From positions 558,001 through 622,000 of the forward strand of contig JAQGDQ010000072.1 of the NCBI GenBank assembly GCA_030141605.1: a DNA stretch of 64,000 bases. The letters run 5' to 3'. Origin of the DNA: Tubiluchus corallicola. Lineage: Eukaryota; Animalia; Priapulida. The number at the start of each line of letters is the position of its first letter. Position 1 is the first letter of the stretch. Below the pieces are notes generated by a model. The model was not told the DNA's origin, searched no databases, and was given only the letters and a program-made list of their open reading frames with translations. The translations under genes and the position numbers were made by a program. Positions 1 to 64,000 of this stretch are shown one piece after another.

Positions 1-1216
1 TTAAATGTATCTCACTTTAGATTAATTAAAAAATCTGTGGTTGCATCAGCATTTTTAATAAAATTTTTTATGCATGAAAATGACCAAAATATTGTGGTGA
101 CTGCACCTGCAGTACTAATATGGTGCTTAATCGGTGTAACCTGCAAAAAGTTAAGCCAGTTTAGCATCGGGCTGTTGTGTGCCTTATATCATCCTTAAAA
201 TGGTAAAACTAACAAAGAGTTTTATGCCTTTCTCAAAATCATAAAATTAACAAAGAATGCAAAAAATTCCCGATACATAGACATCTTCTGTTTGGCACAC
301 GCAATACGGAAACCACTAGTAAAGCCCAGACACACATAAAATTCTGAAGTCCAGTCTATACCAAGACAACCTTTCATCAGGAGAATGTGTGTCTGTTTGC
401 CCAAGCTATGCTGCCCACTGTTCAAAATCTCTCAATGCTTTCAATAGATTTTTTAAGTGCTTACTTCCGTGTTTAGCACTGCCAAAGTTTCGTCAATTTT
501 TGAAAAACAGGTTTAGTATCATATTGGACAAGACCTGGCACGCTGTTCAACAACTAAATGTGGCATCATAAATATCAAACGCGTGTTGTTAAATTTAAAA
601 GTGCACTTCTAGATCACCTGACTTTTGTTTCTGCTGCACAAAGGTTTCCTTATTCCTGGTTTCACTGTGAACAGGCCAGTTTGGTGGTGACTACTTACTG
701 AGCAGTTCTCAACATAGCATTTTGTACATAATCAATATTTCTTGAATCTTAAACTAACAATTGTCTGAGAAGGAAAGACAACAATTGCACATTACGGAAA
801 TTTTACCAAAATTAATGCTTCTTTTGCTTAAACTCGCATCACTCAGTGTATCAGCAAATTTACATCCAGTTATTGCTTACAGGGCAGCTGGTATACAACC
901 TCCTGAATTGCAAAAGAACCACAAAGATTGCACAAGAACTTATTTGAATTGGCGAACAAATGTACTTTAATGCAGCAATGTTTGCATAAATAATTTGGCC
1001 AACTATGGCTGCCAAGTTACTCAGCCATTCATCACTAGACTTAATAGGACAGTTGACTGTAAACCACATTACAATGATCTAATTCTCATGAAATTCAAAG
1101 TTAGTAAGGTTTCTGCATATTGTAAGAAAAGTCACCAACTAGGATTGCAAATCTAAAATTGCCTTCAATAACTTATATTACAACTTAATCGACAGAATAA
1201 AATCAATACTAAACTA

Positions 1217-1342
<126 letters not shown>

Positions 1343-1911
1343 TTAAGTAACATAAGCAAAATTCAATGTTAAGGCAGCTATAGCACTTCTAATTAGTCAT
1401 AAACCGGATATCTCAACTGACAGACAAATTACTTCCCATGACAAAAGAATCAACTTCATAAGTAACATTACAAGTTACTTCATAATAAAGCATTATGAAA
1501 ATATTGCATATACAATATGTTCCATGTAAAAAATAAAATTCTATTCTATTCCAGTCATTGATATTGCACTGTCCAATGACCTGTTTTAAAACTGATTACA
1601 GAATCGACTAAGAATCAGGCAAAATAAGTTGACAGGCAAGAATGATCTAGAATTGGTGCGGTAACTGTGAGTATGAGAGCCATCCTATTAACCATGACAT
1701 AATTAGTACTGCAAATAAGCTAGTAAATGCAAATTACAATTAAATCCCCTGTTGAAGTTTAGCAACACGAATTTCGTTTTAATGCTTCATCGTGGCATGT
1801 CTTCTATTTAATTTAGAAATGCTCAAAATTTCAGCAAGTGTTCCATTTGACTTACCAGGTACTCAAAATCCGAATAATACACATATAATGTAAACACGTA
1901 GATTCACTTAC

Positions 1912-2073
1912 ACTGACGGCCAGTACAGGGCCGACTTTATATAGAGCATATCTGTCGGTTTTATTAGCAATATTTTCTAATCCGCAGCCAGCTGGAAGTT
2001 TAATTTTTAACTCTTCTCGTACATACTCCGCAAAAACTCGCATTCGTTTAGGGCTTCCTCCACAGCAAACAAA
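1912..2073 (-). CDS. UPP1: Uridine phosphorylase internal exon (FVCCGGSPKRM...TDRYALYKVGPVLAVS)
   Basis: Overlaps ORF 1852..2043 and extends 30 bp upstream in frame. Matches UPP1 FVCVGGSPSRM...TDRYAMYKVGPVLSVS. Acceptor ttttag, donor gtaagt; 162 bp, phase 0/0. Confidence 0.95.
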
Positions 2074-2911
2074 CTAAAAAACAAAACTCCAAAATGTTAA
2101 TAAACACAAAACAAGTGAATTCAAGTAACCAGTAAAAACAGAAATTAATCTTAACCTAGCAGTTCTTCTCCTCTTCTGACTTTTCTTTTTTCTGCTCCAT
2201 TTTTTTCTTTCTCCTTTTTTTCTGAGATGCCATGCTATTTATATCATCCTCACGAATTTTCTTGGTTGACATTTCCCTACCCAGTCAAAAAAATTTCTTA
2301 ACACAACAACATTGTTCGAAGTGGCAGTGCCATTGCTATAGTTGTATGTTGTTTAAACACCCCATTGTTTAATTACATAATTTGTAAGATATCTTATAAA
2401 ATACAAAAATTTTGTATCTCATAGAAGCGAAATTCCTCTTATAGCAGTTAGTTCTTAGCCCAACTTCCATCACTTAACAGGTTGCTTAATTTACCAAAAG
2501 TTGTCATTTACAATAATTACTAGTAGCAAACATCGGGCAACTTTTATATTATTTTTGTTTCTTATATTGCTATATACAGATCACCTCCAAACAAATGCAC
2601 ATTTGAAAATATGGACACAGCATCAATTTCTACTACCAATTAGTACCAATTATGATCAATTAATTAACAAATCTATAAAACTTAATGCAGGCTTAACTTC
2701 AGATAAAAATACAATTTTGCTGTCTCTGCATATTTGTAACAATTTGACTCTGCCTTCACCTTGAAAGTACAATTGTAATTCTTCAAATTATGTGATAGCG
2801 TAACCACATCCTTCTACTATAAATATGTGACAATAACTTGCTTCTGTTGCTTACTTTATCTCTGAAATAAACTGCAAAACTGGATAATGCAAATTAAAAT
2901 ATGCAGCAAAC

Positions 2912-3038
2912 CTTAATATCACCAAACATCTCTTGTAGATTGTGCTCGCTAGTACTCAATGTGAAATGATACAAACAATCTTCTGGCATGTCTTTGAGAT
3001 TAGGGTTCCGTATCTTCACCTGGAACCGGTTATCCTCC
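2912..3038 (-). CDS. UPP1: Uridine phosphorylase N-terminal exon (EDNRFQVKIRNPNLKDMPEDCLYHFTLSTSEHNLQEMFGDIK)
   Basis: Within ORF 2894..3196. Matches the UPP pattern NPN...ED.LYHF.L....H.....FGDVK. Acceptor tgtttag (alternative ttccag near 3020), donor AAG|gtttgc. Confidence 0.9.
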
Positions 3039-3392
3039 CTAAACAAATATGTAAAATTAGATTTAAATTGTACGAAACTAAGAAGTAAAACTTTATTAAA
3101 GATCCCCAAATAGAAAATTTCGTACTTATCACTTACAACTACATTGAGCAGTAAAAGCTGGATAGACTTTGTATGATACAGTAAGTCCTTGCTCAATGAA
3201 TCCCAGTTAACTGATGTTTTACTTTAATGATTTTGACACCTTTTTTCTCACTTAATGATACATGCCACTTTAGCAATGATTTTTTGCTTTACTGTTAGAA
3301 GAGAAATTTTGTTTGCTTTGCTTGCACTTTATAATGAAGCCCACTAGCAACTCAAATCAGCTCTAATTTGCCATCTGTTTTATTCATTGCAG

Positions 3393-3652
3393 GAAATACG
3401 GACATACTGTGACAATTTACTCAGGTGACACGTTCCCTTATACAGATAAACCTGTTTCGCCTGAAAAACTTCTGAAGATTGTTAGACGTATGTCTGGTAT
3501 CAAACCATACAGTCAACTCATTCACATTTATGTTTTCACTAAAACAACACCAGAAATTTCTCTGCGAGACTATGACATGACTACTGACCAGCGTGAAAAA
3601 ACAAAATCTACAATATCAGAAATAAAAACAGGACTTTTAAATGTATTAAAAT
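3393..3652 (+). CDS. Candidate internal exon of an unknown gene, antisense within the UPP intron
   Basis: Branch-like ctaat at 3363, pyrimidine tract plus cag acceptor (3391-3392), 260-bp open frame (KYGHTVTIYSGDTFPY...GLLNVLK), donor T|gtaagt. Confidence 0.4.
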
Positions 3653-3688
3653 GTAAGTGAAAAAGGCAGAGAGAGAGCAAAAGATGAA

Positions 3689-3758
3689 GAGCGAGAGAGA
3701 GAGAGACAGAGAGACAGAGAGGGAGAGGGAGAGGGAGAGGGAGAGGGAGAGAGAGAGA
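3689..3758. repeat. (GA)n/(GAGAGG)n microsatellite
   Basis: Visible directly; explains the ERERER ORF at 3657..3839. Confidence 0.95.
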
Positions 3759-4049
3759 TCCTTACTGTTTTTCATGCTTTTCGTTACTCATCTTGCAGAA
3801 CCGATTACTTTCTTTGCGAAGCAACAATGGCAGCTCTAGCAATCTATTTTTCTAAAAATACAATTAGAAATAATGCTAAAGCTCAGCATAAGAATTAAAT
3901 ACTTGTTTGAAAGGGTTCCAAAAAGTATTTGAGAAAAAGGCAAAGGTGGAACAACTTTCAAATTCGGTGCATTCAGACCAATAAAAAAAATTTCAAATTA
4001 CTGCACAATTTATATTGCGAAATTTTCTAGCATTTTCCCAAAACATTAA

Positions 4050-5460
4050 AGTAGCACACACTTCCTAGACGCCTTGCCTTCCTGGTATCATATGAAATAC
4101 AAAAGGGCAAGAAATATATTAACCAAGATAATTAGAAAAAGTACAAGAAAATACTAATGAAAAATAGCTGAGACATAGCAAAAGACAGCCTAGTTTTTTA
4201 TGATTACTTGAGGAATAAGCGGAAGGTTATCAATGTGGTCAGACCATTGGTCGGTGAGAATGGTAGCAGTGTGGAAAATGATTTGCAAACAGCAATCACG
4301 TTAAATGGGTATATTTTATCTGTGTTCATGCGCGAGGATTGCAGGAATTTTCCAAGTCATGGGCAAATTTTTACAGGCAGTGAAGAAACTAGATTAAAAA
4401 CATTGGTCTTATTCCTGAGATTGTTGAAAAGTTCTTATGCAAATTAAAACCAGACAAGGATACAGGCACAGATGAAATAAATCCAGCAATATTGAAGCAA
4501 ATGGCATCAATGTTAGCTAATCCTTTGAGTTAGCTGTTCAACAAATCACTTTGTGAAACAAGTATACTTGAAAATTGGAGATTGGCCAATGTCACCCTTT
4601 GATTAAAAAGTGAAAAAAGCAATTTGTTCAGAAATATAGGCCTGTCAGCTTAACACCTCATGTTGGCAAGCTGATGTAATCTATTATAAAAGAACACACA
4701 CACTGAAAAACATTTGAGAGTAAACAATCTTATTAGGGGTTCTCAGCTTGGTTTTGCAAACTTAGCTTAGTGGTATATCATGACTTACAATCATATTGTA
4801 TTTTTGGAGAGTCACTCTGTTAGTTGGTGATGGTAAACGAGTAGATGCCATTTATTTACAAGGTTTCCCACAAACGGCTACTGTTGAAGTTGAGAACACA
4901 TGGTGTTGATGGAATGCTGTGGATTAAGCAATGACTAAGTGGAAGAAAAACAATGAGTGGTTGTAAAATATTACATATGTAACATGTAAAAAAATAAAAG
5001 AAATATGTCTTCATGGGGTGAAGTACTTAGTGAAGTTCCATGAAGTACTTAGTGGAGTTCCACAAAGATCTGTACTCGGGCCCGTTTTGTTTTTAATCTA
5101 CGTAAAATACATCGATGACAACATTTCCAGTGCTATTCTAAAATGAGCTGATGATACCAAGATTTTTTAAACAGTGAGTAGTTCTGAAGATCCCTTCAAC
5201 CATACAGGAAGACTTGAGCAAAATGTATGAGTTACTTGACAGGTAGATGCTGTTTAAAGTAGAAAAATGTGAATACATTTATTTTGGTTTTATAATATAA
5301 TAAGCATTAGGACTATTTTATGGGAGATGTAAGACTGGAGAGTACTGCTGAAATTAAAGATTTGGGAGTGTTAATAAATGAGCTGCTGAAGCCTAGCAGT
5401 CAGTGTGCAGAAGCAGTCATAAAGGCAAAGAGAACATTGGGCATGATAGAAAAGTCCTTT
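4050..5460 (+). mobile_element. Degraded CR1-group LINE, reverse transcriptase region
   Basis: Fragments W(R)LANVTP, YRPVSLT, GVPQRSVLGP, ADDTKI and KDLGVLI...KAKRTLGMI, with many stops and frameshifts. Confidence 0.88.
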
Positions 5461-5849
5461 ATCGAATTCTTGAAGAAGATTGGGAGGCGTAGCACAAGCC
5501 TGTCAACGCTTACAACCCTACTTACCATTGCCACCAATCATATTGCCATTTAGATAAGGTTGGTGGTCGTCAGTAAGTATCAGTATCTATGACCAGTATG
5601 GATACACAACATTAGTCATCAATTACTAAACTAATGTTGTGTTGTATATTCTGTTTAGTCACTCAGTGAAGAATTATGAAAAATGTTTTGAATCCTTTCC
5701 ATTGGGAATAAATTATAATTTTCTCCTTCAAGAATTACATTTGAATGTCAAACAAAATACGCAAGAACTAATATTACAAGAAAACATATATACGGCTAAA
5801 ATTCAAGCTTGTCGTCATTGTAAATCATGAATTTGTTCTCAATTTCTCT

Positions 5850-6520
5850 ACGTTATTCAGGACCAATTACATTAATTATGGACAGACGACACTAAAAATA
5901 TATGGAAGAGCTTACTGCCTCGGTGATATTGAGGTCATGCAGAATATTATTAACTATGCTGACCAATTATGTTGCCAATGGCAAATGGAGCATTCAAGCT
6001 CTTGACTATTGGAAGGCATGATATCGCAGGTCGCACATAAAAAAGTGGCACATGGACAAAGCTCTAGAGAAATTATAAGTGTCATAGAAGAAAAAGTCTG
6101 GGCATCACCATCCACAGTATGCTTAAATTTCAAACTCATAACAATGTTGTTAATAAAGCACACGGAAGACTTTTCTTACCTTGATGGATCTAGAACGACC
6201 AAGCTATACAAGTAAATGGTTTGCCCTACATAGGATTATGGTGATGTGATATGGAGTCCAAGTTGTCAAGACATGAAAAGGAAAATTGAAAGCATACAAC
6301 GTTGAGCTACTAGACTCATAGCTACAGTTTCTCATTTATCATATGCTGCAAGACTTAAGAACCTGGGGCCTCACCACTCTGAAGTATAGATGCAAAAGAC
6401 AAGACTTAATTCAAACATTTCGGATCCTTAAAGGTACAGAAACCATCAACAGTAAAATATTTTTCCATGAACAAACATATCGTGGCACCAGGGGTCACTC
6501 CCACAAAATTAAGAAGAGAA
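5850..6520 (+). mobile_element. Degraded CR1-group LINE, 3' part of ORF2
   Basis: DDTKI, DYGDVIWSP, IQRRATR-like and LTTLKYR...DLIQTFRILKG...TRGH motifs. Confidence 0.8.
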
Positions 6521-6599
6521 CAGTTCCCAAAAGGTGGAGCAGAAAAAGGGGTAAATTTACAATGCAAGCAATTAATAATGAAACATGATGCCTGACACT

Positions 6600-8390
6600 G
6601 TAGTTCAAGCCTCTAATCCTGCCCAGCTCAAGATTTGTCTCGATAGACATTGGAAATGCAATCCATAAAAATATATAGACCTTAGGTTGCCACAATGGTA
6701 ACAGGAACTCTGAAATTGAACTGTCCTGGAGAGGAATAAAATGTAAAAAGATCAAAGTTACAGCAGGCGCCAAATGATCCAATTTCATCTATATTTTTTC
6801 CTTTGTATATGCATGAATTATTGGATGTGTTACATAGATCTAATGCAGGTTTTTATTTATGTGAGGATTTAGTTATTTATGGTTTTAGCCTTTGCTGATG
6901 ATCTTACTCTTTTTGCAGATGAAGAGCAAGGCATGAGTACAGTGGTGGCTTGTAGCTAAAATTAGTGGGGGTGCTGCTTCAGAAAATTTTTAGCCATTGT
7001 TTTGATACTGTGTAAAACGTAACAAACATAAGTAATTTTAAAATCATAGTTATATTTGAAGATCAGATGTTGAACGGTCTCTTTTCTTAACTGCAACTTT
7101 TTCCTCGAGAGACAACTGTGAAAAACTAAGCTGTTGTAGTTCACAAACAGTAAGTTTACCCTTTATCACATCCACGAATATGATGGTACACGGTAAGCAC
7201 GTGGCAAATGTCACTGTGTTAGAGACAGTACTTTTCTACCTAGCAGCCCATGCTAGTGTACTGCATGTTATTTCAGACAAGTGCGCATGGCTGCTTGTGC
7301 ACAACAGCCAAATACCACAGTGTTCGGGCTGTGAAGAAAACTTTACTTCCCTCATGTGCTCCGCTTCTGCACAAGTGTAAAAAAACTAAAGAAAAAAGAT
7401 TTATTATATTGAATATTATTGATAATGAGTGAAAATAGGGACTGCTGCAGTACCACAGTACCTATACATGAGCTGCTGAAATGAAAATAGTTGGAAAGAA
7501 AGGATTCCGGATTTGAGGAAGGCTATTGGTGCATTAAAGTATACGGGTATGTCCTCATATTCAAAAAGAGAAGTGGGCAGAACTGAATGGAAGTCTGAAT
7601 TTGTATCTAAGACAACATTTGGTTGTGTTGGTAGGACGTGTTATCAGAAAGAGGCAAACTTTAATGACAGTATGCAGGATGAATTGGCAAGATTGATATG
7701 GAAAACAAAAAAGTGTAATAGAACTGCCGTGTAAGAAAAGGTTGGTTTTTCATCCTTTGAAGAGAGAGAAGCGAATGCAACGCTTAATGAGTAATGACAG
7801 ATCGGTCAAAAGGTATATCCTTTGCAGTGTGTAGTAGGATAAGCTCTAAATGGGTTAGAAGAACACGTTTTAGCAGACAAATTTAATTTAGAAGTTTTTG
7901 GAAACATTTTGGCACTAGAAGAACTTTCACAGGATGGGTTGAGGAAAATAACTGATGCAAATTTTAGCAAAAAAGGTTATTGAAAAAAAGTGAGGGAAAA
8001 GTGCTTATAACTACGGCAGTATAAACTTGAATCATGTTCTACCACTATTATATATTTGAACAATAAATTATCTTATTTTGAAAGCTAGATGAATGATGTG
8101 TAATACCAAGTTGCTGGTGAAAGCAGGAATTGGTGCATTGGAGATTAATGGAAATCCACTATTTAGACAGATGATAGCTGAATGTGATAGACTTTGCAAG
8201 TGTGGTTTAGACTGGAAAATTTACATCATATTTTACTGTACTGTTCTTATTATGAAAATGAAAGAGGTTTGGTTATTTGGGAAGGAGTTTCAGATGAGGC
8301 CCGTATGAGTTGGGTGTTATTACAAAATATTGATTGTGATATAATGAAGAAACGTCATGAGATAGGAATAGTAAGCTTTGCCTAAGTTTA
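6600..8390 (+). mobile_element. Highly decayed LINE remnant, probably interrupted by a small hAT-like MITE (about 6940-7478)
   Basis: GLAFADDLTLFA RT motif near 6880. CAGTGG start and GGGGGTGCTGC motifs near 6940-6980. Confidence 0.5.
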
Positions 8391-8552
8391 TGTTTTTTTT
8401 TATTTCTGGCCGAGTAGCAGATTGACTACAACCTTCATACAAAAAGGTCTAGGCATTGAACTGAACTGAGCACACTTCATGACCACAGTGTGGTTACTTA
8501 TTTTCTTGTTTTAACAAAGTAAATAAGGAGAAGTGAAGAAGTACACAAGCTG

Positions 8553-9301
8553 GGCGCTATTACACTTTCGCACCGCCTAGCTTTTCCTGGCCTATTGGTT
8601 CTTTTCACGCCTGCAGGCCAGAAAGCAGACCAACAGGCATAATATACACCATATTCCCATAATATTATTGCTTCTTACGCTTTATATATACACCATATTC
8701 CCATAATATACACCATATTCCCATAATATTATTGCTTCTTACGCTTTATAATTCCAGATTAAAATCATACATTACTTACCGCCGCCATTACGAAAAAAGC
8801 TCCACGTGAATAACCGTGTTTACACTACTAATGCGCAATCGCTCTCGCACAGTGACATAAGTGGCCCTTAACCTGTATTTTTAGTTTTTTTGCATAATTT
8901 ATGATTATTATGGTTGCAGCCACGGGAGTTTGTATCGTATTACAGTGTTCCCACATATTATTAGATTATAAAAGTAAAGGTTTTTTCTCTATTTCGTAAA
9001 TGCAATTAAGATGAAAGTGTGTCACGTGCCTTTTAAGCTAGGCCCTGATAATGCTTAAACTAGTACGAAATTCGTCACGTGACTACACACACAAACAAGA
9101 TATAGCGATACGCCCTGTATAGGTGTAGAACTGTGAATACCGCGTAATTATTGGTAATTATACCTAAATATATGATTAAATTACAATTAGATTAGCGGAA
9201 ACATTCACTGATGACGTAAGAATAATAGAATGATGACGTACGAGCCTAGAAGCGAGTAATAACCTAGAAAAAGCTAGGCGGTGCGAAAGTGTAATAGCGC
9301 C
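8553..9301. mobile_element. Non-autonomous DNA transposon (MITE family A, copy 1; Mutator- or Merlin-like)
   Basis: Perfect 33-bp TIR GGCGCTATTACACTTTCGCACCGCCTAGCTTTT. 9-bp TSD CACAAGCTG/CACAAGCCG (1 mismatch). Internal tandem duplication near 8643-8750. Confidence 0.93.
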
Positions 9302-9619
9302 CACAAGCCGTTATGCTTAACCTCTATTCTTGAACGGCAACGGTAATTAGGATTTTGTCTTCGCTGAAAATTTTTATTAACAACTGACACAAAATGACAG
9401 TTTTATTACTTTTAATTTTCAACCATAACACTAACAAATATTATTAATTTATAATAGTATACAACTTCAATGTTCTGCACTTTGACCAATAAAAAGTGTT
9501 TCTTGATAAAAATAGAATGTCTTTATAACCGACCTTAAAATGAGTCAACTACTTTTTCCTGCCTTGCTTTAAAGTCCAGAGTTCTGTAAAAAACAGTAAA
9601 TTCTAAGAACCAAACTTAC

Positions 9620-9753
9620 CGACTTCGTTGTCTTTGACGGTCTGACCATAAAATCTCTAACAATGTAAATTTAGCCACGATTTCCAAACTCAGTTGCAAA
9701 CATACCAAGCATTCGATTCCACTTACGTCAAGGCGCACGTGAACTGTGACCAT
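9620..9753 (-). other. Candidate small 5' exons of the UPP gene (9753-9727 and about 9656-9620)
   Basis: Two gtaagt donors (at 9726 and 9619), a ttgttag acceptor and nearby ATGs, next to a CpG-richer stretch. Phase linkage to exon 3038 is ambiguous. Confidence 0.35.
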
Positions 9754-10329
9754 GGATCTCCAAAAATTTTTTGGAGAGGTTTGATGAAATGCAAACTAAA
9801 GTAGGGGTGGTTTTCGATTAGAGCGCGCTTTTTTCAGTTTGATTTCGAGTCGAATCTAACATTATAGATTCAAATAATTCAGCACGTCAGGTACATAATG
9901 TGTGACGTTCAGTTTGAAACATCGTGCAATCAGTACAATTCAACCACGATTTCTGTGCACAATTTTTAAACAAATTATTAGCGTTTCACTGCAAAACAAA
10001 AGTAAAGACAAGTCAAGTAACATAGCATGATCTTTGTGGGACCGTTCTTCCTTATTAGAGACCATTTTCGTGCACCGCAGAAAGTATTTCTGCCAGACAA
10101 TGCTAGTGGACCGATCAAGTACGCAAGCTTCCTGACTTCGCAAAGTTATAATCCAGGATTGCAGTATCAAGTGCCCGTCTTTGCACGGCAAATGGGACAG
10201 CAGTTATACTTATTTAAATTTATTGACAATTATTAAAATGAAATCAAATACAAAAAAAAACAATATTAAAAATTCGGGTGATAACGTCTACGCACTAATA
10301 CATAATTTTCCACACCACGTACACTTTAC

Positions 10330-10684
10330 TAGGGGTGCACATTCTCAACTAGAAAGCGAATCGAGTCGAATCGAATTTGCGACTTCCGAATTCGAATCGA
10401 GTTTCAGTATTTGAAAGAATAGAGTTTGAAAGATTTTCGAACCATTAGTAAAAACTGGTCTTACAAAGATCATGCATATTACTTGATTTTGTTCTGCAGC
10501 AGAACAACTATTAGTTTGCTAAAAAGAGAAACTGCAGCTAAACTGTGCTAATTGCATGGTTTTTCAAACCTTTTTTGAGAAAGAACATATGTAGTTGAAG
10601 TGCTGAATTATTAAAAAAACTCGTTCGTATCGAATTCGAGCATTCGGATTCGATTCGAACTCGAACATTCGATGCTCACCCCTA
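10330..10684. mobile_element. hAT-like MITE (TAGGGGTG...CACCCCTA) with subterminal TCGAA/TTCGA repeats
   Basis: Short inverted termini typical of hAT; a second diverged copy starts at 20551. No TSD recognisable. Confidence 0.7.
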
Positions 10685-12248
10685 CTATTTGTTACCATTT
10701 TTCATTAATTACAGAAAAACAATCTTTAATGAACAGGCACAATGCATTAAGGTCAGCTTCAAACAATTGCCTTAATGTATTATAATCAGTGCTATATTTC
10801 ATTTTAACACGCTATAAAACAGGGCAATGACAAAAAACATGCTCTTCACCTTGAACACTTACTTTATCACATGGGCACACTCCCCTGTACCTAGGGACAA
10901 GAGCTCACCTACCGTTTTCGACATAATAAATCATGAGATGATAATTTTGCTCTAGTATAAGCTAACATACCATCTAAAAAAACATCGATATTCAAATTAG
11001 CGAACACTTCGTAAAGGTAATGTACTAAAGTACAACCAGTATTTGCAGCTATGTTAAAAGCTATGAACAATTGGCTATGATTATCAAAACTGCATAACTT
11101 CTGGCAGAAATTGACTTGACTGCGTAAAACCTAAGAACGAAAAGCTGTCGAATTAGCTTCAAAAACAGAAAGTTCGTTGCCGGTTGATCTGTGAACACCT
11201 AAGCAAGCTTTAATGCAGTCTATACACCTGACTTAACGGTGCTCCTGTTCATGTAAAGCATCGCCAACAAGATTACAGTAATTGCAAAAATCTTTATAGC
11301 AGTTGCTGTGAATATATAGTATCATAATTACGTATAACCAGTTAATTCAACCGATACTTGCAACAGTGTTAAAAACGAATAATGTACGCATATTTCAGAT
11401 TACAAATACACATTTACATTATCATCATGTGCTTTTAAACAACATTAAAGTAGCGGCAAAGTGGGGAGTGCACATTAGATGTACTACTAGTATAAATATC
11501 CTGGAAGACTCCAGATAAATGTTAGAGGTGTCTTCCATTTAGTCTAATTGGTACTACTGCACTATATTTACTAGACCCGATACAACAATTGCAACTACAA
11601 AAATAAATGGTAGATAATAAATTATATCATGCATGCTCCCAGAGTCAATTAACTAAACCTTCACACTGGCAAATCATTGATCTTAATTTATGCAAAACAT
11701 TTTTTCAGTACTACATAATTACTAAAGAAGTTTAAATCACGTTTTACAGTTTGCTTATTAAGCCTACTTCTTAATCCAGTTCACGCTCTACAAGTGGATT
11801 TTGTCCAAAGCCACAATGTAAGTCTAAACCAAAATGTCATAACTTTATAGTGGTTAAAAGTAATGATTTATGTACTTTAAACTAGCTTAAAATAATTTAG
11901 GTTTAGCATATTACTTACTATTATTCTCATACATCTTTTTTTAGCAGAATTTGATTTTTGAAGTATAAAAACATAAGGTAATGTAATAAAAATGTGATAA
12001 GCATCTACTTTAATGAGTAATTGATTATCATAGTGTAGGCCATTTACAAAATAGCACAAGCACCATTGACTTAAATAGAGAATTCTCATACATTTGCAAT
12101 ACATGTGCAGAGCGAAACTGCTAGACTTCAACAAACTGTGAGGCAAACAATGGATGCCATTTTGTAGAATACCAGTCCTTGAGTTTTTGAAGTTTTGATC
12201 AGTACACAGATTGACAATCTCTTTGTTGCACATGTATGGAATCCAAAT

Positions 12249-15200
12249 CTATGGGAATATACCTTTGTCTTTCTGCCAATCAAATGTTTCACTTGTTAGA
12301 TCAGAAAATGATGGACGTTCTTCAGGAAAAGCATTCCAACATCTTAGCATTGTTTTGTATATTCGATCAGGACAGTTATTTGGTTTTGCAAGACGGTCAC
12401 CACTTTCCATTTTTTTCTGATGTTCCTCTGGTGAGGAAGCGAGCTTTGGGAACTGTCCATTTGAATAGATTTCCCACAACGTAATCCCGTAACTAAACAC
12501 ATCTGCTTTTACCCCATGTTTTAGATCTTTGAAAACCTCTGGTGCATACCAATAGATTGGCAGTTTACGTTCTTTATGTAAAAAGCGATAATAATCTTTA
12601 CTCGACTCAGAAAACCTAGACAGGCCAAAGTCACTAATTTTAACGCATGTGTCAGTAAAAACTAACACATTTCGAGCAGATAAATCTCTATGCACCACAT
12701 TTCGAGAAGACAAATATTCCATACCCTTAGCTATGCAATGAGAAAAGGCCACTTTGTATTTAATACCTAAACCTCCATTGGCTTTATGCCTTTTCAGGTA
12801 CCCATCTAGGGATCCCTGCCGTGCGTATTCAGTTACAATAGCAATTATGTGTCCACCATCTAAAATGACACCTTCGAATTGCAAAACATTTGGATGCTGA
12901 AGCTTGCTCATCACCTTTACTTCATCCTTTAACTCATCGGGGCTTGTTCTCCCCTTAATAAGATATTTAACAGCAACTTCTTGGTGTTCATTTGTGCCAT
13001 CATTCCACATGTAATAATAAACATCACCAAATGCACCTTGTCCTATTTTCTTTTTACCAGATAAATCCACTTTAGGTATGTGCTTAATGTTCTCTAGTAA
13101 CTCGTCAATACTATTCTCAGTCATACCAGTACGCATCGGTAGGTAACTCACACCCATCTTACCAGCTTCACCATTGACAGTTCTTAATTGCAAAGTAGAT
13201 TGTTCCATTAACGTTGGGATAATGCTTGGATTTCTACCTGCTGGCAAGCTTTCACTCAACATAACAACCCTTTCATGAATACTGCGAAGGATTTTCATTG
13301 GACCAAGCCGTTCTGCCGGGTTCGCATTCCAACATTTTAGCAGCACATTTTCGTAAATTTCAGTATGATTGGAAAAATCTGGTTCGGGAAGACGGTTCTG
13401 AGTACGATAGAAACGAATAGCCTCAGAGCGATCAGTTGGCTCAGGTTCTTGAGCAAAAGAAAATATTTCCCAGAATGTTGTCGCACAGGCCCATATGTCA
13501 TCTTCTGCTTTAAGAGAAAGTGGGTTTTGCTGATTTTCTAAAGCTATCCAATGCACTCTATTGCGATAAGCACTTGGTAAACCAGGATCAGCTAATTTTA
13601 CTCTAAATGGACCTTGGCCTTCAACAACCATCACATTATTGAGTCGAATGTTTCCATGGACTATTTTCAACATGTCTAAATAGTTTAACGCTTTGGCAAT
13701 GCAACCGCATGCTTCAAAGAGTTGCAGCAGTAACTGGTCGTTTGGATAATGAAGAAGTTTCTCTTTATTACCACGGAGATACTTATCCAATGAACCAAGC
13801 ATCAAAGGTTCCATGACAAGCATCAGTGGGTGAAGACACACACCAAACACATGCACTAACTGTGCATCATGTGTATAAAGAAATCGATCGCAACCGCTTT
13901 GAAACTCCTGTGACAGTTGTAAAGAAATGTGTTCCTGTTTCAAATGTTTTACTGCCACTGGTATAGCTTGGCCATCAGCAATTCTCCAACGCGAATCTTT
14001 ATTGACAATGGAGAAACGTCCTTCAGCAACTGCATCTCGAGACCGCGAAAAGATGATATCATTGTATTTGATCAATGCTGGATCATCACTGCCACCATCA
14101 CGACAACACTGACTAGCAGGTGTACTTTCTTTATGCTTTTTACACAGTAAAACATCGCTATCATCATAATCACTAGGATGAATAAAAAGGTCTGGCATTA
14201 GTTTTTGTTTTGCTTGATCCATATAAAACTCCACCAGAGTGCGAATGTCAAGAAATTTTAAGCCATCCTGGCGGTATTCTAAAGCTACACTGCCATCTTG
14301 TAATCGTTCTATATCAAAACGTAATGGAGATTCAGGGCCATTCTCAGTAAGTCTTTCCAAAAAAAATTTGTCATACTCGGCAGGGCTTTGGCGCAATAAA
14401 TAAAAACCGGCTTTGCCGTGAGACTTCTCCTTCAGCTTATGTGTTGCAAATTTTACACTCACTGGTCCATGAACTCCCTTAAGTGCTGAATCTCTCAGTG
14501 AAGGTGTGATCAGCTGCGAACAAAGGTTATGAATGAAATTCTTTGTTAACCTGTAATAACCATCTACAATAGTGACAAATGACTCAGCAATAGCAAAAGA
14601 AGAAAATTTTAGCAAAGTTGGACAACCTTGAGAATGGCCAACTTCTACTCCAATGCTATCATCATCTTTGGATATGACTTTTAAGGTCAAGGTTATGAGT
14701 TCTTCTATCTCACAGACCTGCCTCCAATTTTTTGAGTTACACAATCTGATTCGTATGCCCGGTTGCTTAGGATGAAAAGGACTAATCTGAACAATCGCGG
14801 GCAAAAAATCATATTCAATTGCTGGTAAAGGTGACTGTGCTTGTGAAAATGTTCCACCCCGATTCTGCGTACCAAGTGTTCCATGACTAGCTTCAACCAC
14901 ATGATGCTCTTGAACGTAAAATATTTCCTGCAAGTAATCCATGTGAGAATCACCACTCAGAAGGTATCTTATGCAATGTTCTCTAAAATATGACTGAGGT
15001 TGATTCTCAGTTAACTTATTTACCTCTTCCAACTTCTGTTCCAGCTTCCTTTTCAATCCGTACTTGCGTAAAAATCCAAGCTCTGAAACAACATGTCTTG
15101 GAAGTACATCAAATATATTATGTTTCTTCAACAACTGCTTAACAGTAGGTATATTTTCATTTCTCATGACACCTAACAAGTCCATGAGAGCAAACCCAAA

Positions 15201-15788
15201 AGACGTCTTCTGCAGTTCATCCTGTGTTACTTTTCCCAAAGACACAGCGTCAATATGACCATGAAGCAAATCATAACGGCATTGACTAAACAGGTAATTG
15301 ACAACCTGTGGACTCAATTTTCTAAAGTCAAGTACTTTGCTTGTTGAGTCAAAGCGAAATGAATGCTCCTTTAAATTTGGCACCATAAAGCAAAACCTGA
15401 GCTGTAGCACTATTGCAGGTGCATCGTCCGAACTGTAGATCACATGACCAGGATGAATCCAGGCACCTTTACCTTCAACTTGTGGTTGATAAAGCTGAAA
15501 CAAATTCTTTTCCAAAGGTCCTACATTACACATTTCATGTTTTGCAGCTGAGATCAGTAACTCCTCAGCTGTCACACTAGGCTTCTTTACCTCTAATTTA
15601 AAAACATTTCCTTCTGCAGTAAATAGTTCAATAATAACAGTTGAGGATACACTTTTTCCGATTTTGCTGCGTTTATCATGTGCAGACTCGTCTGTGACAC
15701 TCTCCCTTGAACCTCGTGTTGTTGCTGAATAAGGTCCCGCATGTATTGCACTTACATCATTATTGGCCTCTGCCATTTTTTCTACCAT
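12249..15788 (-). CDS. JAK: Janus kinase (JAK/hopscotch family) non-receptor tyrosine kinase, 1179 aa, single coding exon
   Basis: N-terminal FERM region; SH2-like GFYLLRQSPAEYDKFFL; pseudokinase with VAVK, HGNIRLNN and DPG; kinase with GQGAFG, VAVK, HRDLSARN, DFG, activation-loop YY and PIYWYAPE. The ORF is uninterrupted. A splice-acceptor-like ttttttctag lies about 16 nt upstream of the ATG. Confidence 0.97.
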   Translation of the reverse strand: MVEKMAEANNDVSAIHAGPYSATTRGSRESVTDESAHDKRSKIGKSVSSTVIIELFTAEGNVFKLEVKKPSVTAEELLISAAKHEMCNVGPLEKNLFQLYQPQVEGKGAWIHPGHVIYSSDDAPAIVLQLRFCFMVPNLKEHSFRFDSTSKVLDFRKLSPQVVNYLFSQCRYDLLHGHIDAVSLGKVTQDELQKTSFGFALMDLLGVMRNENIPTVKQLLKKHNIFDVLPRHVVSELGFLRKYGLKRKLEQKLEEVNKLTENQPQSYFREHCIRYLLSGDSHMDYLQEIFYVQEHHVVEASHGTLGTQNRGGTFSQAQSPLPAIEYDFLPAIVQISPFHPKQPGIRIRLCNSKNWRQVCEIEELITLTLKVISKDDDSIGVEVGHSQGCPTLLKFSSFAIAESFVTIVDGYYRLTKNFIHNLCSQLITPSLRDSALKGVHGPVSVKFATHKLKEKSHGKAGFYLLRQSPAEYDKFFLERLTENGPESPLRFDIERLQDGSVALEYRQDGLKFLDIRTLVEFYMDQAKQKLMPDLFIHPSDYDDSDVLLCKKHKESTPASQCCRDGGSDDPALIKYNDIIFSRSRDAVAEGRFSIVNKDSRWRIADGQAIPVAVKHLKQEHISLQLSQEFQSGCDRFLYTHDAQLVHVFGVCLHPLMLVMEPLMLGSLDKYLRGNKEKLLHYPNDQLLLQLFEACGCIAKALNYLDMLKIVHGNIRLNNVMVVEGQGPFRVKLADPGLPSAYRNRVHWIALENQQNPLSLKAEDDIWACATTFWEIFSFAQEPEPTDRSEAIRFYRTQNRLPEPDFSNHTEIYENVLLKCWNANPAERLGPMKILRSIHERVVMLSESLPAGRNPSIIPTLMEQSTLQLRTVNGEAGKMGVSYLPMRTGMTENSIDELLENIKHIPKVDLSGKKKIGQGAFGDVYYYMWNDGTNEHQEVAVKYLIKGRTSPDELKDEVKVMSKLQHPNVLQFEGVILDGGHIIAIVTEYARQGSLDGYLKRHKANGGLGIKYKVAFSHCIAKGMEYLSSRNVVHRDLSARNVLVFTDTCVKISDFGLSRFSESSKDYYRFLHKERKLPIYWYAPEVFKDLKHGVKADVFSYGITLWEIYSNGQFPKLASSPEEHQKKMESGDRLAKPNNCPDRIYKTMLRCWNAFPEERPSFSDLTSETFDWQKDKGIFP

Positions 15789-17098
15789 TAGCTTGCAGCA
15801 TAATCTAGAAAAAATATTTAATTACAGTCATTCCGACAAGGGTAAATTCTTAGTTTCATTAAAGAATGAAAAGTGCAGGAATACACGAACAACTTTTTTA
15901 GAAGGCACAGCTAGGCAGTGCCATGAGAAATAATAACTGATATTCATAGGTGTGATAACAATTTTTAACGTAATACACAGGAATTAATTCCAATAAAAAA
16001 GTTGATAACAAAAAAGTGTATTGGTTATAGATATATTTACAAAAAAATAATTTTACAGAAGTGAAACAGACCTAGCACACATACTAATACCATATTCATT
16101 TTTAATATTCAAATCAGAACTATTTAATAAAATATCCTAATGATCTGTTCCATTTCTGTTAAATTAACTTTTTTTAAATATATCTATAACCATTACATGT
16201 GTGTTTGTACAAAAAATGTATCGGTTATAAATATATTTAAATATTAAAACATACAAAGGGTGGGTTCTGCTTCTTCATACTAGAAACTTATAATCTCAGG
16301 CACAACACAGGGCAGTATAGTGGGGCTTCAGTTGTTCATTTTACCCTGAAGTTCTTGATGCTGTCACTTGTAACCTACTGAGGATTTGAAATTGCACCAA
16401 TCATGTATTATTGTGTTGTGTTATTGACCAGTTAACAAACAGTCCTACAAATGGCCACAATATAGCTGCAATTAAATGCATCATGCTCCATTTAGGCTTT
16501 GGCAATCCTCCTCTTCAGTATTCCCTTGATGGTACCCCTCTTATCCATGAAGTAATGAATATAATGACTTAAATGGGTTACAGTATCTAATTTGAAACTC
16601 CGAGCACATTGTAAAAACATAGTATCTAAGACATTTTGTATGGTAAATATATTTTTTTGGTGTTTCTTCAGTAAAAACAAAATGCATTTTTGACAGCTTA
16701 TGTGCATGCCTTGTAAGAGTACTGCTGAACAATGTGGTCCCCACACAATTAACAAGATGTAGACAACATTGAAAAGCTCCAGAGATATTCTTCTCGCAGG
16801 CTGCACCAATATGTCAATTTAAATTATATAAATGTTTCTTACTTAGAAAGACTACCCAGATCAAAATTGCATCGATTGGAATTAAGTTTTTCCTGTGATC
16901 TAAAGATCGTACACAAAATTTGTCTTAAAATGGTGGGTCTAAATTTGGATAATTTTTTTCCAGTATGCTTCAATCAAACGTGTAGTCACAACTTTAAACT
17001 GTTTACACCTTTTTCAAGATAAAATGTCTCAAAATTCTCATTTGCCAACGGAGTTGTAAATGGATTTGGAATGCTCTGGGTTGTTGTGTAGTCGATGC

Positions 17099-18901
17099 GG
17101 CACTCTATTAGAATCCAGGTTCCAGTCGATTTTCACCAAGCGATAACCTAGTCGATATGATTGCTTAGCGCAATATGACGATCTGCACTGCTCTCACAAT
17201 TGCTCGAAAACGGTCAGCGGGCAGTCAGCGTTTTTATGCCCAGTACGTCTGTGTATAGAATTATGGGAAAATAAACATTATTATTTATTTAATAATAGAG
17301 ATAATACTGAAACACTAAAAATGCCGATCATGACTCTATTCAATCAGAACGTTAGTTCGTTTGACTGAAAAAATAAATTGTTGGCTTAAATAACGTTTTT
17401 CAGTGGTTTTTTATATTATTATAAGTTATAGCACATATGTTGGCCCTATTAGGACCTAGCACTGAAAAGGGTTGGTCTGGCGAAAATGCGAAGCATATCC
17501 ATTTATTCAGCTGGATACCACTGTGCGATATGAAGTAAAATACTCTCCAAGTGTTTGAACCACTGGACTGAGTAGCAAAATAAAAATATTATAGCATTGA
17601 CTCAAAGCTTACACATTTTCCCATTGTCTTTCTTAACCTAAATTAACTTGCTATACAATTATTTTAATTTGCATCCAGCCCACCCTTGACTAAAATTTAA
17701 CAGGAAAAAGTTCTGCGTTTTAGAATTTAAGGTTTTTAACATTAAAAATTAAGTATGAAGAGTTCAAAGATACGTAAACGAAATGTTTATTAACATGACG
17801 GAGCAGCCCTGTGGAAATTTAAATCTGATAATGAAGATGACTATGATATTAATAATAATTGTTATTATGAAAAATTACTTAGCTATTTCAGAATGAACAC
17901 ACTTTTTGAAACAAAAATACTTAACGCTGCTTGTAGTAATTTAATTATTTATTCAGGTTAAAATACGTTTTATACGATCGAACGCATCAAAAATTGAGTC
18001 AAATATCTCCATTTTTTTGTTTTTTATAAAAACAAACGGCGCTATTACACTTTCGCACCGCCTAGCTTTTTCTAGGTTATTACTCGTTTCTAGGCTCGTA
18101 CGTCATCATTCTATTATTCTTACGTCATCAGTGAATGTTTCCGCTAATCTAATTGTAATTTAATCATATATTTAGGTATAATTACCAATAATTACGCTGT
18201 ATTCACAGTTCTACACCTATACAGGGCATATCGCTATCTTGTTTGTGTGTAGTCACGTGAATTTCGTACTAGTTTAAGCATTATCAGGGCCTAGCTTAAA
18301 AGGCACGTGACACACTTTCATCTTAATTGCATTTACGAAATAAAGAAAAGACCTTTACTTTTATAATCTAATATGTGGGAACACTGTAATACGATACAAA
18401 CTCCCGTGGCTGCAACCATAATAATCATAAATTATGCAAAGAAACTAAAACTACAGGTTAAGGGCCACATACGTCACTGTGCGAGAGCGATTGCGCATTA
18501 GTGGTGTAATCACGGTTATTCACGTGAAGCTTTTTGCGTAATGGCGGCGGTAAGTAATGTATGATTTTAATCTGGAATTATAAAGTGTAAGAAGCAATAA
18601 TATTATGGGAATATGGTGTATATTACGCCTGTTTGTCTGCTTTCTGGCCTGCAGGCGTGAAAAGAACCAATAGGCCAGGAAAAGCTAGGCGGTGCGAAAG
18701 TGTAATAGCGCCAAACAAACGGTAAACTTAATGAACTTTTATATTATATCAGTAGTATTATTACATTAACTTTAAGTCAGGGCTGATCAACCATTGTATC
18801 ATATGTGCAGCGTATCATCATCATATTGCGCTAAGCAATCATATTGAAATAAGCGATCGCTCGGCAAAAACCGAGCGGTATCTGGATTCTAATAAAGTGC
18901 C
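17099..18901. mobile_element. Non-autonomous DNA transposon (MITE family B), interrupted by family A copy 2
   Basis: Imperfect TIRs of about 80 bp (GGCACTCTATTAGAATCCAG... / ...CTGGATTCTAATAAAGTGCC; inner ATATGATTGCTTAGCGCAATATGA inverted). Perfect 8-bp TSD GTCGATGC at 17091-17098 and 18902-18909. Confidence 0.88.
18038..18712. mobile_element. MITE family A copy 2, inverted relative to copy 1
   Basis: Same 33-bp TIR. Perfect 8-bp TSD AAACAAAC. Internal sequence is the near-identical reverse complement of 8553-9301, without the internal duplication. Confidence 0.94.
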
Positions 18902-19627
18902 GTCGATGCTAGTATTAGTTTTTAGCAATCGATTAGCAAACGTTAATTTACTGCTTTTTTGTAACTTTATTCGAAACATGTGATATGACTGTTACAGGCC
19001 TAGCTCCTAACTCGTTACTGTAAATAACGTCATAAAGTGTAAATAATTTATAGTTAGTAACATTTTAAAGTGGGCTTTAATGAGATGTAACCAATTTTAG
19101 TGTATTGCTTTTATAGACTTGCATTATTTGTGCATCATAGGATCAGCATAAATGCACTTGCACCTCCTGATTTCCTTTTTTATGCTGTTTTACTGAATGC
19201 CCAATATAAAATAAAACTAAGCTATACAACTTTTCAGTTGGACCGAACTCAAGGAAATGGAGGGGAAACAGCACAAGTACCCTCCAACTATGCATTATCA
19301 CATGTATCCTAGAAAGTACAACTACAATCTCACTTCATTAGAACTAGAACTAAGTTAAGTAAGCATCAGTTCAGTAATTCATGAAACTAGTTCCCTAGGC
19401 TGACACTAACCGACTAGGTTACACAAGTTCACTTAGTAATTCTATTTCTACTTAACATATTAAATTAGAACCGCTACAAGTTCAACATTAACAACAATGA
19501 ACAGCGGTACCAAATAATATAATTACAGTGCACACATTCGACACTCGATTAGATTAGAAAGGATTACGTGACAAAAAACACAGATATTCACTATGATTCA
19601 ATTCAGCGTATTAGTTAACACCTGTAG

Positions 19628-20407
19628 GGCGCCGAGTGACCCACTAGCGGAAGTAGGACACTTCCGGTAAAACTATGTGGCTAAATTTGCGGAAAAGCAG
19701 TGTCGTACATGGGCAGCCCAAGTAGGACACTGGCAATTTCTGCCGAGAATTATGACATAATGAAACGTAAAACTAAATTTTTTTTAGAAAAAGTAACTAT
19801 AATAATGATGGACGCAGCTTGACAATTTACAATGTATCGTTTACAATAATATCATCACTATTATTAGCTCCATTAATATCATCATAATATTAAACTAAGT
19901 ATCTAACGCTTTAACGAGAGAAACTATGTAGGGCACATAACTCGCTAACCCGTTTGCTTAGTAGAAAACAATTATTTGTCCAAGAGAGAGTGAAAAGGAT
20001 TACCTGTCTGTGAAGCACGACAAAATAGAAAATGATATACCTTAGGCAAATGTTGGAATCGCCTTAAGAAGTGCGCTTATTTCACTTCAAAGAAGATTAA
20101 TATTGGCAAATATTAATTCTACTATCTCAGAATAAAATTCTTTTATTTTATCAGATGTATAATAAATTATTCAACGTGTACTGATGTTTTTAATTATTAT
20201 TATTATTACATAAACTAGGGAGAACGGTCCTGAACGGACGGTGTCAGTACGCTTAACGAACTCAATTCGCGACCTGTCTCTAGTGTCCTACTTGGGCAGC
20301 CCATGTACGACATGTCCTACTTGGGCTAACCCTTGTACGACGCGTCCTACTTGGGCTAGCCCATGTACGCCAATTGTCCTACTTCGGCTAGTGGTTTACT
20401 CGGCGCC
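19628..20407. mobile_element. MITE family C (GGCGCC termini) with subterminal tandem repeats of about 29 bp
   Basis: TIR GGCGCCGAGTGACCCACTAGCGGAAGTAGGACA versus TGTCCTACTTCGGCTAGTGGTTTACTCGGCGCC. GTCCTACTTGGGC...GTACG occurs three times at 20285-20370, with one inverted unit at the left end. No TSD seen. Confidence 0.78.
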
Positions 20408-20550
20408 CAACACACCAATCAACATCGAACGGATCGCCATAGTAGTAAAGTAAGCCTTGCTTTCTAGTCATTTCATATCTATTACCAATTTGTCCACTTG
20501 CTACTACTGCGAAGAAGACGATGAGGATCGCGATTGAACCACGACGATAT

Positions 20551-20890
20551 TAGGGCTGAGCATTCTCTACCGGAAAGCGAATTCTAATCGAATCGAATTT
20601 GTGTCTTTCGAATTCGAATCGTACTGAATTTCGGTATTTCCAAATCGAATTCTGTTTGAAAGATTTTCTAACAAGTTTTCGAACCACCAGTAAAAATCAG
20701 TCTTATAGGGACTACGCACATTATACAATCTTGTTCTGCAGTAAAATCACCAGTAATTTATTTAAAAGTTGGGCTCAGGAATCACAGCTAAATTGTGCTA
20801 ATTGCATGAAGTTTCTACGTTTTAATGACAAGGAACGTATGTGGTTGAAATACTGAATTATTCAAATTTATAATTATAAGTCGAATTTCA
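20551..20890. mobile_element. Second, truncated copy of the hAT-like MITE at 10330
   Basis: Colinear similarity (TAGGG..CATTCTC..GAAAGCGAAT..TCGAATTCGAATCG..TTGTTCTGCAG..CAGCTAAA.TGTGCTAATTGCATG). Confidence 0.7.
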
Positions 20891-20963
20891 AATATGGCAT
20901 CTAGATTGTCATAATGGCCTCTCTCTGCTGTAAAATTGACTTTATTATAATAGTAATAATGTC

Positions 20964-20965
<2 letters not shown>

Positions 20966-21035
<70 letters not shown>

Positions 21036-21036
21036 T
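20966..21036. repeat. (TA)n plus (TACACA)n microsatellite
   Basis: Visible directly. Confidence 0.95.
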
Positions 21037-21059
21037 AGAATACCTTATCCAAAGAAATA

Positions 21060-21430
21060 AGGACCCAGATGGTAACTATCTGTAAACGTTGTGATCTGAT
21101 GTTGATTTTGAAGAAGCTCACAAGGTCTGCAGTCTCATGCCTTTACTCGAGAGTAGAAATTGAAGTGGGATCCAAATCAATAGCAATACATCTATCCTGA
21201 GTTGTTTCGAGAGCATTCTTGAGAATAGCATACTGGGTTGACCATACAACCGATGCATATTCGGGGTTGAACAACAGCTTTGCAGAGAGGAATAGTTACA
21301 GCTGCATTTCTCTAGTTTATTAATCATGCCAATACGACGGTTTGCTTTTGCAATGATATGATTCACAGGGCAATTTCATTTGAGGTCATTAGAAATCATT
21401 ACTCCCAAGTCTCTGGCTTTTTTACTCCCA
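21060..21430 (-). mobile_element. CR1-group LINE 3' fragment
   Basis: RDLGVMIS.DLK, HIIAKANRRIGMI and EYASVVW motifs. Confidence 0.7.
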
Positions 21431-21479
21431 AGTACAACCTTTTTCAGCTATTTGAGCATTATATAGAAAGTAAAGCGTA

Positions 21480-24400
21480 ATAAGGTTCTAAGGTTTTAAG
21501 ACAAATAACTTAGAACAATATACAGTAGTAGGATATGCAGCGTTAGATTCTTTGAAGTGCCAGAATATGATGACGAGAACGTGTATGATTTAGTAGTGAA
21601 CTTCTCCAATGGAGTTCTTAAGTTGGATCACCTTAATCAAGGCGCAATTGAAATATGCCATCGTACAGGGAACGTCAGTGGAAACAAACACAGAGCAAAG
21701 GATATGACTACAAACGAGATGTGATCTTAGCAGTACAAAATTTTGTGAGAGAAAGTAGGAAAACCACTTCCTCCCCTCAAAGTGTATGAAGACCTAACAG
21801 GACCTAATATGGAAGTTATGAGGGCAGCCCAAAATTAACGTGACAAGAAAAAGAATCAAAGGTGTATGGACGTCGGTTGGGAAGATTCTGATTAAGGATA
21901 ACAATAACAAGATTATTCGAGTATTTCATTTGGATGATCTACATAAAAGTACTGTTTTAATGAGGAGAAATGCTTGTCTGGACAATACACGGAGATGTTC
22001 AACGGTGGACACTCATCTTCTAAGAGCAGTTCTACGCCATTTAGGTGTAATGCTGTAGATCAACCCGTGAAACCAGTTACACCACCTAAGCCAGATATGT
22101 CGATTCTACCTAGGAGATCAACGCGTCAGAGTAGTCGTATTATTATAAAATGAACAATTACCTTGATAAAGTTATGAGACACTATAAATAGCTTAAAAAC
22201 GTAAATAAGATAAGAAATTATTTTTTCTACTAATTCTTGTTTATTTACCAAATGTAAAAAGTTTAGACTTCAAAAGCTACCAGTTCTCAAGTTCAATGTC
22301 ACATAGTTTTCACTAACTGTTGTTTGCATGTATACTTAGTGCTGATTGTTTATTTCCCTGTTTATTCTTCATTTTTCGTGATATTTGTTTTATTTGCTTT
22401 GTTATAAGACTTTTGTCTATAGGTGTACATATCATTAAGTCATGCTTAAGTGTGGGCATACACGTATGCTGTACATCTAAATAAAAGTATGTGATTGTGT
22501 GGCTGCGTGAATGTGTGCGTGCGCGCGTGTATGGATGTAGGCAAGCCATATATGTATGCAAATATAGTTCATCTGAAATGTGCACTCGTTCATGTATTAG
22601 AATGTACTAATATGTATATCAAGTATGCATCTTTTACTACTCAAGAAAATTTCAGTGCTTGTAGTTAGGCATTTACTTTAAACTTATAACCAGTAATTAA
22701 TTAACATAGCAAAAATGATTGTGCGATTTTGGTAAACATAATTTAATTGTAAGAGCAGTAATATTGTGACTTTTTAAATCTTATGATTTATACGTGCCGC
22801 TGATAAATTTCTATTGCATATCTAGGAAATAAAACTAATTGGCTTAATCAAAGAATTCGTTTTCCTTTCTTGTATTTATCAACGATGATCTTAATGAACT
22901 CTGATAAAATTACGATTGCATCTTAACACTAATTAAGTATTAGGCCTTTATTTCCGAATTGTACTTGCTTAAATCAGAGCGTATGCTAAATGTATAAACT
23001 TTTGCTAAACTAAATTATTTCATGTTTGCTGCTTATTCATACACTATCATTATCATAACTCCCAGCTTGAAAACATTGTTGATTTTGAGCTATATACCTA
23101 AACCTCAGAGTAGTAAATTTGATACACTGCATGACTTCTTGTTTTCGTGCTCGTGTAAACACATTACAACTACTCTATTTTTTATTGTTTTTTTTTCAGT
23201 TTTTTTCTGTTTTTTCTCTTTGCTTGTTTCTTGTCTTCCTTATTTCCCTTTTGTTTCTCTTATGCAGTGACCACATCTCAAACTAACTGCATTAGTCCTG
23301 TGTGTAATAAAACCGTGAGGTATAACCAGCGTGGATTGTGTTGTGACTGCTGCAATAGATGGCTTCATCTGAAATGTGCTCACTTAACTGTAAAATGGTT
23401 ACGAAGCCTTGGCCGCAGAAACTGTTGGATGGTTTTGCACGTTTGTCTTCAGAACATCTGATAATCAGATGACGATTATAATCATGTTATAAGAAATTCG
23501 TTATTTGATTCTAGAATTTGTCATTATCACTATAATTTAGATCTTTTTCAAACAACACTAAATAGTGTGGACGCAAATTTGCCATTAGAGGATATTGATC
23601 CTGATATACATTTTTCAATCAAGTAGATTCTTTTCCAAAAAGTAAATACTACGACAATGAGCAATTTTTGTTTATGCATTCAAACATAAATTTTAACAAC
23701 GAAGTATCAATGATCCATCTGAATATAAGAAGTTTGTCTGCTAATTATGACCGCTTAACTGTGCTGCTGCAAATGTTACAAACACAATTCTCACTAATTG
23801 CGTTAACTGAAACATGGTTAAATGAAGATACAGAAAAAATGTTTAATTTACCCGGATATACTGTGGTGAATAGAAATAGGAAGAACGTTCATTAAATCAG
23901 ACATGTAGTTTGTACTGAGAAACGACTTAACATCAAACAGTTCTGACCTTGAAAGTATTTTAATTGAAATTCGTAAAGTTAAAGGCAAAAACGTAATAGT
24001 CGGCGTGATCTACAGGCAACCCGGATAAAATCCACAGACATTTGTTGAACAGTTAAATACTTAAACCATCAATAATAAATAAACAAAATAAGCAGTTATT
24101 TTTGTTAGGGGACTACAATATCAATTAATTAAATCACTCTTCGCATCAAGACACGGCTGAGTTTCTTGATACTTTTATTACTAATTATGTTTTTCCAGTT
24201 ATTACTTGTCCTATTCGAATTACAGCATACAGCTCTACAATAATTGATAATATTCTGACAAATGTTATACAGCATCAGTATAGAGCTGGCAATCTCTTAG
24301 TTGATATTGTAGTAGTAGATTGTAAGCTGCTTCAGGATTTGAAATTCTATATAATTGCATCTACATAAATTCTATATAACTCTATACAATCATATTATAT

Positions 24401-25870
24401 AATAATATAAATTCTATATAGATGTCACCAATCACTTACAAATTTTCTTAATTAATGATTTAAACATAGCAATATCTCAAACTAATAATATCGACACAGT
24501 AATATACAATAACCATGTGAAAAATAAATTAATAAGTGACATAGAATCAATTAACTGGAGGAAATATATAGAATTTCAGATCCCGAAGCAGCTTACAATC
24601 TATTTCTAGACAAATTTAATAAAGCTTACTTTAAAAATATAAAAACTACTGATGCATCCAAGAAAACTAATGTCATTAAAAATCCTTGGATAACTCCAGC
24701 CATATTTTAATAAAAATATGTTTAAAAACAGTATCACGCACCAAAATAAAATGTATAATTCATTAATCAAACGAACCTTAGACGCATGTGGAACCGACTA
24801 TAAACAATATCGCAATAAATTAAATAACATTATTAAAAATGCTAAATCAACTTATTATCAAAATATGTTAAACAATATTAAAGCCAATTTAGAAAAAAAC
24901 ATAAAGATGGGAAATTTGCATGTTGCATGCCAGGCACGAACAGCCCTTAATTCGTTTAAAAATTAATAATAAATTAATCACGGATCCTAAATCTACAGTA
25001 AATCATTTTAATGACCATTTTTCGCAGATTGGACAAAAATTAGCTGATAATATAAGAAAATGTTAATATCAACTATGAAACTTACTTAAGAGGCAATTAT
25101 CCTTCTACCTTTTTCTTTACACAAGTCACGGAATCTAATATTATAAGTATATGCAAGTCACCTGATCGAAATAAAAGAGCTGGTGGGGATAATTTGTGCC
25201 CCAAAGTTATTATAGATGTAATTGAATGTATCATTACCCATTTGACGCACATAATTAATAATTCACTTAAAACTGCCACTGTTCCTTCTAAGTTAAAAAG
25301 ATCAATTATTATCTTTATCTTCAAATCCAAAGATTCTATGGACATTAATAATCATAGACCTATTTCGCTGTTACCTTTTTTTAAAAAATATTGGAAAAAG
25401 TTGTTTACAATAAAATATTATCTCATTTGGATCATCAAAACATAATAAATAATAAGCAGTTTGGTTTTCGGAAAGAAACAGCTTAACTGAATTGGATTTC
25501 ATAAACATTGGAGAGAGTATAACTAAAATGCAATGAACAAAATAAAGTAACAGTAAGGATATTTTGTGACCTCTCTATGGCCTTTGTTACTGTTAATCAT
25601 AAAATACTTCTTGCTGAACTACATCATTACGGTCTTAGAGGGGTACCAAACGCAGGAACATCTGGTTATCTTCACGGGAGAATACAAGTGGTTCGACACA
25701 ATAATGTAATTTCAAATGAAATTACCACAAGGCTCAATTTTATGCTCACTGATATATGATATTTGATATTATTCACAAGTGACATAAAATATTCTTCAGA
25801 TCTGAATCCAGTTTGTTCAAATCTTCAAACTGTTGCAGTTTGCAGATGATACAAGCATATTCTTTGAATT
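21480..25870 (+). mobile_element. Decayed, near-complete CR1/L2-group LINE: ORF1 remnant, long spacer, then PHD finger, APE endonuclease and RT
   Basis: ORF1-like VRFFEVPE...EICHR...EDLT...VWTSVGKILIK (21530-21940). PHD CNKTVRYNQRGLCCDCCNRWLHLKC (23290-23450). APE HLNIRSL, IALTETWL, GDYNI, TIIDNI. RT NHRPISLLP, FADD. Multiple stops. Confidence 0.88.
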
Positions 25871-26059
25871 AAATAAGACTGATAGTGTATGAAACTGTAA
25901 TTTATTACAGTATTGTGTAACAATTTTGATTTTACCATGTATTACACGTCATTATATTGTACTGAATGTGATAATAATAAAAACTTCAAACTTCAAAAAA
26001 AAACACTTCAATGGATTCTAAGTAATCTAAGTAAGGGCGTATTCTAAGTAAAGCACATT

Positions 26060-26219
26060 TACTTAGTGTCATCAACCATACAATCGGTAATATCATTAAT
26101 AAAAATAAGGAAGCAGTATGGGCCACTCAAGGTTTCTTGGGGGCTACCACTTATAACGGGGCGCCATTCAGTGGATACGCTTTGAGAACAACACGTTGGA
26201 AACGAATAGTAAGAAAGTA
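26060..26219 (-). mobile_element. Short RT fragment of a LINE
   Basis: SGSPQETL.GP..FLIFINDI and DDT-like motifs on the minus strand. Confidence 0.55.
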
Positions 26220-26343
26220 TCTTAGCAGTTTTGGTTTTTTCTTTCTATTTTGCACGTATGTTTATACGTATGTTTATATATATATATAAACATACGTATA
26301 AACATACGTGCAAAATAGAAAGAAAAAACCAAAACTGCTAAGA
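26220..26343. repeat. Perfect 124-bp palindrome centred on (TA)n
   Basis: Arms checked base by base: TCTTAGCAGTTTTGG...TGTTTATATAT | ATATATAAACA...CCAAAACTGCTAAGA. Confidence 0.95.
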
Positions 26344-26629
26344 CTGACAGGCGGTAGGGGTATAGACTTTCAACACGAAATACAATTTTAAGCGTAGAAG
26401 TACAATGTTATATATAAAAATAGCGATATCACTGTAAAAAAATTCATGGTAAGTTTTCACCGTAAGTTGGGGTCTAGACTTTCAACATAGATAATAAGTG
26501 AGATTTTACCATTCATATATTGGTAAACTAGTAAATAATGGGGTAGCATTATAATAAATATGGTTTGTTAAGTTCAACTTGAGTGGAAAGAAGTAGTATA
26601 AGATTTAGTTAGGTAGGCAGCTCCAAAGA

Positions 26630-27300
26630 CTAGTTACATAGAGAAATAAACTTGTTTTTGTAATTTTAAATCAAGATAATTGAGTGATTTGGTTTTAAAA
26701 TCCTGGGGAATAGAATTCCAAATTCGTGGGCCTTGATACTTGAGCGAACATTGAGCTTTGGTTGTATTACATCTTTTGACACTATAAATATTGCTTGGTG
26801 CGAAATGTGTTTGGTAGTTATGCAAAGCTGAAGGTTCGCTCAAGTATGCATTAAATAGTTTTGGTAACTTACCATTCATAAACTTAAAGACAAATGTAAC
26901 CATTTCAAGGTTACAGATATCAGTTATTTTTAAAATTCTTAATTTGGCTATAATAAGGTTTCTGAAACCAGCAAAGCATACAGCTATTACAATTCTGTTT
27001 TGAGGTACAACAACATTCTGTACTATATATAATATTTTTTATATATTTTTGCATATTTTTTAGTTTGCATATTTAGGTAATGCCGAAGTTTGAAAAATGT
27101 CCCGTTGTTTTACTAATTTTAATCGTTATGTGTTTTATGTGTGCATTCCAGTTACAGTTACTATCGATAGAAACACCCAGATATTTTATATCATTGGATC
27201 TACTAATACTTATATTATTAACATTAATTTTAAAAATGTCTATATCAGCATTAGATTTTCGATTAGAAAAGAGAATAAACTTAGTAATGGATTAGCAACT
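26630..27300 (-). mobile_element. LINE 3' ORF2 fragment (L2/CR1 group)
   Basis: KYLGVSID, H.YQT and SLKYQGPRIWNSIP motifs. Confidence 0.75.
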
Positions 27301-28696
27301 TTACCAATTGTGCCATTTTCCCCTTGCCATTTTTACCAAATCAATTTTTTTCTATGCCATTTTTACTGCACACCCACCGGTACGTATTGTATTATAGTAT
27401 TTCACTTTAGTGAAATAATGTGAATTAATAAAAGACTTGTGTAACATCGTGTGACAATAAAACACGTTTGTAAATTATTTTTGCTTTTATAGATAAGTGT
27501 CAGGATTATTATTTCAATTTACAGAGCAAACATTTTACAGGACATTATAAAAAACAGTCTTTCAACAGACAACATTAACAAAATAGTAGTTTACCAAGGC
27601 GAGGTCTTCTCCAGTACTTGGGTAGGACCGGTCCTTCCTCCCGCACGTTGTAGTAATGCAGCAGTATTCTGTCTCCAATGGAAGTAGGCTAAGTTAGCGT
27701 CTCTCTCAGTGTACTTCGTAAGCAGCAGGTAGCCTTTTCCAGGAAATCTCCACAGCTTTCCATCAAACGGGCAGGACACAGAATAGGGATAATCTCCTGA
27801 GATCGGATAATAAGAAGATCATCTCCTCCGAGTTCCCACGCAGAACGGAAGCGATTTAGACCATCGAACATGAAGTCAAAGGTGACAGTATCTTCATCCA
27901 ACGTAAAGGTAATTAGGCTATGTAATGAATGCCTAATTTAACAAATGTCTCTCAGTAATTGTGTAACTGACGAGGTTTCACCAGCAAAAGAAGAACATCG
28001 TTCACCAACGAATAAGAAGAACATAATAATGAACAAACCATCCATTTCTCGTTCAATCATCGCATGAAAGAAACCATGATATAGTTACATCTGACCATTT
28101 CTCAACACGGCCATTCTACTCTCTGCAGTACGTAGGCCAATACGTCTAATATCCAGGCCTCGAAAGCTAGCCGACCAATCAGAAACGAGTTCCGGGTGAA
28201 GTGACCTCAGTAGTACAGCGACGAAGCTTTCACATTTGTTCAAACAATGGGCATAATATTATCATGGAAAAAATGTTGCTAAACGTATTTTCGCTTAAAA
28301 AATATAAGTCATGTTGAAACGAAACGAATTTCATCTTCTTCTGCCTAATTACATATTTAAGGTAACTTAACAGAAAATGGCTTCATTTAATGGATAACTT
28401 CGTCAAAAATAATGCTACTCTTGACTAAAGATGGCAGCACAAGATTGGAACATTAAAATCAATACATCAATATTATCAATCGTTAGCTAAACAATTCGTG
28501 ATACCGTTTAGTGATATTTAATACTTAAAGTGAAAAATAATTAGTAACAGTAATCTGCTAGATGGGGGACCATCACAACTTGTAATAATAATAATGGTAA
28601 AGTCTGTCATGTAGTAGCAATAAGTCTATTCCACATTTCCTTGTGGTGTTTATATTATAAACAAATCACTGAAAAAGGCATACTTCGCTATGATAA

Positions 28697-28820
28697 GTAG
28701 TGTTGGTTCGTTACTTCGTGAAAAGTAATCTGCCGTAATTACTAATGACTTCGGAAAAATTGTAATGAAATTACTCATTACTGATTACTTGCAGCAAGTG
28801 TAATCCCTTACTGATTACGT
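28697..28820. mobile_element. Probable hAT-MITE end with GTAAT/ATTAC repeats
   Basis: TAGTGTTGGTTCGTTACT..AAAGTAATC start followed by clustered GTAAT/TTAC units. Confidence 0.4.
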
Positions 28821-31559
28821 AGTGTGCTAGTGTGAATGATGCTTTCGCAAAAAGGGTGCATCTATTCGGATTATGCGCTTTAGTGAATCAGAACGTTGCT
28901 TCTGGCAAATGCCTAAATCTGTCATTAGGTTAATTCAATCTACAATTTTTTAGTAAAATTCACTGAAACACAAAGATGTTTAGATAACAGTTTTCTCCTT
29001 GCACTGCAATGTTATAGTTTTTCCGCATTTGCAAAAATAAGATAATGGCAATTTTGCTATTAATTTTGTCACAGCTTCTGCTTGCTAAGCTGACAACTGT
29101 ACACATTCAATAAGGTTCAGTCCTGTTACTTTGCCAGGGTCAGGGTATTTTAGTATTATATATTATTTATTTAGGCACAAAGGTACAATAAAGAAAAAGC
29201 AAAAAAGCACATAAAGAACATATAAGATCGCGTGAACAATGAGGCCTTCACCAGCGTGCCAGGGCCAGCAGCAAGGAATTTAATCCCCAAACAGCAAACT
29301 GCCCGCTGGCCTGTACTAGTGAAGTGAACAGGAGAATCAGTGAAAGTGGATGATCATTAAAAAAGATAAAATGTATCAAAGTCAGATACAAAACTAAAAA
29401 AAAATGCACTTGAAAATAAACTGATTAAATATATATAAGGAAAGAACAAGTCACTCATTATGTTAACTTTATTTTACTGTTATCACTCAAACTTAGAAAA
29501 ATATAACAAAGAAAAACGCACAGAACTATCTATAAAGCATAAATTTATAATATAGTATCTGTGAATAGAAATTTTCAGGCGTGATAGTGCCGCCATTCAC
29601 TTGAAAATCATGACGCAACTGGGAGACTTCGTGACTTTTCGTAAGCGCGCGCTGCTTAAATTAATTCAAACTTCTGCAGCTTACCTAATATTATTTTTCT
29701 TGAAGACGAATGACGTCATTCGAAGAATAATGGGCATTGAAAATGGGAGTGCCCAAGCATGAAGTGATCGCGACTTTAAAGTGATTTTACTAGTTACACG
29801 AGGCGCTTATTGCAGTTTTATTACTAAATCCTTCTAACATTTTTCGCGAACATTGAAATAAGCCTAACCTCTTAGGAGGCTTGGCCTTTCGCAATTAATA
29901 AAATACACAATGATCAGATGTAAAATACAAAAAAAAATCAGATAAAAAAACGCACCTGAAAATTAATCGATTAGGAAAAGTGGAAGCTGTAGGAAAACCA
30001 TTGAATAAAACCATTGTGCAGGTAAAAAACATTAAAATAATAACCAATTGCCAAATTAGCACCTAAGTAAAAGAAAATTCGTTATTCAAGTAATAACTTA
30101 TTAATTCAGACAATGTTTTTGCTTCCTTTATGTCACTAGGAAGCTCATTCCGTAAGCACGAAAACCGATTAAAAAGGATGCCCATAATTAAATTCTACCA
30201 TTATTATTATGTAGCAAACGGTCCGAAAAACGTGAGGTTCTGTTGAAGGTCCAGCGATGGTGAACTAGATGGGAGAAACGATTGTTAAGTCTTTATACCC
30301 AAATACGACCGAGAATAGATCTCTGCGCTGTTTCAGCTCATCATTGAAAAAAAACCATCATTGTGAGGATTTTTCCTAAATTTCAAGCACCAGGTGGCGG
30401 TAAAGGGTCTGAGCGTAGTGATTGAGTATTTTTTGCTACACAGTACTTTGTTTCGACTTATTAGGCTCAAACTTTATGTATGCTTTTCTTAATTTGCAGA
30501 TTAAACGATAATACTACAAAAAAGTAGTTATAATCATTATATTACAATTAGCATTCAACCGACGATAGCAGGGTAATGTATCTGCTAGCCTTTCTCTTTA
30601 TGGGAAATTACCAATTTATGTCAATTTATGTTAAACTTTATTTCAATTTTATGGCATGCACAGTTAGTGTGTGGTGACCATACAAGTGCGCAGTATTCCA
30701 TGCACCATTCAGTGCATTATAAAGTTTAATATATGTCTGCACATTTACAGGCTGTAAAAACAAAACACAATGGCCACCTAGCACAAGAACTAATATTGTT
30801 CACATGCGGGTTCCGTGACAGATCATTGTAAAAATGCACACCTAAATATTTGTGTGTGCTTACCTCCTTACTTCCATTATTTTATCAAATATGTAGCATG
30901 TTCGGGCCAAGTACCCCGCGGACGATCAGGTGTTTTGTCTTGGATGGATTTAATAATATATTTTGTTAGACTGACTCCAGTCGTAAATACTGTATAGGTC
31001 GGACTGCAAAACTTCGGCATCTGTTGGATCCCTAATGGGTCTGTAAACAAAGGGTATCGTCCGCATACTGAAACGTGTCCATACCGATAGAAACTGTATG
31101 ATACAAATCGTTCGTGTATAAAACGAATAGTAAGGACCCCAAAAGAAAACACTGGCTTATGAAACACCAAATGTGACTGGGGTCTACTGGGAATAATTTT
31201 CCGGGTAAATTAGCGGTTGTAGTATGTTGCGCAAGAAACTAGTGACCTATTTGTTAATGTTACTACATATACCGAAACGCCTAAATATATCAAGCAGTTT
31301 ACCGTATCAAATGCTCTAGAGATGTCTATAAAGATTGCGTCGATACGAAGTGGACTACGTTCTTCTAAAACTCTGCGCCAATTGTCATATAGTACACTGA
31401 ATTGCAGCTTCCTAGCTCCCTAGACTAGACCCATTTAGAACGCCATACTGTGCTTTGCTAAGCATGTCAGCATGTCAACTGTGATCCTCTCCATCACTTT
31501 ACCAACCGAGTTGGTTATAGAGATAGGCTGACAATTTCCAAGAAAATTACTATCTTTGT

Positions 31560-32400
31560 CACACCTTTAAAAATACGGGTGAAATTACCTCTATTCCATT
31601 CTGCAGGAAGATAGCCAGCAGACAGATGCTCGCATTAAACAGTCTGCACAATGGAGATGCCAAACTAGCCTCACATTCATTTAGCATTTTATTGGGTATG
31701 GCGTCCGGCGATGCAGATTTCGATATATTTAAGTCATTTAATGTAGGGTGACGATTACACTTGTCAGCAACAATTTTTAATGGAACTGACTCAGTCATAT
31801 AAGTATAAAATAAGCCCAACCATATTTCATAAATGTCATCAAAATCCAAGTTGTCACTGTAACACAAGTCCCACGGTGCTAAATGTAACAAAGTGTTCAT
31901 GTGACCAAATTCGGCTCTTTATACATGTAAATCAGTTTCGAAATGTTCTTTCTTTGCTTGCAGCCAAGGTTTAGAACACATTCCACAGCTCTGTGATCAC
32001 AAGTAGGGCTTAAAATGTTATGAGCCACTGCTATAATGCTGACAGTAGAAACACCGCTGACACAGAATAAGTCCAGCGTGTTGCTCCTACTTTGGGCTTA
32101 ACAGCATTGAGGTGTCAGATAATATGGATCGGTGACCAGCTGCATCAAGTCAAGGTCATCTAGACAATTGATAATAACTTCGTCCACAGCATCATCTGGC
32201 ATGTAAGGCAGCTATTAAAAGTCTGCGTGACTGTTAGTCTCCCATGATCACAATTTGTTTATGATCATGTTTAATTATTTGTATTAAGTTAAGAAACTCT
32301 TCCAGTGCATTAATTTGTTCTAACTGGGCTTGTGGGCAGCCACTGGGAGGACGATAGTAGATCGTCTAAGTAGATAGCAGATCGATAGTTGATACTCTGT
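31560..32400 (-). mobile_element. Decayed CR1-group LINE fragment (endonuclease and linker)
   Basis: YYRPP, NTLDL, SASPDAIPNKML.EC..SLASPLCRLFNASI motifs. Confidence 0.7.
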
Positions 32401-32604
32401 AAGATTTTCCTTGACTGGGCTTGGCTTTACTAAGCTATATTGTCTTACAGTATGTCTACAGTGCACGTAACCAAGCATTAAATGCTTGAAAACAATCAGC
32501 TACTGTAACAGCTGTAAAAGTTCTTATCAGCAGTCAGTCTGAATGTCAAATAAAGTCATTATTTCAGCAAAGTAATAAACCGCCGAGTGAAATGTGGATA
32601 CAGG

Positions 32605-33288
32605 GAACGTAGGTAAAAATAGCACAGGTAAAATGACACAGGAAAAAATGGCACACTTATTAAAATATGTGTTTAGTGTTAGGGCTAAGGTGGGGGATAA
32701 TTAAAAAAAAAACATTCGCGAAGGTCTCAGAGGGAGTGTTTAGCACTTCTTTTTTATTATTTCCACCAAGACAAACAATTACGAGCTAGTTCCAGGTTTC
32801 GCAAATTGTGCAACGCCGTCTTTAACCTTTGCTTATGAATGTGTATGGCCTTACGAGATGACTTGGTATGTAAATACGTATAGATTTGCCAGTCTATTAC
32901 CATCGCCAAAATTAATGGTTAAAAAGGTAGATCAACGTTATGGTGAACATTCGTGCATTATTGAATATAAATCCATTTAATGAGCAAATATTTTGCGAGT
33001 CTTTTGCTGGTCTATATAATACCAGTACAGGTACATATTTGTATGTTTGCTTGTTTATCTTCATGTAATTTTTTTAATCAAAAGAATCAGATAATAAAGT
33101 TTGATTGTTTGGCTTTGGCGGAAATCTGTTTCTTACTGAGTGCATTCTAGTTTTATTATAGAAATCAACTGCATTAAAACAACATTATGCCATTTTTCCT
33201 ACTTTTCTATTTGTGCCATTTTTTCGGTGTCATTTCTTCCTGTGCTATTTTCACCGTCCCGTCCTGTGCCTATTTTCACCTACTGTTC
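32605..33288. mobile_element. MITE with subterminal TGCCATTTTT/AAAAATGGCA repeats
   Basis: Inverted termini GAACGTAGGTAAAAATAGCACAGG versus CCTGTGCCTATTTTCACCTACTGTTC. A related end fragment sits at about 27298-27380. Confidence 0.72.
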
Positions 33289-33508
33289 GATTTATGCCAG
33301 TTTTGCCTAGACGTGTAAAGAAAACATTTACGTGTTAGCTTACGACAAAGCAATAAACGTGAAACCATAATGGTACAACTAATTATCAACCATGGAAATG
33401 CCAGGCTCAAAATCATTCGAAAAATTTAATCTTATTAGTTACAATTGCTCACCAATCTAACACGAAAGGTTTTCCCGCTATAAGGAATGGACTGCCTTGG
33501 CCACTTAA

Positions 33509-33590
33509 GAATCTTGTGACCTAGTGGATGGTGTCTGCAATATGAGCAGAAGGTCTCTAGTTCAAATCCAGACCGCATTCCAACTTTTTT
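33509..33590 (+). pseudogene. tRNA pseudogene or tRNA-derived SINE head
   Basis: A-box TGACCTAGTGG, anticodon stem TCTGC/GCAGA, B-box GTTCAAATCC, followed by a T-run. The acceptor stem and anticodon loop are degenerate. Confidence 0.55.
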
Positions 33591-33874
33591 CTTTTCGCGT
33601 CTTTCAAGTTTTGTATTACAATCTAATTAACTATGGGTTTGTAACATCATTAATAATAATTGTTACATTAATATTATAACAATTAATTGGTGCAACTGAG
33701 TTTGGAGTTTGTAAGTATGAAGAAACGAGCCACGTAAAATAAGTACTTAAAATTTATGGTATTTAAGTTACTTAAAACGTATTATGATGCTACAAATGTT
33801 CAGTGAAACATTCGTCAAATGAAACAAACATAAAATTTGACAACGTGTTCATGCAGATGTTATTATTACAGCAG

Positions 33875-34815
33875 TTATTCATTGCTAAAAAAATCATAAT
33901 CTAATATTTGCATATACTCTGCACACTCTCGTTCTATAAGTTTTATTTCATTTTTGCTCAGGATCTTCTTCCATTTGTTGATGTGAGATTCTGGATTTTT
34001 TCTCAGTGTGCTCAGCTCTTTGCTGTAAACTTCAAATAGACTATCATTAAAAGAATTCTCCTGTCCGTGAGCCACCCTCTCTAAAAACTCTGTTATATGT
34101 TGGCTATAAGAAAGCCCAGCGAAATTCATGATCTCTTTTGTCACATCCTCGAAATTTTTTACAAGTTCCTCATATCTGACAATCACCATGATGGATTTTG
34201 GGATTTCCTTCAGCATTGCTGTACGAAAATTTTCTAGCATGTCTGCACACAACTCTTTAACGGTAGAGATGACTTTCCCAAATCCCAGTGTTTTTCTCGA
34301 AGCAAACACGGCTCTGGGATCTCTGATTAAATAAATGATTTTGGTGGTGAAATGTTCTTCAAGCAACGGGAGCAGATCTTCAATGTGCAAACGCGTAGTT
34401 TTGACAACATTAAGCTTGTGTTTTGCACATATCTGACTGAGTACCTCTTCTGTCATTGAGGTTATAGAGTGACCACAGTTGGTTATTCGCACTGTTTCAA
34501 CTTCGTGGTCACAGTTGGCAGCTAAAGCCAATTTTCTGCTGCGGGCAAGGAACTTGAACCAGTTCACCCAGCCCAGCTCCTGCCAGTTCCTATTCATAAA
34601 AGCAACTTCGGTATAATTACATGTCGCAATATTTCTGATCACTTTTATAGCCTGAGATATAGTTTCATTTTTGTAAGGGCGCTGGCGGACCCTCCAGGGT
34701 GTGAGATCATTTGTTCGAAACCCTGATACAATTACTAGTGGTTCGTATAAATACAAGACGTCAGGATGATTGTTGAATATTTCTCCCAGCAAGCTAGATC
34801 CACTTCTATGATAAG
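33875..34815 (-). CDS. Carbohydrate sulfotransferase (Gal/GlcNAc/GalNAc 6-O-sulfotransferase, CHST1/3-like), catalytic last exon
   Basis: 5'-PSB RSGSS..G..FN.HP...Y.YEPL, VVKTTRL, 3'-PB IYLIRDPRAVFASR, VRYEEL and KW...L...IERECA.YM..L.Y. The ORF extends to 34906, but that part is AT-rich and ends in a ggtgtag acceptor, so it is probably intron. Confidence 0.88.
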
Positions 34816-35548
34816 CTACACCAAAATAAAAAATAATTAAATTTAATAATAAGTAATACAGACACCTAAACCTATGTGTGACTGGTAAACCTGTAAGATT
34901 GAACATTTACCTCCAGTCCTAACACTGGAGCAATAATCACACCTCAAGCTTCAATTAATAGAGAAAAGTAGTAAACAAAAATTTAGCATATTCTTCTGCC
35001 GGGCACAGTTAGGTTTGAATGTGCACTGTAAATTTAAACTTTACAGTGAAATTTTTTAAATGGAAATGGGTTTTATTGGGAATCAATTTAGGGGGTTACT
35101 GGCTTCCATCTTGGAGCGTGCCGATCAGCATTAACAAATACTCATCAATGCTTGGTGCCTTCGATTATAATTACCAGAAGAAAATTCAGGTGTGGGGGAA
35201 TTTGCTCAGTATGTGATTATTAAATACCTGTATTTACTTTAGTTGTCTAAAATGTCAATTCCGGTCTAAAACAGCAATAATTCTTTGAAACGAAGTATTA
35301 TTTTTGTAAACGTGCATGAAGCGAGGCGTGCCATGTGGAAAATGACGTAATCTTCAAATTTTGTAGCCACCGCACGAATGTTGTGCTCTTATCTAGGGAC
35401 TTCATACGCAGCGTTCAACCAGAACAGTAAAAAAAATTACTTGATATAACCAATAGCGTCTGATTATCCTCTGATTTCGAGTGAAGCGTCTCTTTGGAAT
35501 GGATATCAACTTTCCTCTTTAAACGTTGAACTCCTTTTAACCACTCAC

Positions 35549-35602
35549 CTATAAGGATTGAGGAATATAAACAATGTCTGTTATTTGTTTCTGTTTTCTG
35601 TT
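35549..35602 (-). CDS. Candidate upstream exon of the sulfotransferase (QKTETNNRHCLYSSILI)
   Basis: The donor G|gtgagt is in phase 1 and joins to give SILIAYHRSGSS, restoring the beta-strand before the PSB loop. The acceptor is weak. Confidence 0.4.
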   Translation of the reverse strand, partial: NRKQKQITDIVYIPQSL

Positions 35603-35989
35603 CTTAAATTAAATTTAGCTTAATTACTATAGTAAAAAATCAGCAGTACTTCACTTTAAATTCATTGGACCTAGTACTATGAAATTTATCATTTAATTGA
35701 ACTGGATTATTAAAAAAGATTGGGTGTAGTTTTTTAACTGTTTTATACATATATGTATAAACTTCAAATAGGTATATATATATATATATACCTAAGTTAT
35801 AATTAAATAAATCATCAGCTAATAATATTTTACATTCTTTAAATGGGTGTTATCTATATGTGCCCTTCTAATTTGTTTATAAAGAATATGCAAAAATTTT
35901 CTTTGGGGTACATTTAGGTTAGCTAATTTTGAAATAAATGTTTTTCCCCAAAGAATGGAACAGTAATTAAGATAAGGAAGAATTAAGCT

Positions 35990-38200
35990 ATTATATAATG
36001 TAATTGCCTTTCTGGGGATTAATTGCTTTTAACAAACATTCTATTTCATTTACTGTAACCGGTTTAAAGAAGTATGAGTCCATGTACTTCCCATTTAGAT
36101 AGTTTATTGTAGAATAATTTGCGGGGCGTATTTGTTCTGCTAATTTGTGACCTATCGTTGTAATCATTGAAAGCATCAACTACATTTTTTGTCTTTAGTT
36201 ATTAATTTGTTATCTATCTTTAATTTAACAACATGCGATTCTTTGTGCTTTTGCATAAGGTTTTTCATAGTATACCATGTTCGTTTAATGCCATTTTTAT
36301 GTTTCTCTAATTGGTTTTTGTAGTAATCTAATTTAGAAGTTTTGACTAGACCATTTACTTTGTTCCTGGGTGTTTTATAGTTGTCTATTGTTACATTATT
36401 TTTTCCTTTAACAAGATTACGATACATTCTGCTTTTCCTTTTAATGGAAATCAGCATGCCTTTTGTTATCCAGGGCTTTTTGAAATTGCTATTAAAGGAT
36501 ACAAATTTCTCTTTTACGTGGTTTTTATATGTATTTGAAATTATTTGAAAAAAAAACTGTTATATGGTTGTTCAGGATTATTGTTTGATAATACTGTAGT
36601 AAAGTCAGCAATTGAAAATTCATTTTAAAGTGATTCTTTTCTGTGAAATTGTATATAACTTGATTTCTGTAGATGTTACTAGTAAAGGGATTTGTTTGAT
36701 CTATTATAAGGAAAACAGGTAAGTGGTCTGTAATGTCATTTGAAAAACATTCTGCTTTACACGAGTCTTGAATTACGTTGGTAAAAATGTTATCTGTTAG
36801 GGTTGCAGAATGACTTGTTATCCTAGTAGGTCGAGTTATTGTCGGAATTAGAAACTTAGTAAATAATGGGTCTAAAAAATCATTTGTATCGTTGTGTTCT
36901 GCAAAGTTTAAAAGATTTATGTTTGTGTCACCTAAAATGAAAATTAGTTTGTTTTGATCATTTGGTTTGGTAATTGTATTGAAGAACGTGTCTGAGAATG
37001 GAATACGACTTTCACCTGGTGTTCTATATACTGAACCCAATCAATATATTTTTCCCGTTTGACACTGTAATCTCAATAAAAAGCATTTCAATATTTTCAT
37101 TGGTTACATTAAATCTTTACGAACTGTATACACAATGTCGTTTCTTACAAAGAGAGTAACCCCACCACCAGATTTATGCTTCCTATTCAAACCAAGAAAA
37201 TTATACCCAGGTAAATGAAATTCCAGGGTCCATTCAGCAGTTAACCACGTTTCAGTAAGTGCTATTACAGAAAATCTTTATTCGATTACCTTAAGAAATG
37301 CTGCTAGGTAATCAAAATTAGCTCTTAAACTTCTAATATTGAAATGTAAAAGAGACAATGGATTTTTGAATTTTAACTTGTAGAGTAGAGAGTGGAATTG
37401 ATCTTCTGAATAGTATTTACTACCTGTTAAATTAATATTGTGAGTAAAAAATCTATTGTCTGGGTCAATACTATCTATGGTTTCTTAATCGGATCCAAAA
37501 GAATTAGGAATTAATTCAAGTGAGTATTTTTCATTAAAAATAAAATTGAAATTAGTACTTTGGACTTGATGTAAAAATTCACTGTCATCTGAAATATTGT
37601 GGAAATGAAATATGGACTGCAGACACGGCGGACACAGCCAGCCATCATTATTTTAAATTATATTATCATAGTGATCAATTGTAAGTTCTGTACATTTTAA
37701 ATGCGTATAATTTTGACAGTGTCCACAAAAAAGACTCTTTTGGTTTATTCTCACGTTCCTGGCGCAATACATGGTACATGTAGATATGACCATGGTTAAT
37801 GATGATGAAAATGATGTAATGTGATGATAAAAAATAAAAAAAAAAGTTAATGAGTATGGGGTCAGAAGTAAAAAAATGTGGGCATATGTGATAATCAGGA
37901 GTTGAAGAGTTTACATGGAACAGCCATGAATGATAATGTTTAAAAAGTTTCGATTCATAAATTTAATGTCATTACTATTATACAATAGTGTTTGAGGCCA
38001 CAACAAGAAACTTTACGAGAAATGTGTACGTATAAAAACATAAAGAAAATCGGCTAAGCAACACGTCTACATGTAAAATACTTATAGAAGTGCTAGCAGA
38101 CATGCACACACAAGCAATTAAAACACGCCCCGCTCTCCTCAACCACACGCTCTCGCACATGCACGAGCATATACATGCACACGAGTATTTAGCATAATTA
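35990..38200 (-). mobile_element. 3'-truncated LINE of the same PHD-APE type as 21480-25870
   Basis: PHD-like NVRINQKSLFCGHCQNYTHLKC...WLCPPC (37790-37620), HFNIRSL, IALTETWL, GGGV, GDTNINLL, TRPTRIT, DHLPVF. Confidence 0.85.
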
Positions 38201-38888
38201 TAGAAATATACAAGTAATTTATGTGTAAATGTAGGAACAGTACAATGTCTTTCAACGTATTAAGCAAAGTATGAAAGTATATACTACATAACGAACTACA
38301 AAACCGGTAATAGTATTTTATACATTCAAATGTTCAGGCAATCACTAGAAATATGCACGCATACACGTGGTACAAGGACACCTAATCAAAACGTACACAG
38401 CTACTGATAATGACGCACCGATTTAATGATACCTTCGCGGATCAAGAGATTTTCCGTTAGAATCAGAGTTTACATGACATTGATACACATAACAATTGTG
38501 CAGTAATATTCAGTGTGTACTAATCAAGTTTAGCAAACAGCGTACATTACTGTTGCATATACCTAAATGTTCAGTGCTTTCTCGGAGAATAATAAAATCT
38601 GAAACGGAATTTGCATAAAAATAAGCTATACTATAGGCGTATGACGGGATAATATGTTTAAGTTAAAGAAAATAACGAATGTAATGTTAAACTGAAGCCC
38701 GAGAAACTACAGAATCATAGGTATACGAAACGATAAACAAGCTAAACGTGTAATGATCACAGTTTATAATGTTCTGCTATTGATAGATTGTGTGAGTGGT
38801 TTAACAAAAGGCAACTATCTGCAGCGGCTTGCAAATGCGCTATTACACTTAGTGACGTAAACCCTTGATTACAACTTGATTAGGGTCC

Positions 38889-41100
38889 CTTCTTCTGCTT
38901 CTTCTTCTTCTTTGTGATACGTTAACTTCATCAAATTGAAGGCTCCAACACATAGCTGAGCTCTCAACTTGCGAATGTCATGTTAGCGTAAAACTTCAAA
39001 TAAAAAATAGTTTACAGTGGTGCATTAATAAGAGGCAGAAATATCCTAAAGCTCCTCAAGGTAGGTGCACCACACCCTACACCGTAAATCAACATGCGGT
39101 GGAGTACCTTAATCTAGTTTAGATCGAGTGTAGGACTGCCAAATTTGACTGTTAACTCTGGTAGGTGGTTCCATTCCTTCGTTGTGCGTGGGAAAAAAGA
39201 GTGAAAGTGATAATCGAAAGAAGAATATGGTATGTTGTATGAAAATGAATTCTCCGTGTACGTGAAGGAATAGTGTGACATTTTGGCTGGAGAGAGCTTT
39301 CAGGTAGTTGTGGATTTTGTAGAATATTATGAGCCTAACCATCCTGCGTCGCTCGGCTAGTGGGCACCAGTTCAGCTCTGTTGTCATGGCAGTCACACTT
39401 GATGTTAGCTCTTCTCTGAACTGAACCAACGGTGTCTGGATCCCAAATAGTCTAGCTATGTTCAAATGTCGGGTGCACAAGGCTCATGTATGCTCGCTCT
39501 TTAATCTGTATGTTTCTGTTTAATCAACATTTCGTTTTATATAAAGCCAAGAGTAGCGTTAGCTTTAGATGTAATCTGATCTACAAGTTAGTCCACCTGA
39601 CACGACGAGAGATATCGATACCAAGGTACTTGACTGAGGCCACATGCTTTAGCAGATGTTCCAGAAACATATATTGGTATCTCACTGGGCTCTGTTTCCT
39701 TGTTATACTAGTGACCTTATTCTTGTCAGGATGAAATTCCATCTTCCATTTGCTTGACCAAGCTATAAGATTATCCAGATCCACTTGAAGTATTCTAGCA
39801 TCTTGTTCATTACTTACTGCTAAGTCAACCATGGTGTCGTCAGCAAGCAGGTGCACTTTAAACCACAAACATCTGGCGATGTCATTTATGTAAAATAGGA
39901 ATAGGCACAGCCTAAGTGCGGATCATTGAGGAACTCGAGGTTTAACAGAGGATTTAGTGGAAGATGCAAATTCGACTACAACAGACTAAGTTCCATCACT
40001 CAGAAAGCTCCGTGACCAGCTGTTCACCATACCATCAATGCCATACGAGTAAACTTTCTCCATTGAATACCTATGGCTCTCCTTACCAAATGCCTTGGAG
40101 AAGTCAAGCACACAAAGGTCTGCCTGGAAGCCTAGCTGCATGTTTGTTGTTATATTATTGACCAGTTCGACCAGTTGTGTTTCACATGATCGATGGGCGC
40201 AGAAAATGTGTTATAATTGATAAAACATATTATGCCTATCAGTGTGATCCATAGTTTTAAATACGACACTAGTTAGGCTACTAGGACGGTAATTTGAACA
40301 AAGATATTTTTGACCTTTTTTAAAGATGAGGGTGACATTTGCATGCTTCCAATCTGTATGGACTACTCCAGATGATAATAATTTGTGAAAGATGTGAGTA
40401 AGTCAGCCAACTCATTACTCAGTTCCTTCAACACTCAATGACCTCAGGTTGTCAGGACCTGATGCTTTAGCGGGATTTAACTTCTTTAACAATTTTAATA
40501 TACCTGAAACTATTATACTGCGGGATAGATGGAACTGAGGGCATCACATGATTAATGAAGGTACCAGTCTCTCTCATAATGACACACTGGAATTGATTGT
40601 TCAAGGCTTCAGCTTTGCCCTTGCAATAAGTTTGCCACCTACATTTAAGGTAGCTTTATTGAAATCTATAGCTTTATGTTTGATAAATTCCCAAAAACGT
40701 TTCATTCCTAAAATTGTCTGACTACTGTGGAGTAATGATTTCGTTGATTTCATTCATTAATGTCCGTAGCGAATATTCTCTCTTATCAAAGCTAAAATTC
40801 TCTGCTCAGCTTGTGCACTGCCAGTACTAACTAATACTAGCTATTCTTACTAATAGAATATGCTCTATCTTTGTCGGGTTTTCTTTTTGAGTGCATTGTT
40901 GATCCACGGCTGACTGAGTTGTACCTTGTTAGTTCTGTGTGAGATTAATATGTTAATACCTCCGTGCAACTTGTCCTTCAGAAGGTTCCACAGTTCATCG
41001 GCTGTACGTACTGGTGCAATATTGAATATGGCAACTGATACCTGTTTGGTAAATTGTCGAAAACAATCCAGTTGACTTTATTATATAGTGGAATCGATGC
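38889..41100 (-). mobile_element. Degraded CR1-group LINE with (GAA)n 3' tail
   Basis: DWKHANVT.IFKKG, NYRP.SLT, LADDT, LQVDLDNL..WS.KW.MEFHPDK, KYLG. The (CTT)n at 38889-38911 on the plus strand is the tail. Confidence 0.85.
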
Positions 41101-41407
41101 CCAGCTTGTTCACTTCTTATATCACCAGAGCTTGAGAGGAGTACAAGGAGATGTCAAATATTGTCGACTTAAGAACTCTTGGTGTGGATTTATTCAACCC
41201 ACTTAAGTTAGCAAGCAGGCTAACTTCATCAAACCCTAACTTATTGGGCCCAATTTTAAAATCCACATCCAATATAATACCAGTAGCGATACATGACCTG
41301 TCACTAGTATGAAAAAGGTTTATAATAGTAATCAGTAGTAACACAGAAAGCATAAATTCCTTCGTAGTATAAATCTTTAGCAAAATGCAACGCAGAATTA
41401 CATGGCA

Positions 41408-43780
41408 TAGTCTAGCCCCATTTTCAGAAAAATGGAACCCTGGCGGCGTTTTTCTAAAAGTGAGCAACATAGCTAGTCTAGTCAATTTGACTATGCTGAA
41501 TCCAAAAAAGCTGTTCCATCTCGAAAAATTAGCGAAAAAGTGTGAAAAATGCAAAAAACAAAATGGCCGCTAAGTTTTCGCACAATCAAGAGAAATTTCG
41601 TAAAATTAACATAAAGAAGCCATTATGAAATCTATTCCAGAGTAGTTGGATCTTCTTGAATCCAGAAAGCTGTTACTAGCCCCTGAATAACGCAAAGCAA
41701 GTCAAACAGCCCAATAAGTAAAAAACAAAATGGCCGACAGGATCCCGACATAATTGTCTAACAGAGCGGTGAAAATTCTGCACTACGTTAGAACCAATCA
41801 AGGTGATATGAGGCTCATCAAGCATCATCCAATATGGCTGCCATTTTGAAAATTATTGACAAAATAGATGTCTGTTTGCTAGTTTTGAAAGCCACATCCT
41901 ACTTGTTAGCACAGTTAATATAACGATTTTGTTGTCTAAATGTAGCTTTTCAGTTTCAAGGAATCAAGGAACCATAGGAAACACCTATGACCTCACCTTA
42001 GTTAGTATTTCAAGATAGCTGCCAAAATACTAGTAACTGCTTGTGTAATATATTAGCTATATTGCGTGACCTAAGGTAAATAGGATGGCCATCTCTATAT
42101 GTAGGCTTTAAATATGAAAGACTTAGGATAAGACCAATATGGTCAACATTTTCAAAATGGGTGAAAAGGTAGCTGTTGCTAGCTTATAAAAGCCATATCC
42201 TATGCTATATGAAAATGTGAATGCCATTGATCCTGAAAAAAATCACATCTGTAAGCAATCCATGCCAAAACTGTTTGCGACCAGACCACTCTTTGCACAG
42301 ATGGCGAGAAGAGGATGGCTTCATTCATCAAACAGAAGCGCTTTTAATTTAAGAAACACTACTAAAGCAGAACTTTCTAACTATTGCCTGAACTCATGTC
42401 TGCGCTGGGACGTTTTGCTGTACTCCTGTACGATGGTCCTAGGAGCTCATGTTTTTATTTTCTGCATGCATACCGACCTTAAATAAATATTTATGATATT
42501 ATCATCATGACAACGCTAGGACATTGATGTCAGTTTGCAAAGCATATAGAGGCTTGTTCACTAGAAAGGAAAGGTGTTTTGGTAACGATTCCCCCAACGT
42601 ATACCACACTGTTAGGGCACATCAGAAGAGTCGTATGTTGGGTAGGTGTTGACCCAGACATTGAACTCTGCCCTAGCACCAGATGTGGATTCCTTGACCT
42701 TGAAAAACTACATGTACACATCCAAATCATCACCTTATCTGCTTTGGCAACTGTGATGTAGCCTTGATATGCTAGCAATAGAGAGATCTTGTTGGCCATT
42801 TTGAAAGTGACTGCTGCACTGGACACTAATCTATAGCTTTTACTTTTGAAGCCCTGTATCTAGATTCCAGATGCCAAATCTACATATCTATATCTAAATT
42901 ATCAGCCTATCTGCCCTAGAACATGCAACATAGCTAATGTATTATACATGCAGCCATCTTGACCTTGAATATGACTTGATCCCAAAATAACTATTTTTAA
43001 CAAAACGGTGAAATTTTTTTATGTCTGAAAGTTACAAACTTTCCACAAAGCTAAAACCTATCAAACTGATTAATTTTGGATATGAGTCCAAACGAAAATC
43101 AGCCAATATTGTCACCATTTCAAAATGGCCTAGAAGCTGGAAGGCTGCTGCTAGTTTTTTAAAGCCGCATCTTAGCTGCTAGAGCAGATAAGTGTTTTTA
43201 AACGTTATATATAGGTGTAGATTGCTTGACTCATAAAACCTATATTTAAGTACCAAACTCGTCATCTTATCAGTTCTAATAGTTAAGATATAGGCCTAAC
43301 TTTTACATGCGAGCGAGCGATCTTATTGGTCATCTTCAAAATAGCACCCATATTGGGAGGATTTTTTGTTAAATCAATGTCCAATATTAGCCACCTTGAT
43401 TGTGCTAAATTTCATAACTTTTAGACCAAATGAGCAATTTTTAACGATTTTGCTGGACTATAATGTCGGGGACCCAGTGGCCATTTTCTTTTTTGCTTAT
43501 TTCTTATTGCATCCTGTTATTAGTCTACCCGTGTTTAGATGTCGAATTAATAAAAATGACTTGCTTTTTGCTTGTATAATGAATCTTTAGGTGAGACAGG
43601 TAATATAATTGATCAGCATAATTAAATTTTCTTTTTGTGTGGCGGCCATTTTGAAAACCGCGATAATTTTTGTAACAAAAATAATAGATGTCACATTGGT
43701 AAAGCTGGCTATGTTATCCACTTTTAGAAAAAATGCCCCCATAAATTTATAGAATCACTTTCAGGATTTGGACCAAGATA
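41408..43780. mobile_element. Old non-autonomous DNA transposon, Academ-like, rich in AAAATGGC/GCCATTTT motifs
   Basis: Degenerate TIRs (GGCGTTTTTCTAAAAGTGAGCAACATAGC near 41445 versus GCTATGTTATCCACTTTTAGAAAAAATGCC near 43708). TAG start; GCA on both flanks (possible 3-bp TSD). Confidence 0.55.
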
Positions 43781-44399
43781 GCAAATGTTAGGTTCGCATA
43801 GATTTCACGTTCGCACAAGCGTGGTATACATCGCTGGACGCGGCAATATTGGCTAGAAATTTCAAGCCACTATCAGAGGTTGTTTTAGCTAAAATAAATC
43901 AAATTCCATCGAAATCTGAATATTTAGTAAAAAGATACGATTTCTTGTTGTTAGAAGCGAGTCAGTTAGGCTTCAAAACTCCAATTTAGTAGAAAAATAA
44001 TTATAAATTTGTTGGAGGAACGTAGTCACACTACACAATCATTCAAAAACCTACTTCCCCTACTTCTACTGAAACATATAGGAAAAATAATATGGGTATT
44101 ACAGTTCCACCTAACTTAAAGTTCTTAAATTGTACAAATAAATTGTATATATTTATGTCAAGTGCACGCATGTATAGTCCAATATATGCTAACGAAGAAC
44201 GCATGTATAATCTAATATATACAATTATTGACTATCATTCTGATAATAATTGTGACATTAAAACTTACCGACGAACGTCTGATTAACAGCGTAATTAAAT
44301 ATAGATTGAAACTGCATTCCTAATAGTAAACACACACCAAAAAATATAAAGTTTTGCGTTCTGCACCTTCGGTTTAATAACTTTAAAGTCGCCATTAAA

Positions 44400-47300
44400 C
44401 GGAAATTGTCATTCATTCTGGACTCTTACGAATATTGTTCTTCTCATTTGTATGTTCCAAACTGACCTTTGATACATTGCACTGTAAGCGCTGGAGCAGA
44501 ACCGAAAGCTTCATCATACTCTAATGTGTATACAAGCCAATAGCTAAAATATTAAGCTACAGAAGTTAGTCGAATCAATAATTAACGCGAACCGAGCGGT
44601 TAATTTTACGCTGAAGAATAACCAGCTTACAGTATCTTATGCAGGCTCTTAGCAACAGTGTGTATTAATTAATACACGTAAAAGATCAATAGGCCTAGAT
44701 ATTTTGAATTGGATGAATGTAATGGATGAATTGGAACAAGTAATTTGTTCATAAAGCTGTCGAGATGGGTTTCCCGAATCACGCATCTTTCAGTCAAAAC
44801 TTTAATTTAAAGTTTGCACACCAGGATCATTTCTATAGCTGTTTCACTCTCAACTTGGTTTTTCCTCATTAAAAACAACGCTTGAGTTAGATCTTATTTT
44901 TCATGTCAAATTTTAATAAAATTTTGCCTTGGCAGGCACATAGGTAGGGCAACTCAGCTATCTTTGGGCAGAGCAAAATTATAACAGAAGTTTATTAAAA
45001 ATTCGGCAAACAAGCTTGATTGTTGGGCTGAAATTTTATACCTGACTCTAGAGGAAGGAAAGTTGTTACCTTCATGCAAGTAAGAGTAAATCGTTAGATC
45101 AAAACACTATCGGTATGTATTTGGAGAGAGAGTACACACCGTGTTTAGGGATATTAATTTGATAAACAAATTAATTGGTTATTGAAAAGCGTATTCACTT
45201 CGAAACGAGGCAATACGGCCATAAGTACTTGAGCGCCTGATTTTGTAAGTCTGCATTTTAGCAACAGATGGCAACACCTACACTCATCAATACCATCCAG
45301 CCAATCTGCTGAACATTGACGCACACTACAAGGCCCAATTTTGGTCGGCGAGAAAAATCTGATACATATTTTAGGTGACATTCATTGAATGCGTACCACG
45401 CCTCTAAGTTGCCCCTACTTATCAATAATGAATCTTAATTCTTGTCATTAGATATCGTTATGTTATGTAACACAATGTGTCACGTTAATGTGGTTCGCAA
45501 CACAAAATAAATGAGTGTAAATCGGAAAACGTTTTCCGCGCGAATTGTAAAGGAGAGCATCAAGTATGAGACAAAAGTTGCCCGAGATACATAGAAGAGC
45601 TGAATCGTGTTAACCGTTCATAATGACAAGCAGTGATAAACATTTGACGGTTTACCAAATTAACGTAAACTATTTTTCCGTACGTTCCAAGCGTGCTCTT
45701 GACAATTACGTGAACCAAGCCAGGTATAATGTCATAGCCATACAAGAAACTAAAGTAGTAAATGATAGTGACTAATTAACTAATTACACACCGTTATTTA
45801 AAATCTCTAGACCATCCCGTGGCGGCTGTGCTTTGTTTGTTCATAATCAATACACGTGTTTGCAGAATCAGGAATTTAGAAGACAACTCAACTGACTCTC
45901 TGTGAGTTTTAATCCAGGTTAAAGGAGTAAATATCTTGGTAGCGTCTGTTTACATTCCTCCTGAGTCACCTAATCAACCGCAACAATTTCTCGCCTCGTT
46001 AGAAAAAGTTCATGATTATTCACAGAAACAATGTTTCTACGAGTATATGGCTGTGGGTGATTATAACGACAGAGATTTCTTGTGGGATAGCAAGACTAAT
46101 AACCATGGTAGCATTCTGACAAACTTCTTTATTAACTGTAATAGGTAGATGTGTATCATTCCGCCAAGATCAGAGACATTTAGTTCTTATAACGGCAAAG
46201 GTACCATAGACTTGATCATTTCATCTTCATCAGTGCACAATCGGCTAATAAAAAACGAGGTGCATAAAACCGTTGAACTTTTTACTGGCTCGCCAAACAT
46301 GGGCCACTTCCCAGTCAGTACTGATTTTGCCATTAAATTTCGTGAAACAAAGAACATTAAGGCCGTATATGATTTTAAATCTTGTAATTGGACAGTATGG
46401 TCCTCAAATTTAGAGGCTAAAATAAGGCAAGCTTTCCCACAAATTAATGAAATTGTGAATAATCGTGACCCAATTGAATTGTGGCGTGTTTTTAAAATAC
46501 TGTTGACTGAAACAAACGCAGAAACTTTGTCAACTGAAAGTATTTGTTCTCATTCAAAACCTTTTTGTCGCAACACTTGAGCAACTTATCTAATGAGCTA
46601 CGACAGCCGAGGAAGAATTACTTGAGATGCTCAAATTACACAAATAAATGGGCATACGAACAAGCAAAAAGTGTGTTTGAAGAGGAGCTGCAGGGAACTG
46701 CTGACAAGTGGTTTTATGAAAGACTGGCAGTGAATTTTGGAAATGCTACATAAAAGATCTTTTGTCCGAAGAGAACCCAAGATATCTGCATGCTAGAGCT
46801 AAGCGGGACAGTTTATACTGAAAAAGAGGGTATTTGTGATGTTTTGTATAGAAGTTTTTTAAGTGGCGACCATGTCTTAAATGCAGATTTTGATGGAAGA
46901 TGGAAACAATCAGTCATGGACGATTTATTGGATGTTTTTAATAATGCTATTAGCGTTGTAAATGAAAATTTTTTGAATTGTGATTTTACAATGTCTGAAA
47001 TTGTAACTGCTGTAAGGGAAACCTGGACTAGCAGTAAAAGTATTGATGCTGATGGTAATGGATGGCTGATACTGATAATCTTTCATCCATTAATGCTTAA
47101 GCATCTAGGGTTTTGGGCAAGGTGTGTGATTTTACATCTATCAAATTTAAGCTTGAATACAGGGGTGTGGCCATGGACCCAGTCTAAAATGATCTTTATA
47201 CGTAAAATAGGAAAAGAAAATTTCACAGACCCTTCAAGTTTTCGCCCTTTGTCAATTTCTTCGTACTTTGGTAAATTCACTGAACGATTAATAGCTAATA

Positions 47301-48982
47301 GATTAACACATTTCTTTTAGGAACATGATTTGATAGATGAAGAACAGGAAGGATTTGTGAAAAACCATAACACCAATAGGTATTTAGTGCGTTTAATTTC
47401 ATGCATTAAAGATAATCTATTACAAAATTTGCCCGGTTTAGCAGTTTGCTGTGATTTTCAACGAGCATTTGACAGTGTCTGGCTCGATGGACTTATGTAC
47501 AAATTCAGCAACGCAAACGTAAATGGTAAAATTCTACATTTAAAAAGAATTTTTTGTATAATAGGAGGGTAAATATGAGAATGGTGACTTCACTTCACAA
47601 TCATATAATTGCAAAGTAGGATTGCCACAAGGCTCTGTAATCTCCCCTTTATTGTTTATTTTTTATATTGCAGATATGTTTCGTGAAATTACTAGAGTTG
47701 ACAGTGTTGACTGTTTTAAGTACGCTGATGATGGTCCTATTTATGTAACTAGTGATAGTGACACAGAAACAATTAGGCTAGCTCACACCTGTTGTAATCT
47801 GCTCTATAACTGGTGTCATCGTTGACGTTTAATTTTAAACTATGCACCTGGTAAAACAGAAGTTATTCCTTTTTCTATGGATAATTTGACAGATAAATTA
47901 AATATTGGAAATGTTGACATAAATTACGTTAAAGACAGTACAATTTTGGGAGTTACCATAGATAACTCATTAACATTCAGTAAACACATTAATAATGTTA
48001 GAAAGAAGGCTTGGAACAGGTGGATGACAAATCGACGTAAACGTTATTTGTATAAAGGTTTTAGTTTGATGACAGTAATTGCATTGTTTAAGGCACTGGT
48101 ATTACCTATTATTTTATATGGTACCACTGCTTGGATGACTCGCAAACATGAGTCTCTTTGACGACCTAATTTATGACGTCATGAAAACTGTGAGGTTGTC
48201 GCTTCCACCCATCCCATGACAAGTTGGAGTTAATATTTGGATTACCGCCTTTAGAGATTATGTGGAAATGCTTAACAACGAAATTTATCTTAAAAACTTT
48301 ATCAATGCCGAACAGTGACCCTGTAACATTAAATTTGTTTCGACTAAATAACAGTCCTATACCTCTAAACAGGCACTTTTTACGTTTGGCTTTATTTGCG
48401 ATTAATGAATTTTTAAGAATAACCAAAGATTTTACTGCCGGAAATTTAGATTTACGAGAAATCCCCCAAGCAGTCATTAATATTAGTAAAAGTGATACTG
48501 ATATATTAGCAACATGGAAATGTAAGTGTCGCAACAGATATCTTTGTTGGGCATCTCCAGTTTATCCATATTCTTTACGTACAGCTCCCTTGAATATTCC
48601 AGTACAGAGAGGTAATAGAAAACTTGAGGTTTTAGCCTGCACATTTCTAACAGGTCAAGGCAATTTTAATGATTTTCTATTAATATTGGTTACGCAGACA
48701 ATAATATGTGCCAGTGTTTAGAGGGGAGGCAAACCCCACATTCTCTGCTGTTTCAATGTAAATTCGTAAGTCGCATTAAACGAGAAAACTGTGTACGCGT
48801 TTTACAGCGCCAGTATGTTAATTATATGTTAACTTGTCGTGATAATCTGATTTTAATTAACTTTGCCAATATTTTGTTAGATAATTTTATTTTGTCACTA
48901 ACCTAACGGGATTAATTAGTTTTAGAAAATTGTTATCAATGTCAGTTAGGAAGGTAATACTAATAATAATAATAATAATAAA
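44400..48982 (+). mobile_element. Near full-length I-group-like LINE (gag-like ORF1 with CCHC knuckles; ORF2 APE-RT-CCHC), inactivated
   Basis: CGSQH...C..ANCKGEH...CP knuckles at 45480-45600. IAIQET, SVYIPP, GDYN, TIDL, FRPLSISS, DFQRAFDSVW, LPQGSVISP, YADD; C-terminal LTGQGNF..CQC...TPH.LFQC. (TAA)n tail at 48955-48982. 5' boundary approximate. Confidence 0.88.
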
Positions 48983-49483
48983 TCCGAGATACGCGTCTTT
49001 TTGGAATAACCCAAAAACTGGACAGTGCTAGGGTCACATTCGCTTATAATTTCGGTTCGTGACCCTTTGACTCGCCTGACTATGTCCATTTTTGATAAAC
49101 CATTACTCCTACAAGAAGCACCACCTATCCGAACGTAAAGTACTGAGCCTTGGCTACAGATGCCCTGCTCCGTTTTGACGAGTCATGAACGGTTGTCGTT
49201 TTACAAGGCGTCAAACATGCAGTATTGAATTATGTATTGCACACCTCTGTAACGACTTACAGCTTCGTTTAGACAGTGTTTAAAGGAAACAATATCGGTT
49301 TTTGGTATTTGCCCACATCTTTGTTTTGATGACACTGACGCACATGTAATAGTGTCCCTCCTTATAAATTCCTGGCTACGTGCCATTAAATATTAATTCT
49401 TCCCTGTATCTGTGACTGATAGGAATAATTTACTTGACAACATCAGAGCAGCCCCATCTATTAACAGTTTTTGCGAAAAAAAA

Positions 49484-49586
<103 letters not shown>

Positions 49587-49636
49587 GTATTGCGTTTGGA
49601 TAAAAGCTATATATAACTTTTATCCAAACGCAATAC
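49587..49636. repeat. 50-bp near-perfect palindrome centred on TATATATA
   Basis: 20-bp arms GTATTGCGTTTGGATAAAAG / CTTTTATCCAAACGCAATAC; one mismatch next to the centre. Confidence 0.93.
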
Positions 49637-52525
49637 ATACAAGATTAAGAGTAGGCGCTTCAAAACAGAATAATGATCTTAACACTTAACAGTCACGGAA
49701 GCACGGGTGGTACCGGCAGTATTACTAATCCAAGTTGTGCATGTAGTTATCATAGAGAAACTGTAAAACATTACATGCTCGATTTGTAGGCACTATAACA
49801 TGAGTAGAGTGAGCCTTGAAAGTAGGTTGTTACAATTATATCAAGAAAATTTATTTTCATGAGATATAAATAGTCTTTATACCCAGTCTAAACTCCCAAC
49901 ACGTTTTTCCTTCTTTCTGGCAATTGCGCACTAAAATATAATCATGACCAAAGCGTCACTTTACAATATAGTTCAGCAGCTTTTTGTTCATAAGGTTTTC
50001 AACTAAGTACCACAAATTAAGTAAGGTATATTTGATCAGTTAACAGCTGTATACCAAAGGTAGCAATAAAATAAAAATACGTTTATTAAAAAAGCTGCTG
50101 GCTTTCCGTTAATGTTAAACTATTAAAGAGCAAGGATAATAAATGAATGCGATTATGTAGGACATTCACGCATTATTGATATTATAACGAATCTCGGGTC
50201 CAGCGCGGATCCGTCTCAGGATGTATAGAGCGGCGTACAAGTTATGAGATATCATAACACACGAGAAAAGTTAAAAGATCCATAATACGAGTATAAAATA
50301 AACTTTATTGCATAAATAGCAGCTCCAAATCTTCGAAAAGAAGGACATGTGAGCAGACTTTTGTATAAAATTATCAAGTCTACAACATTCATCTTTACAG
50401 ACAGAAAAGCAAGGTTGAAATCGTCAAATTACGACATGCATTCTGCTTTATACAGGTACATTTGCATTACTGGGCTTCTCAACCATACCCATTACTAACG
50501 TTAGGGGTTGGTCAAAATCCGTCTTCGTAACACTACCGTCTCCTCAGTTTCCATTTGTTCACAAATGAGTTACAGCAAATGGTATTGAATTTTACTCCAG
50601 TTGAACCGAGCAAAATTCATTTAAAGTTCAACCAATCAGTTTAAGAAATTAATGCAAAGCTAAATAATTTTCTTCAGTTGTACAAAATGCAGGATAGTAC
50701 TTGATAAAATTTGAGATGTTAGTTATGAGCTTTTGTAAACAATACCACATCAAAACTAGTCAAAATTGCAGAAGTACAGTTTCAAGAAGAAATAATTCGA
50801 AAGTCTAAGTATGTAAAATCTCAACATACATGTAAGTATGCATTAAAATATGTAACAGTTAACTAGTCCAATTCCAACAGCATAAAAGTATGCGGAATGG
50901 CTCTCTGTTGTCCACGAAAACAGTTCAATGACCCACTTATTTGTGAACGCAGTGTAGCGCCATCTGTCGAGGCCATCCCAAAGAAAAAACAGTGCAGTAA
51001 ATTTTTAAACAGAAATCGCACTAGTAAACATGTGAACGTTGAGGCTTAACCTAAAAGTTGGTCATTCTCAGCTATCAGTTAATCAGCTACCACAATCTGG
51101 TCAAGATAACCCACTACAACTGCATCCTGGTCAACCAAGTGAACACGTACTACAACCTGGACAAGGCCACCCAGAGCAAAAACAGATGGTTAGTGACCAT
51201 AAGCCCTCCAGTAAGCAACGAGTTAAACGCTGTCCAGAAAAGTCATCAATTAATTATTAAAGGCTAATTTAAACGTTGTTAAGACCAAACAACAAAGTAA
51301 GCATTTACTGATGGGTGATAAAAACAATTCACCAACTAAGCAACTGCTAGAGCCTGAGAAGAACAATCCAACAAATAAACTGAACCTGTATCAAGGCCAA
51401 TCCCAAAGTCAGCACTCTAGTCAAAGCCACCTCAGTTAGCCACCAAAGCCTGGTCAGAATATATCTTTTTACAATCAGCCACAAAAGTCACCAGCTGAGC
51501 AGTCAAAGATTTGCCAGACTAGGTGACAAATTCGTGGTTGAGGCAACGCCATTACTGAGACGTGGCCACGGCAAGGGTGAGGACTACTTTGCGTACTTCG
51601 CGTTGAGCGCACAGGATCATGGGTAAAATGATGTTATTCGATGTGTAAACAAACCCTCGTGGCAAATTACATTATCGTCAGTTTCAACAACAATTTTAAT
51701 GGTGTAGAGTGCTGCTACTAATAAAAATGGTAAGAAATTGTAGCTGTAAACTAGTTGACAATTTTTCTGACAAGTAGAAACTGAGTTTTGCAAATCTCAG
51801 TTTGGAACGCTATTCAGTAAACTAAAATGCATTAGTGATTCATTCGTTAATTTAGTCTTGCATAACTAAAACTATAGATGCCTTCAAGTTACCAGAAGTT
51901 TCTAGTGACTAAAAGCTAAATATGGTACTCTCCATCTTTCTGGTGAAAGTGCAAAGTATTTTTTTTATAAATATGAAAGCTGAATAAGGAAACTTGTAAA
52001 AAACTCACATTATTATTATTTAATTCATATTTATACTCACATTCATATTATTTTTTTAATTTGCTATATTGGGTTCATTTTATTAGCTTTGTTTATTGTA
52101 AATATATACAGATTAGTACTAACTTTTTCAGGAATAAAAGTAATATACTAAGTGGTCCACTCACATAGCTTGGGTGGCATCAGTCATTTAATTTTACGGA
52201 AGGAAGAACAGCATGAGATAGTGGACATGTTGCCAACAGGAATATCCATTGACAAAATTGGACAACTTTGAAGCTAAAGTGTGTTGAGAGAGGAAATTTA
52301 CTTTTTACTGTACATAAAACATAAGTAGACATTGACAAGCTGCAAGCATCGACTTAGCATTATTGTAATTCAAAAGCTGTGTTACTGTTGTGGCAAACTG
52401 ATATGGTTGCAATTTTAACATGTGTAATATGAAGTCTGCTTTAGCTGTTCGTATTGTAAATGCTTGTCCAATTGTATGCGTAAATCAAACACTGTGACAT
52501 ACAATAGCAGTATTAACTAAAATCT

Positions 52526-53443
52526 CTATAAGGATTTGAAATTTGGCTCCCCTGATTTACATATCAACATGTGTGCAAAACCTAGTTTAAAATGTTTGTG
52601 TTTCCAAGCATATATCAATGGATTGGCCATTGAGTTAATAAAAACCATAGCATAGCAAAAAAGCTCCACAGAGAAGTTTTCTTTTCTGTCCGTGGCATAC
52701 ATGAAAAACATGCCTGTTACATTAAGTGGCATCCAGCAAATTGCAAACGTCCCTGCAACGACGAACATTATCTTTGCAGACTTGATGTTTTGCAGTGGCT
52801 GAAAACTCTGTTGCGAAACTGGATTAATCTGTCTTTGGTGACGATTTGCAATTAACGTAATTCTTGCATAGCCAATGAAAACAAACAACATTGCTGTGAT
52901 ACCATATATGTCAAAATCAATGAAATGCATTGGATGTGTCATATTGTAAAAAGAACAAAAAACAAATCGTCTTGTCATGCGTTGCCCATACAAAATAATC
53001 AATCCAAGAAATGCTGCCCATATCCATGTTATAGCAATGAGAATAACAATGTGCGAAGACTGCATTTTTGAAAGGAAAAATGGATGTACTATTGCAATAT
53101 AACGTTCCGCCGTGATCACGATAAGGGTTGTGATTGAACATGTGCCACAAATAAGTGAGACCACCACAATAAATAGGCACTTATTTGCAGAAATAACATT
53201 CATGTGCAAGACGCCGTCTACAAGCATCAATCACCCACTGACGAATTAAGCAACAGTCAATTCGACATTGTTTGCAACTTTTTATATTTCAGAATAGCAG
53301 TGACAACAAGCATATTTAGAACAACTCATAAACTGCAATAACCTAAGTAATTCACTAATGATTCCACATGCATAGCAAACATGCATTAGCATTCCAGCTA
53401 CATAAGTATTGGCAGCAGTTATTATAAAATGTGTGTGATCCAT
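52526..53443 (-). pseudogene. Intronless class A (rhodopsin-like) GPCR, 5' part disrupted
   Basis: TM3 TAERYIAIVHPF, TM6 FAICWMP, TM7 NSMANPLIYAW and helix 8 are intact in ORF 52526..53230. TM1-TM2 (VVLNMLVVTAILKYKKLQTMSN*LLLNSSVGD) lies in another frame with an in-frame TGA. A likely start ATG at 53443 is also out of frame with TM1. Confidence 0.85.
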
Positions 53444-54588
53444 TATAAAATATTCTAGAGGCTACCAGCAATAACACAAATAAACCAAGACAGCAAGTGT
53501 AGTATTCCTTTGTGTGCTGCTTTGTAAATACAAATAACTGCTGGTTTTACTAGTCTACTAGAAAACATGTATACAAGAAACTACATTACAGATAGCTGAA
53601 AAATATCTGAAAAATGAAATAATCATGAGCCATTTATCTTTTGTGTGGGAAAGAATTGTAAACTTGTAAAAACTTATGTTAACTCTCTCTGCTATTTTCT
53701 TATGTGAGGAAAAACTTTTCATTAGTAAGGGTCAGTATAACAGTAAAAATTTCACAACTGCAGTCATTTAAAATCGAAGACCACAAAATTATTTGTGAAT
53801 AAGACAAGAGTGAGCTGCCAAAAACTGCTCTTAATAAACTAAGACAACAGAAATAGTGGCACACTTTTGCAAACAGCAAAAACAAATGTTTCTTTATGTG
53901 CAAAAGACAACATTGTACTGACAAAGAACATTTGCACAGAACCCGATGTAGGTCATACCAAAGTATATAAATTATTTAAGGATACATGTGCAAATAAAGT
54001 TTAACAGGTAAGTGCATGTTCTTTCCACACTGGACTTTGACTTTCATTGGTTCTGCATCATTGCATCATAAAGTTCTTATTTTCCAAAATAGGAGTTTTA
54101 AAAGCAAAAGTCTGTCTCACTAATCAATATCATTTGGCTATATAACATGCAGATATAGGTACTATGCTAAACGTGCAGTATTTTAGTAGTTCACAACTTT
54201 CAACACCAGGTTAGCACTTATTTTTCATATCATATGCAGTTTCATATCATGTCATAGTAGTTTTTCTTATCATATGCAGTGTTTATGAATATAGGCCCCT
54301 GAATGACTATTAATATAGTAGTACTATTATAACAGAATTCAGACAACAAAATTCAAAAGACTCTGCATAATTCGATTCTCTGTAATTCAGAATATCGTTC
54401 ATCTCAGACAGATTCAATAGTATGGACTTCTTTTTTTATATCTTAATGCTTAAAGCAATTTAGGCCAACACTGCCTTTCAATTCAAAATATTTTACTAAT
54501 TATTATTAACATATAATTTGCAAACGCCTGCCATGTGCCACAACTCACTTGGCTATGACACTATAGTACTCCCAGACTAGACACTTAC

Positions 54589-54721
54589 CGACGTCATCGC
54601 TAAATCGCTTCTGCTGCGACTCAACTACATAATGAGTTGTAGTATCCAATTCATGTTGTTTGATCACTCGAACGCAATCAATCACATCGGATACTACAAC
54701 AGTCTTGTATGCAGCAGCCAT
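54589..54721 (-). CDS. Candidate first coding exon of the element's own gene (MAAAYKTVVVSDVIDCVRVIKQHELDTTTHYVVESQQKRFSDDV)
   Basis: AAAATGGC start context 60 bp inside the right TIR, 133-bp open frame, donor G|gtaagt. Resemblance to N-termini of MULE/CARF-like proteins is an impression only. Confidence 0.45.
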
Positions 54722-55949
54722 TTTCTGTTCTTGGTTGAATTTCGCGCGTACCCATAGTCGTGTGCGCAAAATCCGAATCATGCCCACAATTCTGTGCGCT
54801 CAACGCGAAGTACGGAAAGTAGTCCTCACCCACGGCAAGCGGCCACCGAAGGAAAAACCGTTAATGACGTCATTAAAATCGGATACATACTAAGTAGATG
54901 ACATACTAAATAGTGCAACATTATAATTTAGAAATTTATGTAAGTATCTAAATCTGTGCAATAATCAAACTTAAAAAAATAAAACAAGAAGTTACAACTG
55001 TTTCTACTTTTAGATGTGCACATATCAGTTAAAATCTTCCGTTTGTTGTAAATGTCTAACTGTAAATTTAGCATTTGCTGTGTTTGTAAAACTACCAAAA
55101 AAATAAAAAAACGTTCGTTTCGTAAAAAATAAAACAAGAACATTAAATTATGTAATTTTTTCATGTATTTTTTAATAATAAAGTTATAAATTACGCACAG
55201 ATTTTCGGAAATGCACAATGCTTACGTCTATGATTTGCTGATTAACCCATTTTGCAATCAGGAAAATACGCAGTTTAGTTTAGTTTATGGCTTTGCAAGT
55301 CAGATAAAAACAACTATTTGATTAACTTTAAATAAGGAGAAAACAAAATGTTTCTCGCCAGTTTTTATAAATCTCAAATGTGGTCAAAATTAATTCAAAT
55401 GTGGTCAAAACTTACGTTATACATCAATGTAATATTAACTAATTCTGCGCTATTTTTCTGGTTATAATCATGGTTAAAAGATGCTTTTGGGACTTATGTG
55501 ACTCGGGCATTCAACATAAGGGTCGTTTATGAATAGAACAGCCAAATTTATTCCATTTCCGTAGCCTGACAAACGGAAAAATGCAAAAACTGAATAAATC
55601 TTGCAGACGATCACATGATCAGTTAACATAGAAAAATACATCGCAGGCTTGTTGTTCGTATGTTTAAAGGCAAGAGAGACTTAATATTTTTGTTGCTCAT
55701 TTATTGTAAAGCAAGGCTAACTGGCTTAGTTTCTTTATTATACTTATGTCTCTGTATTTTGTAGTGCTTTGAAACTTCGTTTCTACATTCTGTTTAAATT
55801 GAAAAGTCATTTTTTGGCTACTTGAAGTGTTAATTTCGTGTAAAAATAGCTGCTGCTCTGCAAATTGGTGTTTATGAAAAAGTGCAATCAGTTTATCTGC
55901 TGTTAGACATTAGTTGCGACTGTCATGTTGTTTAGTTTAGTTTAGCTTA

Positions 55950-57840
55950 GATAGTTGTTGTCAAGCGTGAGCTGTTGTCCCGAATGCTGCTCAGCGTGCT
56001 GACGAGACTAATATGTTTGACGTCAAATAGGAGGAGGAGTTGTAAGCGAAGGATTAGGGTGCGTAAGGTTACAACTTTTGCTCTGTTTCTACGAAGTGTT
56101 GTGCCTTCGTCACTCTATGATAACTAATCTTGGGTTTGCTGATTCCCCAATCTCTGTCCCCTGGCGCTTCTTCTCACACAGGTAAACATCTTTGCCATTT
56201 TTCAACTCTGGGAGGATTCTTGTACTTCTGTTGAAACTTTCCAATGATTGTTGCACATGATTTCTTCCTTGGAGTGAACTTATAGTCGCCTGATATATTT
56301 ATAATCGAAATGAAGTCTTGGGATTTGCGTTTTAAGTTAACGCCCCATCGGTTCAGATGACGAACGTACATTTTGCAAAGGAGTAGTTTGACACTCCAAC
56401 AGGGCTAAGTATGAACCCTCTCGTGTTGACTTGCTAAGGATTGTCTTTAACGCGCAACTCTCTGGAAATCTGCTTCACCGGTACTTTGTGGATATTTCGG
56501 CTAATTAGTTACTGATGTGAGTCCGCACGTCTTTGTAAATTGCCGAAATTCATGGCAGTCGTTGTCACTAGGGATGATCTCGGGTATGCAATTTTGACTT
56601 GAGATGGTGATGGTTTCTTTGACTTCCAGTGACTCAAGTTTCCGAAGTTCAATGTACCAAGAACAGTAGTCAACAATGAGACTTCCTTTCAAACTGAAAA
56701 AGGTCACATCCGACTTTTTGGAAAGAGTTTTTAGGGAACTTTTCAGGCATTAATGATTCCTTCTGCAAAGGTTGATGTTTTGCACGCGTATGGCATTTTT
56801 AAATCATGTTCTCGATTTGGGCAGATATCCCTGACCAATATGCTAAAGAACGTGCTAGGCTGTGACATTTGTTATTGCCTAAGTGTCCTTCGTTTATCTT
56901 GTCCAGTCTAGTAGAATTTCCAGTCTCATGGATCTGGGTATGACTAAACGATTGTCAAACATGAGATGGTTATCATTTCTACTCAAGCGCTTCTGCTCTG
57001 ACCAGTATGGTTGTAGGCTGGAGTGAAGAGCATAACCTGGCCAACCGTGCTTTACGTAGTTGATGATTTCCTGAAGCTCTTCATCTTTTTGCTGTTTTTG
57101 AATCTCTAACAGTTTTGCTCTTGAAGCTGGGATTCCTCGACTGTTTGAGTTGCAAAATCCTTCTATAAAGATCAGGTCACAAGTCATCCTTATCAGGTGT
57201 GCCTGGCTGAGGATATCGGCAGAAGTCTGGTCTTTCCCAGGTACGTGTTCTATTGTGTAACTGAAACCCATCAAACATAGTCTGAACCTCATAATTCTAG
57301 GAAACATTTTACACAAATCATAGGTACTAAGCAAGGGCATAAGCGGTTCTTTGGTTTCTTGCGATGCGGACCTTCATGTCTTGGATGTGGAGTCTGGACT
57401 TCTCCCAAGCCCAGGTAGTAGCAAGGAGTAGCTTCTTTTTGAATGACGGCATATCGTTTCTCCATTTCAGTCAAGGAACGTGAAGCATAACCAATGCCAT
57501 CAAGTTCTTGAAGAGTATGGTACCTTAAATCATAGTTAAACATGCAGAGTCTGTTTGTGAGTTGGCCTACTCAGGCTTAGCTTAGAGTTGGATGAGCTAT
57601 ATGCCCTTTGGTAGTTACCACATCTACTACATTTTGCATCATTTGCTAAACATTTATCTCTCAGATGAAATTTTCCAACCCAATTCGAACAATTTGCAAT
57701 GGGTTTATTTACTGGGTCTGGTACCTTAGTGTTTACAGCCTCTACTTTCATCTGTGAAGTGGCTCCACGTAACTTGTCTTTTTTTGCTTTTCGGCCTCGT
57801 GTTGTCTGGCAAACATAAGCTTCAAAGAGCTTTTAGACCG
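55950..57840 (-). mobile_element. Deleted Ty3/Gypsy LTR retrotransposon remnant
   Basis: Gag knuckle (C.A..AKCSRCG), RNase H (YASRSLTE.EKRYAVIQKEA), PRIMRFRL.LMGFSYTIEHVPGK...ADILS, GWP..YW..RLVIP..MR.EIL, integrase DLF...VDY.S and C-terminal LRRNR. No LTR pair identified. Confidence 0.87.
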
Positions 57841-60359
57841 AATGTCTACAACTCCATAACAGAGACTATTATTATCAAGTATAATTTAGCCGTTGCTTCG
57901 TGAGAGCAGTTTTTTATGAACCAATGCAAAATGCAGCAAACTTTTACTGTCCTGAAGGAATTAAAGACTTGCTGTCAGTTAGTATAATGGTTGACTGTAG
58001 AAGTGTATTATAGAGCTGCGTGTAACCTACTATAGCAAACCAAAATTTCTCAATGTTACTTGAACAGATGTTGTGTGTTCCACATTACTTATGTTTAGCA
58101 TAATATGGCCTTATAAGACAAAGCTAAAGAAGTTAATGGTGGCTAAACTAAAGGCTGGCTTTAGGTAGATAAGATAGTATAGATTGTGCAGATCAAGTGG
58201 AATGTGAAATGCGCGATAATTTTGCGTTTTAACTAAAGAAGTAATAATTATTATTGTTGACTGCGCTCATAAAGCTTCTTGACAAACCAAACTATTTTTA
58301 CATGAAGTATATCTTTTGTAAATAAATTTGTACAAACTCTGGAAAAAATTTTTATTGTGGGATAGTCAGCCAAATAAGATGGTCGACAGTTGAGCAGAAG
58401 GTGCTGATACGCATGTCATGGCGTACGTGTGAAGAAAACGTAAAAAAACAGTAGTAAAAGTGAAATTATAGACTTAAGTAACTCGCACGGTATCTAATAT
58501 TCATTGTGCTTCATGCCGGTTGTCATTACAGAACAGGTGCTGAAGTGAAAAATGCACCTGCCCATCAACCCACTGAACCAACGGTTTTTATACCTGGTAT
58601 TCAATACCACTATGCAGTGGCTTCGTATGGACGAGACGACCACAATGTAGAGGGGTGAGTTATAAATAAATGGCATTTTACCCTCTTAGCAGTATAGTTG
58701 AATCTCTCAAATAGACATTATTCTACATTCTCTACATTGGTAGTCTTAGCATTTTTATCATATATAAATTAAATTTTTACAAATTGTAAACAAAATGAAC
58801 CAAATCTTGCTCAGCCCTAGATATAGATCGCAACGCAGTGGAAAATAGAAATTGGTTGCTTGTTCTCTAACTTTTCATCTGATGCTCGTGGAGAATGCCC
58901 GTTAGTACAAAAAACAAGACATACCGGCTTTTACAACATACACGATCATGCGCATGGTGGGATTCTGGGCAACATTATGATTTTATGAATCAGGCCATAC
59001 TTGTTTATGATTTTCGTGTTGCTGTTTAGTTGTGAAATATTTTTATGATTGATATTGATAAAAGACTTTTACGCGTTAAAAAGATAATTAACGAAAGGCT
59101 TTTTGCCTAGAAGAGTATGAACGGGTAGGCATTTCAGATCTAAAACAATACAGTGTAGAGTTTTGTTTTTTAATCCTAGGTTGTATTGTTAAGTGTCCTT
59201 CAAAAGCGGTTCCTGGCGTTGTAATGAGCTGATGATATTTTTTGGCACACTCATCACTGATGAAGACTGAAAAGAGAAATTTAAATAATTTGTTTAGCCA
59301 AATCCAAGTATGTGTGGCTGAAAGCATGCAGCAGTGAAAACTAATGAGAGACCTCCATATTAAATCCTCTTCAGTGTCCTAAATTGAGAATTGTTTTAAG
59401 CTGTGGTATAGATTTGCTTTTCCTTTTCTTCGGAATATTGTCAATCTTTTTAGGCTTTCGATGTACTATGACAGTATGAGAAAAATGAAAACAGTTTTTT
59501 TTACTGTGCATCAGGTGTATGAAGTAATTGGCCCAAATCTTGTTAATTTTGTATGAACTTAACATTAATTGTTTTCTATTGCAGGGAATTTTCTTTTGTT
59601 GGAATAAAGGTAAGATCATTCTGCAGATCTTGTCATTTAGTAATTATTAAAAATCCCTTCCCCCTTAGCCTTAAACCCGTATCATGAGCATGTACTATAT
59701 TTTAAGCTTTGGGATAACTTATAGTTGCCTAAAGGCATCTGGTATCATCAGACAGAATATCCAATAGTGGATAACCAGGCAATTTTACATCAATACATTT
59801 CTAATCTGAGAACTGATTATTTCTTACCACCTATCTGAGGAAGTTGGCTAATATGGTCTAATATATATGAAACTTTTTTATATTTTTTCTTTCAAAAACT
59901 TTTAAGATTGTAAAACTCTCACTAAAACCGGTTTGTTCTTGTAAATTTGGCAAGTATATAAGACGTGACTTTTCTGTTGTTATAGGAATTTGTTATCAAA
60001 AATTAAGTAGCCTATTTAAATATCTCATTTTACCAATTTATTTTTGGTTTTCTTATGGTTTTAATTTCATCATCCTAACAGAATTCAGATAAGCGTGACT
60101 GAAGATTCATACAAAATTACAAGCTACAGGTGGGAAGACTAATTCTGTGTACAGGCAGATATAAGAAACAACTTTTTAACAGGTCTTAGCATATTATTTT
60201 GTCACATGTATATGACATCATATCATCTAGAAAGGCTTAGAGCTCTGGAACTAACATGCCTTTAAGGCGGCGAAGTGGTGCAAAAAATAAGAACGAGCAC
60301 TACGCTTAATTAATTTGTGGTTTTGTTTAATGTCTAGTTGTGCACAAATATTTTTTTTA

Positions 60360-60393
60360 TGTATTTATATATATATATATATAATTACATATA

Positions 60394-60430
<37 letters not shown>
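60360..60430. repeat. Interrupted (TA)n microsatellite
   Basis: Visible directly. Confidence 0.9.
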
Positions 60431-60432
<2 letters not shown>

Positions 60433-63400
60433 GTTTCAACAAAAGATCTATTGCAACTAACTTTACACTGAACCTAAAATGGAAAACCTAACTGGCCTTA
60501 AACTACAAGATTCACATTCATCTGGTATTGAAATTTAAGAGTGAATTAGAGATTCGGATTCTGCTGGGTTTCGGAAACTGCAAAAATGTGAGATTCAGAT
60601 TCGATTCAGTTTCGGAAATGAAGCAAAAATCTGCTTCACGTTAGATTTGGTTTTGGAAATTTAAACTTCGTCCCACCCCCAGTGTGCGTGTGTGTGTGCA
60701 TGCATGCATGCAAGTTGGCTACTGTAGCTATAGATGTAATAAATTTGTCTTATAAATATCGTGTTATCATGTCTGTATACTGTTATTGTATAGTGTATAA
60801 TATTTTATAGCATATATATGCCACTAGATATTTAAATTCTAAATTCAATAAAGCTTCATTTATAATATTCTGAAATACAGGAATAATTCTCATTGACCAG
60901 AACTTTAAGAAAAAATTCTCACTTATTAATCCACTCAGTAAAGTAAATTAAGATCTTCCATAATATTTTTGTGCTTCTACTTTTTATAAGCTTTTCATCC
61001 TCAATTGAATTAATCTACCTACATTGCTGCTCCATAACAACTTTGTAAAATTATAAAAAAATGGTAAATTAACATTAGACTGAATCACAATTTTTTTATG
61101 ATTCATGCTATCAAATACACTCCGAAGTCTACTAGGAATTAGAATCTAGCATTTTTATTAAAACCTATAGCTTCCTGATTTACATTGTTACATTGACTAA
61201 ATAAACATGACTTTTTTTCTGTGAGTAATTTTGCCACACACAATTTTTCTGAGGTGCACACAATACTAATAAAGAAGCACTATTTGAAGTTGAGCTAAAA
61301 CTGTCATCATTTTAGTATTATTAGACTGCACTCCTGGAAGAACAAAGCGGTTGGCATGCAAAAATTCTGTACTTTGTTCACTCAGAATCGCTATGTTACG
61401 TACCCGTACATTTCATTGCTTTGCCACTAAATTATGGAGATAAGCACAAATTTATTATAAAGTAATAGATCCGCAGTTCTATTTGTGGTTTGACGATGTG
61501 TTCCATGTAAAACTCTTTAATTCACAAGTCATTTTAGTTTAAGTTGATTTGTACTAAAACTAGATGGTAATGAGATTGTTTTAGCCTAATTAGATTTGGC
61601 GAACCTCATAATTAGCTTGTGAGACTCACATTATTCATGCTAATGATGAATTTATGATTATTCACCACATGTTAAATACGCATTTAATTTAAAAGCATTA
61701 TTAAAGAATGTAGGTACGACACTTCACAGATGTTTTATTGAAACTTTAATAAATGTCTTAATTTCATTTTGTGCAGCCATTTGATTTGGCAATTGGGTAA
61801 TAAGAATTAGGCTAGTGAATAATTGAACTGGTAAGCCGAATGGCTAGAGTGAAGATAGGTCAGTTATTGGCTTGTTGCTGCTTGATGTGTCATTGTTGGA
61901 CATTGCTGATGTCAGACTGCCCTTGGGTAAGGTAGCTCATTGGCATGGCTTTCATATTAAGTACATAGATATACCTCGTGGGAACAGTGTATTTGCGAGA
62001 GAAGTTAATGATCGCGCTAATTTATCAAACAAAAATTTCTTGTTTTTCACATAAAAGTGTCATTGTGAAAGCTGATGTGCTCTGCTGGGGAATCCAAAAT
62101 AAGATATACGTTATAAGAAGTTGAGAAGTCAGAACTAAATGAAGTTATGAACTCATGCTAGTGCTGCATAGTGCACAGGTAAAACCTGTAACTGTATAAC
62201 CATGCAATTTTTCCTAGTAACATTTCTAAAATGCTAACCCTGGAAAAACCGAATCTGCTGCAATCGTTGAATTGCCTAATCGATTTTTGTTTCATTCACT
62301 TTTGAAATTTGTTAAATTAATTTAGTTTAATTAATAAATCATTTTTGTGGCCTATAATTAAATACGAGAATCTAAGCAAAGTTGATTTTATTGAAGCCAG
62401 TATTTTTCGATGGTAACTTCTTGTGGCACGAAATTGTGCTTGTTTAGCCACAGTTGATGTGTACTCAGACTCCATATAGTGTGTGCGTTCTGATGGGTTC
62501 TATTAACCGCCATACAGTGTTATGTTTGTACTTGGGGACCTAATGGAAACTATTGACGCGGTTAGCGTTGAATATTCAATTACTGAGAACGAGCGGCAAC
62601 TGGTTCCAGTTCCTGTAACTTACAAGGCAAGGAAAATAGCCGTGAACATAATCAAAATATTTTGTTGAAATATATAACCAAACTGGAGGAATCGTCACTT
62701 AATACATATATATGTATATATGTCATGACGTCTTTAAATGAATAAATATAATCTGAAACTCTTAATGTGTACGGCACTGTATTTCATATGGAGCTGCCCT
62801 TCTGTCACACAACTGTCATGTGATTAATTTCGGAAATAGATTAGGTGCCTAGGTCAGGTAGATAACTCTTATGAATAGAGTCAGTGGCCACATTAATGTT
62901 AGTATGAAATTATAGGTTGCAGTTGTACACGATTCACGTTTTAGCTATACAGTTGTTGTGTCTGTGGAATCGCCATCGGTTAATAATTATGAAAATTTTC
63001 TAACAGATTATTGATTGTATAACCAGCAGTCTTCTTAAATGCATAACCGTTATAACAGTCATTTAAAATTATAGCTTAATGTTAAAGCTTATCAATTGAT
63101 ACATTAAAATGCAAATCGTGGCTGACAAGAATGCCAGCCATGCTATAACTTTTTCTTTAATTTTCATGATATTGGATTAACAATGCAAGTTATATTCAGT
63201 TTAGAATTTATATGATTTTTTTATTTTATTTTCATTGCTTCAGTTTTGCAGAGAAATTGTATAGTTTTTTTATATCAGACTTGAAAATATTCACATTTAA
63301 TATCAAGTGAAATTAACATTGAGTATTATATGGCCACACTAATACATAATGCCTATGAAACAGGAAACCTCTCCTATGGAATTGTGTTCCGTTGAAAGAG

Positions 63401-64000
63401 ATATGGCATTTCCTTTGGCTTTTCCTTTTCCTCTCTTGAAGTAATTGTTTCTGTTTGCTCTTTCCTGTTTTCCAACATCATCACAATTACTGCAGCTAAG
63501 CGCAGAAGTGCTTCTAAATGATATTAGCAGATGCATCATGTAGGGAGCACCTTGAAATTTCCATTAAGGAAAGTTAAACCTTCAAATAATTAATTTGAAC
63601 AATTATTTTGACACGCCATTATAATTATGTAATAGTAATAATTGCTTCGATATTTATTGTGCTAAAATTACCAACAATGAACATCAGCACTTTACAAGTT
63701 TACATTTAATGTAAGCACTTGTATTGGATAATAAAACAACTGCAAGTTAGAGCAAAAACAGTAATGTGCAATAAGAGCAATTGTTAGGATCTGTAGGTGT
63801 TTTGATAGTTTTCTTAAACTTGGAAATATTTGTTTCTTGGCATACTACTTTTGGGAGATTGTTTTAGTGCTATGAAGTAATTACAAAGCGTTAATTAAAA
63901 ACATTAATTTCTGTCCTAGTACCGTTTTCAGAGCATGTGGGCGCTGTGCATCAATTAGCTGCGCTGCTTTTGCGCTTCGCGGGCGAAGTGGCTTTTGTCG

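What the first reader, a model, noticed from the sequence alone, without database searches (positions are those of the whole stretch)
51576..54830. Pack-MULE-like DNA transposon carrying a GPCR gene in an animal genome
Seen: 48-bp TIRs and a perfect 9-bp TSD (CACGGCAAG) enclose an entire intronless 7-TM receptor sequence, and no recognisable transposase catalytic domain is present. Established: GG/GR termini with 8-10-bp TSDs mark Mutator (and Merlin) elements; host-gene capture (Pack-MULE) is common in plants but rarely reported in animals. Inference: a cut-and-paste element may be dispersing GPCR copies, a possible mechanism for lineage-specific receptor family expansion.
Basis: partly seen in the sequence, partly recalled or inferred. 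Interest (0 to 1): 0.88.

Follow-up and report, generated by a model that had tools for sequence, protein, structure and literature searches.

The report
Multicopy transposon carrying broken GPCR gene
This is a real 3.3-kb cut-and-paste DNA element in an animal genome that carries a broken copy of a receptor (GPCR) gene and likely exists in several copies, so it likely spread dead receptor copies rather than working ones, a kind of gene capture already described in animals.

Summary
The element is real: 48-bp inverted ends (44/48 alike) and a perfect 9-bp target duplication bound 51576-54830. The receptor is not intact. Only its last 234 codons are open; the TM1-TM2 part lies in another frame and holds two stop codons. 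In two DNA runs of one sample, all 18 depth bins over the element, GPCR included, lie about 4-30 times above the unique flanks, and the step falls at the inverted ends. Two contigs of another run leave the end into other flanks. The commonest shared form is also broken at TM1, so the damage likely came before the spread. New here: a likely first exon of a Mutator-type transposase lies just inside one end (a lead only). Best reading: a non-autonomous Pack-MULE-like element with several copies and dead GPCR cargo. Known precedent: animal Pack-TIRs and the fly Ssk-FB4. This scan noted similar elements with other cargo elsewhere, none with a GPCR or this sequence. An intact, expressed copy is not excluded (about 10%).

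The parts
51567..51575 (.). Left copy of the 9-bp target site duplication
   Evidence: 9/9 match to 54831-54839
51576..51623 (+). Left terminal inverted repeat (48 bp, starts GG)
   Evidence: the unique flank contig ends 29 (X2) or 35 (X1) bases inside it
51624..52525 (-). Non-coding internal part downstream of the GPCR stop; likely 3' UTR, with AATAAA/ATTAAA at 52192, 52097, 52084, 52060 and 52024, then left-end sequence
   Evidence: motifs listed; no Pfam family in 3 minus and 3 plus frames; UTR role inferred
51990..52002 (.). 13-bp direct repeat, also at 53660-53672; a weak candidate for a retrocopy's own target duplication
   Evidence: P about 0.011-0.024 with search windows chosen after the fact; shared copies differ at 53660 and 53667
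52526..53230 (-). Open part of the class A GPCR (234 codons plus stop; late TM2 to C-terminus)
   Evidence: Pfam 7tm_1 46-260, E 1.4e-25; best PDB match GPR119, E 7e-18; Atlas 0.96 to 7tm_1 clusters
53231..53443 (-). Broken 5' part of the GPCR: ATG at 53443; TM1-ICL1-TM2 piece out of frame with two TGA stops; two frameshifts needed; 21 bases shorter than the shared form at 53319
   Evidence: shared-form differences
53444..54588 (-). Likely intron plus 5' UTR: GTAAGT donor at 54588, pyrimidine-rich AG acceptors ending 53607 and 53596; holds short pieces of other dispersed repeats near 54195-54310 and 54358-54459
   Evidence: splice-like sites; depth peaks and loose ends; splicing not shown
54589..54721 (-). 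Likely first exon (44 codons, phase 1) of the element's former Mutator-type transposase, in a CpG-rich stretch
   Evidence: ATG context and donor; such an exon at 18 of 3000 random places, criteria set after seeing it; nearest Atlas families ZSWIM3_N, FAR1, DBD_Tnp_Mut at 0.78-0.81 (lead only); no such Pfam hit
54783..54830 (-). Right terminal inverted repeat
   Evidence: two X4 contigs fit up to 54831, then run into other sequence
54831..54839 (.). Right copy of the 9-bp target site duplication

Best explanation
This is a non-autonomous cut-and-paste transposon, likely of the Mutator (MULE) superfamily, that carries a pseudogenised class A GPCR and has likely been copied as a whole to several places in the genome. 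Shown: the ends, the 9-bp duplication, the GPCR cargo, its breaks in this copy and in the commonest shared contig, raised depth from TIR to TIR, and at least two other end junctions. Inferred mechanism: a Mutator element lost the body of its transposase gene. Host DNA holding the single coding exon of a GPCR, with some upstream and downstream sequence, was copied in behind the surviving promoter and first exon, likely by template switching or gap repair at the DNA level. The receptor frame broke early. A transposase made elsewhere then moved the 3.3-kb unit a few times, leaving roughly 4-8 near-identical copies about 2% apart. The cargo rides passively and would make no working receptor from this copy.
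For: Ends and TSD fall within the MULE ranges of 8-11 bp TSD and 14-500 bp TIR (PMC6446971, passages). Depth: 18 of 18 bins from 51522 to 54887 are 1049-5820 in X2 against flank contigs of 193 and 160, and 55-236 in X1 against 8.5 and 13. The five GPCR bins are 1515-3971 (X2) and 82-180 (X1). Single positions covered by few contigs mostly give about 600-1650 in X2. The unique flank contigs match the window with 0 differences and stop just inside the TIRs (51604; 54785), as expected if the repeated unit ends at the TIRs. X4 has 2 contigs that leave the right TIR at 54831 into unlike sequence (agreement 0.67). X2 contig 53295-53627 (depth 982) has 7 substitutions and 26 gap letters, all placed. 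Its only gap between the ATG and TM1 is +21 bases, and the TGA at 53328-26 is unchanged, so it is broken too. The best-supported differences in the open frame touch 8 codons, 5 non-synonymous and 3 synonymous: no sign of selection, on a partial list. First-exon lead. In X5 (same species label, no cover of the unique flanks or TIRs), the GPCR part is matched at about 85%, so the cargo is a conserved host gene type.
Against: No whole genome is held, so copies, paired TSDs and the parent gene were not seen. No listed contig links a TIR to the GPCR in another copy. Contig depth is summed and the tool says it is no copy number; whether the flank depth is one or two haplotypes is unknown. X1 and X2 are one sample and may be the one assembled. 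The transposase exon has no Pfam or sequence support (the 2 phmmer hits are repeat proteins, one polyubiquitin-like), and its single-sequence model is one helix. A 13-bp direct repeat brackets the GPCR part (P 0.01-0.02), which fits a retrocopy. One X4 contig over 53150-53320 is 22 letters longer than the window, and minor haplotypes at about flank depth exist, so other copies may differ at the breaks. One X2 T>C row and six X4 rows were not shown, so I cannot say whether the stop at 53259-57 is shared.
Confidence: 0.65

Rival explanations
1. Same element and same spread, but the cargo came in as a LINE-made retrocopy of a GPCR mRNA (about 52003-53659) that landed in a resident non-autonomous element, which then kept moving.
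For: A 13-bp direct repeat at 51990 and 53660 brackets the UTRs and coding part (P 0.011-0.024). Poly(A) signals and an A-rich stretch lie just before the downstream copy. No intron in the coding part. PMC8277862 section 10 names a similar ambiguous case (ARF6 in MER20).
Against: No poly(A) run: the longest T runs in the element are 8, 7 and 7. The shared copies differ at 2 of the 13 letters at 53660-53672. The repeat is T-rich on the sense strand, the reverse of what poly(A)-primed insertion leaves (recalled knowledge). An 84%-alike X4 contig runs across 53660 (53567-53778). Many class A GPCRs have intronless coding parts anyway (recalled).
Confidence: 0.17
2. The family is a working receptor-dispersal vehicle: some copies keep an intact GPCR, transcribed from the transposase promoter and spliced from its first exon.
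For: Promoter-like CpG-rich end, first exon, donor, acceptor and GPCR all point the same way. 234 codons stay open. Minor haplotypes and one +22 contig exist. Ssk-FB4 shows such a thing can be functional (PMC8277862, abstract and sections 9, 10).
Against: This copy and the commonest shared contig are broken at TM1. The listed differences show no synonymous excess. An 8-base loss near the end of the first exon occurs in part of the copies. The open run of 234 codons is within what about 2% neutral drift allows (rough inference).
Confidence: 0.1
3. The element belongs to another superfamily with GG ends and 8-9-bp duplications (Merlin; features recalled), or the raised depth comes from a separate GPCR paralogue array plus a separate TIR family that coincide only here.
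For: The superfamily call rests on TSD length and an Atlas lead below 0.9. No contig bridges TIR and GPCR in other copies.
Against: All ten best Atlas hits with a family share one family or clan, and the three families shown are Mutator N-terminal domains, which I had noted as my guess before the search (note; the tool warns that a third of shuffled proteins also give ten of ten). Depth is raised in every bin, non-coding parts included, and the shared contigs are about 98% alike on both sides of the GPCR.
Confidence: 0.08

Closest known systems
Ssk-FB4 of Drosophila melanogaster, a multicopy animal Pack-MULE (Tan et al. 2021, PMC8277862; abstract, passages, sections 9 and 10 read)
   Same: Non-autonomous TIR element with 9-10-bp TSDs, near-whole host gene as cargo, several copies made by repeated transposition.
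   Different: Ssk-FB4 has ~700-bp TIRs, keeps a working expressed gene and shows positive selection. Here the TIRs are 48 bp, the cargo is a GPCR, it is broken in the forms seen, and a likely transposase first exon remains upstream in the same orientation. That paper has 0 occurrences of 'GPCR' in its main text; its supplements were not read.
Animal Pack-TIRs generally (370 in 100 genomes; PMC8277862)
   Same: Host sequence between TIRs in an animal genome.
   Different: Most are hAT or TcMariner, single-copy and short (median 224 bp); no Pack-MULE was found in those reference genomes. This one has MULE-like ends, more than 1 kb of gene-derived cargo and likely several copies.
Plant Pack-MULEs and MULE superfamily (PMC6446971, passages); myxozoan pack-MULEs (bioRxiv 10.64898/2026.02.11.705288, abstract and part 1 of 2 of section 11)
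   Same: 8-11-bp TSD, TIRs within 14-500 bp, transposase lost, host gene sequence carried.
   Different: No autonomous partner seen here. The cargo is one near-full-length receptor. The myxozoan cargo named in the part read is metabolic, transport and surface genes, with no GPCR.

Membership tests
Pack-TIR / Pack-MULE | Host-gene sequence between a pair of TIRs with a target site duplication | tested here: met
Pack-TIR / Pack-MULE | Transposase gene lost (non-autonomous) | tested here: met
   no transposase family in 9 read-through frames; at most a 44-codon first exon remains
Pack-TIR / Pack-MULE | Parent gene present outside any TIR element | tested here: inconclusive
   X5 holds ~85%-alike GPCR pieces with no TIR cover, but X5 also lacks the unique flanks; no genome held
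Multicopy Pack-TIR (recurrent transposition) | Several copies with the same cargo and distinct TSDs | tested here: inconclusive
   depth step at both TIRs and 2 other end junctions support several copies; TSD pairs of other copies were not seen
Mutator (MULE) superfamily | 8-11-bp TSD; TIR 14-500 bp | tested here: met
   9 bp and 48 bp; ranges from PMC6446971
Mutator (MULE) superfamily | Mobilised by a MULE-type DDE transposase (autonomous partner) | not testable with these tools
   no genome; the TIR motif gave 0 matches in metagenome and viral contigs
Mutator (MULE) superfamily | FAR1 / ZSWIM3_N-type N-terminal DNA-binding domain in the transposase remnant | tested here: inconclusive
   Atlas 0.78-0.81, recognition 2352; Pfam, word search and phmmer gave no support
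Merlin superfamily | IS1016-like transposase (feature recalled, not from a call) | not testable with these tools
   no catalytic domain in the element; GG ends and a 9-bp TSD fit but do not separate Merlin from MULE
Processed retrocopy | Poly(A) tail at the 3' end of the insert | tested here: not met
   longest runs 8, 7, 7; an old tail could have decayed
Processed retrocopy | Its own target site duplication | tested here: inconclusive
   13-bp repeat, P 0.011-0.024, 2 mismatches in shared copies
Functional class A GPCR gene | One open frame across all seven helices | tested here: not met
   also not met in the commonest shared contig

The most novel reading that the evidence does not exclude
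A recently active animal Mutator family swapped its transposase body for a whole GPCR exon, placed behind the transposase promoter and first exon, and at least some copies still make a working receptor: receptor-family expansion by cut-and-paste transposition caught in the act.
Probability: 0.1. Interest if true: 0.8.

Novelty: new member of a known kind. Interest (0 to 1): 0.45.

Why it matters
Multicopy Pack-MULEs with near-whole genes are scarce in animals; Ssk-FB4 is the one worked-out case among the papers I read. This adds a clean example with a GPCR as cargo. It shows that DNA transposons can scatter GPCR-like sequence, which would inflate receptor counts and pseudogene tallies in invertebrate annotations. 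It would matter much more if intact, expressed copies exist. Five full-text searches that paired GPCR or receptor terms with transposon-capture terms listed no paper whose title or abstract start describes GPCR capture by a TIR transposon. I saw only those listings, and the library lacks most subscription papers.

Tried and rejected
GPCR relatives: 131 candidates, none at E <= 1e-10. First-exon peptide: no word-sharing candidate; the 2 phmmer hits are repeat proteins (7 and 5 matched stretches) and were rejected; Pfam gave only PucR at E 0.17 and a coronavirus domain below cut-off on the longer frame, both rejected; the AlphaFold model from one sequence is a single helix and uninformative, so no fold search was run. 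TIR motif: 0 matches in metagenome and viral contigs. No RNA holder was listed; this says nothing about expression. Empty site: none among the 15 of 56 joints listed; one search listed no joints but held only one flank, so the question is open. No splice joint from 54588 was listed, but contigs cannot show absence. Splicing of the first exon to the AG at 53218 would be in frame with the open GPCR part, but that acceptor is weak and nothing supports it. Look-ups of this scan by place, by sequence and by GPCR words found nothing on this DNA. The host taxon was not pinned down: the nearby JAK is only 25-31% identical over its length to retrieved full-length JAKs, best to a centipede and a spider protein. 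That fits a bilaterian invertebrate poorly covered by the database.
Full report
Observation. The ends are as described. CACGGCAAG lies at 51567-51575 and 54831-54839, and no other duplication length from 2 to 12 fits. The inverted ends start with GG and agree at 44 of 48 bases, 38 of the outer 39. The motif occurs only at these two places in the window and in none of 100 shuffles. Nine stop-read-through frames gave no transposase family in Pfam.

The receptor is a pseudogene in this copy. The open frame 53230-52529 (234 aa, minus strand) covers 7tm_1 positions 46-260; its best solved relatives are GPR119 and adenosine receptors. The missing TM1-ICL1-TM2 piece is there, but in another frame (7tm_1 positions 2-30, E 0.0019; aligned to the beta-2 adrenergic receptor), and has TGA stops at 53328-26 and 53259-57. 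The ATG at 53443 is in frame with the open part but not with this piece, so two shifts are needed. ATG to stop is 918 bases, the size of a small class A receptor.

Is it one copy or many? No genome is held, so I used public runs. Six were listed, four holding the stretch, from two studies, none on record as RNA. I laid four. In X1 and X2 (one sample, possibly the assembled one) the unique flanks are single contigs with 0 differences, at depth 8.5 and 13 (X1) and 193 and 160 (X2). All 18 bins from 51522 to 54887 are higher: 55-236 and 1049-5820. The five GPCR bins are as high as the rest. At finer bins the lowest internal value in X2 is 446. The left flank contig ends 29 bases inside the TIR in X2, and the right one begins at 54785, 30 bases before this copy's one mismatch in the TIR core. 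That is what a graph of 31-letter words gives if the repeated unit ends at the TIRs (word size of the contigs recalled). In X4, from another study, two contigs fit the right TIR up to 54831 and go on for a median of 187 unlike letters, agreeing with each other at 0.67: at least two other junctions. Summed contig depth is not a copy number. Single positions mostly give 600-1650 in X2, so about 4-8 copy-equivalents is my rough estimate. No listed contig links a TIR to the GPCR in another copy, and no TSD pair of another copy was seen.

Are the other copies intact? One X2 contig (53295-53627, depth 982, about five times the flank) has 7 substitutions and 26 gap letters. Searches place all of them: substitutions at 53329, 53341, 53351, 53436, 53479, 53583 and 53611; +21 at 53319, -1 at 53485, +2 at 53532 and -2 at 53562. 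The only gap between the ATG and TM1 is a multiple of three, and the stop at 53328-26 is untouched, so this shared form is broken too. The damage likely came before most of the spread. Against over-reading this: 7 substitution rows and 6 indel rows were not shown, one of them an X2 T>C, so the stop at 53259-57 may or may not be shared. Minor haplotypes at about flank depth exist, and one X4 contig over 53150-53320 is 22 letters longer than the window. In the open frame, the listed differences touch 8 codons, 5 non-synonymous and 3 synonymous, and the stop stays a stop (these come from the 40 of 491 rows shown). That is no sign of selection, with little power. In X2, 27 places in the 1811 bases differ in at least 35% of depth, about 1.5-2%. 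With a perfect TSD, this marks a fairly recent insertion.

Which superfamily? About 110 bases inside the right end, in a CpG-rich stretch (observed/expected 1.2-1.4 against about 0.2 in much of the interior), an ATG in good context opens 44 codons that end at a GTAAGT donor. Such an exon occurs at 18 of 3000 random places, with criteria set after seeing it. I noted a Mutator FAR1-like N-terminus as my guess. The Atlas then returned ZSWIM3_N, FAR1 and DBD_Tnp_Mut clusters at 0.78-0.81, with those families on 17%, 25% and 58% of members. This is below the tool's 0.9 mark, and Pfam, word search, phmmer and folding added nothing, so it is a lead. With the 9-bp TSD and 48-bp TIR inside published MULE ranges (PMC6446971 passages), Mutator is the likeliest call; Merlin (features recalled) is not excluded.

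How the cargo came in. Transposase exon, donor, a pyrimidine-rich acceptor at 53607 or 53596, GPCR and poly(A) signals all lie in order on the minus strand. Short pieces of other dispersed repeats sit in the likely intron. I read this as replacement of the transposase body by copied host DNA. The rival is a retrocopy: a 13-bp direct repeat brackets the GPCR part, but there is no poly(A) run, the shared copies break the repeat at two letters, and an 84%-alike contig crosses it. In X5, which covers neither the unique flanks nor the TIRs, the GPCR part is matched at about 85%. That shows a conserved host gene type but does not locate the parent.

Comparison. Tan et al. 2021 (PMC8277862; abstract, passages, sections 9 and 10; supplements not read) report 370 animal Pack-TIRs, four multicopy cases in frog and alligator, and Ssk-FB4, a fly Pack-MULE with a near-whole expressed gene at three loci with distinct 9-10-bp TSDs. 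A 2026 preprint reports pack-MULEs in a myxozoan (abstract and part 1 of 2 of section 11). I reached both through earlier notes of this scan; the first also came up in my own search. So the element works like a multicopy Pack-MULE and meets the Pack-TIR definition as far as it could be tested. What differs is the GPCR cargo and the kept first exon. Searches for a published GPCR-carrying TIR element listed none by title or abstract start (on invertebrate Mutator capture listed nothing).

Verdict. A real, likely multicopy Pack-MULE-like element with dead GPCR cargo: a new member of a known kind, interest 0.45. The reading that some copies are intact and expressed has about 10% probability and would deserve about 0.8.

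Noticed in passing
window 51087-51656 (+): Run X4 (kind unknown) has an exact contig here at depth 72, with 22 unfitted letters at the 51087 end, right after an AG; X4 has little or no depth on the unique DNA beside it. If X4 is RNA, a spliced host transcript (57 open codons, stop at 51258-60, no Pfam family) reads into the element's left end, so the element would sit in a host 3' UTR, antisense to its cargo. Contigs cannot prove this.
   Followed up: partly
window 12249-15821 (-): A full-length JAK kinase (FERM, SH2, two kinase domains) in one uninterrupted 1190-codon frame, 25-31% identical to retrieved full-length JAKs. An intronless JAK is unusual (recalled): possibly a retrogene or lineage-wide intron loss.
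   Followed up: partly
window 8553-9301 and 18038-18712: Two copies of another small TIR family with GG...CC ends, about 96% alike inside, with target duplications of 9 bp (8/9 match) and 8 bp (8/8): likely Mutator-like MITEs flanking the JAK region.
   Followed up: partly
window 19623-20412: Inverted ends TGT...ACA with a 4-bp duplication CACC; resembles Ginger-type elements (recalled).
   Followed up: no
window 33875-34906 (-): Single-frame sulfotransferase domain, 343 aa.
   Followed up: no
window about 45600-48900 (+): Decayed LINE-like stretch: endonuclease- and reverse-transcriptase-like pieces broken by stops (read by eye; the one piece scanned had no Pfam hit).
   Followed up: no
window 55075-56000: Very high-copy repeat just right of the element, depth up to about 1000 times the unique flank in X1 and X2, nearly absent in X5.
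   Followed up: no
window 26220-26343: Perfect 124-bp palindrome centred on an AT run.
   Followed up: no
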